Assembly: GCA_049644685.1 (NCBI GenBank) | Contig: JBARSJ010000320.1 | Span: 7,916-71,915, forward strand | Origin: Anaerolineales bacterium | GTDB taxonomy: Bacteria; Chloroflexota; Anaerolineae; Anaerolineales; UBA11858 | Length of the DNA: 64,000 bases | Direction of reading: 5' to 3' | Shown: positions 1-64,000 of the stretch, piece after piece | Position numbering within the stretch: position 1 is the stretch's first letter | Layout: every line of letters begins with the position of its first letter | Made by a program: the position numbers and the translations under genes | The notes under the pieces: generated by a model | The model's input: only the letters and a program-made list of their open reading frames with translations | What the model was told of the DNA's origin: nothing | Database searches by the model: none

Positions 1-1
1 C

Positions 2-223
2 GACAGCGCGGGTTGGGAAGTAGGACCGGATGAAGATCTGGGTTATTGGACAACTTATGGCCCATGGTCACATGAGATCAAGATCGGGGAAGCAGATACA
101 ATAGTTAATACTGGCATAATTCCTTTCACTTCACACGAAATCGTGTTAGAGGCACTTTGTGAACGATGCCATTTCTCTGAGAATCCATGGGATCTGGAAG
201 ATAACGTGGAAACTCCCAAATGA
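2..223 (+). CDS. C-terminal fragment of an unidentified protein (truncated by window edge)
   Basis: Frame open from the window edge to TGA at 221-223 (...NTGIIPFTSHEIVLEALCERCHFSENPWDLEDNVETPK*). No family recognised. Confidence 0.3.
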   Translation, partial: DSAGWEVGPDEDLGYWTTYGPWSHEIKIGEADTIVNTGIIPFTSHEIVLEALCERCHFSENPWDLEDNVETPK

Positions 224-257
224 ATTTTAAATCAATTCTTTAGACTGGAGATATAAA

Positions 258-941
258 ATGAAAGGGTCGTCAAAAATACTAAAGGTATTGGCAATAATAT
301 TATTAGGCATGACAGCCGCCATGAACTTACTGGGAGGTGCAGGAACATATTGCGCTGCATTCTCAAATAATGTAGGCTACCGAATGGCTTTTAAGGCAAT
401 AATGGATTACCGTTGGCTTTATCAGATAGTGATGGTTACAACCATCTTTACAGGCATCGCAGGGGTTATGGCTCTAATGAAGCTGCTCAAAGGAAAACCA
501 GGGGTTTACCGGTTCACAATGATAGTTCTGGGGATTGGGACTGTCCTGGGAGGAACACAATTCTTTGCCTCTCTGACATTAAGAGGAGCTGCCACGCCTG
601 CCAACGTAAAATTCTTTACCAATCTGGTCACGCTGGTCTACTTCTTAATCCTCGGATTACCAGGGATTAAAGATAAGGTTGATTTTTCCAACCCTTCTGA
701 TAAATCTGAGATGAACTCTGCCGGTGGATTGGTTGCATTTTTAGCAGGCATCACAACCTTGACCATTTTCTCTTGGGCAGGACCTTCTCATACCTTTTTC
801 GGTGAAAACTGGGTGTTTGTCTTTGAAATACCTCTTCTGGTTGTCGGTACAACCCTGATCGTCGGAGGATTTTTAACTGTGCTGCGGGAGATGATAAATT
901 ATTATTCACAACAGGACACAACCCAAGAACAAAAGATTTAA
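258..941 (+). CDS. Polytopic membrane protein, unknown function
   Basis: 227-aa ORF with about 6 hydrophobic helices. GGAG lies 8 nt upstream of the ATG. No family recognised. Confidence 0.6.
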   Translation: MKGSSKILKVLAIILLGMTAAMNLLGGAGTYCAAFSNNVGYRMAFKAIMDYRWLYQIVMVTTIFTGIAGVMALMKLLKGKPGVYRFTMIVLGIGTVLGGTQFFASLTLRGAATPANVKFFTNLVTLVYFLILGLPGIKDKVDFSNPSDKSEMNSAGGLVAFLAGITTLTIFSWAGPSHTFFGENWVFVFEIPLLVVGTTLIVGGFLTVLREMINYYSQQDTTQEQKI

Positions 942-1227
942 GAGAAATGAGTAATCTTCTTGACTGCTGCCATGATTGAGAAAAAGCGGCTTATTGCCAG
1001 AACTCAATGCCAGACATCAAGATAATAACAGGATTGATTTTCTAATTAAACAGCCGAAGCTGTTTGAAATGAGATTTCCGAAGGGAAAAAAATTTCAAAG
1101 ATTAGGGCCAATCCTGTTTGATTTTAAATGGCAAATGAGCGCTCTCGACTATAACCTTGTCTGTCAGCTCGCCATTTGACACTTCTTTAAAAAAAATGAA
1201 TTGTGATTACTCTGGGACGTATATAAA

Positions 1228-1264
1228 AAGCAATGATAGGTATGCAACCTGCCTATCATTGCTT
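1228..1264. terminator. Hairpin between convergent genes (possible bidirectional terminator)
   Basis: 13-bp perfect stem AAGCAATGATAGG / CCTATCATTGCTT with an 11-nt loop, an A-run before and a T-rich tail after. It lies between 258-941(+) and 1333-1956(-). Confidence 0.5.
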
Positions 1265-1332
1265 CTTTAATTATGAGGAGAGCAGGGTTGAGGGGGATTG
1301 TTCTTATTTTTATTGAACAGCCCCGGGTAAAT

Positions 1333-1956
1333 TTATTCCGCCGTGAGGTCTTTCACAAAACCCCAGGTGAAAGCCAGGGTCATTAACAGCAGCAGCGGTG
1401 CCAGGATTGTATATACAAGGTCAGCGCTGAAGAACAATAGCTGCTTGTCGGCCACGATAAATGCCAGGGCAATTCCACCGACACCAATTAACAATCCGCC
1501 GATACCCACTAAACCAAAACCTTTGGGAGCATCTTTGGTGACGATGCATTTATAAAGCGGCAGGCTGAAGATGATCAGCCCGGCTACGCCGTGGAACACG
1601 GGTACGGCAATGCTTTTTAAGGACATGCCACCAATGCTGGTCACGGCGATTGCCAGCAATCCAACCAGGGAGAACCAGGAATATGCCTTTTTATAATCAG
1701 GCACAAATTGGTGAATTAACCCCATAGATATCCCCAGCGGGATTAAGGTTGCTACGGTGAGCACGAGGGGTTCATCCAGGATATCCCAGCCGAAGAAAAT
1801 CAATAACAGGCCGGAGACCAGCAATACCACAAATCCCATCATGTAATAAATATCATGGCGGGCCTTTTCTTTACTGTACCTGGTGTAGAATCGCCAGATC
1901 AGGTAAATGGCCGTCAGGCCGGTCAGGAGGAGGATCAAACGATCAAATAAGGTCAT
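1333..1956 (-). CDS. Polytopic membrane protein, unknown function
   Basis: 207-aa ORF, about 6 TM helices. GGAG lies upstream of the ATG on the minus strand. Confidence 0.65.
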   Translation of the reverse strand: MTLFDRLILLLTGLTAIYLIWRFYTRYSKEKARHDIYYMMGFVVLLVSGLLLIFFGWDILDEPLVLTVATLIPLGISMGLIHQFVPDYKKAYSWFSLVGLLAIAVTSIGGMSLKSIAVPVFHGVAGLIIFSLPLYKCIVTKDAPKGFGLVGIGGLLIGVGGIALAFIVADKQLLFFSADLVYTILAPLLLLMTLAFTWGFVKDLTAE

Positions 1957-2321
1957 GGTAAAACTCCTTTATAAAATATGATGATAATAAACAAAGACCA
2001 AATACTGCAGAAAAGTTAATTACCTCGCTGCGTCTATTAATTATTATTCAGGAACCCCTTAATGTCTGTGATTTAAGTTACAAGGATGGCAGCAAGAGGA
2101 AATAAATTTTCAATATTAAGTATATCATCAGAAGCTCATATGTTGTGCCTCGACGCGGAATAAAAGGAAACCATTTTTCTTTTATGCCCCCAAAACCTCA
2201 CAAAACTCCCCCATAATCTTCACAATTTATTAATATGTATTTGATATGATTTTGCATTAATGATGAACTCCCCCGCTTTTAAAGTTGATTATCAGGGCGG
2301 GGGAGAAAGGGAGATTTATTA

Positions 2322-2972
2322 ATGGAGAAAAAAAGAGTTGTATCAATTCAGACCCGGAACAATTTAATCTTGGACAGCTTATTATTTGTCTCAGGGCTAA
2401 TCACCGCGATTTCAGGAATTTATTTCCTGTTTTTACCTGTTGCTGGCTATCAAGGAGGAAGAAACCCGTTGTATGGCGTAACGATTTTCTTTGAACGCCA
2501 CGCCTGGAGCGATATCCATATTTGGGCCAGCGTTGCGATCATGCTCTTTGCTGCCTTGCATATTCCTCTCCACTGGCAGTGGATTATAAACATGACCAAG
2601 AGTGGAATAAAAACTGTTTTTGGGAAGAGTAGATTAAATAAATACAGCCAATTTAACCTGGGGATCAACATCCTGATTGGTTTAAGCGGCTTGATCTGCG
2701 GGATCAGCGGGTTGTATTTCCTGCTGGTGCCTGGAGCATTCCATAACTCGATTGTCCCCGATCCGATGTGGTTGTTTACCAGCATCACCTGGGATTTAAT
2801 TCATACCTGGAGTGGGGTAGCAGCCATTGCGGCAATTACGCTGCACTTCTATATCCATTGGAAATGGGTTTATAAGGTTATCCGGAAATACGGGCAAGCC
2901 TTCGGAAAGAATCTGAAAGGCAACCCGGCAAATCAACCTGTAAGCGCACAGCAGGCTTATTCAAGAAAATAG
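2322..2972 (+). CDS. DUF4405-like membrane protein (internally duplicated, His-rich helices; possible b-type haem binder)
   Basis: 216 aa. Two internal repeats each read SG[IL]YFL..P ... W.D[IL]IH.W..VA...LH...HW.W. I associate this pattern with DUF4405/cytochrome-b-like proteins; the assignment is from memory. Confidence 0.6.
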   Translation: MEKKRVVSIQTRNNLILDSLLFVSGLITAISGIYFLFLPVAGYQGGRNPLYGVTIFFERHAWSDIHIWASVAIMLFAALHIPLHWQWIINMTKSGIKTVFGKSRLNKYSQFNLGINILIGLSGLICGISGLYFLLVPGAFHNSIVPDPMWLFTSITWDLIHTWSGVAAIAAITLHFYIHWKWVYKVIRKYGQAFGKNLKGNPANQPVSAQQAYSRK

Positions 2973-3006
2973 TAACAGGGCTTAATAGCCCCTTAAGGGA
3001 GAAAGA

Positions 3007-3522
3007 ATGTTTAAGAAAATTATCCTCTGGACGCTCTACGCAGGGCTTACAGGTATTTTAATCTTTGGTGCAGTCAATCGCACCTCCGCCAAAATTGGAG
3101 AAGTAGTTCCTAGAGAAAATGCAGACCTGGTTAATTATCAATCCTGGGGAGGGCAGGGAAGAGGACAAGGAGACAATGGCAGCGGTCAGTACCTGACCGG
3201 CGATGACCATGAAGATTCTGCGCTGGGAGAAAATGAAGACCACGTTTGGGCTTCATTTACCGGCGCGATCTTTTCCTTTTCCACTGAAGAAATGCAGGTA
3301 GTAATGGACATTGGAGAAACTATAAATGTTGCTGACCGCGCCTGGAGATTTGCCCTGGAGCAGGGATTTGATCCCCGCTCCGGAGATCTGGTTGTGCTGC
3401 GAGGTTTCTTTGAAGAAGGTGTGTTTGAAATGGCAGAGATAAACAATCTCAGCACTGGACAGGTCGTGGTTATCAGAGATGAATTCGGCCGTCCTCTCTG
3501 GGCAGGTAATAGCACTCATTAG
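3007..3522 (+). CDS. Signal-anchored extracytoplasmic protein, unknown function
   Basis: 171 aa with an N-terminal hydrophobic anchor, a Gly/Asp-rich spacer and a C-terminal beta-rich module (...VLRGFFEEGVFEMAEINNLSTGQVVVIRDEFGRPLWAG). It starts 34 nt downstream of 2322-2972 and is probably co-transcribed. Confidence 0.55.
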   Translation: MFKKIILWTLYAGLTGILIFGAVNRTSAKIGEVVPRENADLVNYQSWGGQGRGQGDNGSGQYLTGDDHEDSALGENEDHVWASFTGAIFSFSTEEMQVVMDIGETINVADRAWRFALEQGFDPRSGDLVVLRGFFEEGVFEMAEINNLSTGQVVVIRDEFGRPLWAGNSTH

Positions 3523-3597
3523 GTTTGGAGCATTCCAAAGAAGATGGGACCATTCAGGTTCCATCTTTATATTTAATTTCTCTATTTCAGGATCGTT

Positions 3598-4440
3598 TTA
3601 CCCCAACTTGAGTTCCAGGGTGTCTTGAATGGCGCAGGTTTCCAGGCACTCCAGACATTGAATACACTCGGCGCTGCTTAAATTCTCGGGGACATTCTGA
3701 ATTCCCATCGGACACTCAGTATCACAGCGGCCGCAGGTTGTGCAGCTGCTTTGGTTGATCACCAGGCGCAGGGGAGCGATTTTATTAAATATCGTCAGGA
3801 CAGCCCCAAGCGGGCAAAGGTATTTACACCAGAAGAGCCTGTTAAGCATGGACGTGGCGATGAATACAATCAAAACGCTGATTAACAGCGGAGTGGTTAA
3901 TTGAAAACTGAACAGTGCTCTGGCAGGACAAATATCATGCAGCGGAGGATAAAGATACCAGGTGCTTGCCAACAGGATGATTGTCAGAATCAAATATTTT
4001 AAAGACCGGAGCCAGGGATCTAATTTTGGAGGGAGTTGTACGGGATACCTGGACCTGCTCTTTTTTCCACGGATGTGTTTTTTTTCTCCGGTTAATCGGC
4101 GAGTTAATCCAGTTAGAAGATCCTGCAGGGTTCCCACTGGGCACATCCAACCGCAGAATGCCCTCCCTGCAAGCAGGGAAACGCCCAGAACACCGAGCAA
4201 TATGGAAAAATTCAGCAGATTGGTGGTTATCATTGTTTGCCCGGTCGTTAGATATAGCCAGAGAGTTTCAATTCCGCCAAGGGGGCAGAAGGCATCAAAG
4301 GCGCCGCCTTTGGATGATTCTCCCGGCATGAGATGACGAAGACCGATCAAAAAAGTGGCCACCAGAAAAACAATTTGAATGATAGTGCGCACAGAAGGAG
4401 AAGGGCTCTTTTCAGGCAGGTTTACTGGATGAGATTTCAT
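3598..4440 (-). CDS. NapH/MauN/NosR-type membrane-bound 4Fe-4S ferredoxin-like protein
   Basis: 280 aa. TM helices carry two CX3CP motifs (CGWMCPVG, CKYLCPLG). The C-terminus has two ferredoxin motifs (CTTCGRCDTECP, CIQCLECLETC). Confidence 0.8.
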   Translation of the reverse strand: MKSHPVNLPEKSPSPSVRTIIQIVFLVATFLIGLRHLMPGESSKGGAFDAFCPLGGIETLWLYLTTGQTMITTNLLNFSILLGVLGVSLLAGRAFCGWMCPVGTLQDLLTGLTRRLTGEKKHIRGKKSRSRYPVQLPPKLDPWLRSLKYLILTIILLASTWYLYPPLHDICPARALFSFQLTTPLLISVLIVFIATSMLNRLFWCKYLCPLGAVLTIFNKIAPLRLVINQSSCTTCGRCDTECPMGIQNVPENLSSAECIQCLECLETCAIQDTLELKLG

Positions 4441-4533
4441 TGATGTCGATTACCTTTTAAGGAGTGCCCCAAGGGATCAGTTTGGACATTGCTTAAGCAT
4501 GTGCCCATCCTGATCCCGCAGGGAAGGAGAGAA

Positions 4534-4704
4534 TCAGATGTTTTTTCCGAAATGCGCGGAAGTAAATTCGACCTGGGACGGGAAGAGCCCGTGCTCCTCA
4601 CCGCCGCTGTGTCCAGGAAGAAATCCGAGCACAAACCCGAGTATAGTAAATAGCACCAGAGTTGTGATAATGATCACCGGATATTGATCAGGTTTTATCT
4701 TCAT
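4534..4704 (-). CDS. Possible small single-TM protein (56 aa, below the ORF-track cutoff)
   Basis: Hand translation gives MKIKPDQYPVIIITTLVLFTILGFVLGFLPGHSGGEEHGLFPSQVEFTSAHFGKNI*. It sits between two same-strand membrane genes. No clear SD, so weak. Confidence 0.25.
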   Translation of the reverse strand: MKIKPDQYPVIIITTLVLFTILGFVLGFLPGHSGGEEHGLFPSQVEFTSAHFGKNI

Positions 4705-4727
4705 GTGTTTTTGTCAGTTCAATAATC

Positions 4728-5531
4728 TTATGCTTCTGTTTCTATCCAATCATTAATCAATTTTTGTGTATTGGGAAGCAGGATGACTACCAGAAGAACA
4801 GCACTCAATAGCGGACCAGGGAGGAACATCGAGAAGCGGCCCAACCGAACTACGTCGGTTAATCCCACCGGCAGTCCTCCAAAAACAGCTAAGGAGGAGG
4901 CGAAAATACCAATCGGAATGGTCCAGGTTTTCCCTTTTACCAGGGCATAAATGAATACTGCCCAAGCGGCAGCAGCCCACCAGGTCACCACCAATCCCAT
5001 GGCGTACATACCAATCGGGAAACTTTCTTTAACGGTTTGATAACGTGAGATAGCGCCAACGCCATCAATGAAGATCATCACATATGCCAGGCCGCTTACG
5101 AAGGCAAGGGTGATGATTTTATTCTTTACTCCGCCGATGAAGAGCATCCCAAACCAGAGCACAAAGGCGATCAAAAAGACCCAAATGGTTGGTGTTGGCA
5201 TTCCGATGCTGGCGGGTGGAATCATAGGGAAGAAACCGGCCAGGAGCTGCATTGTGCCAGCGACTACACCTAGAGACCAAGACCACTCTTTTTTGTTGAG
5301 AAAACCGAACAGTACAACTACCCAGATAGCGCCGCCAGTCATGCCGATCCACCCCATCAAGGCGTGAACAATCCTGACTGTGATCGCCTCGTCAGGTCGA
5401 CCATCCAGGATTTTCCCCTCAACGACGGGCATATAGGTAACGGCTATCAGGTATAGAACTAGAAAGCCGACCAGAATACCTATAACAGCCAGGGCAGAGC
5501 CCAGCTTATGGTTGTTTTTCAAAGATTTCAT
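4728..5531 (-). CDS. Polytopic membrane protein, unknown function (paralog of 5640-6485)
   Basis: 267 aa, about 8 TM helices. Collinear weak similarity to the neighbouring ORF (KKEWSWSLG vs KGTEWTYPLA; ALVKGKTW vs AVGKRKGW). Confidence 0.65.
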   Translation of the reverse strand: MKSLKNNHKLGSALAVIGILVGFLVLYLIAVTYMPVVEGKILDGRPDEAITVRIVHALMGWIGMTGGAIWVVVLFGFLNKKEWSWSLGVVAGTMQLLAGFFPMIPPASIGMPTPTIWVFLIAFVLWFGMLFIGGVKNKIITLAFVSGLAYVMIFIDGVGAISRYQTVKESFPIGMYAMGLVVTWWAAAAWAVFIYALVKGKTWTIPIGIFASSLAVFGGLPVGLTDVVRLGRFSMFLPGPLLSAVLLVVILLPNTQKLINDWIETEA

Positions 5532-5639
5532 AGATAACTCTCCTTGTTTGATATTGGAAACATTGGAAAAGAGACGCAGCTTGAACCTGAGTATGACAGG
5601 GAAAGCTGCGTCCTTTATTATCCAATGACCCTATTATGA

Positions 5640-6485
5640 TTACTCAGAGACATTCTCGTCTTTGAGCAGGTGTTTTTTGAAGTATGGAACCAGTGTAAAT
5701 ACCAGGACACCGAGAGCCAAGAGTGCACCGTAGAGATAATCCAAAGTTTTGGTGCGGATGAACTGGGTGGGTACATTGATCATCAGGATAGCGATTGAAC
5801 CAGTAACGGCTAACCACCACCCCTTGCGCTTGCCGACAGCCAATAAGGGGATCGCGGCGAATATCAACAAGACTGCAACCCAGTTGGCTTCCCCGGCCCA
5901 ATTGAACAGCCACCAGGTGAAATCCTTATAAAGGGGATGCCCAGGTCGGGTCCACATCGTGCGCTGGGCGCCAACACCGATGGTGAATGCATGGGTGGAC
6001 AACATACCCAGGAAGGTCAGGGCGCCGAGGCGGGTCAATTTTCTTATCAGCTCTGCCTTGGGCAGTAAAATAAAGCTGAAGTAACCTATCAGGCCAATCG
6101 CAGAGATGGTCAACGGCAGCGGGAAGCCGGGTACAAAGCTGACATAAGGCAAAAACATGAACATTCCTCCAATGGAGGGGATGGCAAAGAGAGTTATAGC
6201 CAAGGGGTAAGTCCATTCTGTGCCTTTCTTGATTTCTTGTGAGATAACGATTAAAGCGGCTCCGGCGACAAAGATCAATGCCCGCCATACCGGGTAGAAG
6301 AAATCAAACAATTTCAGACCGCTGGTAAATGTCGGGTTTCCTGCATCAATGTGAGCCATAAGATGGACAAGCACCCGTTCTAGAGAAGTTTGGGTCAGGA
6401 ACGGAATCAGATATGCCATCAGTAGACCGATAACGATTGCAATAATTGACATGACGGTGCGGTTCTTTTGGGGAGTTTCTTGCAT
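5640..6485 (-). CDS. Polytopic membrane protein, unknown function (paralog of 4728-5531)
   Basis: 281 aa, about 8 TM helices. GGAGG lies upstream of the ATG on the minus strand. Confidence 0.65.
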   Translation of the reverse strand: MQETPQKNRTVMSIIAIVIGLLMAYLIPFLTQTSLERVLVHLMAHIDAGNPTFTSGLKLFDFFYPVWRALIFVAGAALIVISQEIKKGTEWTYPLAITLFAIPSIGGMFMFLPYVSFVPGFPLPLTISAIGLIGYFSFILLPKAELIRKLTRLGALTFLGMLSTHAFTIGVGAQRTMWTRPGHPLYKDFTWWLFNWAGEANWVAVLLIFAAIPLLAVGKRKGWWLAVTGSIAILMINVPTQFIRTKTLDYLYGALLALGVLVFTLVPYFKKHLLKDENVSE

Positions 6486-6770
6486 TATTTGCCTCCAAAG
6501 CTTTATGCATTAGAAATAGGATAAAAACTGAAGTACAGTCTAACCTCTTTGTGAAAAAAAGGCTTTGCTTTAACGCAAATTAAACTGAGGGATGAATGTT
6601 GATCTCTCAGGCGGAGATTTCTCTTGTGTTTAGCTAGAATCAGGCAGCGCACTTTAGTATAATTAGCAATAAGGACAAATAACTGGAATCCCTATTAATG
6701 TCCAAGCCCTGTCCCCCAGATGAGTGCCTGAAATGTTTCCTTGGAGCACTAAACACAAATATTAAAAGGA

Positions 6771-7457
6771 ATGACCCCCATGGATCTTGGTAAACGATTG
6801 TCTGAAAACCCTTTGTTTTCCGCTATGGACCCCGGGGAAGTCCAGCAAATGATGGATTTGGGCATCACCAGGGAGTACCCAAAGGGTCAATGGGTATCTC
6901 ATTACGGCTCTTCCTGGCCTTACTTGTTTCTGGTTGAGGAGGGTCAAATTACAGCTTTGAAGGAATCCCCGGGCGGAAGAAGCCTGGTGGTGATGATTTT
7001 GGAAGAAGGCGAGGTCTTCTGGGGGGTGGGTTTTTTCAAAGAAGGGATAGGCATGCCTGTTGCCCTCATCGCCGATCAAGAGAGTCGTATCCGGATCTGG
7101 ACACAGGATCGTCTGCTGCCTTTCTTATTAAACAACGGGAAATTTACCTGGGCTTTAGCTCAGTTAATGGTAGAGCGGATGCTCATAGCCAGCCAGATCC
7201 TGGAGGAATTGGCGTTCCAACCGGTTGCGGGAAGACTGGCACACCTGCTGTTGGAACAGTTCGAAGATCAGTCCGGAGACACTCTGACCAGAGACATGAC
7301 ACTGGACGATATGGCTGCCCGGATCGGTTCCACCCGGGAGATGGTTTGCCGCCACCTGTATCAGTTTGCAGATCGAGGAGCGATCCAAATCAATCGGACC
7401 GAGTTCAAGGTCACCGATCAGGATATGCTGCAGCACTTCGCCGGGAAAGGGAAATAA
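6771..7457 (+). CDS. Crp/Fnr-family transcriptional regulator
   Basis: 228 aa with an N-terminal cNMP-binding-like beta-roll and a C-terminal HTH (TLDDMAARIGSTREMVCRHLYQFADRGAI). No N-terminal Cys cluster of the Fnr type. Confidence 0.85.
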   Translation: MTPMDLGKRLSENPLFSAMDPGEVQQMMDLGITREYPKGQWVSHYGSSWPYLFLVEEGQITALKESPGGRSLVVMILEEGEVFWGVGFFKEGIGMPVALIADQESRIRIWTQDRLLPFLLNNGKFTWALAQLMVERMLIASQILEELAFQPVAGRLAHLLLEQFEDQSGDTLTRDMTLDDMAARIGSTREMVCRHLYQFADRGAIQINRTEFKVTDQDMLQHFAGKGK

Positions 7458-7458
7458 C

Positions 7459-8223
7459 TTACTCCGAATATTTTCCGGGTTTAAATGAACGAACTTGTTT
7501 GTAGGGTTTTACCTGGTCACCGACATTGTTCTTAAGGACCTGACCTGAAACATGCATCAGGGTGTCGTGGTTAAAATGGGGCAGCTTTTGCATACTTGCC
7601 AGGCAGGGATAGTGATGGTGCAGTAAACCGGCTTTCTCTTCGGCTTCATCTGCCGACAAACCAATTAATCCTTCAGCCGCGTATCTCGCACAACCGCAAA
7701 CAGCATCTCGGGTCACTTCAGCGGAGGTAATTGTCCGCGAATCCGGATCAATCTCCAGGGATAATATAGGTTGACCAAAATAGCGGGCAAACTCAGCGAT
7801 TAGCGGATTGTTATAGTCAGCTGTCTCATGCCGGGTTACGCCATAAGTGGTTTCAGTCAGCGAGCAGAGTGGTTTGGGCGTGACACAATCGACGCCAGCC
7901 TCTTCAAGCCAACCATGCAGTTGTCGATCGAGACCTCGAGGGAGCCAGAGTTCATCATCCACTGCGACCAGTACCGCTTGGGCTTTTGTCATTTTGGCAA
8001 TATCCGGAAGTAGTTCAGCCGCTCCTTTATGTTCCGCAAAGGAAAGGATTAAATCGGCAGGGGGAAGTTGATCGGGCAGGAAATCTTCTGGATCATCTAC
8101 GAAAGGGGGAAAACCCGGCGGGGTCTGCCAGGTTTCTATTTCCCAGGATTTTGGGCCAAAACTCCTAATATTCCGAACGTGTCTTTTCCCGTATTCACCA
8201 CTAATTACAGCTAATATTTTCAT
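7459..8223 (-). CDS. DUF166-like (COG1810-like) protein, unknown function
   Basis: MKILAVISGEYGKRH... with Cys/His motifs (CVTPKPLCSL, CGCARY, HHHYPC). Family assignment is from memory. I chose the ATG at 8223, which has a GGAG 8 nt upstream, over the track start at 8247. Confidence 0.5.
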   Translation of the reverse strand: MKILAVISGEYGKRHVRNIRSFGPKSWEIETWQTPPGFPPFVDDPEDFLPDQLPPADLILSFAEHKGAAELLPDIAKMTKAQAVLVAVDDELWLPRGLDRQLHGWLEEAGVDCVTPKPLCSLTETTYGVTRHETADYNNPLIAEFARYFGQPILSLEIDPDSRTITSAEVTRDAVCGCARYAAEGLIGLSADEAEEKAGLLHHHYPCLASMQKLPHFNHDTLMHVSGQVLKNNVGDQVKPYKQVRSFKPGKYSE

Positions 8224-8246
8224 TGAAACACTCCACTGAAAAACCA

Positions 8247-8573
8247 CTAATCATCTAATAATAAATACAACAGCATCAAAGTTTTTGTCTTTGCCTGGAC
8301 GCTGTGAGGAAGGCGAGGAGGAATCCGCACCCAGGTTCCCGCTTGAGCTGTTTTTTTGTCTTCTCCCAGGATCAACTGAGCTTCACCTTGAATAAAGTGA
8401 AGCAGCGCTGGGACAGCGGCAGTATGTTCTGATAGCTCCTGTCCAGGGTGAAATCCAAACAGAATTGTTTTTATCGAATCATCTTGGTAAATGGTCCTGC
8501 TGAGGATAGTGTCCGGGGGAAACGATTCAATCAACTCCTCGAGCTGTTCAAAATAGATAGTTTCTGAATTCAT
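8247..8573 (-). CDS. Cupin-domain protein
   Basis: 108 aa with cupin motifs (G.ELSEHTA......F.QGEA; WVRIPPRLPHSV). Confidence 0.7.
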   Translation of the reverse strand: MNSETIYFEQLEELIESFPPDTILSRTIYQDDSIKTILFGFHPGQELSEHTAAVPALLHFIQGEAQLILGEDKKTAQAGTWVRIPPRLPHSVQAKTKTLMLLYLLLDD

Positions 8574-8759
8574 AGAATATCCTTTGGGTCGTAGTCCGTG
8601 GGTTAGAAACCTTATCGAGATAGTGAGATGTGGTTAATGAGATCCTAAACAGATTTATTAACAACAGGCATATTGTACCCCAGGAGTGTACAAATACCGC
8701 CTAGTTAAAATTACATTGCGTATAATCAATAATCCGGTCGTCAACTCCTTCCTGCCCGC

Positions 8760-8788
8760 TTGATTTTATCAGTGGCTTTTTGTACAAT
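8760..8788 (+). promoter_or_regulatory. Sigma-70-like promoter for spoVS
   Basis: TTGATT-17 nt-TACAAT, about 65 nt upstream of the spoVS ATG. Confidence 0.4.
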
Positions 8789-8854
8789 GAAAAGCAACAA
8801 GTGAATATTTCAATGTTGTAAGACTAGCTTACGTCTTACCCCAGGGAGCTTGTC

Positions 8855-9130
8855 ATGGATACCGACAAAGTGGATATCATCAAGGTTTCAGCGACGTCCC
8901 GAACCTCAGCCGTAGCGGGGGCAATAGCAGGCATATTTCGTGAGCGCCAGTTTGTAAATGTTCAGGCGATTGGTGCCAGCGCGGTCAACCAGGCGGTAAA
9001 AGCGCTAGCCTTAGCTCGTAATTATCTTGCCGAGGATGGATATGAGGTTGTCAGTTTTCCCGAATTTGTTGACGTGGAAATTGACGGAAACATTCGGACA
9101 GCGATTCGAATTAGTGTTTTTCCACGTTAG
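8855..9130 (+). CDS. spoVS: SpoVS-family protein
   Basis: 91 aa. KVSATSRTSAVAGAIAGIFRE...VQAIGASAVNQAVKALALAR...IDGNIRTAIRISVFPR matches Bacillus SpoVS end to end. Confidence 0.9.
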   Translation: MDTDKVDIIKVSATSRTSAVAGAIAGIFRERQFVNVQAIGASAVNQAVKALALARNYLAEDGYEVVSFPEFVDVEIDGNIRTAIRISVFPR

Positions 9131-9154
9131 ATTAAATCTGATTCTGGACTGACG

Positions 9155-9201
9155 AATCTTCCTTTCCCGTTCCGACCAAGGAACTCGGAAGGAAGATTTT
9201 T
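9155..9201 (+). terminator. Rho-independent terminator after spoVS
   Basis: AATCTTCCTT ... AAGGAAGATT stem followed by TTTTT. Confidence 0.6.
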
Positions 9202-9423
9202 GTATCTTAAAAGGTTCTGCTAATTTTCTCGCCTAAGTACAAATCCCCTGCTAATGAAATTTGCCTCTGATTATTGCCCGTGGTAGAATCAAGGTGCAAT
9301 TTGATTACCAGAATCCATCCTTGAAAAAATTGATTTGGATGGGTTATGCCATAGTTTTTTTGCTTGTTGGGAAGATGCAATCGGTGTGCTCCAGACAAGC
9401 AATTTAATAGGAGTGTGGTGAAA

Positions 9424-10311
9424 GTGGAGTCTCAAGTAAGCACCTATACAACAAAAAAAGGCTTAGCTCAAATGCTTAAGGGCGGCGTGATAATGGATGT
9501 TGTCACAGCAGATCACGCAAAGATAGCAGAAGAAGCTGGCGCAGTTGCCGTTATGGCTTTAGAGAGAGTCCCAGCAGATATCAGAGCTGATGGTGGTGTT
9601 GCTCGAATGAGCGCCCCCGAGCTGATCACGGAAATAATGAAAAGTGTCTCAATTCCAGTGATGGCCAAAGTCCGCATCGGGCACTTTGTTGAAGCCCAAA
9701 TTCTGGAAGCCCTGGAAGTTGATTTCATTGACGAATCCGAGGTATTAACGCCTGCTGATGAAGCCCACCATATAAACAAACACCAGTTTAAAACCCCCTT
9801 TGTCTGTGGATGTAGAGATTTAGGGGAAGCCCTGCGCAGGATAGGTGAAGGAGCAGCCATGATCCGGACAAAAGGGGAAGCCGGAACCGGGGATGTGGTC
9901 GAGGCTGTCCGGCACGCCAGAACGGTTTTTGGAGAAATCAAGCAGCTGTGTAATATGCCAGAAGAAGAGCTGATGACTTTTGCCAAGAATATCGGGGCCC
10001 CGTTTGAACTTGTCAAAGAAACCCGAGAGCTCGGCCGGCTCCCTGTGGTAAATTTTGCTGCCGGAGGAATAGCTACACCCGCAGACGCAGCTTTAATGAT
10101 GCAATTGGGTGTTGACGGCGTATTTGTCGGATCTGGTATCTTTAAAGCCGGGAATCCAGCCAAGCGTGGTGAAGCGATAGTTAAAGCGGTTACTCATTAC
10201 AATAACCCGGAAATTCTCGCTGAGATCAGCAGGAATTTAGGTGAGGCAATGGTTGGCAAGAATGTATCCGAATTGGCAGATAATGAGCACCTGGCCGACC
10301 GCGGTTGGTAG
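9424..10311 (+). CDS. pdxS: Pyridoxal 5'-phosphate synthase lyase subunit PdxS
   Basis: Full-length PdxS similarity ([13 protein letters not shown]..., [29 protein letters not shown]). A GTG at 9424 with AGGAG 9 nt upstream gives 295 aa. The track start at 9364 adds a non-homologous extension. Confidence 0.95.
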
Positions 10312-10344
10312 AGCTATTTTGACATTCGATTAAACTTTATACCT

Positions 10345-10974
10345 ATGAAAGAATCCCGACCGCCATTTGATCCACGGAACCTGAGGGTAGGTGTCCTGGC
10401 TTTACAAGGTTCATATCAGGAACATCTGGCAGTCCTTACTGGAATAGGTGTTCAGTCTGTTGAAGTTAGACTGCCGGAACAGATCCAGGATCTGGACGGG
10501 ATCATAATTCCCGGTGGCGAATCAACTACAATAGGAAAACTTGCAGTTGATTTTGATCTCTTGGAACCCCTGCGTGATTTCGGAAAAAAGAAGGTGATCT
10601 GGGGTACCTGTGCCGGCGCGATCTTCCTTTCTAAAGACGCTCACCGGAACCAACCTTTGCTTGAATTAATGGATATCACTGTTGACCGGAATGCATTCGG
10701 GAGACAAATTGCCAGTTTTGAAACTGAGTTGGATATTCCTGCACTGGAGGTTATATCTTCCATTCCGGCCCCCTTCCCTGGAATTTTCATCCGGGCGCCG
10801 CTAATCACCGCAGTTGAAGGCGAAGCAGAAGCGCTAGCAAAGTTACCAGATGGGCGGATAGTTGCAGCCAGGCAAGAACATTTGCTTGCTACAGCCTTCC
10901 ACCCTGAACTTTCTGACGATGATCGTGTTCACCGCTATTTTTTACACCTAATTCAAGAAAATAGCGGACGTTGA
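10345..10974 (+). CDS. pdxT: Pyridoxal 5'-phosphate synthase glutaminase subunit PdxT
   Basis: 209 aa. GVLALQGSYQEH, GGESTT, WGTCAGAI (catalytic Cys), FHPEL. Confidence 0.93.
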   Translation: MKESRPPFDPRNLRVGVLALQGSYQEHLAVLTGIGVQSVEVRLPEQIQDLDGIIIPGGESTTIGKLAVDFDLLEPLRDFGKKKVIWGTCAGAIFLSKDAHRNQPLLELMDITVDRNAFGRQIASFETELDIPALEVISSIPAPFPGIFIRAPLITAVEGEAEALAKLPDGRIVAARQEHLLATAFHPELSDDDRVHRYFLHLIQENSGR

Positions 10975-10986
10975 GATTTTAACTTT

Positions 10987-11925
10987 ATGGCACGAAGTAT
11001 TGCGTGGAAGGATTTATATACCTTACTGCGCTACCAAAAACAGCAGCTGTATCTGGATAATACCCTCAGGTTGGTTTACAATCCGGGTTTGTTTTCATGT
11101 GCCCTGCTCTCCATAACTGCCCCCTCCAGCGGATTTTTTACGGCAGTTCACCCCCTTGATTCTGAATCTTTCCCCTTATTAATTGGCCAAATCTATCATT
11201 CCCCTGCAAGTTTATCAGCCCGGCTAGTATTCCTGGCACCGATGGAAATGAGTTCACAGACTGGAACCGGGAAATTGCTTTCACTGCTCACGGCCCAGGC
11301 GGGAGAACGAGGTGCTGTACAGGTTCTGGCAGAAGTTCCCCTCAATGTACTTGAGGAAAATATTCTCTACCAGGCTGGTTTTCGTGCCTATGCAGAACAG
11401 CAGATCTGGAAATTCCCCCGGGGATTCGCACTTGGCACAGGAAAAAAATCCTGGAAGCCAATTACAAGAGGGGATGATGATCAGATTGTATCGTTATACC
11501 AGAGGATCGTACCCGGTGCGGTCCAGCGGGTGGAACCTCCACCTACTTTCCCCAAAATTGAAGGTATGATTTGTTGGCACGAAGGGAGAATAGCAGGATT
11601 TGCGGAAACCAGATTTGGTCCTAATGGCATCCTGGTGGATATAATTCTGGAGCCGCAGTTATCTGACATGGATGAATATCTGGCGGCATTGTTCACCAAT
11701 TTACCTTACCGTAATACACATGATGTTTACCTTCGGATCCGTTCCTATCAGGAGAGAATCGCTTCAGCCCTGGAAAGAGCCGGAGCCGATCCTGGACCAG
11801 AACAAAGAGCAGTGGTGAAAAGACTGGCTGTCCACTATAATGCCAAACAGACCTTCAACTACCAAGCCTTTGAAAAACAGCCGGATATCACAACCCCGAT
11901 ATCCAATACAGAAATTAAGAACTGA
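10987..11925 (+). CDS. Hypothetical protein with GNAT-like segment
   Basis: 312 aa. The stretch LLSLLTAQAGERGAVQVLAEVPLNVLEENILYQAGFRAY resembles a GNAT core. The ORF abuts the next gene with a 2-nt gap. Confidence 0.45.
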   Translation: MARSIAWKDLYTLLRYQKQQLYLDNTLRLVYNPGLFSCALLSITAPSSGFFTAVHPLDSESFPLLIGQIYHSPASLSARLVFLAPMEMSSQTGTGKLLSLLTAQAGERGAVQVLAEVPLNVLEENILYQAGFRAYAEQQIWKFPRGFALGTGKKSWKPITRGDDDQIVSLYQRIVPGAVQRVEPPPTFPKIEGMICWHEGRIAGFAETRFGPNGILVDIILEPQLSDMDEYLAALFTNLPYRNTHDVYLRIRSYQERIASALERAGADPGPEQRAVVKRLAVHYNAKQTFNYQAFEKQPDITTPISNTEIKN

Positions 11926-11927
11926 TT

Positions 11928-13490
11928 ATGTCAAACCACCGCATTACTGACAACTTAGATTCATTATTTGAAGTCTTGCCGCCTGAAATCAGCAAGTCAA
12001 TTGTGGTAGAAGAAAAGAATGCTGATTTGATTGAGGTCATTCTCGATCTTGGACGCGTTCCAACTGCGCGATTTTCTGGAGAGGAATTTGAATTGAGCGG
12101 CAGTGAGATCACCCGCAAGGATATTGGATATGTCGTTAAGCGGATCGGTGAATTTGACGGCGATAACCGAGCCGGTTTGGAACGCACCCTGCATAGAATT
12201 GCCGCTCTCCGGAACCGCACAGGAGAAATCGTCGGTTTGACTTGCCGGGTTGGGCGAGCGGTTTATGGAACGACGGATATCGTCAAAGATTTGATCGAAA
12301 GTGGTAAAAGTTTGCTGATTTTAGGTCGCCCGGGGGTGGGAAAAACAACCATGCTGCGGGAAGCGGCCAGGATTCTAGCGGAGAACAGAAGGGTGGTGAT
12401 AGTAGATACCTCCAATGAAATTGCGGGTGATGGGGATGTTCCCCACCCTGCCATCGGAAAAGCCCGCCGGATGCAGGTTGCCCAGCCCTCTCTTCAGCAT
12501 GAAGTGATGATTGAAGCGGTGGAAAACCACAACCCGGAAGTAATTGTAATTGATGAAATTGGAAGAGAATTGGAAGCCCTGGCTGCCCGCACCATAGCAG
12601 AACGTGGGGTGCAGTTGATTGGGACAGCTCACGGAAATACTCTTCAGAACCTGTTGATAAATCCAACCCTGGCAGACCTTGTAGGGGGAATCGAATCGGT
12701 TACACTTTCTGACGAGGAAGCCAGACGGAGGGGAACTCAAAAAACCGTCCTGGAACGTCGATCCAATCCCACTTTTCATGTTTTAATTGAAATCCAAACC
12801 AGAGACAGCCTGGCAATTCATCAAGATGTCGCCACAGCTGTAGATTCACTTCTGCGAGGTGAACTGCTTATACCTGAAGTCAGGTCCCGGTCAGAAGACG
12901 GTGAAATTAAAATAAAAAAAACTCCTACCCGCCCCCTATTACAGAGTATAGGAGTAGACCCCACCCCCCAGAACGAGTTTGCTGGCGGTGAACCGCAATG
13001 GCAGCTGGACCATGAAGAGTTGGAAACTTTACCGGTTTTTACTTATGGCGTTGCCCGCGACCGGATGCTGAAAGCAGCCAAAAACCTGAATGTTCCAATC
13101 TCCATTGAAAAGCATGTCAAGGATGCCCGAATAGCAGTCACCCTGAAACATCATTACCGGGATAATCCCAAGGCGATTGCAGAAGCAGAAGAACTGGGCT
13201 TGCCAATTTATGTCTTGCGATCTAATACAGCCAAAAGAATGGAGCATTTATTAAAGGATGTTTTTAATCTGAAAAATGGCTCTCTTTCTAAAAGTGATGA
13301 ACAGACACTGCAGCAAACCCAGGGCGCCATCCAGGCAGTGCTGAATGGAGAACGCTGGGTGGAACTGCCACCAGCTTCATCTTATATCAGACGTCTTCAG
13401 CACCAGATGGTGAACCAAGCCAACCTGGTTTCTCATTCTTACGGGAAAGATCCCAACCGGAGAGTGAGAATTTTCAGGGAAGAATCGTAA
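11928..13490 (+). CDS. AAA/P-loop ATPase with C-terminal R3H domain (Ycf45/SpoIIIAA-like)
   Basis: Walker A GRPGVGKTT, Walker B VIVIDEIG, and a C-terminal R3H-like LPPASSYIRRLQHQMVNQANLVSHSYGKDPNRRVRIF. Confidence 0.8.
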   Translation: MSNHRITDNLDSLFEVLPPEISKSIVVEEKNADLIEVILDLGRVPTARFSGEEFELSGSEITRKDIGYVVKRIGEFDGDNRAGLERTLHRIAALRNRTGEIVGLTCRVGRAVYGTTDIVKDLIESGKSLLILGRPGVGKTTMLREAARILAENRRVVIVDTSNEIAGDGDVPHPAIGKARRMQVAQPSLQHEVMIEAVENHNPEVIVIDEIGRELEALAARTIAERGVQLIGTAHGNTLQNLLINPTLADLVGGIESVTLSDEEARRRGTQKTVLERRSNPTFHVLIEIQTRDSLAIHQDVATAVDSLLRGELLIPEVRSRSEDGEIKIKKTPTRPLLQSIGVDPTPQNEFAGGEPQWQLDHEELETLPVFTYGVARDRMLKAAKNLNVPISIEKHVKDARIAVTLKHHYRDNPKAIAEAEELGLPIYVLRSNTAKRMEHLLKDVFNLKNGSLSKSDEQTLQQTQGAIQAVLNGERWVELPPASSYIRRLQHQMVNQANLVSHSYGKDPNRRVRIFREES

Positions 13491-13532
13491 TTATCCATTA
13501 ACTGGTAGAGGAAGAGCTGAAAAAGCATAGAG

Positions 13533-14192
13533 TTGGAAACTCATCAATCAATGCAGAGTAAAACGGGAAAATTTATCACCTTCGAAGGTCCTGACGGCAG
13601 CGGAAAAACCGCTCAGATGGATATTATGGCTGAGCTGTTAATTCAGGATGGATATCCAATATTGACAACAAGGGAACCCGGCGGGACACTCATTGGGGAT
13701 CAGATTCGGGAAACTCTGCTGGACCTGAAAAACACAGCCATGGTGGATCGCACCGAAGCATTGCTCTACCAGGCAGCCCGGGCTCAGCTGGTTGATGAAA
13801 TTATTAAACCGCATCTGGCTTCAGGCGGCATCGTGTTGTGCGACCGCTATGCGGATTCTACTCTGGCATACCAGGGTTATGGCCATAGGAATACCGTGGA
13901 ATCGCTGCAGGGGATAATTTATTATGCAACCGGGGGATTAACCCCTGACTTGACACTCCTGCTGGACCTGGAACCGGAAGTAGGCTTACAACGCCGGCTG
14001 GATGCGGGAGGACTCAATCGGCTGGATGCCTACGATATAAACTTTCACCACCGGGTTAGAGCTGGATATCTTGAGTTGGTGAAGGCAGACCCTGATCGCT
14101 GGATAATTGTGGATGCCGACCGCTCATTTGATGAAGTCCAGGCAGAACTGTGGAAAATTCTCCTGCAGTGGCTGAAAGCGTCCGGGTATTAA
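13533..14192 (+). CDS. tmk: dTMP kinase
   Basis: FITFEGPDGSGKT, REPGGT, DRY motifs. The true start may be the ATG at 13551 rather than the TTG at 13533. Confidence 0.9.
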   Translation: METHQSMQSKTGKFITFEGPDGSGKTAQMDIMAELLIQDGYPILTTREPGGTLIGDQIRETLLDLKNTAMVDRTEALLYQAARAQLVDEIIKPHLASGGIVLCDRYADSTLAYQGYGHRNTVESLQGIIYYATGGLTPDLTLLLDLEPEVGLQRRLDAGGLNRLDAYDINFHHRVRAGYLELVKADPDRWIIVDADRSFDEVQAELWKILLQWLKASGY

Positions 14193-14240
14193 TGACAGGG
14201 GAAGGATTGTTAAAGGTTGATTTACTTGCTGGGTTCAGAT

Positions 14241-14633
14241 TTACAGATCAAGACCGGGATTGAGATCGCCCCCGTCAGAGCCCAGATCCGGAAGATCGCG
14301 TTCAATGTCCTCGGGAGATTGACCTTTTTCCAACCGGTTGACCACCTCATCAAATTCGGGGCCCATATCTTCCCCTAATTCCCGGCTCATCTGGCGCATC
14401 ATCTGTCCAAGTGCCTGGGGATCATCATCCAGCCCCGCTAATTGTTCCGGGTCAGCCAGCGATTCCAGCCTGGCTTCATCTGAACGGGCAACCCGGACAG
14501 GTTTGATTATCCGCTTGATATGCGTGCTCTCACACTTGGGACAACCCATTGTCTGGGATCCGTATTCCTGATAGGTCAGGAATATTTCAAAAATTTGATT
14601 ACAATCAGTACAATAGTATTCGTAATTTGGCAT
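14241..14633 (-). CDS. FmdB-family zinc-ribbon protein
   Basis: MPNYEYYCTDCNQIFE...CPKCES zinc ribbon followed by an acidic tail. Confidence 0.8.
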   Translation of the reverse strand: MPNYEYYCTDCNQIFEIFLTYQEYGSQTMGCPKCESTHIKRIIKPVRVARSDEARLESLADPEQLAGLDDDPQALGQMMRQMSRELGEDMGPEFDEVVNRLEKGQSPEDIERDLPDLGSDGGDLNPGLDL

Positions 14634-14695
14634 ACAGCTGACTCCAAAAAGTGGAAATTGTACGCTCCAATTATAATGGATAAGGATATTTTGTT

Positions 14696-15328
14696 ATGAA
14701 TGACAACTCATCGGCTTCTGTTTTTAATCTGAATCCGCCTAACCCTCTATTAATTGTGATCTCCGGTCCTTCCGGGGTGGGGAAAGATTCTGTGCTGGAG
14801 GTGATGAAATCTCGTGGTTTGCCTTTTCATTTTGTAATCACTGCCACAACCCGCAAACCCCGTCCAGAGGAAGTAGATGGGGAGGACTATTTTTTCCTCT
14901 CCGAAGATGAATTCGCCAGAATGATTAATGAAGGAGAACTGCTCGAATATGCAGTAGTTTATCAAGATTACAAGGGCATTCCAAAATCACAGGTAAGAGA
15001 AGCTCTGGCAAGCGGGAAAAATGTCATCATGAGGATCGATGTCCAGGGAGCTGAAACTGTGCGGAATCTGGCTGAGGACGCGCTGTTGATTTTTTTGTCA
15101 CCCCAGAGTGACGAAGAGTTGATTAATCGCCTAAAAAAGAGAAATACAGAAACCAAAGAAAGTCTTAAATTGAGAATTGCAACCACACGCCAGGAGTTTA
15201 AGAAGATTGAGCTGTTTGATTATATTGTGGTGAATAGAGATGACCGCTTAAACGAGACCGTAGATGCGATTGAAGCCATAATCAAAGCAGAACAACAGCG
15301 AGTTTACCAACGAGAAGTAAATTTATGA
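14696..15328 (+). CDS. gmk: Guanylate kinase
   Basis: ISGPSGVGKDS P-loop, TTRKPRPEEVDGEDYFF. The stop overlaps the next ATG (ATGA, 4-nt overlap). Confidence 0.93.
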   Translation: MNDNSSASVFNLNPPNPLLIVISGPSGVGKDSVLEVMKSRGLPFHFVITATTRKPRPEEVDGEDYFFLSEDEFARMINEGELLEYAVVYQDYKGIPKSQVREALASGKNVIMRIDVQGAETVRNLAEDALLIFLSPQSDEELINRLKKRNTETKESLKLRIATTRQEFKKIELFDYIVVNRDDRLNETVDAIEAIIKAEQQRVYQREVNL

Positions 15329-16377
15329 ACCAGAGTTATTTACCCGTTTCCTCAGAAAAAAATGATCCAGGTCAGCAGTTAGTATCCATCATCCTCTCTG
15401 AAATCTCCCGGAAAAATAATATAGATTTATCTCAGGATCCTGTTGCGCTGGAGCGGATCAAGGACGCTGTGGAGAAAGCCAGATTGGAGCTGGACACAAA
15501 TCCCCAGACAGAGATAAACCTTCCTTCTATCAGTGCGAACGCTTCCGGTCCAATAAATTTCCAAAGGGCGGTGACCCGGGATGATCTTTACCCGCCTGGA
15601 TCAGACTCGGAAAATTTAGGACGGCATCAGGAACGGGTGGACGGATACACAAGTCAAGCCCAACCATCCCTGAGAATTAAGCTGCCTGACCGGAAACCGC
15701 TGGTTACCTACTCTTTGATGGTCATTAATGTGGTTTTGTATCTGCTTCAAATTCTGACCGATTATCTGGTAGGTTTTGATGTTCCAGCAGCGATAGGTTT
15801 AAAAATAAACGAGTTGATTTTAGCAGGTCAGTATTGGCGGCTGGTAACGCCCATGTTCCTGCATGGATCAATTATTCATCTTGGATTTAATATGTATGCC
15901 CTTTATATCCTGGGAAGAAGGGTGGAGCGCTTCTTTGGATCATTCCGTTTCCTGGGATTATATTTAATCGCCGGTATTGCTGGAAATATGTTTTCTTTCT
16001 TCTTTACCCCGGCCCCTTCTCTGGGATCATCTACGGCGATCTTTGGCATCTTAGGGGCAGAAGGCGTGTTTATCTACCAGCATAGAAAATTAATCGGGGA
16101 TCAATCCCGGGTTGCTCTCTGGCAAATTATCCAGGTCGCAGCGGTGAATCTCTTTATTGGTATGTATCCCGGGATTGATAACTGGGGACATATCGGAGGA
16201 CTGATTGGGGGAGCAATTTTCACCTGGTTCACAGGACCCGTTTTTCAGGTTCTGGGTGCCCCTCCGCTGCTCCGACTGGAGGACAAACGGGCCAACGAAA
16301 CCATCGGGATTGGATTTGCCCTTCAGCTTATTGTGCTGATTGGTCTAATTGCCCTGATTATCTATTTTAGAAGTTAA
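15325..16377 (+). CDS. Rhomboid-family intramembrane serine protease with Hsp70-IIB-like N-terminal domain
   Basis: Rhomboid core: WRLVTPMFLHGSIIHLGFNM, GSSTAIFG (catalytic Ser), HIGGLIGG (catalytic His), 6 TM helices. See the finding at 15379-15588 for the N-terminal module. Confidence 0.85.
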   Translation: MNQSYLPVSSEKNDPGQQLVSIILSEISRKNNIDLSQDPVALERIKDAVEKARLELDTNPQTEINLPSISANASGPINFQRAVTRDDLYPPGSDSENLGRHQERVDGYTSQAQPSLRIKLPDRKPLVTYSLMVINVVLYLLQILTDYLVGFDVPAAIGLKINELILAGQYWRLVTPMFLHGSIIHLGFNMYALYILGRRVERFFGSFRFLGLYLIAGIAGNMFSFFFTPAPSLGSSTAIFGILGAEGVFIYQHRKLIGDQSRVALWQIIQVAAVNLFIGMYPGIDNWGHIGGLIGGAIFTWFTGPVFQVLGAPPLLRLEDKRANETIGIGFALQLIVLIGLIALIIYFRS

Positions 16378-16550
16378 TTAACCAAAACCCGTGGATCCTC
16401 TTGGTTGATTTCATTACTTGTCCACCCTGTATAGAAACTCGGGATCATTGACTGGGTTCTTGCCATCTGGTAAAATTTTCCGCGTCTTGTGCGTTGTACC
16501 CTTCGCACCAGATATACTCTATTCAAATTTAGTAGAAAGGGCTAGAGACC

Positions 16551-17195
16551 ATGAAAGTATTGCTGTTAGAAGACGTGTATAAGTTGGGCCGTGCCGGGGA
16601 TGTAAAAAAAGTAGCTCCCGGTTATGCCCGGAATTACCTGATGCCCCAGGGACTGGTTGTTTTGGCAACCCCTGGCGCTATTAAGCAGGCTGGCCGCATC
16701 AAGAAACACGGTGAAGTAAAACGAGCCAAGGTGAATCAGGAATTAGGCGGCGTTGCAGAGCAGCTGGAAGGAAAACTTTTCCTTTTTGCTGCCAAGGCCA
16801 GTGAAACCCGCCGGTTGTATGGCTCTATTAACACCCAGATGATCGCTGAAAAGGTCAGCGAGGAAATCGGAGTGACCGTGGAAGCCAAACAGATTGAATC
16901 CCAGCCTTTGCGTATGATCGGAAAACATGATGTGTCAGTCCGCCTGACAGTGGACCTGATCCCGAAAATTGAAATCATCGTTCACCGTGAAGGCGAATCA
17001 CCCGAATCCGCTCTGGAAGAAGAAGAACAGGAAGCGCTGAGAGTGGAAGAAGCCCTGGTTGACATCTTCGATGATGAAGACATTGATCAGGATTTTGAAA
17101 CCGATGATGTGGCTGACGAGAGTGAGCCTGCTGCTGAAGCTGATCTGGCTGAAGAGGTTGCGGAAGTGGAAATTGAGGAAGGCGAGACTGAGTAA
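16551..17195 (+). CDS. rplI: 50S ribosomal protein L9 with long acidic C-terminal extension
   Basis: MKVLLLEDVYKLGRAGDVKKVAPGYARNYLMPQGL is the canonical L9 N-terminus. The ORF is 214 aa against the usual ~148 aa. Confidence 0.92.
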   Translation: MKVLLLEDVYKLGRAGDVKKVAPGYARNYLMPQGLVVLATPGAIKQAGRIKKHGEVKRAKVNQELGGVAEQLEGKLFLFAAKASETRRLYGSINTQMIAEKVSEEIGVTVEAKQIESQPLRMIGKHDVSVRLTVDLIPKIEIIVHREGESPESALEEEEQEALRVEEALVDIFDDEDIDQDFETDDVADESEPAAEADLAEEVAEVEIEEGETE

Positions 17196-17223
17196 GAGTT
17201 CTCCAGCCTGTAGATGAAAAAAA

Positions 17224-17270
17224 ACCGGTCTGGGATCAGCCAAACAGCTGGCCAGACCGGTCTTTGTATT
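17224..17270 (+). terminator. Rho-independent terminator after rplI
   Basis: ACCGGTCTGG ... CCAGACCGGT stem followed by CTTTGTATT. Confidence 0.6.
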
Positions 17271-17275
17271 GAAAT

Positions 17276-18529
17276 ATGATTGAAAACAAACTCTCGATTG
17301 GGCAGATATTAAAACAATCCCGGGAAGAACAGAAACTATCATTAGATGAGATTTCTGTTTTAACGCGGGTCAGGGTGAAGTATTTAACCGCGATTGAAGC
17401 GGATAATTTTGATGTTCTACCCTCCTCTGTGCAGCAAAAAGGGTTTGTCCGGGCTTATGCCAGAGCCCTTGCTCTGGATCCTTCCCCCCTGATCGCTCAA
17501 TTGAGATTAGCTGAAGTTGGGGAAATTTCCGGCGAACCTAAACCTCCTCAAGACGAATCTATAACACCCCCAGCGCCTAAAGATGCTCAACCCCTGGGAG
17601 AGATTGGGACAATATTAAAAACCCAGCGGGAAAGATTGGGCTTTGCACTATCAAATGTAGAAAACCAGATATTTATTCCGGAACGCTACTTGACAGCAAT
17701 TGAGAAAGGCAGTCTTGAAGAGCTGCCCTCCACTGTTCAGGGTAGAGGGATGGTTAAGAATTATGCTCAATTCCTGGGTTTGGATCCAGAACCGTTATTA
17801 TTAAACTATGCAGAAGTGTTACAGACCCGGTTATCTAAGGTCCGTAAGCACCAACCTGATACTAGAAGTTCTTTTTCCCTGAGGGTTTGGTTACGCCGCT
17901 TTATCGCCAGTCCGACGATATTATGGGTTGGGGCAGTGCTGTTGATTGTCAGTGTGTCGATCTGGTCCAGTGTGCTGATATTTGGGAATCAAGGAGCAGC
18001 TTCTGAATCCACTGCAACCATTCCCGGCGTAGCGGATATATTGCTGCCGTCCCTCACTCACACACCAACCCCGGAGCAGCCTCTATCTACATCGGGGGAG
18101 ATTGAAGTTGAAGTAGCTCTTACCCCGGAACCTGCAGATCCTGAGGTTGAGGAAGGAGAGCCAACATCCACTCCCCAGTTGACAGGGAATGAAAAAGTTC
18201 AGATTCAGTTGATCCTCATTCAGAGATCTTGGGTGAGGGTAACGGTTGATAATATCTTGGCTTTTGAAGGCAGGTTGCTCCCGGGAAGCGTAAAATTATT
18301 TGGCGGGGAATTGAGTATCGAAATTCTGACCGGGAACGCTGGCGGCGTTAAAGTGATCTATAACCAGCGTGATCTGGGTGTTATGGGTCTTTTCGGCGAG
18401 GTAATTAACCGGGTATATACAGCTGAAGGAATAGTCACGCCAACACCATTAGTTTCATTTACACCGACTCCAACTGAAACACCCGCGGTTACTTCTACAC
18501 CAACACAAACAACAACCCCGGTGCCGTAG
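17276..18529 (+). CDS. RodZ-like cytoskeleton protein with duplicated HTH module
   Basis: Two Xre/RodZ-type HTH units, one TM helix, a Pro/Thr/Glu linker and a C-terminal DUF4115-like beta domain (VQIQLILIQRSWVRVTVDN...GNAGGVKVIYNQRDLG). Confidence 0.75.
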   Translation: MIENKLSIGQILKQSREEQKLSLDEISVLTRVRVKYLTAIEADNFDVLPSSVQQKGFVRAYARALALDPSPLIAQLRLAEVGEISGEPKPPQDESITPPAPKDAQPLGEIGTILKTQRERLGFALSNVENQIFIPERYLTAIEKGSLEELPSTVQGRGMVKNYAQFLGLDPEPLLLNYAEVLQTRLSKVRKHQPDTRSSFSLRVWLRRFIASPTILWVGAVLLIVSVSIWSSVLIFGNQGAASESTATIPGVADILLPSLTHTPTPEQPLSTSGEIEVEVALTPEPADPEVEEGEPTSTPQLTGNEKVQIQLILIQRSWVRVTVDNILAFEGRLLPGSVKLFGGELSIEILTGNAGGVKVIYNQRDLGVMGLFGEVINRVYTAEGIVTPTPLVSFTPTPTETPAVTSTPTQTTTPVP

Positions 18530-18557
18530 CAAACATATCTGGAATAACAATCAATTA

Positions 18558-19913
18558 ATGAAGAAAAAAACCTTTCACCTGGTATCTCTCGGCTGTGCTA
18601 AAAATACCGTTGATTCCAATTCTATGGCCCAGCTGCTGCAGGGGGATGGATTTTCAGCAGAAGAGAATACCCAACAAGCTGAATTTCTGATTGTAAACAC
18701 CTGCGGATTTATCGAACCAGCCCGGGAAGAATCCTATGCTGTTTTGAAGGAATTGGCATCAGTAAAAGAAAAAGATCAGCTGCTGGTTGCCGCGGGATGC
18801 CTTACTCAGCGGTATGGCGAAGATGTTGTCCGGCAGGTTCCCGGGATAGATGGAGTGATTGGTACCCGACGGTGGATGGACATCCTCCAGGTAATAAAAA
18901 ACCTGCGAGAGGGAGGGAGTCCTCAACCCCTGTACCACTTACCGGATGTTGAAGTAGTCGGCCGCTCTCCGCTGGGAACAGTAGAGGCCCATATCCAGGG
19001 AAACAGTGCTTACCTGAAGATTGCAGACGGCTGCCGCCGTCCCTGTGCCTTTTGTGCTATTCCTAAGATCAAGGGAACAGCTGTCAGCCGTCCACTGGAG
19101 GATATTTTACAGGATGTCCGCTATCTTCAGATGCAGGGTGTTCGGGAAATCAACCTGATCGCCCAGGATACTACTGATTATGGACATGACCTGGGACAAA
19201 AAGACGGCTTAGCGGTTTTGCTGAAGGAATTAACCCGGGCAGCACCGGATGTAGATTGGATCCGAATCTTATATGCCTATCCCGGATATATTACAGACCG
19301 GTTGATCGAGGTTATGGCCTCCAATCAACAAATATTGCCTTATATTGATATTCCTCTCCAGCATGCGGACCCGGGGGTATTAAAAAGTATGCGGCGTCCG
19401 GCAAATATGGATTGGGTGTATAAGACAGTGGAAAAATTACGAAAAGAAATGTCCGGGTTGGCCCTGAGAACTACATTTATTGTGGGATATCCGGGTGAAA
19501 CCGAGAAAGCATTTGAAGCCCTGCTTGATTTCATCAAAGAGGTTCGATTTGACCGGGTCGGCGTATTTGAATTTTCCTTCGAGCCAGGCACAACCTCTGA
19601 AACCCTGGGCGATCCAGTTCCAGCGGCTGTAAAGACAGAGAGGAAAGAACGATTGATGTTAACCCAGCAGAGGATCTCTCTTCAGAAAAACCAAGCCCTG
19701 GTAGGAAAAACATTGGACGTATTAATTGAAGGGCAGGGAATCGTAGATGGTTCAACAGAGATGATCTCGCTTGGCCGTACTTATCGGGATGCTCCGGAAA
19801 TTGACGGCATGGTAATTGTGGAAGGAGAGATCCCTGAAGGGGAAATTGCCCCGGTGAGGATAACTGGAGCAATGACCTATGACTTGACAGGAGTTCCTGA
19901 TCCCGGAAAATAA
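18558..19913 (+). CDS. rimO: Ribosomal protein S12 methylthiotransferase RimO
   Basis: N-terminal MTTase domain (LVSLGCAKNTVDS), radical-SAM CRRPCAFCAIP, C-terminal TRAM domain. Confidence 0.9.
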   Translation: MKKKTFHLVSLGCAKNTVDSNSMAQLLQGDGFSAEENTQQAEFLIVNTCGFIEPAREESYAVLKELASVKEKDQLLVAAGCLTQRYGEDVVRQVPGIDGVIGTRRWMDILQVIKNLREGGSPQPLYHLPDVEVVGRSPLGTVEAHIQGNSAYLKIADGCRRPCAFCAIPKIKGTAVSRPLEDILQDVRYLQMQGVREINLIAQDTTDYGHDLGQKDGLAVLLKELTRAAPDVDWIRILYAYPGYITDRLIEVMASNQQILPYIDIPLQHADPGVLKSMRRPANMDWVYKTVEKLRKEMSGLALRTTFIVGYPGETEKAFEALLDFIKEVRFDRVGVFEFSFEPGTTSETLGDPVPAAVKTERKERLMLTQQRISLQKNQALVGKTLDVLIEGQGIVDGSTEMISLGRTYRDAPEIDGMVIVEGEIPEGEIAPVRITGAMTYDLTGVPDPGK

Positions 19914-19986
19914 ATGACGCCGTAACCTAATATCAACAAGACACGTGTCCCTTGCAGAGTAGAGCGTTCCATGTTAAGTTAAACCT

Positions 19987-20988
19987 ATGATAAATATCAA
20001 AGAACCAACAATTGAGTTTGCCATAAACGCTGTGCGACAAGCCGCTTCCCTGGCAGGTGACATCCAGAGTGAAATGGTGTCTGTAGCGTTAACAAAAGAT
20101 GACCGATCTCCTGTAACTGTGGCAGATTTTGCCGCCCAGGCAGTCGTCAGTTCTTTACTGGGAAAGGGATTTCCTGACGCAATTCTGGTGGGAGAAGAGC
20201 AGGCTGGTGCGCTGCGGTCGCCAGAAGGGAAAGAAACCCTGGATATGGTAACAAAATTTGTAAATCGTGTAATTCCCGATGTCACTCCCAAGCTTGTCTG
20301 TGAATATATTGATCGGGGAGCTGCTTTCCCGGGAGAGAGCTACTGGACATTGGATCCCATCGACGGCACCAAGGGTTTTTTGCGGGGAGCCCAATATGCC
20401 TGTGCGCTGGCTTATGTGGAAAATGGGAAAGTCCAGCTGGGTGTGCTCGGCTGTCCAAATATAAACTCTGATCTCCGGGAAGATATCGGTGGAAGAGGGT
20501 CACTATTGGTTGCCAAAAGGGGCAGTGGAAGCTGGATGACTGAGCTGCGGGAAAGCAAGGCAGAGGGTCAGTATTCACCGTTGACAGTATCAACCCGATT
20601 GGAACCCGAGCAAGCCCGCCTGATGCGTTCGTTCGAGATTGGTCACACCAATGTTTCCCAGGTTGATCATTTTCAGGAAGAATTAGGAGGTAAAGCGGAT
20701 CCCGTGCGGATGGATAGCCAGGTGAAATATGCCCTGCTGGCTGCAGGACAGGGAGAGATATACCTGCGTTTATTGTCCCCCGGCAAGATGGATTACCGGG
20801 AAAAAATCTGGGATCAGGCAGCCGGGTCGGTAATCGTTGAAGAGGCCGGCGGAAGGGTAACAGACCTGGATGGAAATCCACTGGATTTCTCGCAGGGCAG
20901 GACATTGGAAAAAAACAGGGGTATCTGTGCAACTAACGGTATTCTGCATGAAGCAGCGCTGACAGCTCTGCGGAAAATTAACGCCTGA
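19987..20988 (+). CDS. 3'(2'),5'-bisphosphate nucleotidase (inositol monophosphatase superfamily, HAL2/SAL1-like)
   Basis: KDDRSPVTVADFAAQAVV, WTLDPIDGTKGF, WDQAAG motifs. Confidence 0.85.
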   Translation: MINIKEPTIEFAINAVRQAASLAGDIQSEMVSVALTKDDRSPVTVADFAAQAVVSSLLGKGFPDAILVGEEQAGALRSPEGKETLDMVTKFVNRVIPDVTPKLVCEYIDRGAAFPGESYWTLDPIDGTKGFLRGAQYACALAYVENGKVQLGVLGCPNINSDLREDIGGRGSLLVAKRGSGSWMTELRESKAEGQYSPLTVSTRLEPEQARLMRSFEIGHTNVSQVDHFQEELGGKADPVRMDSQVKYALLAAGQGEIYLRLLSPGKMDYREKIWDQAAGSVIVEEAGGRVTDLDGNPLDFSQGRTLEKNRGICATNGILHEAALTALRKINA

Positions 20989-20992
20989 TAAT

Positions 20993-22516
20993 ATGACATC
21001 CATTGACCGGATTGCAGTTCTTTTAAGCCTGGCGGTTGTTATTGTCGCAGCTCTGGTTGGAGGGCTGGTCTTTGAAAACATGGCTCATCTGGAAGATGAG
21101 TTTGCTTATCTCTGGCAGGGACAAGTGATTGCTGGTGGAGATCTGAATCTTCCTTCTCCGGAATTCTCGAGCAGTTTTTTAGTTCCTTTTGTAGTTGATT
21201 ATCAGGGGTTGCGGTTTGCCAAATATCCGCTGGGATGGCCTGTGGTCCTGTCGCTGGGCATTAAAGTCGGGCTTCGGGATTGGGTGAATCCGATCCTGGC
21301 AGGTATCGCAGCCTGGTTGGTTTACCGCCTGGGAAAACGTACCTTTGGAGAAACGGTAGGTTTACTCGCGGCGGCTCTTCTGGGATCCTCTCCTTTCTTT
21401 TTAATTCAGGCAGGGACTCTGCTTTCCCATGTCTGGAGTCTGGTATTGTGTACAGCATTTACTCTTTTCTGGATTGATGCCCTTGAAACAGAAGAGAAAC
21501 AGGGGGGATGGTTAAAGTCTGCAGCAGCTGGATTATGCCTGGGTGTCCTGGGGTTGACCAGACCGCTGACAATGGCTGCCATAGCGCTGCCGTTTGGCAT
21601 TCATGGCATATTGATATTAATCAGAGGCAGCAGCAAGGAACGCTGGCAGATAATCCTGACAGGCGGGATAACACTCAGTCTGCTTTCTCTGCATTTTGTA
21701 TGGCAGTGGGCGCTAACGGGGAGATTCCTTACTAATCCCTACACGCTGTGGTGGGCATATGACAAAGTTGGTTTCGGCCCAGGATACGGAGTAACTGAGG
21801 GTGGTCACAGCTTGCTCCAGGGTTGGTGGAATACAAAACAAAGCCTACGGACCGGGTTAAGTGATCTGTTCGGGTATTGGAAAATCTCCTGGATCTTATT
21901 GCCATTTGGTTTAATAAAAGCCCATAAATCCAGGAGCACCTATTTGTTATTAGGGATTTTTCTTTCCCTGATCATCCTGTATGCGGCTTACTGGATTGGA
22001 TCCCGGCTGTTCGGTCCGCGATATTATTTTGAAGCCCTGCCAGGATTGACCATCCTTAAAGTGCTGGGAATTACCTGGTTAGCAGGCTGGTTAACCGGGC
22101 CCGGCAACCCCTGGAGACTTAAGGGCGGGTGGGACAGGGTTCGATCGGTATTTATTGTCTGTTGTACTTCCCTGCTGATTTTCGGAAATCTCTATTTTTA
22201 CCTTCCTGACCGGATAGAAGAATTAAGGGGATTGTATGGCATTGAGCGGTCCGATCTGGCGGTCTTCACTTCAGCTTCAGCTGAAGAACTCACGCCGGCA
22301 TTGGTGATTGTTCATTCTGAGCTCTGGATGCCCTATGGTAGCCTGCTTGAACTGGAATCCCCGACCTTGGATTCCCCGTTTATTTTCGCCTGGAGCATTG
22401 GTCCCCGAACAGATCAAGCTTTGGTGGAGAAATATACCGAAACTCGCAGCGTATTCCATTATTATCCTGAGCAAAAACCCGCAAAGCTTTACACTTCTCC
22501 TGTGCCGGGATATTGA
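20993..22516 (+). CDS. GT39/ArnT-like membrane glycosyltransferase
   Basis: 507 aa, more than 10 TM helices. N-terminal loop with DEFAYLWQ and an architecture typical of dolichyl/undecaprenyl-phosphate-sugar transferases. Confidence 0.65.
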   Translation: MTSIDRIAVLLSLAVVIVAALVGGLVFENMAHLEDEFAYLWQGQVIAGGDLNLPSPEFSSSFLVPFVVDYQGLRFAKYPLGWPVVLSLGIKVGLRDWVNPILAGIAAWLVYRLGKRTFGETVGLLAAALLGSSPFFLIQAGTLLSHVWSLVLCTAFTLFWIDALETEEKQGGWLKSAAAGLCLGVLGLTRPLTMAAIALPFGIHGILILIRGSSKERWQIILTGGITLSLLSLHFVWQWALTGRFLTNPYTLWWAYDKVGFGPGYGVTEGGHSLLQGWWNTKQSLRTGLSDLFGYWKISWILLPFGLIKAHKSRSTYLLLGIFLSLIILYAAYWIGSRLFGPRYYFEALPGLTILKVLGITWLAGWLTGPGNPWRLKGGWDRVRSVFIVCCTSLLIFGNLYFYLPDRIEELRGLYGIERSDLAVFTSASAEELTPALVIVHSELWMPYGSLLELESPTLDSPFIFAWSIGPRTDQALVEKYTETRSVFHYYPEQKPAKLYTSPVPGY

Positions 22517-22757
22517 TAGAATAATGTAATCCGATTCCGATTTAATTTGCTTTGAGGAATATTGACAATATACTCCGCGAAATTGAGAAACAGGAGGTGG
22601 AGCACCCAGCCTGGTCAAGGAGTTATCCATAGCAGATTTTAAATATCCCCGAAGATTATTCATCAGGTCCGTTCTCAAGGGACTGATTCACCTGGCATTT
22701 AACATATTTAGTGATTTTGAACTGAATGGGGAGGAAAATATTCCCCACAAAGGGCCC

Positions 22758-23360
22758 TTGATCATCACCGGCAATCATTTCAGTTTCGCGGGTTCTGTGG
22801 CTATGCTTCATCTAGCTCCGCCTTCGATTGAGATGTTTTCGGGCGCGAATCCTGCTTTTACGCCTGGCTGGGCTAAATTGCTGCCCCGCTTGTGGGGAGT
22901 ACTGTATGTTTATCGGGGAACCGGTTCCAGGCAGGCCATCCGGGATGCTGAATATGTCCTAAAACAAGACGGATTTTCTGGTATTTTCCCAGAGGGAGGA
23001 GCCTGGGCAGAGATGATTCGGCCTGCCCGACCGGGCACGGCTTACCTGGCTGCTCGAACCGGCGCTCAAATACTGCCAGTTGGATTTACCGGCTTTAATG
23101 ACGCGTTACCACTCCGGCTCTGGAATAAACCCAAGGTCACCATCAGGGTCGGAAAACCATACGGACCTGTATCAATCACGGGGAGAGGAAGAGAAAGACG
23201 GCTCCAGCTGGAAGAGCTGGGGGATAGAATCATGCGGGAAATCGCGGAACTTCTACCCGATCATTTAAGAGGGAGATATTCAAGCGATCCGGAGGTCCGG
23301 GATAGAGCCAAAGAAGTGGAGGTATATCCCTGGGAAACCGCTTCCTGGGATGAAGTTTGA
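22758..23360 (+). CDS. PlsC-family (lysophospholipid) acyltransferase-like protein; true N-terminus probably upstream
   Basis: GNHFSFAGS (H-x4-G, not H-x4-D), FPEGG and ILPVGF motifs. Family-like sequence continues in frame upstream to 22587 with no ATG/GTG/TTG (see finding). Confidence 0.7.
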   Translation: MIITGNHFSFAGSVAMLHLAPPSIEMFSGANPAFTPGWAKLLPRLWGVLYVYRGTGSRQAIRDAEYVLKQDGFSGIFPEGGAWAEMIRPARPGTAYLAARTGAQILPVGFTGFNDALPLRLWNKPKVTIRVGKPYGPVSITGRGRERRLQLEELGDRIMREIAELLPDHLRGRYSSDPEVRDRAKEVEVYPWETASWDEV

Positions 23361-23378
23361 ACGAGGAAAACAGTTTAA

Positions 23379-24311
23379 CTAAAAGATTAACTGCGAGATA
23401 TAAAAGATCGCAGTCAGACTGATAAAACTGAAGATTGATGTCAGGCTGACGATTCCGGCAGTTTCGGTGACTTTATACTCGTACCTTTCAGCAAATACAA
23501 CCAGGGCGATAGCCGCCGGCATCCCATTTTCCAACAATAGAAACTGATTTAGCTCCCCGCTTCCAGGGAGTAATATCAGGATAGTAAGATAGGCGGCCAG
23601 CGGTAGTCCCACCGTCCTAAAAATGGAATAGGGTAATGCTTTTTTGATTGTCTCCAGAGAAAAATGATCGTAGATAAACATCCCCAACACAAAAATTGCA
23701 ACCGCGCTGGAAGTTTGCCCTACCAGGATGAAGGCGTTATTTAGGAAAGCCAACTGAAATCCTGCCAGGGAAGACACAATGCCCAAGATGATTGACAGAA
23801 TCAGGGGGTTGGTAAAAATTTTAGCCAGGAAACTTCTTCCCTGGTTTTGATTGCTGGCATATTCTAGGAGCAGCAAGGTGGTAATGATGCCTAGCACACC
23901 TAACAAGGAAGCGGACAGGATAGAGTTTGCCAGCCATTTGCCTCCCTGGAAAGTCTCAAAGAATGCAATCCCAAAAAAAGCATAACTGCCAAAGCTAATC
24001 GATAGACTCAGCAGAATGTAAGTGTCCTTGTTGATAAGCTTGAGCGTTTTTAAAAATAGCAGAGCTGCCAGCAGGATCACCGTCGGCAGCAGGGTGCCCA
24101 GCACCAGCTGAATGTCGAGAGAGGATATGTCCAGGGAGGATAACTTGGTAAAAAACAGGGTTGGCAGACCAAAATAATACACAAATGAAGACAGCGTTTT
24201 GGCGTGTTCCGCTTTAAATATCCCGGTTTTCCTGCTGAACAAACCCAACAGGACGACGATCAAGATGGTGAACAAACTGGTCAGTACTTCCATGAAATTT
24301 TCCAGTGCCAA
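23379..24311 (-). CDS. AEC-family (auxin efflux carrier) transporter
   Basis: 310 aa, about 10 TM helices. The N-terminus ...LFTILIVVLLGLFSRKTGIFKAEHAKTLSSFVYYFGLPTLFF is typical of the family. Confidence 0.8.
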   Translation of the reverse strand: MALENFMEVLTSLFTILIVVLLGLFSRKTGIFKAEHAKTLSSFVYYFGLPTLFFTKLSSLDISSLDIQLVLGTLLPTVILLAALLFLKTLKLINKDTYILLSLSISFGSYAFFGIAFFETFQGGKWLANSILSASLLGVLGIITTLLLLEYASNQNQGRSFLAKIFTNPLILSIILGIVSSLAGFQLAFLNNAFILVGQTSSAVAIFVLGMFIYDHFSLETIKKALPYSIFRTVGLPLAAYLTILILLPGSGELNQFLLLENGMPAAIALVVFAERYEYKVTETAGIVSLTSIFSFISLTAIFYISQLIF

Positions 24312-24424
24312 TACATTATATTCATTCTTGGCATTTTTTTGATAGTCAAAGTCGAACTTATACGTACGATAAACGTAATTAGGCAGATGCCTTTCATTAT
24401 CTCATGGGTTTCCCGAAAAAGACG

Positions 24425-24456
24425 GGAGGATCCAAATAGAATTTATTGGATCCTCC
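24425..24456 (-). terminator. Terminator hairpin after the lipoprotein gene
   Basis: GGAGGATCCAA / TTGGATCCTCC stem. On the minus strand it is followed by CGTCTTTTTC. Confidence 0.5.
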
Positions 24457-24488
24457 TTATAAGCCTTAAAGTATGAATTAAGATCGTC

Positions 24489-25757
24489 TTATTCGCTTAC
24501 GCAGATACAGTTGTAATTGGCTTTTGGATCAAGCAGAGTTATTTGGTTAGCATCCGCAACATACTCCCAGGGTTTTTCATTCATTGGTCGAAAAGTAAAT
24601 CCCCCGTAATATTTATCTTTTCTAAACAAAGCACAATCGCAACCTGCTTGATTGGTGCATCCAACGCATTCACAAGACGCCATTACATTGTCTTCTTCCC
24701 CACCGCCACCATAATTAAAGCGGCAACCGCCAATACCTAAACCACACAAATAATAACCTTCAGGCAGGAAACTGACAGCTTTGGGTTTATTTTGCATAAA
24801 GATTTGCGAACCGATACCCCATTGGGTGGGATCGATTGTTGCATCACCAAATTCTGTATCACCACTAAAGGAGTTTTGCCAGTCATTTGGATCAGCCCAA
24901 TCACAAGTAGGCCTTCCAAAGGGATATTCTAATTCCACATCAGCTGCTGACACATAAAACGCAGCAATGTTTTTATAAAATGCCGTAAAGAAATCCACAT
25001 TTATTGGATTCCAGCCAGAATCGTAAGCATTTGATTCCCAGACCTCTCCTGGTGCAGATTGATTAATTAGCCAGACATTAGTCCCTCCAAAATGATCCTG
25101 GGGAAATTCTGGGTGTGGAATGTAAATGCCTAGGGGATCATTAGCTAGGATCATTGCGAGTGCAACGGTGCCGTAGCGTGTATCATGATTTAGCGGGACA
25201 GTATCTCCGAATCCAACATATAACACATGCCACCGGGTAATGCCAGTTGTATCTAAACCCTGAGGACAGGAAACCCAGGTAGGAACTTCGTAGTTGTAAT
25301 ATCCACAAGTGTGCATTCCATTGACCGGAAGGTCCGTATAGTCAGGAGGATAGTCAAAAGTTCCCCGGGCAGTGAATACAATATCTGAATAAGGCTCGGC
25401 TGATGGTGGTATCCCTTCCACATCCAGACCACCTGCCCAGACGTTATTCCCTTCGATATCAATTCGGACATCCAGTTTTTGCTTGTCAGAGTCCTCCAAA
25501 CCAATGATATTCGTGTACTCATCTAAGGCAATCATGGAATCAAGGCCATAAGTATCAACAAAAGTCCATGGTGGCGGAAGTGGTGTATCTGGAGGTTTTT
25601 CAGCTTCGCCAACGGGAGTATCTGGAGCCATAACTTCAACGGCAGCCGTCATGGCTAATTTCTCTTCGTCTGTTGGTTTTGTACATCCCGCGCTGATGAG
25701 GACTGAACCGCAGAACAACAAGGTCAGAAATTTCAACACCCAATTTCTTTTATTCAT
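24489..25757 (-). CDS. Secreted lipoprotein with Cys-rich C-terminus, unknown function
   Basis: Signal peptide with lipobox (VLISAGC). 422 aa. About 10 Cys in the last ~90 aa (CGLGIGGC...CECVGCTNQAGCDC...CIC). Visibly more AT-rich than its neighbours. Confidence 0.7.
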   Translation of the reverse strand: MNKRNWVLKFLTLLFCGSVLISAGCTKPTDEEKLAMTAAVEVMAPDTPVGEAEKPPDTPLPPPWTFVDTYGLDSMIALDEYTNIIGLEDSDKQKLDVRIDIEGNNVWAGGLDVEGIPPSAEPYSDIVFTARGTFDYPPDYTDLPVNGMHTCGYYNYEVPTWVSCPQGLDTTGITRWHVLYVGFGDTVPLNHDTRYGTVALAMILANDPLGIYIPHPEFPQDHFGGTNVWLINQSAPGEVWESNAYDSGWNPINVDFFTAFYKNIAAFYVSAADVELEYPFGRPTCDWADPNDWQNSFSGDTEFGDATIDPTQWGIGSQIFMQNKPKAVSFLPEGYYLCGLGIGGCRFNYGGGGEEDNVMASCECVGCTNQAGCDCALFRKDKYYGGFTFRPMNEKPWEYVADANQITLLDPKANYNCICVSE

Positions 25758-26116
25758 GTTTTCTCCCTTTGAACTTGATCATGTTTGTCAATTTGGCTTC
25801 AGAATATTTTATTTTTGTAAACCCTCGTTAGTGCAATAGTTCAAGAATCAACACATATATTTTCCAAAACATCGTTTATGAAAAATGAGTAAACCAAGAA
25901 ACTGGTAATCTTATAATACAGAACTGGGAACTAATAAAAGAAAACATCATCCCAAGTAGGCCTGAACCCGGATGATGATGGAATAAACATGACCGCATTG
26001 AGGGTGTAAAGTATAGTCAAGAGCTCTGGTACAACTTTGTTTCTTATAGTGTACATAAAGAACTTTGGGATGTCAACACAGTGTTCATCCCCGCCTGTGG
26101 CGAAAACCCTATTTCA

Positions 26117-26124
26117 TGTATAAT
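26117..26124 (+). promoter_or_regulatory. Extended -10 element (TGTATAAT) 6 nt before the thioesterase ATG
   Basis: TG-n-TATAAT at 26117-26124, ATG at 26131. This suggests a leaderless transcript. Confidence 0.35.
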
Positions 26125-26130
26125 GCAAAC

Positions 26131-26574
26131 ATGTCCAAACACCGCTTTTTCCACCCAATTACCGTCCGCTACGGCGACCTGGATCCCCAGGGCCATGTCA
26201 ACAACGCTGGCTTTCTAACCTATATAGAGCATGCCCGGGTATCCTACATCCGACAGCTCGGATTGTGGGATGGAAAGTCTTTTCTAGAGATAGGATTCAT
26301 TCTGGCCCGGGTGGAACTTGATTTTCAAGCGCCGATCCTGATGACAGATGAGGTTGAGGTTGGCGTGCGCGTCTCCCGGCTGGGCAATAAGAGCCTTGAT
26401 ATGGAGTACCTGATCAGAGAACCAGTCACCGGGAAGATCTTTGCTGCAGGGAAATCAGTCCAGGTAGCTTATGATTACCAGAGTGGAAAAACCATTCCTC
26501 TGCTGGCCTCTTGGCGGGAAGTGATCCAGGACTTTGAAGGTGACGATCTAGATAACCAACAAGGCGATAAATGA
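26131..26574 (+). CDS. 4HBT/YbgC-type acyl-CoA thioesterase
   Basis: HRFFHPITVRYGDLDPQGHVNNAGFLTYIEHARV is the hotdog-fold catalytic region. The start is chosen at MSKHRFF; the track start at 26065 adds a non-homologous extension. Confidence 0.85.
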   Translation: MSKHRFFHPITVRYGDLDPQGHVNNAGFLTYIEHARVSYIRQLGLWDGKSFLEIGFILARVELDFQAPILMTDEVEVGVRVSRLGNKSLDMEYLIREPVTGKIFAAGKSVQVAYDYQSGKTIPLLASWREVIQDFEGDDLDNQQGDK

Positions 26575-27620
26575 AAAAATTACCAGACTTTAATCAAACT
26601 TATCTAACCGAAATCTTGCTGGAGTTATTAAATATTCCCAGTCCAACTGGATATACAGACCAGGTTATTGGTTATCTTGAGGACCAGCTGGCGGCTTTTC
26701 CAGATTTAGTCCTGCAGAGGACAGCCAAGGGAGGGCTGGTGGCGAGTTGGGCCGGCAATGAAAGCACCGCCCCGCGAGGTTTAACAGCTCATGTGGATAC
26801 GCTGGGAGCGATGGTGAAGGAAATCAAACCGAACGGCCGCCTTAAGCTGACCCAGCTGGGCGGATATTCCTGGAACACAATTGAAGGAGAAGGCTGCACG
26901 GTGTACTCCGGTGGTGGCGAACCTGTTCGGGGGACGGTGCTGCTGAATAAATCCTCTGGGCATGTTTTCAGCAAAGAGGTCAACACAACGGAACGTTCCG
27001 CAGCGACCATGGAAGTGCGGCTGGATTACCGGACCTCCTCGGCAGAGGAGACTTGGGAAGCTGGCATCCAGGTAGGGGATTTTGTTGCCTTCGACCCCCG
27101 CGTTGAAACCACCCAGGGGTTTATTCGCTCCCGCCACCTGGATGATAAAGCAGCAGTTGCCTGTCTGGCGGCAGCAATCCAGGCCCTTTTTAATGCTGGG
27201 CAAAAACCTGCCCAGGATACGGTTTTCCTTTTCAGTAATTATGAGGAAGTTGGTCATGGGGCAGCCTCGGGTTTCCCGGAGGGAATTAAAGAATTGGTTG
27301 CGGTCGATATGGCTGCGATTGGGGAAGGACAGACCTCAGACGAATTCCATGCCACCCTGTGCGTAAAGGACTCCGGCGGACCCTATCACCACGGGTTAAG
27401 TCAGCGGCTCCGGTCCCTGGCTGATGATCATAAAATCCCTTACAAGGTGGATATTTATCCCTATTATGGTTCTGACGGGGAAGCCTATTGGCGGGCAGGA
27501 GGAGATGTTGCGGTTGCCCTGGTCGGACCCGGGGTGGATGCCTCCCATAGTTATGAAAGAACCCACCAGGATGCTTTAATCGCCACTACCCAGTGGATCA
27601 TTGCTTATCTTCTGAGTTAA
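26571..27620 (+). CDS. M42-family metallopeptidase
   Basis: 349 aa. LLELLNIPSPTGYT, HVDTLG, SRHLDDK, NYEEVGHG, D-H metal ligands. 4-nt ATGA overlap with the preceding gene. Confidence 0.88.
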   Translation: MKKLPDFNQTYLTEILLELLNIPSPTGYTDQVIGYLEDQLAAFPDLVLQRTAKGGLVASWAGNESTAPRGLTAHVDTLGAMVKEIKPNGRLKLTQLGGYSWNTIEGEGCTVYSGGGEPVRGTVLLNKSSGHVFSKEVNTTERSAATMEVRLDYRTSSAEETWEAGIQVGDFVAFDPRVETTQGFIRSRHLDDKAAVACLAAAIQALFNAGQKPAQDTVFLFSNYEEVGHGAASGFPEGIKELVAVDMAAIGEGQTSDEFHATLCVKDSGGPYHHGLSQRLRSLADDHKIPYKVDIYPYYGSDGEAYWRAGGDVAVALVGPGVDASHSYERTHQDALIATTQWIIAYLLS

Positions 27621-27644
27621 TCCAACCTCATTGAGGGTACTATT

Positions 27645-28298
27645 TTGGGAAAAATAGATTTTCAGCTAGCTAGGAAACACATGGTTGAGAGGCAAATAGC
27701 CAACCGGGGGATTACCTCGCCGCGCATCCTGGAGGCATTTTTAGATACCCCCCGCCATTTATTTATCCCTAAAAATCAGCATCTCTTTGCTTATGAGGAC
27801 GGCCCCTTGCCGATTGGAAAAGGGCAGACCATCTCCCAACCTTATATTGTGGCCTATATGACCAAACACCTGAATCTGGGAGGTGAGGAACGGGTGCTGG
27901 AAATTGGGACTGGATCTGGGTACCAGGCAGCCATCCTGGGAAAGCTGGCAGCGGAAGTGCATACGGTTGAACGTCATCCTTCTTTGGCTGAAAGTGCTAC
28001 CCAACTGCTGGCAGATCTGGGATTTGATAATATCCAGGTTCACCTGGGGGATGGCACCAGGGGGTTGCTGGATTTTGCTCCCTATGATGCGATCATGGTC
28101 ACCGCAGCTGCGCCGGATGTCCCTGTTCCTCTGCTGGACCAGCTTGCCGATGGCGGGCGGTTAATCATGCCTGTAGGGGGTAGGATCGGTCAAGTGCTTC
28201 ATCTCTACCAGCGCCGGGGGGAGGAAATTATCAGAGATAGCCTCACCCCGGTCGCGTTTGTACCCCTGATCGGGGATCACGGTTGGCCTGGATCATAA
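27645..28298 (+). CDS. pcm: Protein-L-isoaspartate O-methyltransferase
   Basis: QTISQPYIVAYM, VLEIGTGSGYQAAIL, MVTAAAP. TTG start in the track; an in-frame ATG at 27681 is an alternative. Confidence 0.92.
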   Translation: MGKIDFQLARKHMVERQIANRGITSPRILEAFLDTPRHLFIPKNQHLFAYEDGPLPIGKGQTISQPYIVAYMTKHLNLGGEERVLEIGTGSGYQAAILGKLAAEVHTVERHPSLAESATQLLADLGFDNIQVHLGDGTRGLLDFAPYDAIMVTAAAPDVPVPLLDQLADGGRLIMPVGGRIGQVLHLYQRRGEEIIRDSLTPVAFVPLIGDHGWPGS

Positions 28299-28323
28299 TA
28301 AGTTTGTTACCTGTTTTCCTTAA

Positions 28324-28358
28324 TAAAAAAATCCCCGGTGATTCACCGGGGATTTTTG
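28324..28358. terminator. Bidirectional terminator between pcm(+) and rnj(-)
   Basis: ATCCCCGGTG / CACCGGGGAT stem flanked by an A6 run and a T5 run. Confidence 0.7.
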
Positions 28359-28375
28359 GTTAACCCTTTTTTGAT

Positions 28376-30016
28376 TTAGAGCCAGTTCATGGTAGCCAGG
28401 ACAACCGGTCGTTTTTTAGTTTTGCTGTAAAGGAAGGAACGGATGGTGTGAACTAATTCGTCATGTAAATCACCCTTGGTATTTTCGACAACCCCGACTA
28501 TTTTTTGCTGGGTCTGCTCGATGATATCATCATCATCGTGTTTATATACAAATCCACGGGAGATAATCTCTGGTTCTTCATGCAATTTGCCATTCCTGTC
28601 CAGAACCAGGCTGATCAACATGACCCCATCCTGGGCAAGCTGTTCTCTTTCCCGGACAACGCTGGGTCCGATTTCTCCTACGCGTGAACCGTCCACAAAG
28701 ACATAATTACCAGGGATACGGTCTTTGATTTCCAATTTTCCACCCTCAAATTCAATGACCTCTCCATTTTCAATCACCAGCACATTTTCGGTTGGAAATT
28801 CAGATTCCTCAGCCAGCACAGCGTGCTGTTTTAAATGTCTTAATTCTCCGTGTACAGGAATCAAGTATTTGGGATTAATGATATTCAACATTAGCTTCAT
28901 CTCGTCCTGGTTGGCATGTCCTGAGACATGAACACCGCCGGCAAGTGGCTCGTAAACAACATTTGCACCCCGGCGGAACAGGCGGTTGATGGTTTTAAAT
29001 ACTGCTTCCTCATTACCCGGTATGGCAGAGGAAGAAAGCACAATTGTATCGTCTTTGATCAGGTCAAAACGTTTGTTAGTGCCCCGGGAAAGCCTGCCCA
29101 TGATAGAGAAGGGCTCTCCTTGGGAACCAGTTGCCATTAACACTACATCTTTGGGTTTCATGTTTAAGGCTGCTTCTAACCCGACTTCAATATCGGGAGG
29201 AATTTCCAGGTAACCCAATTTTTTTGCCATTTTGGAATTCTGAGTCATGCTGTAGCCGACAAAAGCGATCTTGCGTCCATAACGGTCAGCTGTATCAATA
29301 ACTTGCTGCATCCTTGACACCAGGGAGGCGAAGGATGCCACAATAATCCGGCCCGGCGCGGACCTGAACACCTTGTCCAGGGAGTCATTAATTACCATTT
29401 CTGAAGGCGTCCACCCCGGTTTATCCGCGTTGGTGGAATCTGCCAGTAAGGCGAGGACACCTCGCCCGGAGAATTCAGCCAGCTTGGCAAAATCTGTTGG
29501 CCATCCGTCAACGGGAGTAGGATCAAATTTATAATCCCCTGTGTGAACGACTAAACCGTCGGGGCAGGTTATGCCCAAACCGACGCTGTCTGGAATGGAA
29601 TGGCAGACATGGAAGAATTCCACCTCAAAGGGACCAATGTTCACCATTTCTCCCGCATGCACAGTCTGGATGCTGGTTTTGTCCAGCATCCCTTTTTCGG
29701 ACAAATTGAGTTCAATAAACCCCTTGGTGAGCGGAGTTGCGTAGACCGGGACATTAACTTCTTCCAGGACATACGATATCGCTCCCACATGATCCATGTG
29801 GCCGTGGGTGATGATAATACCTCTCACCAGGTCCTTGTTTTCCTTGATGTATTCGAAATCCGGGATGATGTAATCAATCCCCGGCATATCATGGTCGGGG
29901 AACATGATGCCTGTATCTACGATGAGGATGTTTTTTCCATATTCGTAGACCATCATGTTTTTACCGACTTCCCCTAGACCTCCTAAGGGAATAATTCTTA
30001 ATTTGTTTTTACTCAT
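28376..30016 (-). CDS. rnj: Ribonuclease J
   Basis: LRIIPLGGLGEVGKNM, ITHGHMDHVGA (metallo-beta-lactamase), beta-CASP and C-terminal domains. 546 aa. Confidence 0.93.
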   Translation of the reverse strand: MSKNKLRIIPLGGLGEVGKNMMVYEYGKNILIVDTGIMFPDHDMPGIDYIIPDFEYIKENKDLVRGIIITHGHMDHVGAISYVLEEVNVPVYATPLTKGFIELNLSEKGMLDKTSIQTVHAGEMVNIGPFEVEFFHVCHSIPDSVGLGITCPDGLVVHTGDYKFDPTPVDGWPTDFAKLAEFSGRGVLALLADSTNADKPGWTPSEMVINDSLDKVFRSAPGRIIVASFASLVSRMQQVIDTADRYGRKIAFVGYSMTQNSKMAKKLGYLEIPPDIEVGLEAALNMKPKDVVLMATGSQGEPFSIMGRLSRGTNKRFDLIKDDTIVLSSSAIPGNEEAVFKTINRLFRRGANVVYEPLAGGVHVSGHANQDEMKLMLNIINPKYLIPVHGELRHLKQHAVLAEESEFPTENVLVIENGEVIEFEGGKLEIKDRIPGNYVFVDGSRVGEIGPSVVREREQLAQDGVMLISLVLDRNGKLHEEPEIISRGFVYKHDDDDIIEQTQQKIVGVVENTKGDLHDELVHTIRSFLYSKTKKRPVVLATMNWL

Positions 30017-30486
30017 ATTTCAATTCCTTAATTATGTTTTCCTACCAGGTTCGGTTCTTGCCGAATTCCCGGGAGGACTATATTTTTATAATAAAATACC
30101 CGGTCGTGACTTAACCGGCCGGGCAGTGCTTTTGGAAACTATTATTTAGGAAAATATCTTGCGATACAACTTAAACTATATGGATCGTCTAGCATGAACA
30201 GTTTTTGCTGGTTTAACCAGCCGGGGTTTCTTTTCCAGAAACCGGAGTGATTCTAACAGCTAAACCCCGTTTTGTCAAAAGAAGGTAAAGATATTAAGGG
30301 AACAAATAATTGCTGCCGCAAACTAGGTAATTGAAAAAAGAGGATTAAACCACGAGTATATTTGAAATTTGGTCTTCGTGATAGGCAATACTGGCTTGAA
30401 CATCCCCGCAGGAGATTTGAGTTCTTCGGTATTTGATCTTGTATTGATATAACATCGTTGTTAAAAAATGTAGTGTGGATAAAGTA

Positions 30487-30519
30487 AGACCTCCGAGGTT
30501 TTTAAAACCTCGGAGGTCT
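30487..30519. terminator. Terminator hairpin downstream of groEL
   Basis: 15-bp perfect stem AGACCTCCGAGGTTT / AAACCTCGGAGGTCT, 20 nt beyond the groEL stop. Confidence 0.6.
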
Positions 30520-30538
30520 GATTTTTCAAAACAGAATC

Positions 30539-32197
30539 TTACATCATACCGGGCATTCCGCCGCCCATACCACCCATACCACCCATGGGCATATCGCCGT
30601 CTTCTTTCGGCTCGTCAGCGATAAGCGCTTCTGTGGTCAGGATCATTGCCGCAATGGATGCTGCATTCTCCAGCGCGCCACGGGTTACCTTGGCGGGATC
30701 GATCACACCGGCATCAACCATATTAACGTATTCCTCACTGAGGACATTGTATCCGATGTTTTTATCTTTTTTCTCTTCCTGGAAGCGGCGTACGTTTTCC
30801 AGAATTACTGCTCCGTCTTTCCCGGCGTTTTCAGCAATTTTCCGCAGGGGGACTTCCAGAGCTTGGCGGACGATTTTTACACCCACCTGGGCATCAGCAT
30901 ATTCCATCTTGAGTTTGTCGATGGCCTTGGTGGCGTTAATCAGCGCCACACCGCCTCCGGGAACGATGCCTGCCTCAACGGCAGCGCGGGTTGCGGAGAG
31001 AGCGTCTTCCACCCGGTGTTTCTTTTCTTTCAGTTCGGTTTCAGTCGCTGCGCCAACTCGAATGATCGCTACGCCGCCAGAAAGTTTTGCCAGACGTTCC
31101 TGCAGTTTTTCGCGGTCGTAATCGCTGGAGCTGGAATCGATCTCATTTCGGATTTGCTGGATGCGGGCCTTGATTTGCTTGCTGTCTCCCTTTCCTCCGA
31201 CAATAGTGGTGTCGTCTTTGGTGGAGATCACCTTTTCGGCTTTACCCAGATCGTCAACAGTTGCGCTATCCAGCTTGCGTCCCAGATCTTCAGAAATCAC
31301 GGTGGCGCCGGAGAGGATTGCGACGTCCTGGAGCATGGCTTTGCGGCGGTCGCCGAATCCGGGGGCTTTAATAGCCAGAACGTTAATCATGCCGCGAAGT
31401 TTGTTTAGTACCAGGGTGGCAAGAGCTTCGCCATCTACATCTTCAGCAATGATTACCAGATCCCGTTTACCCATCTGAACCAAGCGTTCCAGCAGGGGAA
31501 CTAGGTCCTGAGCAACGGAAATCTTGGAGTCATGGATTAGCAGGCTGGGCTCTTCAATTACCGCTTCCATCTCATCAGCATTGGTGACGAAATAGGGAGA
31601 AAGGTAGCCGCGGTCAAACTGCATACCTTCTACGTACTCAGTTTCAAATGCCAGTGTTTTGGATTCTTCAACAGTGATCACGCCGTCTTTTCCGACTTTG
31701 TCCATTACATCTGCGATCAGTTCGCCGATTGAACGGTCCTGAGCAGAGATGCTGGCCACGTTGCCGATTTCTTCTTTGGTGGTGACATCTATAGCGCTTT
31801 TGCCGAGTTCCTCGGAAACCGCCTTGGCGGCTGCTTCAATGCCATATTTCAGCAGCATGGGATTGAATCCGGCTGCCAGGTTTTTCATACCCTCGGTGAC
31901 GATGGAATGAGCCAGAAGGGTTGAAGTAGTGGTGCCGTCACCAGCGATGTCGTTGGTTTTGGTGGCTGCTTCTTTCAGCAGCTGGGCACCCATATTTTCA
32001 AATTTATCCCTAAGCTCAATTTCCTTGGCGACGGTCACGCCATCATGGGTGATTGTGGGGCTGCCGAAACTTCGGTCCAGGGCAACATTGCGTCCTTTGG
32101 GACCCAAGGTGGTGATAACGGCTTTCGCCAATTTATCCATTCCGGCCTGTAGTTTCCGTCGGGCTTCTTCTGAGAAAACAATTTGCTTTCCTGCCAT
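30539..32197 (-). CDS. groEL: Chaperonin GroEL (60 kDa)
   Basis: Full-length match ([15 protein letters not shown]..., GDGTTT, C-terminal [14 protein letters not shown]). No groES lies upstream. Confidence 0.97.
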
Positions 32198-32296
32198 AGA
32201 TTTCTACTCCTTCCTTCTATAAAAAGAATTCACAGTTGTAAGATAAACGCTTTGCCCGACTCGACAGCAGGTTCAACCTGAACTGGCAGCGGAGCA

Positions 32297-32323
32297 TTAG
32301 CAGTCAAATATACGGACTGCTAA
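32297..32323 (-). promoter_or_regulatory. CIRCE operator (HrcA binding site) upstream of groEL
   Basis: TTAGCAGTC-N9-GACTGCTAA, a perfect inverted repeat about 100 nt upstream of the groEL ATG. Confidence 0.85.
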
Positions 32324-32335
32324 GTAGCGGGTAAT

Positions 32336-32364
32336 ATGATAACTTTCTTCCAAATGAAAGTCAA
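32336..32364 (-). promoter_or_regulatory. Sigma-70-like promoter of groEL
   Basis: The minus strand reads TTGACT-17 nt-TATCAT. It ends 12 nt before the CIRCE element, the same architecture as at hrcA. Confidence 0.5.
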
Positions 32365-32464
32365 GTTTTACTAAAAGGCTTTTATATGATTCTTATATTG
32401 TTCTAAGATGGCTGGAAATGGAGAAATCCTGAGTTAATTCTGACCTGACAGGCGGAGTGGATGA

Positions 32465-33805
32465 TTAAGGCACTGGGGTTGCCTCTAATAAATAGCAGAT
32501 TGCCTCATTTTCAGCCACAATGCTCATCAAGATGGGATCGCTGCCGAAATTTTCTTTCAGCTCTGCCAAAATCATTAACGCTTCCGGGCAGTAATTTTGA
32601 CCGGGACGGCTGAGTGCGGCAAGTACAGATCCGTAACGGGCGTAATAATAAGCGACATCAAAATTATTGAGTTCCAATGCCTGGACGGCAGTGCCGCCCA
32701 CTTCGTTTTCTTCAGCCGAGCATCCCACTACCGCGCATTTCAGTACTGGCAGGGCACCCTCATAATTCCGGGCCCGGACATAAATATCCCCCAATTGACC
32801 GTAGGTGTTCGCGTTGGTGGGATTGATTGCTATAGCTTTTTCCCCATTTACTGCTGCGATAAAAAATTCCCCATCCCGGGAATAGGTTTTGGCAATTGCG
32901 ATATAGGGGAGCGCATCCTCAACCCCGTTGGACTTATTGATTGTAATTGCTTTGGCAAAATAATCTAATGCGGTGTCATATACTTTTAATGCCCGGTATA
33001 AGACCCCGATCCGAATGTAAAGAAATGTCAGATTGGGATTGATTTCGACTGCCTTCTCAAATTCCTCGATGGCATATCTGTATTCCCCCAGCGCTTCCAG
33101 CACAGTTCCATAGACCCGGTGGGTATCCATTAATTCCGGACCCTGGTTTACCGCCAGCCGGGCATGTTCCTCTGCCTGGGCTTTTTGATTTTGATCCAGA
33201 AGCACTTCTGCATAAAATGCCAGCGCCAGGCTGTTGTTCGGGTCGAGAGTAATTGCCAGGTTTGCAGCCTGTTCAGCTTCATTTAGCCAATCCTGTTTTT
33301 CCTGATCACTGGTTGCTGAAGAGGTTGCGCTCCAGTCCAGCACCAGGGCGCGGATGGCCTGGACTGTGCTGTCTCCCGGAGCCCCTTCAGCAGCGAGTTG
33401 GATTTCCTGACGGGCCAGGGATAATCGTTCCGTCCGCTCTTCAGTGGTGGATAACAATGCGGAAGAATACGTTAATAGCCGCGCCAGTTCAGCACGGACC
33501 TGGGCATTATCTGGATGGAGTTCCAGAACATCATAATAGGCATCAATAGCATCTTTCCCCTCAGGATCGAATATCTTTCCGGCTTCAAAATATGCCTGCC
33601 CTTCCTGGACGAGAGAATCCACTGTCCTGGTCGCTGTCGGCGTGGGGAGAAAGAGGGGTTCAAACTGACCTTCCGGGTCGTTTACCTCAAATGCAAACCA
33701 TAAACCTGCCGCAATAATGGCAACCAAAATCAGGATGCGGTTGAGATTAAAGGGAGGTTTATTTTTACTGAATGTAGGTCGTTTTCCGGTTAGTTTATGA
33801 TCCAT
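32465..33805 (-). CDS. Membrane-anchored TPR-repeat protein
   Basis: 446 aa with an N-terminal TM helix followed by tandem TPR units. Paralog of 33905-35125. Confidence 0.8.
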   Translation of the reverse strand: MDHKLTGKRPTFSKNKPPFNLNRILILVAIIAAGLWFAFEVNDPEGQFEPLFLPTPTATRTVDSLVQEGQAYFEAGKIFDPEGKDAIDAYYDVLELHPDNAQVRAELARLLTYSSALLSTTEERTERLSLARQEIQLAAEGAPGDSTVQAIRALVLDWSATSSATSDQEKQDWLNEAEQAANLAITLDPNNSLALAFYAEVLLDQNQKAQAEEHARLAVNQGPELMDTHRVYGTVLEALGEYRYAIEEFEKAVEINPNLTFLYIRIGVLYRALKVYDTALDYFAKAITINKSNGVEDALPYIAIAKTYSRDGEFFIAAVNGEKAIAINPTNANTYGQLGDIYVRARNYEGALPVLKCAVVGCSAEENEVGGTAVQALELNNFDVAYYYARYGSVLAALSRPGQNYCPEALMILAELKENFGSDPILMSIVAENEAICYLLEATPVP

Positions 33806-33904
33806 CAGATTTGTGTCTGGAACCTTAATTCTGGTGAGCGGCTTTTAATATACATTCCTTTGCTGGAAAAAGAAGCCTGCCAGGAGGAATAATGGGGGTG
33901 AAGA

Positions 33905-35125
33905 TCAGGGGGTCGGCGTGATTTCGGTCAAGTTTTCTGTGCAAATGGACAAACCTTCATTGGCGTTGATTACAGCAATGTCATTTTCAGAAACCTGGCT
34001 GAGCATGGTTTGAAATATTGGCACAGCTTCCTCGCATTTGTTCATCCGCGCCAGAGTGATGCCATAGGCGGAAAAAATTTCTATTACCCGGGTTTTATAA
34101 GAAAGCGGTACACCTTCCACTATATCCCCGTTTTCTGTAGTGCCGCCCCGGACTGCCAGAGTAAGGTATATAAGCGCTTGATTGTATTCCAGGTTTCTGA
34201 AATAAAGCACGCCCAGATTTCCCTGCATGAGCGGATTTGTAGGGGCATCCCTGACCGCCAGTTCACCGTATTGGATGGCTTTATTATAGATGCCATCCAG
34301 GAGATAGATGCGGGAAATTTCAAAATCCGGAGTAGGATCCGCGGGATTGAGAGCATTTGCCTGACTGAAAGAGGTTACTGCTTTGTCATTTTCCTGATTA
34401 GCATAATAACAATACCCCAGCATAAGATGGAGATTTGGAATGGCATTGTTGATATTCAGGGCGCTTTGATATTCCCGAATAGCTTCACTGAAATTTCCTG
34501 TCCAATACAACACATATCCCCGCGCCCGGTGGGTTTCTAATAAGTTTGGACCTAACTCCAAGGCTTTGAGAGATTCTGTGCTGGCTTCTTCGTAGTTTTC
34601 GCTGTCAATCAAGATTTCCGCATACACTGCATGAGCCAGCGGGTTTTTTTCCGCCAGGGACAAAGCCCGTTTGATAGAAACCTCAGCTTCGATCAGATCA
34701 CCTAAAAAATCAAGGGCCCAGGCTTTCATTACGTGACCGAGGGGATTGTCTGGGTTGCGAAGCAAGGCTAATTCAGCATTTTCAAGAGCTGCTTCCGGTT
34801 GTCCTGCCAGGATTTGAACTCTAGCCAAAGAAACATAGAGGGAAGAATCTTCTGGATTTGCCAGAATAGCCTCCCGGTAGGCTTCGATGGATTGACTCAA
34901 CTTGCCTTCTTTAAACAGAGCTTGTGCTCTGTTGGTATAGGTTTCAGGATTCTCTGTTGGGGTTACAGTTGGAATGAATGACAGCTCAATGTCAGGAGCA
35001 ACTTCCTGGTTAAAATATACAACAACCGCAATGAGCACCACCAGGACAATAATCCGCCAGGGATTGGATCTCTTGCGCGGTTTTTTGGTCATTTTCCAAT
35101 TACTTCCGCTAAGGTACATGCGCAC
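33905..35125 (-). CDS. Membrane-anchored TPR-repeat protein
   Basis: 406 aa with an N-terminal TM helix followed by tandem TPR units. Shares the post-anchor PTxTPT motif and a C-terminal Cys-containing end with its neighbour. Confidence 0.8.
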   Translation of the reverse strand: MRMYLSGSNWKMTKKPRKRSNPWRIIVLVVLIAVVVYFNQEVAPDIELSFIPTVTPTENPETYTNRAQALFKEGKLSQSIEAYREAILANPEDSSLYVSLARVQILAGQPEAALENAELALLRNPDNPLGHVMKAWALDFLGDLIEAEVSIKRALSLAEKNPLAHAVYAEILIDSENYEEASTESLKALELGPNLLETHRARGYVLYWTGNFSEAIREYQSALNINNAIPNLHLMLGYCYYANQENDKAVTSFSQANALNPADPTPDFEISRIYLLDGIYNKAIQYGELAVRDAPTNPLMQGNLGVLYFRNLEYNQALIYLTLAVRGGTTENGDIVEGVPLSYKTRVIEIFSAYGITLARMNKCEEAVPIFQTMLSQVSENDIAVINANEGLSICTENLTEITPTP

Positions 35126-35209
35126 ATCTTACCACTGTCGTTAAAAATGCGTCAAGGATTTCATCCAATCCCTTGAGTGTGTAACCCGCCAGGAGAAATA
35201 TATATTCAC

Positions 35210-35238
35210 TTGCGCAACAACCTTCTCTCGGCTAGAAT
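35210..35238 (+). promoter_or_regulatory. Candidate promoter of trmD (leaderless configuration)
   Basis: TTGCGC-17 nt-TAGAAT. The -10 element ends 6 nt before the trmD ATG at 35245, and there is no SD. Confidence 0.45.
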
Positions 35239-35244
35239 GGGACC

Positions 35245-36009
35245 ATGCAATTTGACGTTTTTACTCTCTTTCCAGAAGTTTTTCCCTCTTACCTGGATTC
35301 CAGTATTCTTCATCGCGCCCAGGAGATGGGACACCTCCGGGTGGATCTGCATAATATCCGGGATTGGACAACGGATAAACATCAGGTAACGGATGAGCCT
35401 CCTTATGGGGGAGGTGGAGGAATGGTCATGAAGCCGGAACCAGTGTTTGCGGCGGTGGAAGGGATCCTGGGTGATCCACCCTGCTGTCCGGTGATTTTGA
35501 TGACACCCCAGGGAGAGTTGTTGACCCAGAAGAAAGCCAACAGCATGGCAGGGTATTCCCGGTTGGCTATTGTTGCCGGGCATTACGAAGGCGTTGATGA
35601 GCGGGTGCGTGAGCACTTGATTACCGAAGAAATCTCCATCGGAGATTATGTATTGACAGGGGGAGAACTGCCAGCATTGGTTTTGATTGATATCCTCACC
35701 CGTTTGATCCCCGGAGTGTTGGGTGATCCGCAAGCTGCGGAAAAAGACTCGCATGCCAGTGGTTTGCTGGAGCATCCCCACTACACCAGGCCGGAAGATT
35801 ACCGCGGCTGGAAAGTACCGGAGGTGCTCAGATCAGGACATCATGCCAAAATTGATCGTTGGCGGCGGAACCAATCTCTCCGAAGAACCCTGGAGCGAAG
35901 GGCTGAGCTGTTAACTGATTTTGAGTTATCCGAAGAGGATCTTGAATTTTTAGATCAGCTGAAGGAAGAGGAATCATCAGCTCTGGACGATATACCAGCA
36001 GCAGAGTAA
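35245..36009 (+). CDS. trmD: tRNA (guanine37-N1)-methyltransferase TrmD
   Basis: [13 protein letters not shown]..., [41 protein letters not shown]. Confidence 0.93.
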
Positions 36010-36369
36010 TCTGTTATCAAAGAAATTTTTTTCTGGTCAAATTCCAAAAAACCCTATCAATTTGAGAGCAGTGGGGATATCCCCTATTAATGATCAGCTT
36101 GCCTTGAGCTTTTCGCTTCGCCCGTGCCGCCTGTCCTGCCTGCACTTAGCGAAGCACAGCGAAGACGAAGTGAATTTATCGAAGGGCTCCGTATAAATTC
36201 CTCCGAGATGGAATCGAGGTGCTCAGGATGACATTATGAGGGAAATTGTGCTAATCAAGCCAAGAGCGACCTGTTGGATCCTTCCAGATTCCACCGGGTT
36301 CTTTGTTGTTCAAAAAACCCCTGTTCTATTAACATCCCATTAGAAAAACCCTCTTAGCACTTGCTTTTC

Positions 36370-36398
36370 TTGACTGCCAAGTACCCTCGTGATAGACT
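36370..36398 (+). promoter_or_regulatory. Sigma-70-like promoter of the hrcA-grpE-dnaK operon
   Basis: TTGACT-17 nt-TAGACT, 11 nt upstream of the CIRCE element. Confidence 0.5.
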
Positions 36399-36409
36399 AT
36401 AAACCGTTA

Positions 36410-36436
36410 TTAGCAGTCTACCGCTGAGAGTGCTAA
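36410..36436 (+). promoter_or_regulatory. CIRCE operator upstream of hrcA
   Basis: TTAGCAGTC-N9-GAGTGCTAA, 15 nt before the hrcA ATG. Confidence 0.85.
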
Positions 36437-36451
36437 ACACTGAAAGTTATT

Positions 36452-37501
36452 ATGGCTGGATTAACAGAAAGACAAAAACTAGTCCTGGCGCTGCTGGTTC
36501 GCGATTACGTGGATACTGCCGAACCAATCAGCTCTGGACGGCTGGTGGCTAATTATCAGCTGGATTTCAGCTCAGCCACAGTTAGAAACGAGATGGCATT
36601 TCTAGAGCAGAGGGGATTTTTACTCCAACCCTACACCTCTGCTGGCAGAGTGCCTACCAAGGAAGGATACCGATATTTTGTCCAACAATTAATGGGCGCA
36701 AATGAGCTGCCAACACCAATTCAAGAGATGATCCGGCACCAGTTTTATCAAGCCCGGAATGATGTGGATGATTGGCTTTCGCTGTCTGCATCTGTTCTTG
36801 CTCAGCACAGCAAAGTTGCATCGATTGTGACCCCGCTGCATACAGAAAAAGCCCGCTTAAAACACATTTCACTCTTATCGACCCGGGGACATCAGGTGCT
36901 GCTGGTTATTATCCTGAATAGCGGGGAAGTTCACCAGCAAACATTGGTTCTGGATGAACTGCTTAACCAGGAACAACTAGATGCCAATGCAGGACAGATC
37001 AACCTGCTGGCTTCCGGGATGGATGCCAAAGAACTGGAAGGAATCAGCAGCGAATTAGAGGACACTCCCTTGGAGGAAGTGTTCATGGTTGTAAAGCGGG
37101 TAATCAAGCAGGCGGAAGTTATTTCTACCGGGGATATTTACCGGGATGGATTAGCCAACATGTTATCTGAACCAGAGTTTTCTGAACCAGAGAAAGCAAA
37201 GCAAACGTTGGAATTGTTTGAGGATCGGGCAATGATGGATGACCTGCTTTCCAGAACTGTTTTTGAAAGTGATACCCCCGGTGTACATGTAATCATCGGC
37301 GGAGAGGATACCTGGGAACAGCTGGGAGATTGCTCACTGATCATCGCCAGATATGGTTCAAAAGAACATGCAATGGGCGCTGTGGGAATCCTCGGTCCGC
37401 TGCGAATGGCATACAGCCGGGGTGTCTCTACGGTCCGGTTTGTGTCAGATCTCATGAGCGAACTTATTTCAGAATCAATGAGCAACGAAAATCTTATTTG
37501 A
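36452..37501 (+). CDS. hrcA: Heat-inducible transcription repressor HrcA
   Basis: LTERQKLVLALLVRDYVDTAEPISSGRL..., FSSATVRNEMAFLEQRGFLLQPYTSAGRVPT. 349 aa. Confidence 0.95.
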   Translation: MAGLTERQKLVLALLVRDYVDTAEPISSGRLVANYQLDFSSATVRNEMAFLEQRGFLLQPYTSAGRVPTKEGYRYFVQQLMGANELPTPIQEMIRHQFYQARNDVDDWLSLSASVLAQHSKVASIVTPLHTEKARLKHISLLSTRGHQVLLVIILNSGEVHQQTLVLDELLNQEQLDANAGQINLLASGMDAKELEGISSELEDTPLEEVFMVVKRVIKQAEVISTGDIYRDGLANMLSEPEFSEPEKAKQTLELFEDRAMMDDLLSRTVFESDTPGVHVIIGGEDTWEQLGDCSLIIARYGSKEHAMGAVGILGPLRMAYSRGVSTVRFVSDLMSELISESMSNENLI

Positions 37502-37518
37502 AGGAGAATTTTTCAGGT

Positions 37519-38100
37519 ATGAAAGACAAGAAAGAGGAAAAAGGAAAACCGGAGATTGAAAAAGAGCAGAATGGTTCCGCCTTCAATGAGGAAAGCGCCT
37601 TTGAAGACCAGGCAGCAGATCCTGAACTTGAGGAGCAGGTTGCCGCTTTAAAAATAGCTCTGGAAGAAATGGATATGAAAGCAGAAGAATACCTGGATGG
37701 CTGGCAACGAGCACGGGCTGAATTTGCTAATTATAAAAAGCGTATCACCCGTGAAAGCATGGATATCCGCCAGGTAGCCCGGGGAGAAGTAATCAAACTT
37801 TACCTTGATATCGCTGATGACCTGGAAAGAGCTTTGCAGGAAAAACCAGAAATCGGGGAAGGGGAGACCTGGGCTGAAGGAATTGAGATCATTTTTCAAA
37901 AATTACGCGCAAGGCTTGAATCGGAAGGAATTAAACCGATGAACCCGATGGGGAAAGAGTTTAATCCGAACATACATGAAGCGTTGATGAAGGAAGAGAG
38001 TGAGGAATTTGAAAGCGGTCAAATTATTGAGGTAATGCAGGAAGGATACTGGATAGGTGACAAGGTACTGCGCCCAGCATTAGTGAGGGTAGCTGCCTAA
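37519..38100 (+). CDS. grpE: Nucleotide exchange factor GrpE
   Basis: Coiled-coil N-terminus, [13 protein letters not shown]-terminal beta domain ...[17 protein letters not shown]. The start is set at the ATG after the hrcA stop; the track start at 37330 overlaps hrcA. Confidence 0.93.
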
Positions 38101-38147
38101 AAAGGAATTATCTGCCAACAAAGTTAATTGAAAAAATGGAGGAAAAT

Positions 38148-40058
38148 ATGGCAAAAATCATAGGAATTGACTTAGGAACAACAAACTCTGCTGTAGCAGT
38201 GATGGAGGGTGGTGAGCCCACAATTATCCCTTCTGCGGAAGGTGACCGCCTTGTTCCATCTGTAGTGGCGATGAATAAGAATCATGAACGTCTGGTTGGC
38301 CGACCGGCCAGAAACCAGGCTGTAGTGAATCCGGAAAATACAATCACATCAATTAAGAGATTTATGGGCGGCAAGGCTTCTTCCCCGGAAATTGAAAGGG
38401 CAAGAAAAATGGTTTCCTATGAAATCATTGAAGCCCCCAATGGAGATGTCCGGGTTGTGATGGATGAAAAAGAATATTCTCCGCCTGAAATCTCTGCCAT
38501 GATCTTAGCGAAAATCAAGGCAGATGCGGAAGACTATCTGGGTGAAGCGGTTACCCAGGCGGTGATTACGGTTCCGGCTTATTTTAATGACAGCCAGCGC
38601 AATGCAACAAAAGACGCTGGAAAAATTGCCGGCCTGGAAGTTCTGCGGATCATCAACGAGCCAACAGCTTCAGCTCTTGCCTACGGCCTTGATAAAAAAC
38701 AAAATGAAGTAATCGCAGTCTATGACCTAGGAGGTGGGACTTTTGATATCTCCATCCTCGATGTCGGAGAAGGCGTTTTCCAGGTCCGGTCGACCAGCGG
38801 TGATACTTTCTTAGGCGGTGATGATTTTGACCAGAGGATTATTGATTATCTGGCTGACGAGTTCAAGAAAGACGAAGGAATTGATCTCCGGGAGCAACGT
38901 CAGGCACTCCAGCGCTTAAGAGAAGCGGCTGAGAAAGCAAAAATTGAGCTCTCGACCATGCAGCAAACTGAGATTAACCTGCCGTACATTACAGCAGATG
39001 CCTCGGGACCTAAACATCTGGTTAAGAAATTTAACCGCGCTAAACTGGAGCAGCTCACCGGTGATCTGATTGAAAAATCCATGAAACCTGTGAAACAAGC
39101 CCTGGACGATGCCGGCCTCTCTCCTTCAGATATCAATGAAGTGGTTCTGGTTGGAGGTATGACCCGTATGCCAGCGGTACAGGAAGCTGTAAGTAAATTA
39201 TTTGGCAAAGCCCCTCACAGAGGTGTGAACCCGGACGAAGTTGTTGCTGTTGGAGCTGCCATCCAGGCAGGTGTTCTGGGAGGAGAGGTGGATGACCTGC
39301 TGCTCCTGGACGTAACTCCACTGACTTTGTCAGTTGAGACTCTCGGGGGTGTGGCAACTCCGCTGATTGAACGGAATACCACTATTCCTGCCCGGGAAAG
39401 CCAGACTTTTTCCACTGCCAGTGACAATCAATCCCAGGTAGAAATCCATGTACTGCAAGGCGAACGCGCCATGGCAGCTGACAATAAATCTCTGGGACGC
39501 TTTATCCTTGATGGAATTCCCCCGGCACCGAGAGGCATACCTCAGGTTGAAGTCACTTTTGACATCAACGCTAACGGTATTCTAGAGGTTACCGCAAAAG
39601 ACAAGGCAACCGGGAAAACCCAGAACATCACTATCACAGCCAGTTCAGGTTTAAGTGATGAAGAAGTGGAAAAAATGCGAAAGGAAGCAGAGCACCACGC
39701 AGAGGAAGACAAGGTCAATAAAGAACAGATTGAAAGTCGCAATAACGCGGACACGCTGGCCTACACTGCCGATAAAACCCTGCGGGACCTGGGTGACAAG
39801 GTGCCGGAAGATATTAAAACTGAAGTAGAGAGCAAAGTCGCCGAGGTTCGCACAGAGTTGGAGAAAGAGACCATTGATGCTGCTCGTTTGCGGGAACTGA
39901 CCGACTCTCTTTCCTCCTCCCTTCAGAAGGTCGGGGAAGCCGCTTATCAGAGTGCTGGTGAAGCTGGTGACGGGATGCCTGAAGCGGATCCCGGGGAAGG
40001 AACAGGTGAGGGCGGTGATGAAGGCGATGTTGTTGAAGGTGAATTTGAAGACGTCTAA
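38148..40058 (+). CDS. dnaK: Molecular chaperone DnaK (Hsp70)
   Basis: [14 protein letters not shown]..., DLGGGTFD, and a full substrate-binding domain and lid. GGAGG lies 5 nt upstream of the ATG at 38148; the track start at 38136 adds MEEN. Confidence 0.97.
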
Positions 40059-40084
40059 TCCGTTTAGGTGAAAATTAACTCAAA

Positions 40085-40125
40085 ACCGGGGAAATGATAA
40101 ATTATTACACTCCCCGGTCTTTGGG
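40085..40125 (+). terminator. Possible attenuating terminator between dnaK and dnaJ
   Basis: ACCGGGGA ... TCCCCGGT stem followed by CTTTGGGTTT. Confidence 0.4.
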
Positions 40126-40174
40126 TTTCAGGAAGGCTTAGCGGTATTATGCAGGATTTCATACGGTAACAGTT

Positions 40175-41308
40175 ATGGCCAAACGCGATTATTATGAAAT
40201 ATTGGGTGTATCCCGGGGTGCATCGGAAAGCGAGTTGAAGAGCGCGTTCCGGAATCTAGCCAGGAAGTATCACCCGGATGTTAACGATGCCCCTGATGCG
40301 GAGGATAAGTTTAAGGAAATCAACGAAGCCTATGGGGTTTTGTCTGATTCAGATAAACGCGCAGCCTATGACCGCTTTGGGCATCAGGGAGTAAGGGGCC
40401 CAAGTGGAGGTCCAGGTTATGAAACAGTAGATTTTTCAGATTTTGCAGATATCTTCGGAGATATGTTTGGTTTTGGTGGTTTTGGGGGTCGATCCCGCAC
40501 TGCGAGCAGAAATGCTCCCCGCAGAGGGGCAGATCTACAATACCAGGCCACCATTTCTTTTAAGGAAGCAGTTTTCGGGGCAGAAAAAGAGATTGATATA
40601 ACCAAAGATGAAACCTGCGATACTTGTAAAGGTGATGGTGCGAAACCAGGCACCTCCCCAAGAACATGTTCGGAATGCCAGGGACGAGGGGAAGTCAGAC
40701 AAACCAGACAAACGCTGTTGGGTTCTATGGTTCAAGTTACTACTTGTCCAGCTTGTTCTGGTCGGGGCAAAATAATTGAAAATCATTGTCCTACTTGTCA
40801 TGGCAGAGGCAAAATCCGAAAGACCCGCCGCAAGAAAGTCAGCATCCCGGCAGGAGTAGATGATGGAACGCGCATCAGACTGGCTGGAGAAGGACAGCCG
40901 GGAGAGAATCATGGTCCTCCCGGCGATCTATATCTTATCGTTCGGGTAAGAACGCATAAATATTTCCGACGCAGAGATAATGATATCCTGTTGGATTTAA
41001 ACATCAACATAGCTCAAGCCACGCTCGGTGCAGAAGTAAAAGTGCCCACTGTGGATGGTGATGTCAAACTGAAAATACCTTCAGGAACGCAGCCGGGCAA
41101 GATTATCCGCATGAGAGGAAAAGGAGTGCCCTATCTTCGGAGCAGCTCCCGCGGGGATCAACTGGTGATTGTAAATGTGACCATTCCCCAACGGCTGGAT
41201 GAGGAAGAGAGAGGCCTGTTTGAGCAGTTGGCGGAAAAAATGGACAGTGAAGTTTTACCGCAGGAACGGGGCTTCCTTGAAAAAATAAAAAATGTTTTAG
41301 GTGGATGA
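40175..41308 (+). CDS. dnaJ: Co-chaperone DnaJ
   Basis: J domain (DYYEILGV...HPD), G/F region, four CxxCxGxG zinc motifs, C-terminal domains. Confidence 0.96.
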
Positions 41309-41337
41309 TAATCTCTGCAGAGGATTAAGTTATAGAA

Positions 41338-41378
41338 GTGCAAATCGAAGCATAAAGGCGGAGGTTTGCACTTTTTTT
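41338..41378 (+). terminator. Rho-independent terminator after dnaJ
   Basis: GTGCAAA ... TTTGCAC stem followed by T7. Confidence 0.6.
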
Positions 41379-41385
41379 GATATCA

Positions 41386-42324
41386 ATGGGTAAACAGAAA
41401 TCTAAAAAGTCATGGATAATGATCAGTGTCCTGGTTGAGCAAGAATTAGCTGAAACTGTCGCAAGTGCCTTAAGTGGGATTATACCCGGTGGTCTGGTAT
41501 TAGAGAGAAACTATGGTGGAGTTTTCCCTCATGAGATGGATACAGTTCAGGCGCCGGTACGGGTATACGGATATTTGCCAGTTGATAAAAAGCTGGAGAA
41601 TCGCCGGAAAGAAATTACCAAGGTTCTTGATAATCTGGCGGCTATTTTCCCCCTGCCTGAACCGATTTATTCTCCCCTTGACGAGCAAGATTGGGCGACG
41701 GCCTGGCAGAAAGATTATCACCCAATTACCCTTGGTTCCCGTTTAATTGTGGTTCCCTCCTGGTTGGAAAATCCAGCGCCAGAGCGCATACCGGTTTATA
41801 TGGACCCCGGCATGGCTTTTGGATCAGGAACCCATCCAACGACTCAGCTTTCACTGATTCTTATAGAAGAATGTTTGGCTGAGAATCCCGCCGCAGAGAT
41901 GCTTGATATTGGCTGTGGATCCGGGATTTTGTCCATCGCCGGAGCCAAGTTGGGGGTGAGGTCTGTCTTGGGCCTGGATATCGACCCCGACGCAATCAAA
42001 GTCTCCCTGGCTAATGCGGAAAAGAATCAGGTGGGCGACAAGACCAATTTTACCCTGGGGTCAGTAAAGGAATTGATCCGGAAAGAGCTTCAATTCTCCC
42101 GGGCTCCCCTGGTCGTGGCGAACATTATCGTCCCGGTTTTGACCAGGCTGTTCGAAGACGGACTGAGGGATACTGTCTCACCAGAGGGAAATTTGATCTT
42201 ATCCGGGGTCCTGCAAGAACAGCTGCCCGGGATATTGACTCTACTTGATAGACATGGATTCAACCTCAAGATCAAGCGCCAGCAGGGAGAGTGGGTAGGT
42301 TTATGGGGGAGTAGAGAGAATTAG
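41386..42324 (+). CDS. prmA: Ribosomal protein L11 methyltransferase PrmA
   Basis: DWATAWQKDYHPI, FGSGTHPTT, LDIGCGSGILSIA. The track TTG at 41377 lies inside the terminator T-run, so the ATG at 41386 (or 41419) is preferred. The dnaJ-prmA order is also known from the Bacillus dnaK operon. Confidence 0.88.
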   Translation: MGKQKSKKSWIMISVLVEQELAETVASALSGIIPGGLVLERNYGGVFPHEMDTVQAPVRVYGYLPVDKKLENRRKEITKVLDNLAAIFPLPEPIYSPLDEQDWATAWQKDYHPITLGSRLIVVPSWLENPAPERIPVYMDPGMAFGSGTHPTTQLSLILIEECLAENPAAEMLDIGCGSGILSIAGAKLGVRSVLGLDIDPDAIKVSLANAEKNQVGDKTNFTLGSVKELIRKELQFSRAPLVVANIIVPVLTRLFEDGLRDTVSPEGNLILSGVLQEQLPGILTLLDRHGFNLKIKRQQGEWVGLWGSREN

Positions 42325-42414
42325 CAGCAGATTGTGCTCGATGTTCCCGTGTATAATATGACATGGAAGGGAAACCTGCAAACTGAGATAAGTGGAATTC
42401 CTCAAGGAGTTATC

Positions 42415-42960
42415 ATGACCAATCTCCATCCTGATATTAAGCGAATTCTAATCACTGAAGATGAAATCCAGAAAAGGGTTACCGAACTCGCCGCAGAAAT
42501 TGATCGGGATTACCATAGTACAGACCTGGTTGTCTTAATTGGCATATTAAAGGGGGCGTTTATCTTTACGGCAGACCTTTCCCGAAAAATGACCGCACCG
42601 CATACAGTGGATTTTATGTCCATCTCAAGTTATGGAGATGAGACAGTATCTGATGGGGCAGTTCGGTTGATCTTGGATCTGAGAAAGCCGGTCATGAATC
42701 AGCATGTGATCGTTGTGGAAGATATCGTGGATACCGGTCATACTATGGACTATCTCTATCAGACCCTGCAGGGAAGACATCCGGCGTCGCTGAAAACTTG
42801 CACCCTGTTCAAAAAGGAGCGCAACAGTCTGGAGGTTCCTCTCGATTATGTCGGTTTTGAGATACCAGATGTCTGGGTGGTCGGTTATGGGCTGGACTAT
42901 GCCGATACCCACCGGACGCTGCCGTACATCGCTGAGTTGAAAAGAGAAGTATATTCCTGA
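42415..42960 (+). CDS. hpt: Hypoxanthine phosphoribosyltransferase
   Basis: VVEDIVDTGHT PRPP loop. The 181-aa product starts at MTNLHPDIKRIL, with AGGAG upstream. The track start at 42334 adds 27 non-homologous residues. Confidence 0.9.
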   Translation: MTNLHPDIKRILITEDEIQKRVTELAAEIDRDYHSTDLVVLIGILKGAFIFTADLSRKMTAPHTVDFMSISSYGDETVSDGAVRLILDLRKPVMNQHVIVVEDIVDTGHTMDYLYQTLQGRHPASLKTCTLFKKERNSLEVPLDYVGFEIPDVWVVGYGLDYADTHRTLPYIAELKREVYS

Positions 42961-43062
42961 TCGTTGAAACCAGCCGATACAAAGCTCCTCAAAAATCGGG
43001 AAGATATCCTGGAATTTGATAATCCCGGTTTTTAATCCTGACCAGAAGATATCACACCAAAT

Positions 43063-43833
43063 ATGTCAATCCGAGAACGATCAATCCGGACAGAGGGAAT
43101 AATCCTACGGCGGAAGGATTTTGGGGAATCTGACCGTATCCTGGTATTGTTCACCAGAAAAATGGGACGGGTCTCTGTAATTGCAAAAGGTGCTCGAAAG
43201 CCCAGCTCAAAGATTTCTGGGCATCTGGAACTCTTTATGCGGTCTTCATTTTTAATCTCACGCGGACGTAATCTACATATCCTGACCCAGGCGGAAATGA
43301 TTGAAGACTTTGAGCCATTAAGAAAGGATCTGGTGGGGATTGGGATTGGGTCCTATGTGGTAGAGCTGATTGACGCGGTTACTTATGAGGAGGGCAGCAA
43401 CGTTAAACTCTACAACCTGCTGGTCTCTACACTGGACTCCTTATCCGCTGGAGAGAACCCGGGGATCATAATCCGGTATTATGAACTTCATCTGCTTGAC
43501 CTGGTTGGTTTTCGTCCGGAATTATTCGTTTGTGTGGAATGTGGGAAAAAAATCATCGAACAGGACCAATTTATTTCAGGAGAATTAGGGGGAACGGTAT
43601 GCCCGGAGTGTGCCCTGGGGGCAAAAAGAGCGGGGATCCAGCCAGTATCCTCAAGAGCATTAAAATACATGAGGTATTTTCAGCGGTCAGATATTAATAG
43701 CCTGATTTCTCTTATGATTCCTTCCGAGATAATAGATGAACTAGAAAAGCTAACTCATTACTATTTGACTCATACCCTGGAAGGTCATTTAAACAGCCCT
43801 GCTTTTATTAAACGCATAAAGGATGGATTGTAG
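43063..43833 (+). CDS. recO: DNA repair protein RecO
   Basis: N-terminal OB fold (EGIILRRKDFGESDRILVLFTRKMGRVSVIAKGARK) and a Zn motif CVECGK...CPEC. Confidence 0.9.
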   Translation: MSIRERSIRTEGIILRRKDFGESDRILVLFTRKMGRVSVIAKGARKPSSKISGHLELFMRSSFLISRGRNLHILTQAEMIEDFEPLRKDLVGIGIGSYVVELIDAVTYEEGSNVKLYNLLVSTLDSLSAGENPGIIIRYYELHLLDLVGFRPELFVCVECGKKIIEQDQFISGELGGTVCPECALGAKRAGIQPVSSRALKYMRYFQRSDINSLISLMIPSEIIDELEKLTHYYLTHTLEGHLNSPAFIKRIKDGL

Positions 43834-43903
43834 AGAACAAACCCGGATGGTATTCAATTTATAAGATCAGGTACTCCGGACCTGCAGAAAGGAGCTAATT
43901 TAG

Positions 43904-44536
43904 ATGTCATATCAAGATGAACGGGAGCAGTTGTTAAAGATTGTCCAACAAGCCTACAAGGTTGATTTAATCAGGATGTCTGCCGGGAATATTAGCACCC
44001 GGACAGCAAACGGGATGGTGGCGATCACCCCGAGCGGGATCAAGTACAGGTATATGAAAGCGGAAGATATATCCATAGTAGATCTGGAAGGCAATTTGGT
44101 TGAAGGACCAAAACCTTCCTCTGAAACACCAATGCATACCGCAATCTATAGAAATGTGCCCCGAACAGAAAGCATCTGCCATACCCATTCCATCTACGGG
44201 ATGGTTTTTGCAATGCTGCAGGAAGATATTCCCCTGATGAATGTTGAACTAATGGTATGTGGCGCCCCAATCCCGGTAGCTCCCTGGGCTGCGCCTGGGA
44301 CAGCTAAAGCTGGGGAAGTTACCGTGGATATTTTTCTATCCCGTCCAGAATTGAGCGTGATCCTGCTCCGTCAGCACGGACTGGTTGCGATTGGCAGTTC
44401 TTTGGATCAGGCTTATGAAAAAGCCTATAACGCCGAAACCGGATTAGAGACATACTATAAATCCCGGTTGTTGGGAACCCCCCAACCGTTTACCCTGGAG
44501 CAGATAAATGAAATAAAGGAAGTCTACGGACTTTAA
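43904..44536 (+). CDS. Class II aldolase/adducin-family protein (fuculose-/ribulose-phosphate aldolase/epimerase-like)
   Basis: SAGNISTR, SSETPMHTAIY, HTHS, LLRQHGLVAIG motifs. Confidence 0.85.
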   Translation: MSYQDEREQLLKIVQQAYKVDLIRMSAGNISTRTANGMVAITPSGIKYRYMKAEDISIVDLEGNLVEGPKPSSETPMHTAIYRNVPRTESICHTHSIYGMVFAMLQEDIPLMNVELMVCGAPIPVAPWAAPGTAKAGEVTVDIFLSRPELSVILLRQHGLVAIGSSLDQAYEKAYNAETGLETYYKSRLLGTPQPFTLEQINEIKEVYGL

Positions 44537-44676
44537 TGTATTTGTTATTTTGGGTCTAATAATTGTTCCCTTCCAAGAACAGGCAGCTCTGAATTAATCA
44601 ATGGTAGAATTAATCTGTTGGTAGAAAAAGACGCCAAATATCCATCCAATATGCCCCCATTGAATGAGGAGGAAAC

Positions 44677-45336
44677 ATGAAATTAAAGCTATTCCATCGA
44701 ACACTAACCATTGTCCTGTTATTAGTTTTGAGCACATCCTGTTCTGCGCAGAATTTGGTTAACCCCCCGCCCGCGGACCCTCCCGCTCCAGGTGACTCGG
44801 GTGATACTGGAGAAGTATTAACCTGCTATCACGCGAATAATTATGTTCTCAGCTTTGACCATACCCTGACAGTAAATGAGCAGGGAACCAGCCTGACCCA
44901 TATTCTCAAGCAGGGTAATATCGCCTTGTTGAGTGAAACAAATCCCGATGATTTTTCTGTCACGATCACGACAGCTAGTCCACAAGAGCTAAGTTTTGAG
45001 TATATGGGGGTTCTGGGACCTTGCTCTGTTGAAGCGGGTGGAACGGTTAATGTTTCAGCGGAAGGTTATTGCGAGGGGGGGATCGTGTATCTCAACATCA
45101 CGGAAGATTGGGGTCCCACAGAAGGAACCATGACCTGCGAAGGTCAGGGAGTGCCTTTTTCGGCTCCCGGCGCCGCGTTCACCCACTCTGGGGCGTCTGG
45201 TCTGGGGGAAGAATTTTTAATAACGGATGATTCAAATGGCCATACGGTTATGCGAGAATTCCTGGGTGGTGAAGGATACCATTCTTGGACCCTGTCGATG
45301 GATGTTGACCTTGTCCCCCTGGTAGACGAGGACTAA
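44677..45336 (+). CDS. Lipoprotein, unknown function
   Basis: Signal peptide plus lipobox (LSTSC). 219 aa. AGGAGG RBS. Confidence 0.6.
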   Translation: MKLKLFHRTLTIVLLLVLSTSCSAQNLVNPPPADPPAPGDSGDTGEVLTCYHANNYVLSFDHTLTVNEQGTSLTHILKQGNIALLSETNPDDFSVTITTASPQELSFEYMGVLGPCSVEAGGTVNVSAEGYCEGGIVYLNITEDWGPTEGTMTCEGQGVPFSAPGAAFTHSGASGLGEEFLITDDSNGHTVMREFLGGEGYHSWTLSMDVDLVPLVDED

Positions 45337-45366
45337 TCATCAACGTATGCTAAGTTTAACTCCTTA

Positions 45367-45407
45367 ACACAGGATCCGTAATCCTCCCAGGATTACGGAT
45401 CCTGTGT
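45367..45407. terminator. Strong hairpin between convergent genes
   Basis: 19-bp perfect stem ACACAGGATCCGTAATCCT / AGGATTACGGATCCTGTGT with a 3-nt loop. Confidence 0.6.
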
Positions 45408-45430
45408 GTTGAAGTATATTTCCTGCGATA

Positions 45431-45892
45431 TTAGCGGATTTTTCCTTCAATTGCCAATTTTGCGCTGTCCAGGCTTTCACCTTCGTAGATAAAATAATTT
45501 AATTTAAGCGGCATCACCTTTCCCAGCATCGCCTGAGCGGGACAATATGTATCTGCAGACAGCTCCATCGCCCGAGTGACTGCTTTTTCTGAAAGGTCTT
45601 TTCCCACAACATGATATTCAATCACGGCATTGGTGAACACCTTGGGATGTGTCTCGGCCCGTTCAGTGGTCACTTTGACTTGGAAATCCGAGATTTCCTG
45701 GCGCTTTTTACCCAATATAGAAATGACGTCCATGGCGGTGCATCCTGCCAGGCTGAGAGCCATTAATTCCAGGGGACGAAATCCGTCATTGTCTCCACCA
45801 ACTTCTGGGAAGGAACCCAGGGGCACTTCAAACCCGGAGTCAGCAGCCCCTGTAAAAGACATTCGGCCCTTCCACTGCACTTCAGCATTCAT
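45431..45892 (-). CDS. OsmC-family peroxiredoxin-like protein
   Basis: 153 aa. RPLELMALSLAGCTAMDV and ...YCPAQAML carry the two conserved Cys. Confidence 0.88.
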   Translation of the reverse strand: MNAEVQWKGRMSFTGAADSGFEVPLGSFPEVGGDNDGFRPLELMALSLAGCTAMDVISILGKKRQEISDFQVKVTTERAETHPKVFTNAVIEYHVVGKDLSEKAVTRAMELSADTYCPAQAMLGKVMPLKLNYFIYEGESLDSAKLAIEGKIR

Positions 45893-45895
45893 CGA

Positions 45896-46498
45896 TTACT
45901 CCTTTAAAAGAGGGGTGACATATTTTTCCAGGGTGGGGCCATTAATGGCTCCTAACCAGGCCAGACGCAGATTTCCTTTCCTGTCGATCACAAATGAGTT
46001 CGGTAATGAATTGTGCTGAAATGTGATCAGGGACTTATTTTCAGGGTCCAGCAGGATCACAAAATCCAAACCGGCTTGCTCAACGAAATTTCTGACCTCA
46101 GCTTCCGGTTCACCGGCTTCAATTGCAACAACTTGAAACCCCTGATCTTTATACTTGTTGTAGTAAGCTTTGAATTCCGGCATTTCCTCCCGGCAGGGAG
46201 GACACCATGTTGCCCAATTGTTTACCAGAATGACCTCTCCCTGAAAATCAGTCAGAGAGACTTCGTTGCCGTCCAGATCAAACAGGGTTAATTCCGGGGC
46301 TAACTGGTTAACTTCAACAGGAGGAAAGGTGAGGGCATCTATACTTTCAATAGCTTCACCTCGATTTGTGCTAAGAATCAGACCGACTGCGATCAGGGTA
46401 ATTATGCCCAGTCCCGCCAGGATAATCGGGAGGAGATTGGTCTTTTGGCTGGAGTTTTTCTTCACGGCGACCTTCTTGCTCATCATGCTTTTCCTCAT
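45896..46498 (-). CDS. TlpA/ResA-like membrane-anchored thiol:disulfide oxidoreductase
   Basis: N-terminal TM helix and WATWCPPCREEMPEF active site. Confidence 0.88.
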   Translation of the reverse strand: MRKSMMSKKVAVKKNSSQKTNLLPIILAGLGIITLIAVGLILSTNRGEAIESIDALTFPPVEVNQLAPELTLFDLDGNEVSLTDFQGEVILVNNWATWCPPCREEMPEFKAYYNKYKDQGFQVVAIEAGEPEAEVRNFVEQAGLDFVILLDPENKSLITFQHNSLPNSFVIDRKGNLRLAWLGAINGPTLEKYVTPLLKE

Positions 46499-47041
46499 CG
46501 GATTTTGATAGTTTACTAAGAGCGTTGATTTTGTTCTATTGTACTATTTAGAGACCAGTAAAACGGATTATCTTACTCATATTCATCAAGATAAAAAGCC
46601 ATTAAGTTTACAGCAGAAGTTCCGGGTTCTTCTGTCCCTCCCCGCTTTGTAATTTTTTCTTAACATCGCCGGATTACAGGGGATTTCATCCCTTGTTGTT
46701 TCTGGAATAATTTAATTCAACAGCATATTGATTTAAAGGGCATAATGTCGTGGATGGTTTATAAATGTCACCTAAAATGGGTGAGTTTTGTCCATCGAAT
46801 CAATATATAGGGCAGTGGTAAAAGAAATGATTGCTGGTATACTTAGCGGAGAAAGTTGAGTGCAGCTTTTGCTTCCTTAAGTTAGATACAGCAAACAATG
46901 ACAAATATTGGTAAAGCGTGTTGCTTGAACAGAGCTCAAGCTGTGGTAATTTGCGCCCATATTTATCGGTATCAAGTTTTTAGACTTGCCCAACCGGACT
47001 TCAGGGAACTTTTACTCACAGATAAACTAGAGAAACACTAT

Positions 47042-47065
47042 CCAGGTCAAAATATTTTGACCTGG
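47042..47065. promoter_or_regulatory. Perfect 24-bp palindrome, candidate operator of the CODH/ACS cluster
   Basis: CCAGGTCAAAAT|ATTTTGACCTGG. It ends 66 nt before the first acs-cluster ATG, and its right arm contains a TTGACC -35-like hexamer. Confidence 0.5.
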
Positions 47066-47131
47066 CGTGCTTCTCTATGCTTTTAACTGTTTTACTTGCC
47101 ATCTGGAAAAACCCGACAAAGGAGAGTATGA

Positions 47132-47542
47132 ATGAAAACATTGTCTCTAGAACTCCCCGCAATGTATGGAGACCATCATGTAAAAGAAGTCAGACGGATA
47201 TTATTGGAAATTGAGGGTGTCAAGGATATTTACGCCAGCAGCAGTTTCCAAGTCGTCGAAGTAAAATATGACCCAAAGAAAACTACCCCTGAAGACCTCA
47301 CCGCTGCGCTGGAGAAAGCTGGGTATACTGGCGACATCAACATTTTGGTTGAACCATCCATACCTGCCTATTTACGCGAGGGAGATAAATACTTCCGGAC
47401 AACATCAATCAGTGAAGAAACTCGAAATATTATTGGTTTTGAGCAGGAAGTAGTATATCAAGGACGCACCCAGTGGCCGTGCCCGGGACTGGGTTTACTT
47501 AATGTGGTTGAGCCCCAAACTAAGGAGACTAATAATGGTTAA
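47132..47542 (+). CDS. HMA-fold-like small protein lacking CxxC (GDHH instead), unknown function
   Basis: 136 aa. Residues 1-65 follow the beta-alpha-beta-beta-alpha-beta HMA pattern (...LELPAMYGDHHVKEVRRILLEIEGVKDIYA...VEVKYDP...LTAALEKAGY). AGGAG RBS. 8-nt overlap with the CODH start. Confidence 0.6.
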   Translation: MKTLSLELPAMYGDHHVKEVRRILLEIEGVKDIYASSSFQVVEVKYDPKKTTPEDLTAALEKAGYTGDINILVEPSIPAYLREGDKYFRTTSISEETRNIIGFEQEVVYQGRTQWPCPGLGLLNVVEPQTKETNNG

Positions 47543-49541
47543 GAAAGAAAACAAGAAACCCTTAGAAGAGTATTCGATTGATCTAGCGACCCAAGAAATG
47601 CTAGCCCGTGCGGAAGAATTGGGTTTAGAAACAGCCTTTTCCCGTTCTGACAATATGAAAGCCTGTCCCATTGGCGCGGATGCATTATGCTGCAAAATCT
47701 GCAGTATGGGTCCCTGCCGAATTGTGAAAGCGGGACAAACAGGTATTTGTGGAGCGACAGCGGATACTATCCAGGCCCGAAACTTTATTCGAATGGTGGC
47801 TGCCGGAGCTGCGGCTCACTCTGATCATGGGCGTGATATGGCGATCACTTTGAAAGAAACAGCCAACGGTGAAACTCAGGGCTATATTATCCGTGATGTC
47901 GCCAAACTCCGAGATCTTGCCTCGAACTATAACATTCCGATTGAAGACCGTTCCCCCAACGAAATAGCCAACGATTTGGCAGATTTGTACATAGCTCAGT
48001 TTGGCCAACAAACGGGCCTGGTCGCACCAGTGATCCGGGCGCCGAAAAAACGCCGTGAAATCTGGGAAAAACTAGGGGTTCTTCCCCGGGGAGTTGACCG
48101 CGAGGTTGTGGAAGCCTTACACCGCACCCATATCGGCGATGACCAGGATGCAGAACATATCCTGGACCACGCGGTACGCACTGCTATTGCTGACGGATGG
48201 GGCGGCAGCTTGATTGCTACGGATGTATCTGATATTTTGTTTGGATCCCCGGCCCCTATCCTGGGGGAAGCAAACCTGGGTGTATTGAAGGATGACTATG
48301 TCAATGTCGTTGTTCACGGACATGAACCTACTTTGAGCAATATGATTGTGGCCGCATCACAATCCCCGGATATCCTCGAATATGCCCGGGCAGCGGGCGC
48401 TGAAGGAGTGAATATTTCAGGGATTTGCTGTACTGCAAATGAAATCTTGATGCGTCAGGGTATCCCAGCCGCGGGGAACTTCCTGCAGCAGGAATTAGCT
48501 ATCATGACCGGCGCAGTGGAATCCATGGTGGTGGATGTCCAATGCATCATGCAAGCTATAGTTGGGCTGGCCGAGAATTTCCACACCAAAGTCATCACTA
48601 CTTCCAAGAAAGTTAAAATCAAGGGTGCTACGCATGTAGAGTTTGACGAGAAGAAAGCCCTGGATATTGCCAAAGATATCCTCCGCACCTCAATTGATAA
48701 CTATAAAAATCGCGGCGAGACCAGAATTCCTGACCACCGAGAGTCACTCGTTCCTGGATTTTCTCATGAGTATATTAACTATGCTCTGGGAGGCTCGTAC
48801 CGATCATCATTCCGACCCCTTAACGATGCGGTTATGTCCGGACGCATCCGTGGTGTGGTGGGTCTCGTGGGTTGTAATAATCCTCGGGAAAAGCACGATT
48901 CTCTCCATGTGAAATTAACTAAAGAGCTCCTTAAACAGGATGTTCTGGTTGTTGAGACCGGCTGTGCCTCCATTGCCAGCGCTAAGCAGGGTCTGTTGGT
49001 CGGCGAAGCCGGTCTGGACCAGGTAGGCCCCGGTTTGAGGGAGATTTGTGAAACGATTGGTATGCCCCCGGTACTGCATATGGGTTCTTGTGTTGATAAC
49101 AGCCGCATTTTGACCGTCCTGGCACAAATTGTAGAAGAAGGCGGTTTGGGCGAGGATATCAGCGAAATCCCGGTTGTCGGCTTAGCGCCTGAGTGGATGA
49201 GTGAGAAAGCCATCTCTATCGCGACCTACGTTGTGGCATCAGGTGTCTATACCATCATGTCGGGTACTGCGCCATTAGACGAGAATCCCAAGGTGGAGGA
49301 CAGCGCCATTGTTCCTCAACTGCTCAGCAGCGGATGGGAAGAGAAGTTTGGAGCCGGGTTAGAATTCATCAACGATTTTGACACTATCATGAAGAAAACC
49401 CTGGACCACATCGATAAAAAACGTGCCGACCTCGGCTTACCCGTATATGATCCGAAAGCCTTCGGAAAAAGCGGGGATTCCCGGATGAATGAATTAGAAA
49501 AGATGCCTGTGAAGGATCGCCGCCAAGCAATTTACGGATAA
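47535..49541 (+). CDS. acsA: Anaerobic Ni-Fe carbon monoxide dehydrogenase catalytic subunit (CooS/AcsA)
   Basis: N-terminal Cys clusters (ACPIGADALCCKICSMGPCRI, GICGA), HGHEP, CCTANE, GCNN, MGSCVDNSR. AAGGAG lies upstream of the ATG at 47535 (668 aa). The track start at 47502 is inside the previous gene. Confidence 0.95.
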   Translation: MVKKENKKPLEEYSIDLATQEMLARAEELGLETAFSRSDNMKACPIGADALCCKICSMGPCRIVKAGQTGICGATADTIQARNFIRMVAAGAAAHSDHGRDMAITLKETANGETQGYIIRDVAKLRDLASNYNIPIEDRSPNEIANDLADLYIAQFGQQTGLVAPVIRAPKKRREIWEKLGVLPRGVDREVVEALHRTHIGDDQDAEHILDHAVRTAIADGWGGSLIATDVSDILFGSPAPILGEANLGVLKDDYVNVVVHGHEPTLSNMIVAASQSPDILEYARAAGAEGVNISGICCTANEILMRQGIPAAGNFLQQELAIMTGAVESMVVDVQCIMQAIVGLAENFHTKVITTSKKVKIKGATHVEFDEKKALDIAKDILRTSIDNYKNRGETRIPDHRESLVPGFSHEYINYALGGSYRSSFRPLNDAVMSGRIRGVVGLVGCNNPREKHDSLHVKLTKELLKQDVLVVETGCASIASAKQGLLVGEAGLDQVGPGLREICETIGMPPVLHMGSCVDNSRILTVLAQIVEEGGLGEDISEIPVVGLAPEWMSEKAISIATYVVASGVYTIMSGTAPLDENPKVEDSAIVPQLLSSGWEEKFGAGLEFINDFDTIMKKTLDHIDKKRADLGLPVYDPKAFGKSGDSRMNELEKMPVKDRRQAIYG

Positions 49542-49567
49542 TTTGCTTAATAAGGAGTAATTAACTA

Positions 49568-52500
49568 ATGTCTCGATATATTGCCACCCGTGCCATTCGC
49601 GGAGCTAATGCGCTAGTCATTGAAGCGGAAGCGATGCTTCAAAAAGGATTATCCGAGAAAGGACCCGACACTATTATCGAATTCCCAAATACTGCCTACT
49701 ACTTACCTTTAATTTATGGTATGACGGGAATTGAAATCACTAAACTTGAACAGCTAACAGAAGTACTCCGGATTGCCCGGAAATTACTGCACCTGGTTCC
49801 CGCAGAATCAAAGTGGACGCCTTATCTGGGCGAAACACTGGACAGCGGGATGGCCACTTTACTGGCTGCGGAGACCATCGAGGCTATTCGATCGGTATAT
49901 CAACTTCAACCCGAGTTGTACCCGGGATTTGAACTGGGCGGTGGAACGGAATATTCAGACCGGGACTTTGGTATGTCCGGCAGGTTGAACGGCCCCATCG
50001 ACGACATCCAATTGCGGTCCTGGGGAATCCAATTGGTAGATGGGCGCATGCCTGGTTTTGCTGCGATCGTTGGGGCAGCAAAATCCAACGAAGTCGCTGT
50101 TAAAATTGTTCGGGAACTCCAGCAGCGTAACATTTTGACTTTCCTCACGGGGAATGTTAATGGCCGCAGCATCATCGACCAGCTTGTGGAAGAGGGTGTG
50201 GATTTGGGGTATGACACTTATACGGTTCCCTTCGGCACAGATACCATCAGCGCTATTTATGCGCTTGGTTTTGCTACCCGCTCAGCACTCACGTTCGGGG
50301 GACTTAAAGCAGGTCAAGCCCGGGATATCCTGGAATACAACCGGGACCGGGTTTTTGCTTTTGTGCTTGCCCTGGGAGAGGTAGATGATCTGAAGTATGC
50401 AGCCGCAGCGGGAGCTATTAACTTTGGATTTCCGGTGATTGCCGATACCGTGATCCCGGAAATATTACCCACGGGTATCACGACCTACGAACATGTTGTC
50501 AGCATGCCTTTCAATGAGATTGAAGGGGAAGATGATCTGGATCGGGCTAATAAACTGGTTCAAAAATGCATCCAGGTCAGAGGCGTGAAAATCAAGATCA
50601 CCGACGTTCCTGTCCCCGTGCCTTATGGATCTGCCTTCGAGGGAGAAGTTGTTCGCCGGGCAGATATGCGGGTTGAGTTTGGCGGTAAAAACTCCCGATC
50701 ATTTGAATACCTCTTCATGACGGAAATGGAGGACATCACGGATGGGAAAGTAGATGTAGTTGGGCCCACATTTGATGATCTGGAAGACGGCGCCTCTATG
50801 GATATGGGTGTGGTTGTTCAGGTGGCAGGGCGGGAAATGGAAATGGATTTCGAACCTGTCCTGGAACGTCAGATCCATGACTTTGTGAACGGCGCATCTG
50901 GAATTCAGCACATTGGACAGCGGGATATTGTCTGGTGCCGAATCTCAAAGGGAGCGGCGGAAAAAGGATTCCAACTGGAACACTTCGGAAAAATAATCCA
51001 CGCCCGACTTCACTCAGATTTTGGCGCTGTTCTGGATAAAGTCCAGGTTACTGTTTACACAGATAAAGGCGAAATGGAAACCTGGCTTGAGAAAGCCCGG
51101 AAATCCTATGATTTCCGCAATAAACGACTGGCAGATATGGTTGATTCTTCAGTGGAAGAGTTTTATTCCTGTACTCTCTGCCAAAGCTTTGCTCCTGATC
51201 ATGTCTGTGTAGTCAGTCCTGAGCGGTTGGGATTATGTGGTGCTTACAACTGGTTGGACTGCAAGGCTTCTTTCAGCATTGACCCCACCGGTCCTAACCA
51301 GCCCATTAAGGTGGGAGAATGTTATGATGAAGAGATTGGATACTGGAAGGGAACCATTGATTACACCAAGTCAGCTTCCCACGGGGTTATAGAAAAAGTA
51401 TCCATGTACTCAATTATGGAAAACCCGATGACAGCCTGCGGTTGTTTCGAAGCGATCCTGATGTACATCCCTGAAGTGGAGGGTGTAATTGTGGTCAGCC
51501 GGGAAGATACCGGAATGACTCCCATGGGAATGAAATTCAGCACACTCGCCGGCATTGCAGGTGGCGGGGTGCAAACTCCGGGTGTAATGGGCATAGGGAA
51601 ATATTATATGCTCAGCCCCAAATTTATCTCCGCAGAAGGCGGATTTAAACGGGTTGTCTGGATGAGTAAAAACCTTAAAGAATCTATGATGGCAGAATTG
51701 CAGTCTGTCGCTGAAAGAGAAGGCATCCCGGATTTGATCGAAAAGATAGCAGACAGCGAATTGGTTACCACTGTGGAGGAACTGCAGGAATGGGTGAAAT
51801 CAAAGAAACATCCAGTTCTTGAAATGGGTACCATGCAACGGGAAGAAAAAGAACTCGATATTCCTGAAGATGTGGAACCGAGTGAAGATGTAATTGCCCA
51901 GGCAGAAGCGGTGATTGCGAAAACAACACCGGATGCACCGGAATTAGCACCAGAACCTGCTGAACCTGCTCCAGAAAGGAAACCCGCCCCTCCGTCCGCT
52001 GCCCCGATTCCAGGTGGAATTACGGAAGGTCGGGCCGAGGTTGCAGTGGATATGCTGCGGCGAGCTCTAATGGCAGCCCTGGCTGAACTGGGTGGTATAG
52101 AAGGGTTGGAAGATTTCAAACTTTCCGCAATACCTGCAGCTCCGACAACCCAAGCAGCTCCAGCGGCGAAAGCCAAAACAGTTGAAATAGCTCCTGATGA
52201 ACCCTGGCTTCCTGACGGCACAAAAACCAAACTATCCAAAGAATCCTGGGAAGGCATTGTGAGGGAAATAACCCTCGGGGCAACTGCCGCTGATGGCGGT
52301 ACCCGGTCACACACGGTGACGATTGGGGGATCCACAGCCATGCCCTATATGCATTTTGAAGGACAGACTCCCTTTAAGCCTGTAATCGCTATTGAGATCT
52401 TGAGCCGGCGTCCTGATGACTGGTCAGAGCTCTTGGTAAAGGCCTGGGGGGATGTGATGGACGATCCCGGGGAATGGGCTAAAGCGGCAGAGAGAGCCGG

Positions 52501-53182
52501 TGCTGAAGTTTTGTATTTGAAACTTGCCCTCACCGATAAAGATGGAAATCCGACCACCAAGGAACAAGCCGTTGAGGCAGTTGATAAAGTCCTCAAAGCG
52601 AGCGGTTTACCCCTGGTTGTCTTTGGTCCAGGACAGCCGGATCCTGATAATGAGTTATTGGTCGAAATCTCCAATAAGTTCAAAGGAGAACGGCTGCTCT
52701 TAGGTGTTTGTGAGGATAAAAATTACCGGACGATTGTTGCTTCTGCCATGGCAGACGGCCAGTTGATAGTGGCTCGAACCGCAATGGATGTAAACCTGGC
52801 AAAACAACTCAATATTCTCATTACAGATATGGGCCTTCCTGCGGATAGCATTGTGATGGATCCTACCACAGGCGCTTTGGGCTATGGCTTTGAATATGGG
52901 TACTCAGTAATGGAAAGGCTGCGGATAGCGGCTTTGCAAGGTGACAAGATGACCCAATATCCGATGTTGGTGACTCCTGGTGAGGAATGCTGGAAAACCA
53001 AGGAATCCAAAGTGGGTAAAGGTGTTCCGGAAGCCTGGGGAGATTGGGAAACCAGGGCAATTGCCTGGGAGACTACAACGGCCATCATGTTAGCGGAATC
53101 CTGTGCGGATTTGATCGTCTTGCGCCATCCAGAAAGCGTAAGACGTACAAAAGAAGCCATCGATGACTTGATGAGCAGCTAG
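49568..53182 (+). CDS. acsB: Acetyl-CoA synthase (AcsB) fused to corrinoid Fe-S protein small subunit (AcsD)
   Basis: Residues 1-756 are collinear with bacterial AcsB (YSCTLCQSFAPDHVCVVSPERLGLCGA, MENPMTACGCFEA). Residues ~898-1204 are collinear with AcsD (GGTRSHTVTIGG, QLNILITDMGLP, DPTTGALGYGFEYGYSVMERLRIAALQGDKM). A ~137-aa P/A/E-rich linker joins them. Confidence 0.9.
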   Translation: MSRYIATRAIRGANALVIEAEAMLQKGLSEKGPDTIIEFPNTAYYLPLIYGMTGIEITKLEQLTEVLRIARKLLHLVPAESKWTPYLGETLDSGMATLLAAETIEAIRSVYQLQPELYPGFELGGGTEYSDRDFGMSGRLNGPIDDIQLRSWGIQLVDGRMPGFAAIVGAAKSNEVAVKIVRELQQRNILTFLTGNVNGRSIIDQLVEEGVDLGYDTYTVPFGTDTISAIYALGFATRSALTFGGLKAGQARDILEYNRDRVFAFVLALGEVDDLKYAAAAGAINFGFPVIADTVIPEILPTGITTYEHVVSMPFNEIEGEDDLDRANKLVQKCIQVRGVKIKITDVPVPVPYGSAFEGEVVRRADMRVEFGGKNSRSFEYLFMTEMEDITDGKVDVVGPTFDDLEDGASMDMGVVVQVAGREMEMDFEPVLERQIHDFVNGASGIQHIGQRDIVWCRISKGAAEKGFQLEHFGKIIHARLHSDFGAVLDKVQVTVYTDKGEMETWLEKARKSYDFRNKRLADMVDSSVEEFYSCTLCQSFAPDHVCVVSPERLGLCGAYNWLDCKASFSIDPTGPNQPIKVGECYDEEIGYWKGTIDYTKSASHGVIEKVSMYSIMENPMTACGCFEAILMYIPEVEGVIVVSREDTGMTPMGMKFSTLAGIAGGGVQTPGVMGIGKYYMLSPKFISAEGGFKRVVWMSKNLKESMMAELQSVAEREGIPDLIEKIADSELVTTVEELQEWVKSKKHPVLEMGTMQREEKELDIPEDVEPSEDVIAQAEAVIAKTTPDAPELAPEPAEPAPERKPAPPSAAPIPGGITEGRAEVAVDMLRRALMAALAELGGIEGLEDFKLSAIPAAPTTQAAPAAKAKTVEIAPDEPWLPDGTKTKLSKESWEGIVREITLGATAADGGTRSHTVTIGGSTAMPYMHFEGQTPFKPVIAIEILSRRPDDWSELLVKAWGDVMDDPGEWAKAAERAGAEVLYLKLALTDKDGNPTTKEQAVEAVDKVLKASGLPLVVFGPGQPDPDNELLVEISNKFKGERLLLGVCEDKNYRTIVASAMADGQLIVARTAMDVNLAKQLNILITDMGLPADSIVMDPTTGALGYGFEYGYSVMERLRIAALQGDKMTQYPMLVTPGEECWKTKESKVGKGVPEAWGDWETRAIAWETTTAIMLAESCADLIVLRHPESVRRTKEAIDDLMSS

Positions 53183-53200
53183 GAAATAATCTAAAAACCA

Positions 53201-53230
53201 TGAGTTGTGCCTGAAATAAGGCACAACTCA
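53201..53230 (+). other. Intra-operon hairpin between acsB-D and acsC
   Basis: 11-bp stem TGAGTTGTGCC / GGCACAACTCA with an 8-nt loop and no T-run. Confidence 0.4.
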
Positions 53231-53273
53231 ATTGACACTACAGATAACCAGATAGTGAAAATGGAGAAATCGT

Positions 53274-54605
53274 ATGGCTTTGACCGGGATTCAAATTTAC
53301 AAACTGCTTCCACAAACCAATTGTAAGGAATGCGACTTTCCCACTTGTTTGGCATTTGCGATGAAGTTGGCTGCCAAACAGGTTGAATTAGCCAAATGTC
53401 CTTATGTCAGTGAGGAATCAGCCGTCCAACTGGCGGAAGCCGCGGCTCCGCCTGTTCGTTCCATTACGATTAAGTCAAATGGGCATGAGGTAAAAGGCGG
53501 CAATGAAATTGTACTCTTCCGCCATAACAAGAAGTTTTTCAGCCCCCCGGGATTTTTTATCCGGGTCTATGATGATCAATCCAGCGAGGACATAAAATCC
53601 AAAGTAAAACCGGTTGATGACTATGTTGTGGATTATGTAGGGATGGATTTGTCGATGGGTGGAATCGCTGTTCAGGCGCGCGGCGGAGATTTTAGCGCTG
53701 CGGTGGAAGCAGTTCGTGATGCTACCAAGCTTCCCCTGATCCTGATAGGTTCAGCCGAAGAGCTAAAAACAGGATTGGAAAAGCTGGCAAAGGATGAAAC
53801 TCCCTTGCTTTGCAGTGCCACCTCCCAGAATTGGGAAGCTATGGCTGCTCTGGCGAAGGAATATAACGCTCCCTTGGCAGTCGAAGCAGGCAACATTGAT
53901 GAGATGGTCGGATTGGTGGAAAAATTAGAAGCCCAGGATCTGAAGGACTTTGTCCTGGCTCCTAAACAGAGAAATTTGCTAGGATCCTTAACTGCCAATA
54001 CCACCATTCGCCGGATGGCTATTAAGGAAAATTACAGCCTACTGGGATTTCCCATTATCAACTTCCCCGGTGATGTAGGTGATCCGATCCGGGAAGTAAC
54101 CCGAGCTATGCAGGCAATTGGAAAGTACAGCAGCTTTATAGTCCTGGATAATTTTGATCCCGCAACCGCGTACTCTCTGTTAGTACTGCGGGCGAATCTC
54201 TACACTGACCCGCAAGAACCAATCCAGGTGACCCCGGGAATCTATGAGCTCAATAATCCCGGTCCTGAAGATCCTTTCCTGGTCACCACTAATTTCAGCA
54301 TTACCTATTTCAGTGTAGCCAACGAGGTAGAGAGTATGGGACTGCCGGCTTGGCTGTTGGTGACTGATTCGGAAGGTATGAGTGTACTCACTGCCTGGGC
54401 GGCGGGAAAATTCGACGCTGAGATCATTGCCAGAGACGCAAAGCAGTTTAAAGCGGCTGAAAAGGTGACGAAACGACGGATAGTCCTACCGGGCCACACC
54501 GCAGTTTTATCAGGGGAACTAGAGGAAGAATTACCCGACTGGGAAGTTAGAGTTGGTCCAAAAGAGGCTGTAGATTTACCCGCTTTTCTAAAAGAAGCTT
54601 TATAG
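53274..54605 (+). CDS. acsC: Corrinoid iron-sulfur protein large subunit (AcsC)
   Basis: N-terminal 4Fe-4S motif (NCKECDFPTCLAFAMKLA...CP), TIM-barrel middle, C-terminal B12-binding-like domain. 443 aa. Confidence 0.93.
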   Translation: MALTGIQIYKLLPQTNCKECDFPTCLAFAMKLAAKQVELAKCPYVSEESAVQLAEAAAPPVRSITIKSNGHEVKGGNEIVLFRHNKKFFSPPGFFIRVYDDQSSEDIKSKVKPVDDYVVDYVGMDLSMGGIAVQARGGDFSAAVEAVRDATKLPLILIGSAEELKTGLEKLAKDETPLLCSATSQNWEAMAALAKEYNAPLAVEAGNIDEMVGLVEKLEAQDLKDFVLAPKQRNLLGSLTANTTIRRMAIKENYSLLGFPIINFPGDVGDPIREVTRAMQAIGKYSSFIVLDNFDPATAYSLLVLRANLYTDPQEPIQVTPGIYELNNPGPEDPFLVTTNFSITYFSVANEVESMGLPAWLLVTDSEGMSVLTAWAAGKFDAEIIARDAKQFKAAEKVTKRRIVLPGHTAVLSGELEEELPDWEVRVGPKEAVDLPAFLKEAL

Positions 54606-54654
54606 AAGGATTGGCGGGAAAATCCTGCTCAGAGGAAAGGAGTAATCTATAATA

Positions 54655-54698
54655 AAAGGTAGGGCTAATGTTCGGTAAACCGGGCAAACCCTACCTTT
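54655..54698 (+). other. Hairpin downstream of acsC
   Basis: AAAGGTAGGG ... CCCTACCTTT stem (10 bp) with a 24-nt loop. Confidence 0.35.
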
Positions 54699-54797
54699 CC
54701 TTAACAAGCACTGCTTCTAGCATTTTTGGAGCTTGTGAGTTACCTGCGTGGGAAACAGAGAATGACCCCAACCCTCCGGGTTTTCAGGGAATGATTT

Positions 54798-56720
54798 ATG
54801 GCTACATTGTTTTCTGTACAATTTGATATAGCGGATGAGCCGGTTGAGGTTCCAGGGGGAACTCTACTTACAGATGCCGCCGAAAATGCAGGAATTGAAA
54901 TTAACCAACCCTGCGGAGGTCAAGGGCGGTGTGGGATATGTGCCGTCCAGGTCACTTCCGGCCAAGTGCGCCGGCGCAGTACTATGCGTTTATCCGCTGA
55001 AGATGTTGAGCAGGGTTATGCGTTGTCTTGCCAGACTGTCGTTGAAGGGGATGTTTCGGTCATTGTTCCACCTCAGGAAAAAATTCAACAGCGGTTAACA
55101 ACCGGACAGTCTGCGGCAGATGTGTCCGTTCCGCCTGATTACGATTACCGCAGGGATCAGACCGTTCAGAGGATTTCTCTGGAGCTAAAACCGCCCAGCA
55201 TGGAAGATCAGACCAGTGATTGGGCCCGGTTGAGAACTGCCTTAGGGGGCAAATACGAGCTGGGTAATATCTCTATCTCCTTGCCGGTTTTACAAAAGTT
55301 GCCTTCTGTAGTTAGAGAGGGTGATTGGAAGGTCACTGCGATCATTTTTAAGGATAATGACACGGGAGCATGCGCTTCAGCTGAGGTCATCGATTTACTG
55401 CCTGGTCTGATTAAAGAAGACACGCCGCTCTGGGGAGCCGCAGTAGATATTGGCACCACAACGGTAAAAGTAATGCTGGTGGATCTGATATCCGGCGAGG
55501 ATAAAGGACAGGCGTCGGAATATAACAAACAAATTGCCCGCGGGGAAGATGTTATTTCCAGGATTATATATGCAGGAAAAGAATCCGGGGATCAAGTTCT
55601 CAGGGAATTGGTTGTAGATAGCATTAATGAATTGATTGGCAGAGCTTGTAAACGGGGAAAAACAAAACCGGATCAGATATACAAAACCATTTTAGCCGGA
55701 AACAGTACCATGATGCACCTATTATTAAAAATTCCGCCCTCAAGCATTCGCCTGGCCCCCTATATCACCGTTGCTAATCACCTTCCGGTTCTCAGCGCGG
55801 AAGAAACGGGATTCAATACATTTTCGCAGGGTAAGGTTATTTGCCTTCCGAGTGTTGCCAGCTATGTTGGGGCGGATATTTCGGCAGGAGTCTTGTCGTC
55901 TGGGTTGGCTGATACCGAAAAGATAACCCTGTTCCTGGATGTTGGCACTAATGGCGAGATGGTTCTCGGTTCAAAGGAATGGCTGGTAACCTGTGCCTGC
56001 TCCGCTGGCCCGGCATTTGAAGGTGCTGGGGTTTTGCACGGCATGAGAGCTACTGCAGGTGCGATTGATGAGGTCTGGATCAATGAGGAAAATTATGAAG
56101 CATCCTGGCGTGTTATCGGCGATGAAAAACCAAAAGGTTTGTGCGGAAGCGCCTTAATTTCCCTCCTGGCAGAATTGTTAATGACCGGGGTGATTAACAA
56201 GAGCGGAAGATTTAATTTTTCACTGGAAACATCCCGGATTAGGAAAGGTTCTCACGGCGGAGAATACGTGGTCAGCTGGGCCGATGAGACTGAAATCGGA
56301 GAGGACATCATGCTGACTGAAGTGGATATTGACAACCTGATGCGAGCTAAAGCCGCAATATTTGCAGGATTTTCAGTATTGGGTGACAGCGTAGGAGTCC
56401 CCCTGGAATCGGTTGAGCAGGTCTTAATTGGCGGCGGATTCGGTCAATTTATTAACGTGGAAAAGGCAATCCAGATTGGATTGCTTCCGGATATGCCCTG
56501 GGAACGTTTTCAATTCTTGGGAAACACATCCTTAAAAGGCGCTTACCTGGCATTATTGGATCAAAAGAATCAAGATCGCATTACCGAGATTGCCAACAGA
56601 ATGACCTATATTGAGCTGTCAGCGGACAACCGGTTTTTTGACGCTTTTACATCGGCGATGTTTTTACCCCATACAAATAAGGAATTGTTTCCTTCCGTGC
56701 ACCCTGGCGGAAAGGAATGA
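54798..56720 (+). CDS. acsV: Corrinoid activation/regeneration protein (RACo/AcsV): 2Fe-2S ferredoxin + ASKHA ATPase
   Basis: N-terminal plant-type ferredoxin motif (CGGQGRCGICAV...C) and ASKHA phosphate motifs (AVDIGTTTV, LDVGTNGE). 640 aa. Confidence 0.88.
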   Translation: MATLFSVQFDIADEPVEVPGGTLLTDAAENAGIEINQPCGGQGRCGICAVQVTSGQVRRRSTMRLSAEDVEQGYALSCQTVVEGDVSVIVPPQEKIQQRLTTGQSAADVSVPPDYDYRRDQTVQRISLELKPPSMEDQTSDWARLRTALGGKYELGNISISLPVLQKLPSVVREGDWKVTAIIFKDNDTGACASAEVIDLLPGLIKEDTPLWGAAVDIGTTTVKVMLVDLISGEDKGQASEYNKQIARGEDVISRIIYAGKESGDQVLRELVVDSINELIGRACKRGKTKPDQIYKTILAGNSTMMHLLLKIPPSSIRLAPYITVANHLPVLSAEETGFNTFSQGKVICLPSVASYVGADISAGVLSSGLADTEKITLFLDVGTNGEMVLGSKEWLVTCACSAGPAFEGAGVLHGMRATAGAIDEVWINEENYEASWRVIGDEKPKGLCGSALISLLAELLMTGVINKSGRFNFSLETSRIRKGSHGGEYVVSWADETEIGEDIMLTEVDIDNLMRAKAAIFAGFSVLGDSVGVPLESVEQVLIGGGFGQFINVEKAIQIGLLPDMPWERFQFLGNTSLKGAYLALLDQKNQDRITEIANRMTYIELSADNRFFDAFTSAMFLPHTNKELFPSVHPGGKE

Positions 56721-56784
56721 TATAAAAAGTAATTGAATTATTATTAACCTAGAAAGACCATGTAAGTTTTGAGGAGGCATTTGA

Positions 56785-57708
56785 ATGTATATCATTGGAG
56801 AGAATATTCATATCATTTCCCCGAAAGTAAAAAAGGCTTTGGCTGAGAAGGATGCGGAATTCTTTAAGAAATCCGCCCTCCAGCAGGTTGAGCATGGGGC
56901 AAACGCTATAGATTTGAACCTGGGCAGGCAAAAACATACCTGGGAAGAAGTATTTCCTTGGGTGACAAAGATAGTCCAGGAAGTTGTGGATGTCCCGCTC
57001 TGCATCGACAGCACAAATGTTGATGGTATTGAGGCAGCCCTTAAGGTGATTACAAAAGCCCGCCCCATCGTCAATTCTACTTCTGCTGAAGCAGAGCGCC
57101 TGGAACAAGTTCCCCTGCTGGCAAAAAAATATAATGCCAAATTGGTCGCCCTGACACTGAAAAAAGAAGGCATCCCGGTAAGCGCTGATGAGCGGGTAGA
57201 AATTGCCCTGGATTACCTCATCCCCCGGGCGATGGAAGTTGGCATAGAGATACCGGATTTGATTATCGATCCGCTGGCACTCACTGTCTCCGGGTGTCAG
57301 GAATACTGTCCGGAATTGATTGAGGCTGTCCGGACCATTAAATTTGCCGGCGATCCCCCGCCCTCCATTTCTATTGGACTTTCTAATGTGTCCAATGCCG
57401 TTCCCGAAGAAACCCGGCCTATCTTAAACCGGGTGTATCTTGCCATGTTGATGGGAGCCGGTTTGGAAATGATGATCGCTGATCCACTGGATGAGAAACA
57501 AAATGAAGTGATCCGAATCATTGAAGAACGGGATGAAAGCACCCCTCTCGGAAAGCTATACCTTAAACTCCATGATGCTACAGAAGCGATGGAAGAGATA
57601 ACCAAGGATGATGTTGACGAGAATGACCCGGAGCAGATGGCTGTTTGGAAATCCTCCCAGGTGCTTCTGAACAAAGTGATTTACGCCGATTCGTTTTTAG
57701 AACAATAA
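56785..57708 (+). CDS. acsE: Methyltetrahydrofolate:corrinoid/iron-sulfur protein methyltransferase (AcsE)
   Basis: MYIIGENIH..., IDLNLG, LCIDSTN, VNSTSAE, IDPL, GLSNVSN. It has ~40 extra residues before the conserved C-terminal ...NKVIYADSF compared with the Moorella enzyme as I remember it. Confidence 0.92.
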   Translation: MYIIGENIHIISPKVKKALAEKDAEFFKKSALQQVEHGANAIDLNLGRQKHTWEEVFPWVTKIVQEVVDVPLCIDSTNVDGIEAALKVITKARPIVNSTSAEAERLEQVPLLAKKYNAKLVALTLKKEGIPVSADERVEIALDYLIPRAMEVGIEIPDLIIDPLALTVSGCQEYCPELIEAVRTIKFAGDPPPSISIGLSNVSNAVPEETRPILNRVYLAMLMGAGLEMMIADPLDEKQNEVIRIIEERDESTPLGKLYLKLHDATEAMEEITKDDVDENDPEQMAVWKSSQVLLNKVIYADSFLEQ

Positions 57709-57733
57709 ATCTAGAGCACATTTGGTTCAAAAC

Positions 57734-57765
57734 AGGCTCCCGGAGTTTTATAACCTCGGGAGCCT
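57734..57765 (+). terminator. Hairpin after acsE (likely end of the acs operon)
   Basis: AGGCTCCCG ... CGGGAGCCT stem, 26 nt after the stop. Confidence 0.45.
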
Positions 57766-57902
57766 TCGCTATTAATATTATGCTAAAAGGCATAGGATGA
57801 AAGGAAGAATGCAAGGGTCAGGGGGAAGGCGAATCATCTATAATGAATAAAGCTAAATTAAGCACATTTCTGCCTTACGTGGAGGATAGAACTGGAGGGT
57901 TC

Positions 57903-59258
57903 ATGTCTGAAGACAACATAAATATCGAGGAATTGCTGGAAAAAGCAAAAAAGCCAGCAGCGGATGCACTTAAACTGCATCCTTTCTACAAAGGGAAAAT
58001 GGAAACCACCCTCAAGTGTACTGTGCGGGGAATCGATGATTTTGCGATCTGGTATACCCCGGGTGTCGCAGCACCTTGTCGGGAGATCTACCAGGACCCG
58101 GAGATGGTATATCAGCATACCAGTAAAGGGAATACAATCGCTGTTATCAGTGATGGGACCCGGGTGTTGGGATTAGGAGATATAGGCCCGAAAGCTGGTC
58201 TCCCGGTTATGGAAGGTAAAGCGCTTTTGTTTAAATATCTGGGGGGAGTTGACGCTGTACCTATAATGCTTGATACAAAAGACCCTGACGTGTTCATTGA
58301 AACTGTACTGCTGCTGCAGGCATCCTTTGGGGGCATCAACCTGGAGGACATCGCCCAGCCGAAATGCTTCAGGATATTGGATGAACTGAGGGAACGGGCG
58401 GAAATTCCCGTCTGGCATGATGACCAGCAGGGTACTGCGACAGTGACCCTGGCAGGGTTAATGAATGCCCTGAAAGTAGTCGGCAAGAAGAAAGAAGAGA
58501 TACAAATAGCCTTTATTGGCACAGGGGCTTCCAATGTCGCAATCTCACGCTTGATATACAGCTGGGGAGTAGACCCGGGAAAATGCTTCATGGTAGACAG
58601 TAAAGGCATTCTCGGACTGCATCGGGATGACATTGAAGCCAAACAAGAGCACTTTAAGGATAAATGGCGGTTGTGTCAACAAACAAATAAAGAAGGGCGG
58701 AAGGGCGGAATTGGGGAAGCTATGCAGGGGGTGGATGTGGTGATTGCCTTATCCAAACCCGGACCGGATGTTATCAAACCCGAATGGGTACAGAGCATGA
58801 ATTCAGATTCCATCGTTTTCAGCTGCGCCAATCCGATCCCAGAGATCTGGCCCTGGGTGGCAAAAGAGGCAGGCGCTAGAATTGTTTCCACCGGGCGGTC
58901 TGATTTCCCCAACCAGGTAAACAACTCCCTGGGTTTCCCCGGAATCTTCCGAGGAGTATTGGATGTACGGGCAACTACCATCACGGATGAGATGTGTTTC
59001 GCAGCTGCGGAGGCACTTGCAGATCAGATTGGAGATGATTTGGATGAGGACCACCTTCTGCCTACCATGGATGATTGGGAAGTCTTTGCCCGAGAAGCTG
59101 CCGCAGTAGGGATGAAAGCCCAGGAACAGGGGGTAGCCCAACTGGAAAAATCATATGACGAGTTGCTGGAAAGCGCTACAAAAGTCATCAAGCGGTCGCG
59201 TGATTTGACTTCATTGATGGAAGAACAAGGATTTATCCAGCCGCCGCCCGAGGATTAA
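57903..59258 (+). CDS. NAD(P)-dependent malic enzyme (short form)
   Basis: YTPGVAAPC, VISDGTRVLGLGDIG, GINLEDI, FIGTGASN, FSCANPIPEI. The start is at MSEDN with GGAGGG upstream. The track ATG at 57843 lies inside a TATAAT box. Confidence 0.9.
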   Translation: MSEDNINIEELLEKAKKPAADALKLHPFYKGKMETTLKCTVRGIDDFAIWYTPGVAAPCREIYQDPEMVYQHTSKGNTIAVISDGTRVLGLGDIGPKAGLPVMEGKALLFKYLGGVDAVPIMLDTKDPDVFIETVLLLQASFGGINLEDIAQPKCFRILDELRERAEIPVWHDDQQGTATVTLAGLMNALKVVGKKKEEIQIAFIGTGASNVAISRLIYSWGVDPGKCFMVDSKGILGLHRDDIEAKQEHFKDKWRLCQQTNKEGRKGGIGEAMQGVDVVIALSKPGPDVIKPEWVQSMNSDSIVFSCANPIPEIWPWVAKEAGARIVSTGRSDFPNQVNNSLGFPGIFRGVLDVRATTITDEMCFAAAEALADQIGDDLDEDHLLPTMDDWEVFAREAAAVGMKAQEQGVAQLEKSYDELLESATKVIKRSRDLTSLMEEQGFIQPPPED

Positions 59259-59555
59259 AGATCTGTAATACAACCCTGCGAAGCTGGTTACATCTCTAAA
59301 GATTTGATTAACCAACAAGAAAATTTCCCGGCGAGGTTACCTGAAGCATTTCTGGCAACCTCGCTGGTAGGGTTAAAAAGGATATTTTCCCCAAACAGAG
59401 GATGATTATTTAAGGAAAGTAAAAATTACCCCTTACACAACCCCTAAGTGATGTATACTAAACCTAACATTAAGGGTACCAAGAATAAGCAAATTTGCTT
59501 GTCCTGGGCAATGGCAATTATTCTTGGGCAGTAATAAAACGACCTAATCCAGAAG

Positions 59556-59583
59556 TTGACAGGATATGAAAGTAATTTATAAT
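59556..59583 (+). promoter_or_regulatory. Consensus sigma-70 promoter about 300 nt upstream of the ABC operon
   Basis: TTGACA-16 nt-TATAAT, with both hexamers perfect. Confidence 0.55.
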
Positions 59584-59887
59584 CATATCCCAAGCACTTT
59601 AGTGTAATAAAATCCTCAGGGGGAGATTCCTAAAGGCAAATTTTAACAGTTATTTACCTTTAGGCGGTACCGTCAGGGGAATGAACATCAGCGGCGGTAA
59701 CTGGTGAGGGACTTAATATTGGTATCTATCTTCAGCATATTGTTTTAAACGTTAAAATCCCGCTAGTTTTAGGGATACAATAACTAATACATTGAAGTTG
59801 CTAAGGAGGTGATAACAGGAAATATATTCTTCCAACCCTAAATATCAATATCTATTCATTTCCCATTTCTCATGAGGAGAAGAAACT

Positions 59888-61459
59888 GTGACAAAAAAAC
59901 TATTTTATATACTTATCGCACTGCTGCTTTTCAGCGCCCTGATCTTGGGTGCCTGTGCGCAGGAACCTGAACCGACCGAAGAAGTCGTTGTTGTGGAAGC
60001 TGACCCATTTATCCTCGGCACAACCGATAGTTGGTCTAGCTTTGAGCCGGCCTGGGTCTACAGCTTCCACGACTGGGAGATCTCCCACCAATGTGCCGAT
60101 GGCTTGCTCAATGTAACGCCAGGCACGGCTGACGAGCTCGAATTAGCGCTGGCGGAGAGCTACACCGTCAGCGACGACGGGCTTGAGTATACCTTTAAAC
60201 TGCGCGAAGGCGTCGTTTTCCCAGATGGGACACCCTTCAATGCTGATGCAGTTGTCTTCACCTTCGATCGAATCGCGGCCATCGATGCACTACTCGGTGA
60301 GAACGCCGGCTTTCTCTACACCGCTTATGCATCGGGTGTTGAGAAGATCGATGATATGACTGTGAAGGTCACCTTTAATGCTGTCTATGCCTACACACTG
60401 CAGCTGATCGCCACCAATCCCTGGAAGATCATCAACCCCAATCAGCATTCGGCGACTGAGGCTAGCACAACCAATACAGCCTGCGGAATTGGACCTTATG
60501 TAATCACAAGCTTCACCGAGGGCGAAGAGCTGATCTTCGAGAAGAACGAGACCTACTATGGCGATCCCCCGAAGAGCGACAAGGTTGTTGTACGCTACTA
60601 TGCCGATTCGCCTACTATGGCCTTGGCCTTGCAGAATGGCGAGATCGATGCCGCCTGGAAGAGTCTCTCCCCCGCCGACTTCGATGCGTTGACAGCAGTG
60701 GATGGAATCACCACGGAAACAGCTAGCTCAACCGAGATTCGCTATATCGTCTATCACGCAACGGAGCCACCCTATGATAATCCCAATGTCCGCCTGGGCC
60801 TGGCACAGCTTCTTAATCGTGAAGAACTGGCCGACTTGGGTTGGCAGGGCATTAAGGTGCCGCTCTACTCCATGGTCCCGCCAGGGTTCCTGGGCTTCAA
60901 GCCCACCTACGAGGGAACTGAGGATGTAGAAGCCGGTAAGGCACTGCTGGCAGAAGCTGGTTTCACGGAGGAGAATCCACTGGTCATGGACCTCTGGTAT
61001 TCCCCCACGCACTACGGCGATACAGAGCCGGATGTGGCAGCTATCATCAAGAATCAACTTGAAGCAAGCGGTGTTGTTCAAGTGACCCTCAACTTCCTGG
61101 AGTGGGCAGCCTACCGTGACGCAGGTCGCGCCGGCGAACTGCCGGTCTCTTTGCTCGGTTGGTATCCCGATTATATGGATCCCAGCAACTACACTATGGA
61201 CTTTGCGCACTCTCCCGCTTCGTGGTCAGGCTCATATTACAACAATCCAGAGATGGATGCCTTGCTTGACGCACAGGCAACTGAGCTGGATGAGGCAACG
61301 CGGATAGGGATCCTCGAAGAAGTCCAGGATTTCTGGGTGACAGAGAGCCCCTTCGTACCCCTTGGTCAGGGTAAACTGCTGATTGCCTACGCTGATGGCG
61401 TCTCAGGCGTTGTGCTTGATCCGATTGCAAACCTGCACTACTTCTTGCTCGAAAAGTAA
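59888..61459 (+). CDS. ABC transporter substrate-binding lipoprotein, family 5 (Opp/Dpp/Nik type)
   Basis: GTG start with GAGGAG upstream. Lipobox LGAC. Family-5 hallmarks (...FKLREGVVFPDGTPFNADAV..., WYPDYMDPSNY). 523 aa. Confidence 0.88.
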   Translation: MTKKLFYILIALLLFSALILGACAQEPEPTEEVVVVEADPFILGTTDSWSSFEPAWVYSFHDWEISHQCADGLLNVTPGTADELELALAESYTVSDDGLEYTFKLREGVVFPDGTPFNADAVVFTFDRIAAIDALLGENAGFLYTAYASGVEKIDDMTVKVTFNAVYAYTLQLIATNPWKIINPNQHSATEASTTNTACGIGPYVITSFTEGEELIFEKNETYYGDPPKSDKVVVRYYADSPTMALALQNGEIDAAWKSLSPADFDALTAVDGITTETASSTEIRYIVYHATEPPYDNPNVRLGLAQLLNREELADLGWQGIKVPLYSMVPPGFLGFKPTYEGTEDVEAGKALLAEAGFTEENPLVMDLWYSPTHYGDTEPDVAAIIKNQLEASGVVQVTLNFLEWAAYRDAGRAGELPVSLLGWYPDYMDPSNYTMDFAHSPASWSGSYYNNPEMDALLDAQATELDEATRIGILEEVQDFWVTESPFVPLGQGKLLIAYADGVSGVVLDPIANLHYFLLEK

Positions 61460-61493
61460 ATTAGTAGTCTGATGTTATGACCCATGTATGAAG

Positions 61494-61537
61494 AAAGGGG
61501 CTCGAATACCAGATTTACGATATTCAAGCCCCTTTTT
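61494..61537 (+). other. Hairpin with T-run between the binding-protein and permease genes
   Basis: AAAGGGGCTCGAATA / TATTCAAGCCCCTTT (one mismatch) followed by TTTTT. This is typical of differential expression in ABC operons. Confidence 0.5.
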
Positions 61538-61599
61538 CTTTACCAGCACAAAATCACGATTCATATTACGATAAAATCAGCAATACAGGTGAGCTAAAG

Positions 61600-62616
61600 A
61601 TGTCGCCAGGACTTCGTCGTTACATTCTGATCCGTGTTTTATTAACCATCCCGATGGTCCTCATTTTGATCTCGATGGTGTTTTTCGTCATGCGCGTGTT
61701 ACCGGGGGATCCAGCATTGGCGATTATGCGCGAAGGAGCTTCGGAAGAACAGCTGCAAGCCTTCCGGGTTGTTTTGGGTTTGGATCGGCCGCTTCATGTC
61801 CAGTATTTTGATTTCATCCTGGGTGTGTTGCGTTTTGATCTGGGCGAGTCGATGACGCGCTCGATTCCTGTTGTTGACGAGATTAAAACGTTCTTCCCGG
61901 CCACGGTGGAACTTGCCCTCTTTTCCATGACTGTGACCACCAGTGTTGGAATCCTGTCGGGTGCCTTTGCCGCCCAACACCGGAAAACCGGCGCCGATTA
62001 TACCATCAGGGTCATGAGCATCATTTTATATTCCCTTCCAATCTTCTGGCTGGGCATTATGCTCCAGATGACCTTCGGAGCTCAATTTGGCTGGCTGCCC
62101 GTGGCAGGGCGGCTGGATCCCGGGATGACACCCGATCGTATAATCACGGGGATGTACACCGTGGATGCGATCTTAATGGGGGATATGCGATTGCTGGGAG
62201 ATGCTCTTCGACATCTTATTCTGCCTTCGATTACGCTTGGCCTGATCCTGGCGGGCATCTTCACGCGATTGACACGGGCGAATATGCTGGAAGTGCTGGA
62301 GAAGGATTATATTATTGCTGGTCGTGCACGCGGCATTCGGGAACGGGTGCTAGTCTATAAACACGGTCTTCGAAATGCTTTTATTCCTATTGTTACACTG
62401 CTTGGATTACAGTTTGCCCTGCTCCTTGCCGGAGCTATTCTGACGGAAACCACCTTCTCATGGCCGGGATTGGGACGCTTGGTTGTCGATCGGATCTACG
62501 ATAGAGATTTTTCAACCGTTCAAGGAAGCATTCTTTTCTTTGCGCTTCTTGTTTCGGGTTTCAGCTTAGTTGTTGATATAATTTATGGGTTCCTGGACCC
62601 TCGGATCAGGTATTAA
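61600..62616 (+). CDS. ABC transporter permease (DppB/NikB-like)
   Basis: 338 aa. N-terminal RRYILIRVLLTIP and the EAA-type loop region (YIIAGRARGIRERVLVYKHGLRNA). Confidence 0.92.
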   Translation: MSPGLRRYILIRVLLTIPMVLILISMVFFVMRVLPGDPALAIMREGASEEQLQAFRVVLGLDRPLHVQYFDFILGVLRFDLGESMTRSIPVVDEIKTFFPATVELALFSMTVTTSVGILSGAFAAQHRKTGADYTIRVMSIILYSLPIFWLGIMLQMTFGAQFGWLPVAGRLDPGMTPDRIITGMYTVDAILMGDMRLLGDALRHLILPSITLGLILAGIFTRLTRANMLEVLEKDYIIAGRARGIRERVLVYKHGLRNAFIPIVTLLGLQFALLLAGAILTETTFSWPGLGRLVVDRIYDRDFSTVQGSILFFALLVSGFSLVVDIIYGFLDPRIRY

Positions 62617-62618
62617 TC

Positions 62619-63806
62619 ATGTCTGAAATTATTGTTGAAGACAACAAGACGAACCGTAAACCTTTGGTCGATGAAAATATTGGTCTCCTGCGTCGCTTTT
62701 GGCGGGGGAGAATCTGGTATGGCACGGAATGGTATATCACAGTAATTGGAGGGGTAATCCTCGTTGTCATGGCGACCATCACAATCTTAGCTCCTTGGAT
62801 TTCACCTCATGATCCGAACGACTTCATCGGGGCTGCATTTACACCCCCCGGCGGAGGGATCCAATCTGTCTTGAGCCGGTCCGGAGAGGATCCTCTGATG
62901 TATGCAGGAACATTGGAGGGATTCACCATCGGCGTACAAAGAAATAAAAATGGGATGAATCTGGTAAAAGAGCTCGAACTCGACTGGGAACGATTCCAAG
63001 ATCAAGGTGCAATGATAACTGGATTATTAAACAGAGAGGTCGATTTGATCTTCATCGATCAGGAACTTGTGCCAGAAATTATACAGACCCAGCCGGAATT
63101 GCAGGTCGTTCAGGATGGGCTTGGTCGCAAGTACCCCCTTGGGACTGATAACCTGGGGAGGGACATTGTCAGCCGATTGATCTGGGGAGCACGCACAGTA
63201 CTTGGCGTTGCAATTACATCAGCTTTGCTATCTTCAACGATTGGCATTTCGCTGGGGCTGCTTTCAGGCTTTACCGCCGGAGGATTAGACCGTGTTCTTT
63301 CCTTGGTGATGGACAGCCTTTACGCCTTCCCCGGGTTGCTCCTGGCTATTGCCATGGCGACGATGCTCGGGCCAGGTTTGCTTAATGTCGCGGTGGCGAT
63401 ATCAGTGATATATATTCCGACATTCTTCCGTGTCGTTCGCGGACAAGTGCTTTCGGTCAAGGAAGAATTATATGTGGAGGCCGCTTACAGCCTGGGTGCC
63501 AAGTCATGGGAAATACTTACCCGATATATCTTTCCAAACGTGATTGCTTCTGTCGTGGTTGTCTTTTCATTAAATGTTGCCGACGCGATCCTCACTGAAG
63601 CTGGACTCAGTTTCATAGGACTTGGCCTACCTCCCGATGTGCCTGATTGGGGGTATGACCTGAGTAAAGGTCATCAATTTATTGTCGCCGGCCGGTGGTG
63701 GATGATAACCTTCCCCGGTATATTAATTTCACTTGTAGCCGTTGGTTTTAGCCTGTTAGGCGAAGGTTTGAGCGAAATCCTTAATCCCAGGCTTTCGGAT
63801 AATTAA
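62619..63806 (+). CDS. ABC transporter permease (DppC/NikC-like) with ~90-aa periplasmic insert
   Basis: [19 protein letters not shown] and [23 protein letters not shown]. 395 aa against the usual ~280-300 aa. Confidence 0.9.
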
Positions 63807-63811
63807 TATTT

Positions 63812-64000
63812 ATGATGACAAACGATTATCTCTATAGTATCCAAGACCTAAATGTCGAGTATGAAACCAGGCTGGGGGCATTGAAGGCTGTCGAAAATAT
63901 TTCATTTGATATCCAGAAGCGAGAAGTGCTGGGACTAGTAGGTGAATCGGGGTGTGGTAAATCCACCCTGGGAAAAGCACTCCTCAGGATGATCGAGCCG
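63812..64000 (+). CDS. ABC transporter ATP-binding protein (N-terminal fragment, truncated by window end)
   Basis: Hand translation gives [63 protein letters not shown] (Walker A). Confidence 0.85.

Follow-up and report, generated by a model that had tools for sequence, protein, structure and literature searches.

Few bacterial rhomboid proteases are understood functionally, and what is known of those few, for instance of YqgP together with FtsH, indicates a part in the quality control of membrane proteins. YqgP (GluP) of Bacillus subtilis has 6+1 transmembrane (TM) helices, a folded regulatory cytosolic N-domain, and an extracellular C-terminal TPR domain. The ions Mn2+ and Zn2+ are ligands of this N-domain, for which no relation to Hsp70 is described; YqgP additionally has an adaptor function, alongside FtsH, in the quality control of membrane proteins (PMC7231995). 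GlpG of Escherichia coli and Haemophilus influenzae has six TM helices and a small cytosolic N-domain. This N-domain is noted in a review to change orientation and lipid interactions (PMC12615303). In the RHBDL4- and Derlin-AAA+ systems, a cytosolic extension of a rhomboid-superfamily protein acts as a dock for proteostasis machinery through short eukaryotic motifs (UIM, VBM, SHP). The extension of RHBDL4 is a ubiquitin-binding motif (PMC12615303). The cytosolic extras covered by a 2025 review are limited to EF-hands, the GlpG N-domain, and the RHBDL4 UIM (PMC12615303). Full-text literature searching turned up no publication that connects a rhomboid with an Hsp70 or IIB domain, nor any that deals with IIB domains standing alone. 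In Hsp70, subdomain IIB is the lobe of the nucleotide-binding domain that GrpE grips in the DnaK-GrpE complex. Here we describe a fusion of a IIB-like module to a rhomboid protease, which is real, conserved, and previously undescribed.

The gene lies in the window, by which we mean the whole 64,000-nucleotide stretch of Anaerolineales DNA that was analysed; its parts and the neighbouring features are given in Table 1. The start of the rhomboid gene overlaps the gmk stop codon by 4 nt (ATGA), so co-transcription and translational coupling of the two genes are probable. In all six loci examined (L001 to L005 and L007) the rhomboid is found directly 3' of gmk. The conserved neighbourhood is a housekeeping context of tmk, an FmdB zinc ribbon gene, gmk, the rhomboid, rplI, and a RodZ-like gene, with no chaperone, protease, or other candidate partner gene in the loci examined. 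Neither clpB nor grpE is linked to the rhomboid locus, the latter belonging to an operon preceded by CIRCE sites. Scanning the whole window located CIRCE operators only before groEL (32297) and before hrcA-grpE-dnaK (36354 and 36410) and none near the rhomboid gene; there is thus no evidence for HrcA control, and heat-shock regulation of this gene is without support. Scans for sigma-70 promoters and terminators around the gene gave background-level signals.

Table 1. Positions of the rhomboid gene, its parts, and related features in the window
Feature	Position	Strand	Evidence or remarks
gmk (guanylate kinase)	14696..15328	+	NF011325, 280.8 bits
Rhomboid ORF, 350 aa	15325..16377	+	N-terminal tail, IIB-like module, disordered linker, 6+1 TM rhomboid
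N-terminal tail, residues 1-12	15325..15360	+	Predicted disordered, pLDDT 33
DnaK subdomain-IIB-like module, residues 13-89	15361..15591	+	BLASTP, PF00012, Foldseek, dN/dS
Hairpin tip L66-P-S-I-S-A-N-A-S-G-P-I-N-F79, equivalent to DnaK 283-296	15520..15561	+	Column statistics
Disordered acidic linker, residues 90-116	15592..15672	+	Rich in P, E, Q, S, G; pLDDT 31-34
Juxtamembrane motif R-I-x-L-P-D-R-K-P, residues 117-125	15673..15699	+	Conservation P121 0.99, K124 0.90, P125 0.96
Rhomboid core TM1-TM6, residues 126-303	15700..16233	+	PF01694; invariant active-site residues
Catalytic Ser236 codon	16030-16032	+	
Catalytic His289 codon	16189-16191	+	
Cytoplasmic loop after TM6	16234..16293	+	Predicted beta-hairpin 307-320; conserved G304-P305 and D320-x-R322
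Seventh TM helix, residues 324-349	16294..16371	+	AlphaFold2 helix; C-terminal 2 residues predicted outside the cell
grpE	37519..38100	+	Candidate partner; normal grpE within the hrcA-grpE-dnaK-dnaJ operon
Segment of the window dnaK encoding IIB, residues 229-301	38820..39038	+	Paralogous counterpart of the module

The C-terminal part of the protein matches the Pfam rhomboid family PF01694 at residues 168 to 303 (E=5.5e-38; bit score 130.8, cut-off 22.6). Full-length AlphaFold2 (AF2) modelling gave a mean pLDDT of 82.8, with values mostly above 88 in the rhomboid core, and Foldseek superposed this core on GlpG structures with TM-scores (target) of 0.70 to 0.78 at 21 to 26% identity, also matching iRhom1/2. 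Across 117 aligned full-length orthologues, G234-S-S236-T, H289, H185/N189, and W171-R172 (the WR motif) are invariant. The serine and histidine of the dyad that the preliminary description had placed in GSSTAIFG and HIGGLIGG are Ser236 and His289, and both belong to this invariant set. Its designation of the protein as a canonical 6-TM rhomboid is wrong, as seven TM helices are predicted in a 6+1 arrangement, the last with a Kyte-Doolittle 19-mer maximum of 2.73 at residues 327 to 345. Together, profile matches and structural models predict a catalytically intact 6+1 TM rhomboid intramembrane serine protease (MEROPS S54). The N-terminal tail contains a short conserved motif, M-x3-P-L-x-V-S (conservation 0.86 for L6, 0.86 for V8, and 0.88 for S9). 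The linker between the module and TM1 is 16 to 41 residues long, depending on the family member, and the juxtamembrane motif that follows it includes a short predicted strand at residues 117 to 119.

We compared the protein with the described rhomboid types. It shares with GlpG the core fold, the Ser/His dyad, the WR motif, the H/N residues, and the presence of a small cytosolic N-domain, but GlpG has six TM helices and an N-domain unrelated to the IIB-like module. Scores against the GlpG equivalog models fall far under their cut-offs (56.1 bits versus 250 for TIGR04239 and 37.4 versus 335 for NF008155), and we reject orthology with GlpG. JGI pipelines label the family 'rhomboid protease GluP', and the 6+1 topology combined with a folded cytosolic N-domain is indeed reminiscent of YqgP. 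However, Pfam and NCBIfam report only Hsp70/DnaK in the N-domain and no homology to the YqgP N-domain was detected with them; unlike YqgP, the protein ends 2 residues after TM7, at residue 350, and has no C-terminal domain. Despite the shared topology, the protein is thus not a YqgP/GluP-type rhomboid. Its resemblance to RHBDL4 and the Derlins is one of concept, since their extensions are short motifs whereas here the extension is a folded, chaperone-derived domain.

The relationship of the N-terminal module to DnaK was examined by several methods. An ungapped alignment of residues 19 to 88, counted by hand in the preliminary description as identical to the window DnaK at 29 of 70 positions, was reproduced exactly, and positions 15379 to 15588 do encode these residues. 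The start of that DnaK had been placed at 38148; the longest ORF spans 38136 to 40058, so 38148 is not the ORF start but an internal methionine that is probably the true start. BLASTP extends the alignment to rhomboid residues 13 to 85 and DnaK residues 229 to 301 (30 of 73 identical, no gaps, E=2e-14). PF00012, the Hsp70 profile, matches residues 17 to 88 with 40.6 bits (gathering cut-off 20.6; E=1.3e-10), the match being confined to positions 228 to 298 of the 599 in the profile. NCBIfam DnaK models match residues 15 to 87, and phmmer against PDB sequences finds E. coli DnaK (E about 1e-13), with residue n of the rhomboid aligned to n+217 of DnaK. These matches indicate a sequence similarity far beyond chance. 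None of them makes the protein a chaperone of the Hsp70/DnaK type: the equivalog scores are 42 to 57 bits against cut-offs of 648 to 1019, and subdomains IA, IB, and IIA, the interdomain linker, and the substrate-binding domain are all absent.

In the AF2 model the module consists of a helix (residues 15 to 31), an LDLSQDP loop, a second helix (39 to 55), a beta-hairpin (61 to 84), and a short helix (85 to 88), with pLDDT values of 80 to 87 in the full-length prediction. These full-length values make independent folding of the module plausible; modelled alone, the N-domain showed the same topology but reached a mean pLDDT of only 63.5. Foldseek superposes the module on DnaK IIB with an rmsd of 1.2 to 1.8 A over 75 to 76 columns, the same match being obtained from the full-length and the module-alone models. 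The best 50 PDB matches of the module are all Hsp70 nucleotide-binding domains, led by 5oow_A (E=1.6e-7, 41% identity). The module thus resembles Hsp70 IIB in its helix-helix-hairpin arrangement, its retained long hairpin, and an identity of about 41% over DnaK 229 to 306. The earlier proposal of an isolated IIB-like module, lacking the ATPase core, at the cytoplasmic N terminus of a rhomboid is fully supported by profile and structural comparison alike. By the same comparisons, the module of about 75 residues descends from subdomain IIB of a DnaK-type Hsp70. A recent origin from the organism's own dnaK is rejected, the identity being 41% to the window DnaK, 41% to E. coli DnaK, and up to about 50% to other DnaKs; the sequences point to a DnaK lobe that was copied into the rhomboid long ago.

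The fusion occurs in more than 130 orthologue clusters with 47 to 93% identity, and all named carriers are Anaerolineales or Chloroflexota metagenome-assembled genomes. The gene, which looks to be present in a single copy, is conserved in a lineage of uncultured Anaerolineales (Chloroflexota). The module would have been in doubt had orthologous rhomboids lacked it, but it is kept in the 117 aligned. In the close orthologue set, from which the distant loci L005 and L007 were left out owing to saturated synonymous sites, dN/dS is 0.14 to 0.30 for the module and 0.14 to 0.26 for the protease core, versus 0.5 to 1.5 for the linker. The module is under purifying selection like the protease core, and the linker evolves almost neutrally. 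Genome scanning recovered only 4 close relatives, a family search seeded with P0114, the most divergent member, led back to the same clade without reaching the family boundary, and a 50%-identity library held only 1 to 3 rhomboid-type clusters; none of the three yielded sister rhomboids without the module by which the fusion could be dated.

Within the module, D38, A41, R44, L56, and G75 are invariant, and L33, D34, P39, I45, A48, A52, I64, L66, P67, S70, A71, P76, I77, and H78 are nearly so. Its most conserved exposed stretch is the hairpin tip, with the family consensus LP[YF]ISANxAGPIH, which shares L, P, I, A, G, P, and H with DnaK; conservation extends to both faces of the tip. Other tip positions have changed family-wide relative to DnaK (K294 to I in 96%, D289 to N in 83%, and T287 to S in 96%), and Y31, P39, S70, N72, and I77 are specific to the family. 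Five positions that are 90 to 98% conserved in 125 DnaKs (E267, K268, K270, E272, and S274) are variable in 115 rhomboid modules. Of these, E267, K270, and S274, through which IIB contacts nucleotide in Hsp70, are 96 to 98% conserved in the DnaKs, whereas the top residue at each reaches only 31 to 47% in the modules. The module has thus lost the Hsp70 nucleotide-contact residues and kept the hydrophobic core and the long, exposed DnaK-type hairpin.

Isolated IIB modules were also found outside rhomboids: two copies each in FHA-like proteins with a TM segment (P0128, P0148, P0276, and P0277), in a TIR_2 protein (P0124), and in a protein with InlB-B repeats and a Fib_succ_major domain (P0132). 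Like the rhomboid module, they have the core and a hairpin motif, LP[FWY][IL]xA..G[PSA]xH, and no ATPase core; they differ in being tandem pairs with other partner domains, in 1 to 4 clusters each and in other lineages. Of the isolated-IIB architectures found, the rhomboid fusion is the only one to make up a large family with broad conservation. Four further tandem-IIB entries (P0123, P0125, P0126, and P0144) were not counted, as they probably stem from ordinary Hsp70 genes, either as fragments or through mis-assembly or pseudogene formation.

What the module does is best explained, with about an even chance of being right, by a role as a tethered protein-docking (adaptor) domain. The conserved exposed surface would be formed by the hairpin tip and the LDLSQDP loop, and the module, tied to TM1 by the disordered acidic linker of 16 to 41 residues, would deliver to the protease either a partner from the cytosol or a substrate by its cytosolic portion. 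By analogy, this role may be likened to that of the N-domain of B. subtilis YqgP and of the RHBDL4 tail, both cytosolic; the GlpG N-domain is a further precedent for adaptor or sensor roles of such domains (PMC12615303). Docking is favoured by the conservation of the module and the purifying selection on it, by its loss of the nucleotide face with retention of the hairpin, and by the recurrence of isolated IIB modules in other multidomain proteins, which a portable interaction domain would be expected to show. Against docking, the hairpin may be conserved for purely structural reasons, since none of the isolated IIB modules lacks the motif, not even that of a probably secreted protein. The conserved neighbourhood with no candidate partner gene, the absence of a CIRCE operator near the gene, and the lower model confidence of the N-domain on its own also weigh against it. 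That the partner is a recogniser of the DnaK IIB lobe, with the ClpB M-domain or GrpE as candidates, is less likely than not; because the hairpin tip is systematically changed, a lineage-specific partner seems at least as likely. A different account, which we consider unlikely, dispenses with an external partner: the IIB scaffold would act within the protein, where it would influence how the protease is gated, oriented in the membrane, stabilised, or oligomerised, much as suggested for the N-terminal domain of GlpG. Family-specific hydrophobic residues (Y31, and I77 in place of K294) could simply stabilise a stand-alone fold, and conserved membrane-adjacent elements (the strand at 117 to 119 and the hairpin at 307 to 320) might offer the module a docking site. 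However, the variable, near-neutral linker better fits a tethered ligand-catching domain, the hairpin tip is conserved on both of its faces, and the net acidity of the module (mean charge -3.6) makes simple lipid binding less likely. An origin of the whole pattern in chance similarity, mis-assembly, a wrong start codon, or a functionless decaying relic is effectively refuted. A few database entries do start within the linker (P0013, P0020, P0287, and P0292), but alternative gene calls or contig truncation seem to account for these; E-values of 1e-10 to 2e-14, the strong structural match, the conserved synteny, the low dN/dS of the module, and the same architecture with the same start (M-x-Q/x...) in more than 130 independent clusters and assemblies all speak against an artefact.

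Two specific partners can be weighed for the docking role. In the one case, the module would bind motif 2 of the ClpB M-domain and recruit or de-repress this AAA+ disaggregase beside the rhomboid for the extraction of cleaved or misfolded membrane proteins. The M-domain of Mycobacterium tuberculosis ClpB has been modelled contacting only DnaK IIB, via Met229 and Tyr257, and the DnaK mutants M229A and Y257A lose cooperation with ClpB (PMC8209680). An interface restricted to IIB makes an isolated module a plausible ligand. The two residues align with L257 and Y285 of E. coli DnaK and with positions 40 and 68 of the rhomboid, where the family has V/A/I and, in 88% of its members, Y or F, respectively. 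However, position 68 is Ser in the window protein, its closest relatives, and the P0114 clade, the M. tuberculosis interface is known at sub-nanometre resolution only (PMC8209680), the Thermus thermophilus interface also needs subdomain IB, which the rhomboid module does not have, and clpB is unlinked to the locus; we judge recruitment of ClpB quite unlikely. Improbable, too, is docking of GrpE, in which the module would bind the GrpE dimer and either concentrate nucleotide exchange at the membrane or, as a decoy, titrate GrpE from DnaK. The DnaK beta-hairpin 276-302 contacts the GrpE four-helix bundle, and the KD of 3.8 nM rises to 120 nM with Y285R and to 440 nM on deletion of 285-295 (PMC10825016); the module keeps precisely this long hairpin as its best-conserved exposed segment, and the window encodes a normal GrpE. 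Since DnaK without 285-295 still binds at 440 nM, however, most of the affinity comes from lobe I (28-33 and 51-61), which has no counterpart in the module. Tyr285 is Ser here, the tip carries the family-wide changes given above, and the exposed face of the helix equivalent to DnaK 255-272 is not conserved. Further points against GrpE are that a low-abundance membrane protease would be a poor sink for it, that the rhomboid gene has no CIRCE/HrcA signature, and that isolated IIB modules in unrelated proteins, some of them apparently extracellular, have retained the hairpin motif as well.

A rhomboid lineage thus retains, under purifying selection, a DnaK lobe of the kind recognised by ClpB and GrpE, which yields a concrete, testable hypothesis that intramembrane proteolysis is physically coupled to the chaperone network of the cytosol. 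We regard as rather unlikely the combined reading in which the membrane-tethered module mimics the DnaK lobe that docks co-chaperones, recruiting and possibly de-repressing ClpB via its M-domain, or recruiting GrpE, directly at the protease, and in which IIB is a portable interaction domain. If the mimicry were true, it would define a bacterial rhomboid-to-AAA+ extraction pathway comparable to RHBDL4-p97 and to Derlin-Cdc48 in ERAD. Subdomain IIB of Hsp70 is able to persist under selection as a domain in its own right, in this fusion and in three or more further architectures. This bears on the evolution of Hsp70 and on domain annotation, where partial PF00012 matches should not be read as 'DnaK', and it may help in designing minimal IIB probes of co-chaperone binding. 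If IIB is indeed portable, it would be a previously unrecognised interaction domain, present also in FHA-membrane, TIR, and surface proteins. Should the partner of the rhomboid module prove to be a new one, the module would still be a clean example of a chaperone fragment exapted as a scaffold.

Bases 15379 to 15588 encode residues 19 to 88 of the rhomboid, which the preliminary description had aligned without gaps to the window's DnaK with 29 of 70 identities; our recount gives exactly 29/70. BLASTP extends the match to residues 13 to 85 against DnaK residues 229 to 301 (30/73 identical; E = 2e-14). The Pfam HSP70 model, PF00012, aligns residues 17 to 88 with profile positions 228 to 298 of 599 at 40.6 bits (E = 1.3e-10), about twice its gathering cutoff of 20.6 bits, and the Pfam Rhomboid domain falls on residues 168 to 303 (E = 5.5e-38). 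The register is the same with the NCBIfam models for DnaK and with DnaK sequences from the PDB, rhomboid residue n corresponding to E. coli DnaK residue n + 217. Because these sequence matches concur, the similarity of the N terminus to subdomain IIB is genuine and well above anything expected by chance.

Based on 117 orthologues, the AlphaFold2 model (mean pLDDT, 82.8) predicts a compact N-domain joined to the membrane part by a disordered linker. Foldseek searches of the PDB place the N-domain on DnaK subdomain IIB with a root mean square deviation of 1.2 to 1.8 Å over 75 columns, and all 50 best matches are Hsp70 nucleotide-binding domains (NBDs), led by 5oow_A (E = 1.6e-7). The membrane part is placed on GlpG (TM-score of about 0.75) and iRhom1/2. 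Seven transmembrane (TM) helices are predicted rather than the six originally described, indicating the 6+1 enzyme form; no other segment of the protein is as hydrophobic as the last of them. The proposed Ser/His dyad was recovered as Ser236 and His289. None of 117 sequences departs from these residues, from H185/N189, or from the W171-R172 motif, and the protease should therefore be active. The disordered tail carries a conserved motif (conservation in 115 sequences: L6, 0.86; V8, 0.86; S9, 0.88) that may act as a short linear interaction motif. A conserved juxtamembrane motif with a predicted strand and a conserved hairpin after TM6 may be parts of one small cytoplasmic sheet that would be specific to this rhomboid family.

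Features of the rhomboid, its surroundings in the window, and two loci encoding other IIB proteins
Feature	Residues	Nucleotides	Strand	Remarks
Rhomboid ORF		15325-16377	+	350 aa
Disordered tail	1-12	15325-15360		AlphaFold2; motif M-x3-P-L-x-V-S
Compact N-domain	helix 15-31, loop, helix 39-55, beta-hairpin 61-84, short helix 85-88			pLDDT 80-87
Disordered linker	91-116			AlphaFold2; pLDDT 31-34
Short strand	117-119	15673-15699		AlphaFold2; nucleotides are those of the conserved juxtamembrane motif RIxLPDRKP, which holds the strand
TM helices	126-149, 183-204, 206-227, 237-252, 260-278, 286-303, 324-349			AlphaFold2
Cytoplasmic beta-hairpin, TM6 to TM7	307-320	16234-16293		AlphaFold2; GP...PP.L.L.D.R; nucleotides are those of the whole loop after TM6
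Zinc-ribbon gene		14241-14633	-	between tmk and gmk
groEL		30539-32197	-	
CIRCE-like inverted repeat		32297-32323		upstream of groEL
446-aa ORF		32465-33805	-	adjacent ORFs between groEL and a trmD-like gene
406-aa ORF		33905-35125	-	
CIRCE-like inverted repeats (two)		36354-36380, 36410-36436		upstream of hrcA-grpE-dnaK-dnaJ
hrcA-grpE-dnaK-dnaJ operon		36452-41308		
P0128 gene (FHA-like type)		7010-9793 of locus L008		adjoins ECF sigma factor, Ser/Thr kinase, and FHA protein
P0124 gene (TIR_2 type)		6001-6981 of locus L009		

A column-by-column comparison of 115 rhomboid modules with 125 DnaK IIB segments separates what has been kept from what has been lost. Residues common to both (E. coli DnaK numbering: D251, L252, D255, A258, R261, A265, A269, L273, L283, P284, I286, A288, G292, P293, and H295) make up the hydrophobic core, helix caps, and hairpin turn. 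Residues conserved in DnaK and variable in the rhomboids include E267, K268, K270, E272, and S274, on the helix-2 face bordering the nucleotide pocket of Hsp70, as well as Q260, K263, T279, and N282; in helix 2, conservation is confined to the buried face. The one strongly conserved exposed stretch is the hairpin tip, LP[YF]ISANxAGPIH, along with the LDLSQDP loop. Y31, L33, P39, S70 (formerly T287), N72 (formerly D289), and I77 (formerly K294) are specific to the rhomboid family. The module is acidic (mean net charge, -3.6), and the linker, 16 to 41 residues long across the family, is rich in P, E, Q, S, and G.

Among 5.8 billion proteins searched were 2,533 relatives, the best 120 of which are 53 to 93% identical and almost all carry PF00012 and PF01694; in the few lacking a precomputed PF00012 match, the module is nonetheless visible in the alignment. 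The rhomboid-IIB proteins form one orthologous family, since a search from the most distant member, P0114, leads back into the same clade (to 47% identity) and clustering at 50% reduces rhomboid-type N-domains to a handful of representatives. All members bearing a name are Anaerolineales, Chloroflexi, or Chloroflexota metagenome-assembled genomes. The window's rhomboid gene and the gmk stop codon overlap by 4 nt; in 6/6 loci examined, gmk lies immediately upstream, and the order tmk, zinc-ribbon, gmk, rhomboid, rplI is maintained down to 51% identity. The zinc-ribbon gene encodes an FmdB-family CxxC-CxxC protein with an acidic tail, on the strand opposite tmk/gmk, and is placed likewise in loci L005 and L007. 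Among close relatives, dN/dS of the module (0.14 to 0.30) resembles that of the protease core (0.14 to 0.26) and differs from that of the linker (0.5 to 1.5). The preliminary description had named two grounds for rejection, lack of an Hsp70 profile or structural match and lack of conservation in orthologous rhomboids; profile, structure, conservation, and dN/dS come out in its favor on both.

An exhaustive phmmer search of 1.84 billion representatives with the N-domain also found IIB modules without the ATPase core in other architectures, there as tandem pairs. The first (P0128 and P0148; relatives P0276 and P0277) joins an FHA-like domain to two IIB modules, with a TM helix and a long C-terminal region behind them; the second has TIR_2 and two IIB modules (P0124, a singleton); and the third has a signal-peptide-like N terminus, InlB-type (InlB-B) repeats, two IIB modules, and Fib_succ_major (P0132, probably secreted). 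The FHA and surface types have likewise lost the nucleotide-contact residues and kept core and hairpin, so IIB looks like a portable domain that was recruited on several occasions. Among isolated-IIB families, the rhomboid fusion is the largest by a wide margin. A further protein, P0213 (769 aa), fuses a TIR domain to a complete DnaK-like Hsp70 (NBD and substrate-binding domain) and may represent the ancestor type of P0124.

As to mechanism, we infer that the N-domain would serve the rhomboid as a tethered docking or adaptor domain, the best-supported reading and one we hold at about even probability. A minority sub-case of docking, in which the module mimics DnaK toward ClpB or GrpE, is unlikely even with both partners counted together. 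It draws on the retained hairpin, the very element used by both known bacterial IIB partners. The DnaK hairpin (residues 276 to 302) touches the GrpE helical bundle, and GrpE binding weakens from 3.8 nM to 120 nM with Y285R and to 440 nM with deletion of 285 to 295 (PMC10825016). The M. tuberculosis ClpB M-domain was modelled contacting only IIB, via Met229 and Tyr257, and alanine mutants of both DnaK residues lose ClpB cooperation (PMC8209680); their counterparts are E. coli L257 and Y285 and rhomboid positions 40 and 68. However, where 88% of the family have Tyr or Phe at position 68, the window protein has Ser, as do its closest relatives and the P0114 clade; three hairpin-tip residues have changed family-wide; and lobe I, the source of most GrpE affinity, is absent. 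The same hairpin motif persists in isolated IIB modules of unrelated proteins, one of them secreted by its looks, so its conservation may be largely structural.

No CIRCE site was found near the rhomboid gene in the window, and no chaperone neighbor in the gene neighborhoods of the loci examined. The window's three CIRCE-like repeats (0.02 such repeats expected by chance), each with 1 to 3 mismatches, precede the chaperone genes. The two ORFs beyond groEL each encode an N-terminal hydrophobic helix followed by TPR-repeat-looking sequence. As an alternative to docking, a purely intramolecular role for the module is also unlikely.

By sequence and model, the window protein is assigned to the rhomboid protease family, since every defining feature that could be tested was found. 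It is no GlpG orthologue (56 bits against a cutoff of 250 in the NCBIfam GlpG model), and its likeness to YqgP is limited to the 6+1 topology and a cytosolic N-domain. Nor is it an Hsp70: only the IIB-homologous domain is present, and the ATPase core, substrate-binding domain, and conserved nucleotide contacts are absent, bearing out the proposed fusion of a coreless Hsp70 fragment to a rhomboid. That architecture had been put forward as unfamiliar, and full-text literature searches and a 2025 superfamily review yielded no account of either a rhomboid-Hsp70 fusion or stand-alone IIB domains. The PF00012 and PF01694 pair is already visible in precomputed Pfam annotations, present in databases yet uninterpreted. 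Genuine and conserved, the rhomboid-IIB architecture is also unexpected, and it raises the testable possibility that intramembrane proteolysis is connected with the chaperone network.

What the first reader, a model, noticed from the sequence alone, without database searches (positions are those of the whole stretch)
49568..53182. Acetyl-CoA synthase fused to the corrinoid Fe-S protein small subunit (AcsB-AcsD) through a ~137-aa flexible linker
One uninterrupted 1204-codon ORF.
- Residues 1-756 are collinear with bacterial AcsB. They include the A-cluster Cys region (CTLCQSFAPDHVCVVSPERLGLCGA; MTACGCFEA) and end where Moorella AcsB ends (HPVLEMGTM).
- Residues ~898-1204 are collinear with AcsD from its N-terminal VxxVxLGAT...GGTRSHT motif to the C-terminus.
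- Between them (nt ~51836-52246) lies a Pro/Ala/Glu-rich, low-complexity linker with one amphipathic helix-like stretch (AEVAVDMLRRALMAALAELGG).

In the textbook bacterial clusters I know (Moorella, Carboxydothermus, clostridia), acsB and acsD are separate genes. Here acsC follows as a separate gene. Covalent tethering would fix the ACS:CFeSP stoichiometry and keep the methyl-transfer partners in proximity. That is functionally reminiscent of the stable archaeal ACDS complex. I do not know of a description of this architecture.
Basis: partly seen in the sequence, partly recalled or inferred. Interest (0 to 1): 0.7.

Follow-up and report, generated by a model that had tools for sequence, protein, structure and literature searches.

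The report
Acetyl-CoA synthase fused to corrinoid-protein subunit
One real 1204-codon gene joins acetyl-CoA synthase (AcsB) to the small subunit of its methyl-donor protein (AcsD) through a ~130-residue tether with two conserved helices; the same design recurs in hundreds of uncultured bacteria but is annotated only as "AcsB", and I found no paper that describes it.

Summary
ORF 49568-53182 (+) encodes a complete bacterial AcsB (res 1-756, A-cluster ligands in Moorella spacing), a ~130-aa Ala/Pro/Glu-rich linker, and a complete AcsD (res 887-1204). It lies in an acsA-acsBD-acsC-acsV-acsE cluster.

It is not an artefact:
- At least 43 independent Anaerolineales genome assemblies and at least 120 protein clusters (90% identity) carry the same uninterrupted ORF.
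- dN/dS in the linker is below 1.

It is also not unique:
- A second fused clade, only about 50% identical, spans several named phyla/lineages: Lentisphaerota, Planctomycetota, Spirochaetota, Desulfovibrionaceae, Aminicenantes, KSB1 and Chitinivibrionales.
- Bootstrapped trees of both halves indicate independent fusion events. A third type exists as a single representative.

New detail: the linker is not featureless. Two helices (774-786, 821-848) are as constrained as the catalytic domains (dN/dS 0.03-0.10, against 0.22-0.25 for the spacers). The second clade has its own conserved linker helix at the same relative position.

Most likely function: a covalent tether that holds CoFeSP at ACS while still allowing it to shuttle. 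This resembles the archaeal ACDS scaffold but shows no detectable homology to it.

No description turned up in nine literature searches. Sources name these proteins only as AcsB. Verdict: a moderately interesting new variant of a known system.

The parts
49568..53182 (+). acsB-acsD fusion gene: 1204 codons plus stop, about 131 kDa
   Evidence: Single ORF. All four Pfam domains lie in one chain. The same ORF is intact in 43 genome loci.
49568..51835 (+). AcsB module (res 1-756): bacterial three-domain acetyl-CoA synthase with the A1 domain
   Evidence: NF040764 scores 940.8 bits against a cut-off of 800. It aligns end to end with solved ACS chains, E = 1e-180 to 1e-185. dN/dS is 0.04.
51170..51244 (+). 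A-cluster [4Fe-4S]/bridging Cys motif CTLCQSFAPDHVCVVSPERLGLCGA (C535, C538, C547, C557)
   Evidence: Located. These columns are invariant in 71 fused homologues.
51428..51454 (+). Ni-binding motif MTACGCFEA (C624-G625-C626)
   Evidence: Located. Invariant in alignment A1.
51836..52225 (+). Linker (res 757-886): 48% Ala+Pro+Glu, predicted disordered apart from two helices
   Evidence: Composition. AF2 pLDDT is below 50 across the linker. Linker length is 110-178 aa (median 136) in 122 family members. dN/dS of the spacers is 0.22-0.25.
51887..51925 (+). Conserved linker helix H1, DVIAQAEAVIAKT (res 774-786)
   Evidence: Conserved in all 43 aligned ORFs: majority-residue fraction 0.76, against 0.43 in the flanking spacers. 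AF2 predicts a helix at model residues 770-780, which is protein 774-784.
52028..52111 (+). Conserved linker helix H2, GRAEVAVDMLRRALMAALAELGGIEGLE (res 821-848)
   Evidence: Majority-residue fraction is 0.72. L830, A833, L834 and E836 (A1 numbering, add 4) are invariant in 71 sequences. AF2 predicts a helix at model residues 818-836. dN/dS of H1 and H2 together is 0.03-0.10.
52193..52267 (+). Conserved cap in front of the AcsD barrel, PDxPWLxxxTKTxxxKExWxGxVRE (res 876-900)
   Evidence: Majority-residue fraction is 0.70.
52226..53179 (+). AcsD module (res 887-1204): complete small subunit of the corrinoid iron-sulfur protein (TIM barrel)
   Evidence: NF003376 scores 355.6 bits against a cut-off of 280, covering profile positions 3-312 of 313. 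4djd_D matches at E = 3.5e-85. AF2 pLDDT is mostly 85-95. dN/dS is 0.04-0.07.
47502..49541 (+). acsA, the Ni-CODH catalytic subunit, 26 nt upstream of the fusion gene
   Evidence: Pfam Prismane at 3e-158. TIGR01702 scores 607 bits against a cut-off of 478.
53274..54605 (+). acsC, the CoFeSP large subunit (Fe-S domain plus CdhD barrel plus corrinoid domain), a separate gene
   Evidence: NF003195 scores 502.9 bits against a cut-off of 306. Pfam finds FeS and CdhD.
54798..56720 (+). acsV/RACo, the reductive activator of the corrinoid protein
   Evidence: Pfam finds Fer2, RACo_linker, Raco_middle and RACo_C_ter.
56785..57708 (+). acsE-like methyltetrahydrofolate:CoFeSP methyltransferase
   Evidence: Pfam Pterin_bind at 4e-20. 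NF005719 scores 229.6 bits, below its cut-off of 259.
47132..47542 (+). HMA-fold gene conserved upstream of acsA (context only; its role is unknown)
   Evidence: Pfam HMA at 3e-8. Found at the same position in 49 related loci.

Best explanation
The gene encodes a single ~131-kDa polypeptide. A complete, catalytically equipped bacterial acetyl-CoA synthase (AcsB) is covalently tethered to the small subunit (AcsD) of the corrinoid iron-sulfur protein.

Inferred assembly:
- The separately encoded large subunit AcsC, which carries the corrinoid and a [4Fe-4S] cluster, binds the AcsD barrel as in ordinary CoFeSP.
- The AcsB A1 domain binds the AcsA CODH dimer.
- The expected product is therefore an (AcsA)2(AcsB~D)2(AcsC)2 particle in which the methyl donor can never diffuse away from the A-cluster.

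Inferred role of the linker:
- It is ~130 residues and mostly disordered, and it was never shorter than ~106 residues in the 237 fused proteins of the two fused families that I measured. That is long enough for CoFeSP still to swing between ACS (methyl delivery), the methyltransferase AcsE (re-methylation) and RACo (reductive repair).
- It should hold the partners at a sub-millimolar to millimolar effective concentration.
- The two strongly constrained helices in the linker are most likely docking or self-association elements that organise this tether, rather than passive spacer.

Shown here: the architecture, the intact catalytic motifs, the conservation, purifying selection, recurrence in independent lineages, and the gene context.

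Inferred only: single-chain expression in vivo, the assembly stoichiometry, the kinetic benefit, and the role of the helices.
For: - One ORF with full-length AcsB and AcsD modules, both above curated family cut-offs.
- A-cluster ligands are present and invariant.
- The reading frame is intact in 43 of the GTDB genome loci retrieved, with linkers of varying length. It is also intact in at least 120 clusters at 90% identity, of 1171-1256 aa.
- dN/dS against three relatives: AcsB 0.04, AcsD 0.04-0.07, linker spacers 0.22-0.25, linker helices 0.03-0.10. The linker is therefore translated in this frame and its helices are constrained like the enzyme domains.
- No convincing internal ribosome-binding site plus start codon lies ahead of the AcsD module. 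No second acsD exists in the window.
- A second fused clade (at least 115 clusters, linker 106-268 aa, median 130) has the same gene order, acsA-acsBD-acsC-RACo, and its own conserved linker helix.
- Bootstrapped NJ trees put the two fused clades apart in both halves. An exclusive F1+F2 clade appears in 0 of 100 replicates. F2 is monophyletic in 100 and 97 of 100. In the AcsB tree, F1 groups with unfused Anaerolineae in 97 of 100.
- Close unfused relatives have acsB, then a CBS-domain gene or non-coding gap, then acsD. Their AcsB has no tail and their AcsD has no N-terminal extension.
- AF2 models the linker as disordered (pLDDT below 50) with two helices, and the AcsD barrel confidently.
- Literature context: the archaeal ACDS is held together by disordered CdhC and CdhD termini and a CdhD coiled coil. 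Bacterial ACS binds CoFeSP through A1 and A3 interfaces (10.64898/2026.07.07.736967).
Against: - There is no expression, proteomic or biochemical data for any member. All carriers seen are metagenome-assembled genomes or unnamed contigs.
- Post-translational cleavage in the linker cannot be excluded.
- The AF2 model of the AcsB half is poor (shallow alignment; overall mean pLDDT 60, pTM 0.39). It gives no confident docking of either helix.
- The hydrophobic moments of the helices are not above shuffled controls, so the nature of their binding surface is unclear.
- Three loci from long-read MAGs carry frameshifts in the ORF. These are most simply sequencing errors, but that is unproven.
Confidence: 0.65

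Rival explanations
1. Sequencing or assembly artefact: a lost stop codon, a frameshift or a chimeric join merges two normally separate genes.
For: Three related loci (L049, L051, L052; long-read MAGs) do show broken frames, so errors occur in this region of some assemblies.
Against: - The same uninterrupted ORF occurs in 43 independent genome loci from many studies and in at least 120 clusters at 90% identity.
- The linker varies by in-frame indels only.
- dN/dS in the linker is below 1, and 0.03-0.10 in its helices.
- A second clade, about 50% identical, has the same architecture.
Confidence: 0.01
2. Neutral fusion: two adjacent genes merged by loss of the intervening sequence, and the linker is a tolerated passive spacer. 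The enzyme behaves exactly like the unfused CODH/ACS plus CoFeSP.
For: - Unfused close relatives exist and evidently function with separate genes (L044, L047, L071).
- Gene fusions of co-operating subunits are common.
- The spacer parts of the linker evolve quickly: majority-residue fraction 0.40-0.43 and dN/dS 0.22-0.25.
Against: - Two linker helices are as constrained as the catalytic domains.
- Linker length stays within 106-268 aa and never collapses in 237 proteins.
- The same ~130-aa, helix-containing design appears in two clades that the trees separate.
Confidence: 0.2
3. Scaffold hypothesis: the conserved linker helices self-associate as a coiled coil or helical bundle. Several AcsB~D chains then assemble into a higher-order, ACDS-like supercomplex, converging on the CdhD coiled-coil scaffold of methanogens.
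For: - H2 is an Ala/Leu-rich helix with hydrophobic residues at i, i+3/4 spacing (V825, L828, L832, L836, L839, read from the sequence). It sits ~40 residues before the AcsD barrel.
- The oligomerising helix of archaeal CdhD (res 45-68) occupies a similar position ahead of the CdhD barrel. The archaeal-type CdhD model NF003375 begins to align at profile position 79, which corresponds to residue 860 here.
- The second fused clade has an even longer conserved helix at the same relative place.
Against: - No detectable sequence homology between the two clades' linkers (hhalign probability 0.1%, E = 0.53).
- No match of the linker to any solved chain beyond the AcsB end.
- The archaeal CdhC-type tails I read (P0174, P0185, P0187) look different: Pro-rich, then a KIVLKNAKIHI-like end.
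- No multimer prediction or experiment is available.
- These proteins keep the A1 domain that already anchors ACS to CODH, so the need that drives the archaeal scaffold is absent.
Confidence: 0.2
4. Polyprotein: the fusion is translated as one chain but is cleaved in the linker to release ordinary AcsB and AcsD. Fusion would then serve only equimolar co-expression.
For: Long disordered Pro/Ala/Glu-rich linkers are protease-accessible. Nothing in the sequence excludes it.
Against: - No protease gene or recognisable cleavage motif is conserved in the cluster.
- Translational coupling would achieve equimolar expression without a 130-aa linker carrying constrained helices.
Confidence: 0.07

Closest known systems
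Bacterial bifunctional CODH/ACS plus free CoFeSP (Moorella thermoacetica, Carboxydothermus hydrogenoformans, Clostridium autoethanogenum; e.g. PDB 1oao, 7zkj, 4djd, 9fzy)
   Same: - Same subunits and domains: AcsA, three-domain AcsB with A1, AcsC, AcsD, plus RACo and AcsE.
- Same A-cluster ligand spacing.
- AcsB aligns end to end at E about 1e-180 and AcsD at E about 1e-85.
   Different: AcsB and AcsD are one polypeptide here, joined by a ~130-aa linker with two conserved helices. In the solved systems they are separate chains (~730 aa and ~310-323 aa) and CoFeSP binds ACS reversibly.
Archaeal ACDS supercomplex (CdhABCDE; Methanosarcina), as described in preprint 10.64898/2026.07.07.736967
   Same: ACS and CoFeSP are held permanently together through long disordered segments. 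These lie at the C-terminus of the ACS subunit and the N-terminus of the CoFeSP small subunit, with a helix in front of the small-subunit barrel.
   Different: - There the link is non-covalent, through a CdhD coiled coil and tail interactions. Here it is a peptide bond.
- This ACS keeps the A1 domain and pairs with a bacterial-type AcsA.
- No CdhB was seen among the genes scanned in 38-63 kb of the window.
- No sequence homology of the linker to archaeal tails was detectable.
Second AcsB-AcsD fusion clade ('F2'; e.g. P0122, P0277) in Lentisphaerota/Victivallales, Phycisphaerae/Tepidisphaerales, Spirochaetota, Desulfovibrionaceae, Aminicenantes, KSB1 and Chitinivibrionales
   Same: - Same four Pfam domains in the same order.
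- Linker median 130 aa with one strongly conserved helix about two thirds of the way along.
- Same acsA-acsBD-acsC-RACo gene order.
   Different: - Only ~50% identical in AcsB and ~39% in AcsD.
- The linker sequence is unrelated by hhalign.
- Trees place it apart from the Anaerolineales clade, with unfused proteins in between.
Other natural fusions of the ACS module seen among the 50%-identity representatives
   Same: These show that subunits of this pathway fuse repeatedly: AcsA-AcsB (P0134, 1375 aa), Pyr_redox_2-AcsB (P0128), and AcsB joined by a short linker to an N-truncated AcsD (P0131, 938 aa).
   Different: The partners or geometry differ. Only the F1 and F2 types join a complete AcsD through a long linker.

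Membership tests
Bacterial acetyl-CoA synthase AcsB (NCBIfam NF040764; Pfam CODH_A_N + CdhC + ACS_CODH_B_C) | Three-domain A1-A2-A3 chain that scores above the curated family cut-off | tested here: met
   NF040764 scores 940.8 bits against a cut-off of 800, covering residues 10-756 over profile positions 1-704 of 705. The Pfam domains are in the canonical order. Solved ACS chains align end to end.
Bacterial acetyl-CoA synthase AcsB | A-cluster ligands: C-x2-C-x8-C-x9-C, and C-G-C 67 residues further on | tested here: met
   C535, C538, C547, C557 and C624-G-C626. They are invariant in 71 homologues. That the spacing equals Moorella C506/509/518/528/595/597 rests on my own knowledge.
Bacterial acetyl-CoA synthase AcsB | Encoded next to a Ni-CODH (AcsA) partner | tested here: met
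   acsA at 47502-49541; TIGR01702 scores 607 bits against a cut-off of 478.
Bacterial acetyl-CoA synthase AcsB | Acetyl-CoA synthase activity | not testable with these tools
   No biochemistry is available for any member.
CoFeSP small subunit AcsD/CdhD (Pfam PF03599; NCBIfam NF003376) | Full-length delta-subunit TIM barrel above the curated cut-off | tested here: met
   NF003376 scores 355.6 bits against a cut-off of 280, covering residues 887-1202 over profile positions 3-312 of 313. 4djd_D matches at E = 3.5e-85 over 895-1203. AF2 pLDDT is mostly 85-95 in this part.
CoFeSP small subunit AcsD/CdhD | Match to the narrow acetogen model WLP_AcsD (NF040759) above its cut-off | tested here: not met
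   237 bits against a cut-off of 430. It is a delta subunit but lies outside that narrowly trained group.
CoFeSP small subunit AcsD/CdhD | Free-standing polypeptide of ~310-330 aa | tested here: not met
   It forms the C-terminal third of a 1204-aa chain. There is no convincing internal start.
CoFeSP small subunit AcsD/CdhD | Large-subunit partner AcsC encoded nearby | tested here: met
   acsC at 53274-54605; NF003195 scores 502.9 bits against a cut-off of 306.
Archaeal ACDS complex (CdhABCDE) | Two-domain CdhC that lacks the A1 domain | tested here: not met
   The A1 domain is present: CODH_A_N at 22-108, and a full alignment to bacterial ACS from residue 11.
Archaeal ACDS complex (CdhABCDE) | CdhD N-terminal disordered region with an oligomerising coiled-coil helix | tested here: inconclusive
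   A conserved helix (821-848) sits ahead of the barrel at a comparable position. No sequence homology was detectable, and oligomerisation cannot be tested here.
Archaeal ACDS complex (CdhABCDE) | Archaeal-type CdhA with a CdhB epsilon subunit | tested here: not met
   The CODH matches the bacterial catalytic-subunit model TIGR01702. It scores only 86 bits on cdhA TIGR00314, whose cut-off is 781. No CdhB-like hit was found among the 17 ORFs scanned in 38-63 kb.

The most novel reading that the evidence does not exclude
The constrained linker helices are self-association or docking modules that assemble AcsB~D, AcsC and AcsA into a permanently scaffolded, ACDS-like megacomplex in bacteria. On this reading the design was invented at least twice independently, and it converges on the coiled-coil scaffold just described for methanogen ACDS. 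'Tethering by disordered tails' would then be a general solution for methyl hand-off in the Wood-Ljungdahl pathway. These natural single-chain enzymes would also be ready-made tools for trapping the ACS-CoFeSP methyl-transfer state.
Probability: 0.2. Interest if true: 0.7.

Novelty: new variant of a known kind. Interest (0 to 1): 0.5.

Why it matters
1. Mechanism. Methyl transfer from CoFeSP to the A-cluster needs large, transient domain motions and has been hard to capture. A natural covalent ACS-CoFeSP tether that evolved at least twice argues that keeping the donor nearby is selectively valuable. It also offers a stable construct for cryo-EM and kinetics.

2. Evolution. Bacteria appear to have reached covalently what methanogens achieve through disordered tails and a coiled coil. 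This is relevant to current debates on ancestral CODH/ACS architectures.

3. Annotation. Every full-length copy that a source names is called AcsB, 'subunit alpha/beta', 'beta' or 'hypothetical'. Only one 268-aa fragment is named 'subunit delta'. Per-gene pathway calls may therefore score acsD/cdhD as missing and mark the Wood-Ljungdahl carbonyl branch as incomplete in Anaerolineales, Lentisphaerota, Planctomycetota, Aminicenantes, KSB1 and other widespread sediment and subsurface lineages.

Tried and rejected
- Artefact hypothesis: rejected on comparative and dN/dS evidence.
- Internal translation start for a separate AcsD: no convincing SD plus start in the linker. Only a weak GAGG lies before M829, inside H2.
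- A second acsD in the window: none found.
- Homology of the linker to solved structures: only the AcsB C-terminus matched. An archaeal CdhC chain (9c0s_E) extended only about 26 residues into the tail, at E = 0.005.
- Homology between the linkers of the two fused clades: hhalign probability 0.1%, E = 0.53. The best-aligned piece was nonetheless the helix, at the same profile position.
- Resemblance to archaeal CdhC tails (P0174, P0185, P0187) and to the published M. acetivorans CdhD 43-88 peptide: none convincing by eye. No formal test was possible without more archaeal sequences.
- Amphipathicity of the helices by hydrophobic moment: not above shuffles.
- AlphaFold2 of residues 5-1204 with a 71-sequence alignment: good for AcsD, poor for AcsB, linker below pLDDT 50, no docking information. 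I therefore ran no fold search.
- Origin of the linker from the CBS-domain gene that separates acsB and acsD in unfused relatives: only a vague resemblance by eye at one end. Not pursued.
- Literature: nine full-text searches and the passages read from eight papers gave no description of an AcsB-AcsD fusion. Adam et al. 2018 (PNAS 115:E1166), the most likely place for a prior remark, is not held.
- The first attempt at the exhaustive representative search failed on length. I repeated it with residues 5-1204.

Full report
**1. The observation**

The ORF lister returns a single open frame at 49568..53182 on the + strand, 1204 aa with an ATG start. Its translation has no internal stop.

AcsB half:
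- Pfam places CODH_A_N (22-108), CdhC (349-502) and ACS_CODH_B_C (514-756) in the first 756 residues.
- NCBIfam gives NF040764 'ACS alpha/beta' over residues 10-756 at 940.8 bits (cut-off 800).
- Against solved structures, residues 11-754/758 align end to end with bacterial ACS chains of ~730 aa (E = 1e-180 to 1e-185), including Moorella 1oao_C up to its residue 726 of 729.
- The A-cluster cysteines are C535, C538, C547, C557 and C624-G-C626.

AcsD half:
- Pfam places CdhD at 901-1186.
- NCBIfam gives NF003376 'delta subunit' over residues 887-1202. This covers profile positions 3-312 of 313 at 355.6 bits (cut-off 280).
- Residues 895-1203 align with residues 11-319 of the 323-aa Moorella CFeSP small subunit (4djd_D, E = 3.5e-85).

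The intervening residues 757-886 contain 26 Ala, 19 Pro and 18 Glu out of 130.

**2. Context**

The gene sits in a compact, co-directional cluster:
- an HMA-fold gene (47132-47542);
- acsA, the Ni-CODH (47502-49541);
- the fusion gene;
- acsC, the CoFeSP large subunit (53274-54605);
- acsV/RACo (54798-56720);
- an acsE-like methyltransferase (56785-57708);
- a malic-enzyme-like gene.

Upstream lie housekeeping genes (dnaK, dnaJ, prmA, recO and others). No second acsD and no cooC exist in the 64-kb window. The nearest genome copies are Anaerolineales MAGs at up to 95% protein identity, so the window comes from an uncultured Anaerolineales (Chloroflexota) bacterium.

**3. Not an artefact**

- A word-indexed search of 5.8 billion proteins listed 120 clusters at 90% identity, the display limit. 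They are 1171-1256 aa and 69-95% identical, and every one carries all four Pfam domains.
- A scan of one genome per GTDB species returned 72 loci. Re-calling ORFs in them, 43 full-length Anaerolineales/Anaerolineae loci have AcsB and AcsD in one uninterrupted frame (the 43-row alignment is the window plus 42 of these). Further loci cut by contig ends are consistent with this.
- The linkers differ by many indels, all in frame. Over 122 family members, linker length is 110-178 aa with a median of 136.
- Nei-Gojobori estimates against L001, L002 and L048 give dN/dS of 0.04 for AcsB, 0.04-0.07 for AcsD, 0.22-0.25 for the linker spacers and 0.03-0.10 for the two linker helices. The linker is therefore translated in this frame and is under selection.
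- Three loci from long-read MAGs have broken frames, while sister MAGs from the same project are intact. This is most simply sequencing error.

**4. The linker has structure**

Aligning the window protein with 42 of the genome-derived fused ORFs (43 sequences) shows three conserved islands in an otherwise fast-evolving Pro/Ala/Glu spacer:
- H1, DVIAQAEAVIAKT (774-786);
- H2, GRAEVAVDMLRRALMAALAELGGIEGLE (821-848);
- a cap, PDxPWL...TKT...KExWxGxVRE (876-900), in front of the AcsD barrel.

The fraction of sequences with the majority residue is 0.76, 0.72 and 0.70 for these islands. It is 0.40-0.43 for the spacers and 0.83-0.87 for the enzyme domains.

AlphaFold2 (residues 5-1204, 71-sequence alignment) predicts helices at exactly H1 and H2, within a linker of pLDDT below 50. 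It models the AcsD barrel confidently, but the AcsB half poorly, so the model says nothing about docking.

No convincing internal SD plus start codon precedes the AcsD module.

**5. It is not unique**

An exhaustive HMMER scan of 1.84 billion representatives at 50% identity found two full-length fused representatives:
- P0121, the Anaerolineales family ('F1');
- P0122, 48% identical ('F2').

Searching with P0122 again filled the 120-row display with proteins of 1148-1319 aa carrying all four domains. Where a source names the organism, they come from Desulfovibrionaceae, Phycisphaerae, Tepidisphaerales, Lentisphaerae/Victivallales, Spirochaetota, Aminicenantes, KSB1, Chitinivibrionales and a 'Deltaproteobacteria bacterium TL4'.

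One F2 locus shows cooC-cooC-acsA-acsBD-acsC-RACo. From acsA onwards this is the same order as in the window.

F2 linkers are 106-268 aa (median 130). They contain their own strongly conserved helix, for example ...LKSTIAKDIVKDIIGTLSEKYLGE..., about two thirds of the way along. Profile-profile comparison of the F1 and F2 linkers is not significant (probability 0.1%, E = 0.53). Its only aligned piece is this helix, at the same profile position.

A third type (P0131, 938 aa) joins AcsB to an N-truncated AcsD through a short linker. It is a single representative, and I did not follow it up.

**6. Number of fusion events**

I built neighbour-joining trees with 100 bootstraps for the AcsB halves (43 sequences, 721 columns) and the AcsD halves (39 sequences, 314 columns).
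- F2 is monophyletic in 100 and 97 of 100 replicates.
- F1 groups with the unfused Anaerolineae L044, L047 and L071 in the AcsB tree (97 of 100).
- A clade of F1 plus F2 that excludes unfused proteins never appears (0 of 100 in both trees).

In the unfused relatives, AcsB ends at ...HPALxMxPxF* and AcsD starts directly at the barrel. A CBS-pair gene (L044, L071) or a non-coding gap (L047) lies between them.

The fusion therefore arose at least twice: inside Anaerolineae, and in the ancestor of F2. NJ without model selection is a coarse method, so this should be repeated with maximum likelihood.

**7. How it most likely works**

From established knowledge of the pathway:
- CoFeSP (AcsC plus AcsD) receives a methyl group from methyl-H4folate at AcsE.
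- It must then dock on ACS to methylate the A-cluster Ni.
- It occasionally needs RACo for reductive repair.

In bacteria CoFeSP is a separate protein that docks on ACS. The ACS A1 domain supplies large interfaces to both CODH and CoFeSP (10.64898/2026.07.07.736967).

In methanogens the whole system is a ~2 MDa ACDS. That complex is held together by a coiled coil in the disordered N-terminus of CdhD and, as proposed, by the disordered C-terminus of CdhC.

The protein here joins exactly those two termini, ACS C-terminus to small-subunit N-terminus, by a peptide bond.

My best reading (confidence 0.65) is a single-chain ACS~AcsD that binds AcsC and AcsA. CoFeSP is then permanently leashed at a high local concentration, roughly 0.1-1 mM for a ~100-Å leash by my own estimate. 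The long disordered linker preserves the freedom to visit AcsE and RACo.

The constrained helices imply something more specific than a passive leash, either docking or self-association. That is the part with the least evidence.

Rivals, with my confidence in each:
- artefact (0.01);
- neutral fusion with a passive spacer (0.2);
- helix-mediated ACDS-like scaffolding (0.2; it overlaps with the main model);
- polyprotein cleavage (0.07).

**8. Comparison and membership**

The N-terminal module passes every testable AcsB criterion. The C-terminal module passes the delta-subunit criteria, except that it is not free-standing and it misses the narrow acetogen-specific model NF040759 (237 bits against a cut-off of 430).

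It is not a member of the archaeal ACDS type:
- the A1 domain is present;
- the CODH is bacterial-type;
- no CdhB was seen among the genes scanned;
- the linker shows no detectable homology to archaeal tails.

It works like ACDS only in the sense of permanent tethering through disordered segments.

**9. Novelty and score**

The architecture is abundant in public sequence databases. Every full-length copy that a source names is called acetyl-CoA synthase, 'subunit alpha/beta', 'beta' or hypothetical. Only one 268-aa fragment is named 'subunit delta'.

Nine full-text searches and the passages read from eight papers found no description of an AcsB-AcsD fusion. One of those papers is a July 2026 preprint with a dedicated ACS phylogeny. 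The key evolutionary paper, Adam et al. 2018, could not be read, so an earlier remark cannot be excluded.

I rate it a new variant of a known kind, with interest 0.5. It is real, recurrent and mechanistically suggestive, and it has practical consequences for pathway annotation. It remains a fusion of two well-known partner subunits, with no functional data.

Noticed in passing
window 47132-47542 (+): A 136-aa HMA-fold protein whose usual GMTCxxC metal site reads AMYGDHH. It overlaps the annotated acsA start by 41 nt. The same gene lies directly upstream of acsA in 49 related Anaerolineae loci, both fused and unfused. No cooC homologue exists in the window, whereas the F2 cluster L073 has two CooC-like ATPases there. 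It may be a metal-handling accessory of this CODH/ACS.
   Followed up: partly
P0124, P0150 (relatives); L055:220-5556: Inteins (Intein_splicing plus LAGLIDADG homing endonuclease) are inserted inside the A-cluster motif of AcsB, between CTLC and CQSFAP. In the Anaerolineae locus L055 (1779-aa ORF), the AcsB-AcsD fusion is interrupted after AcsB residue ~538, probably at the same site.
   Followed up: partly
P0134, P0128, P0223, P0131 (50%-identity representatives): Other fusion architectures of the pathway: AcsA-AcsB in one 1375-aa chain; Pyr_redox_2-AcsB (1024 aa); AcsD with a ~210-aa C-terminal extension that has no Pfam hit (~520-530 aa, several representatives); and AcsB joined by a short linker to an N-truncated AcsD (938 aa).
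   Followed up: partly
L044:6315-7108, L071:10274-10736: In the closest unfused relatives, a small CBS-pair-like gene sits between acsB and acsD (L047 has a non-coding gap instead). The fused lineage has lost it. Whether any of it contributed to the linker is unknown.
   Followed up: no
L002 (CAXMRF010000040.1), L020 (JAOZRT010000411.1): Contigs binned as 'Nitrosomonadaceae' and 'Desulfobacterales' carry copies of the Anaerolineales fusion gene that are 93% and 86% identical. They are probably mis-binned contigs rather than transfers.
   Followed up: no
L049, L051, L052: Three long-read ('MFD') MAGs have the fusion ORF split by frameshifts, while four sister MAGs from the same project are intact. 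These are probably homopolymer errors. Such breaks would make the gene look unfused or pseudogenised in annotations.
   Followed up: partly
window 56785-57708 (+): The AcsE-like methyltransferase scores below the curated cut-offs of both NCBIfam models (229.6 against 259; 202.7 against 370). It also carries an insertion relative to the profile: 305 residues align to 255 profile positions. It may be a divergent MeTr.
   Followed up: no
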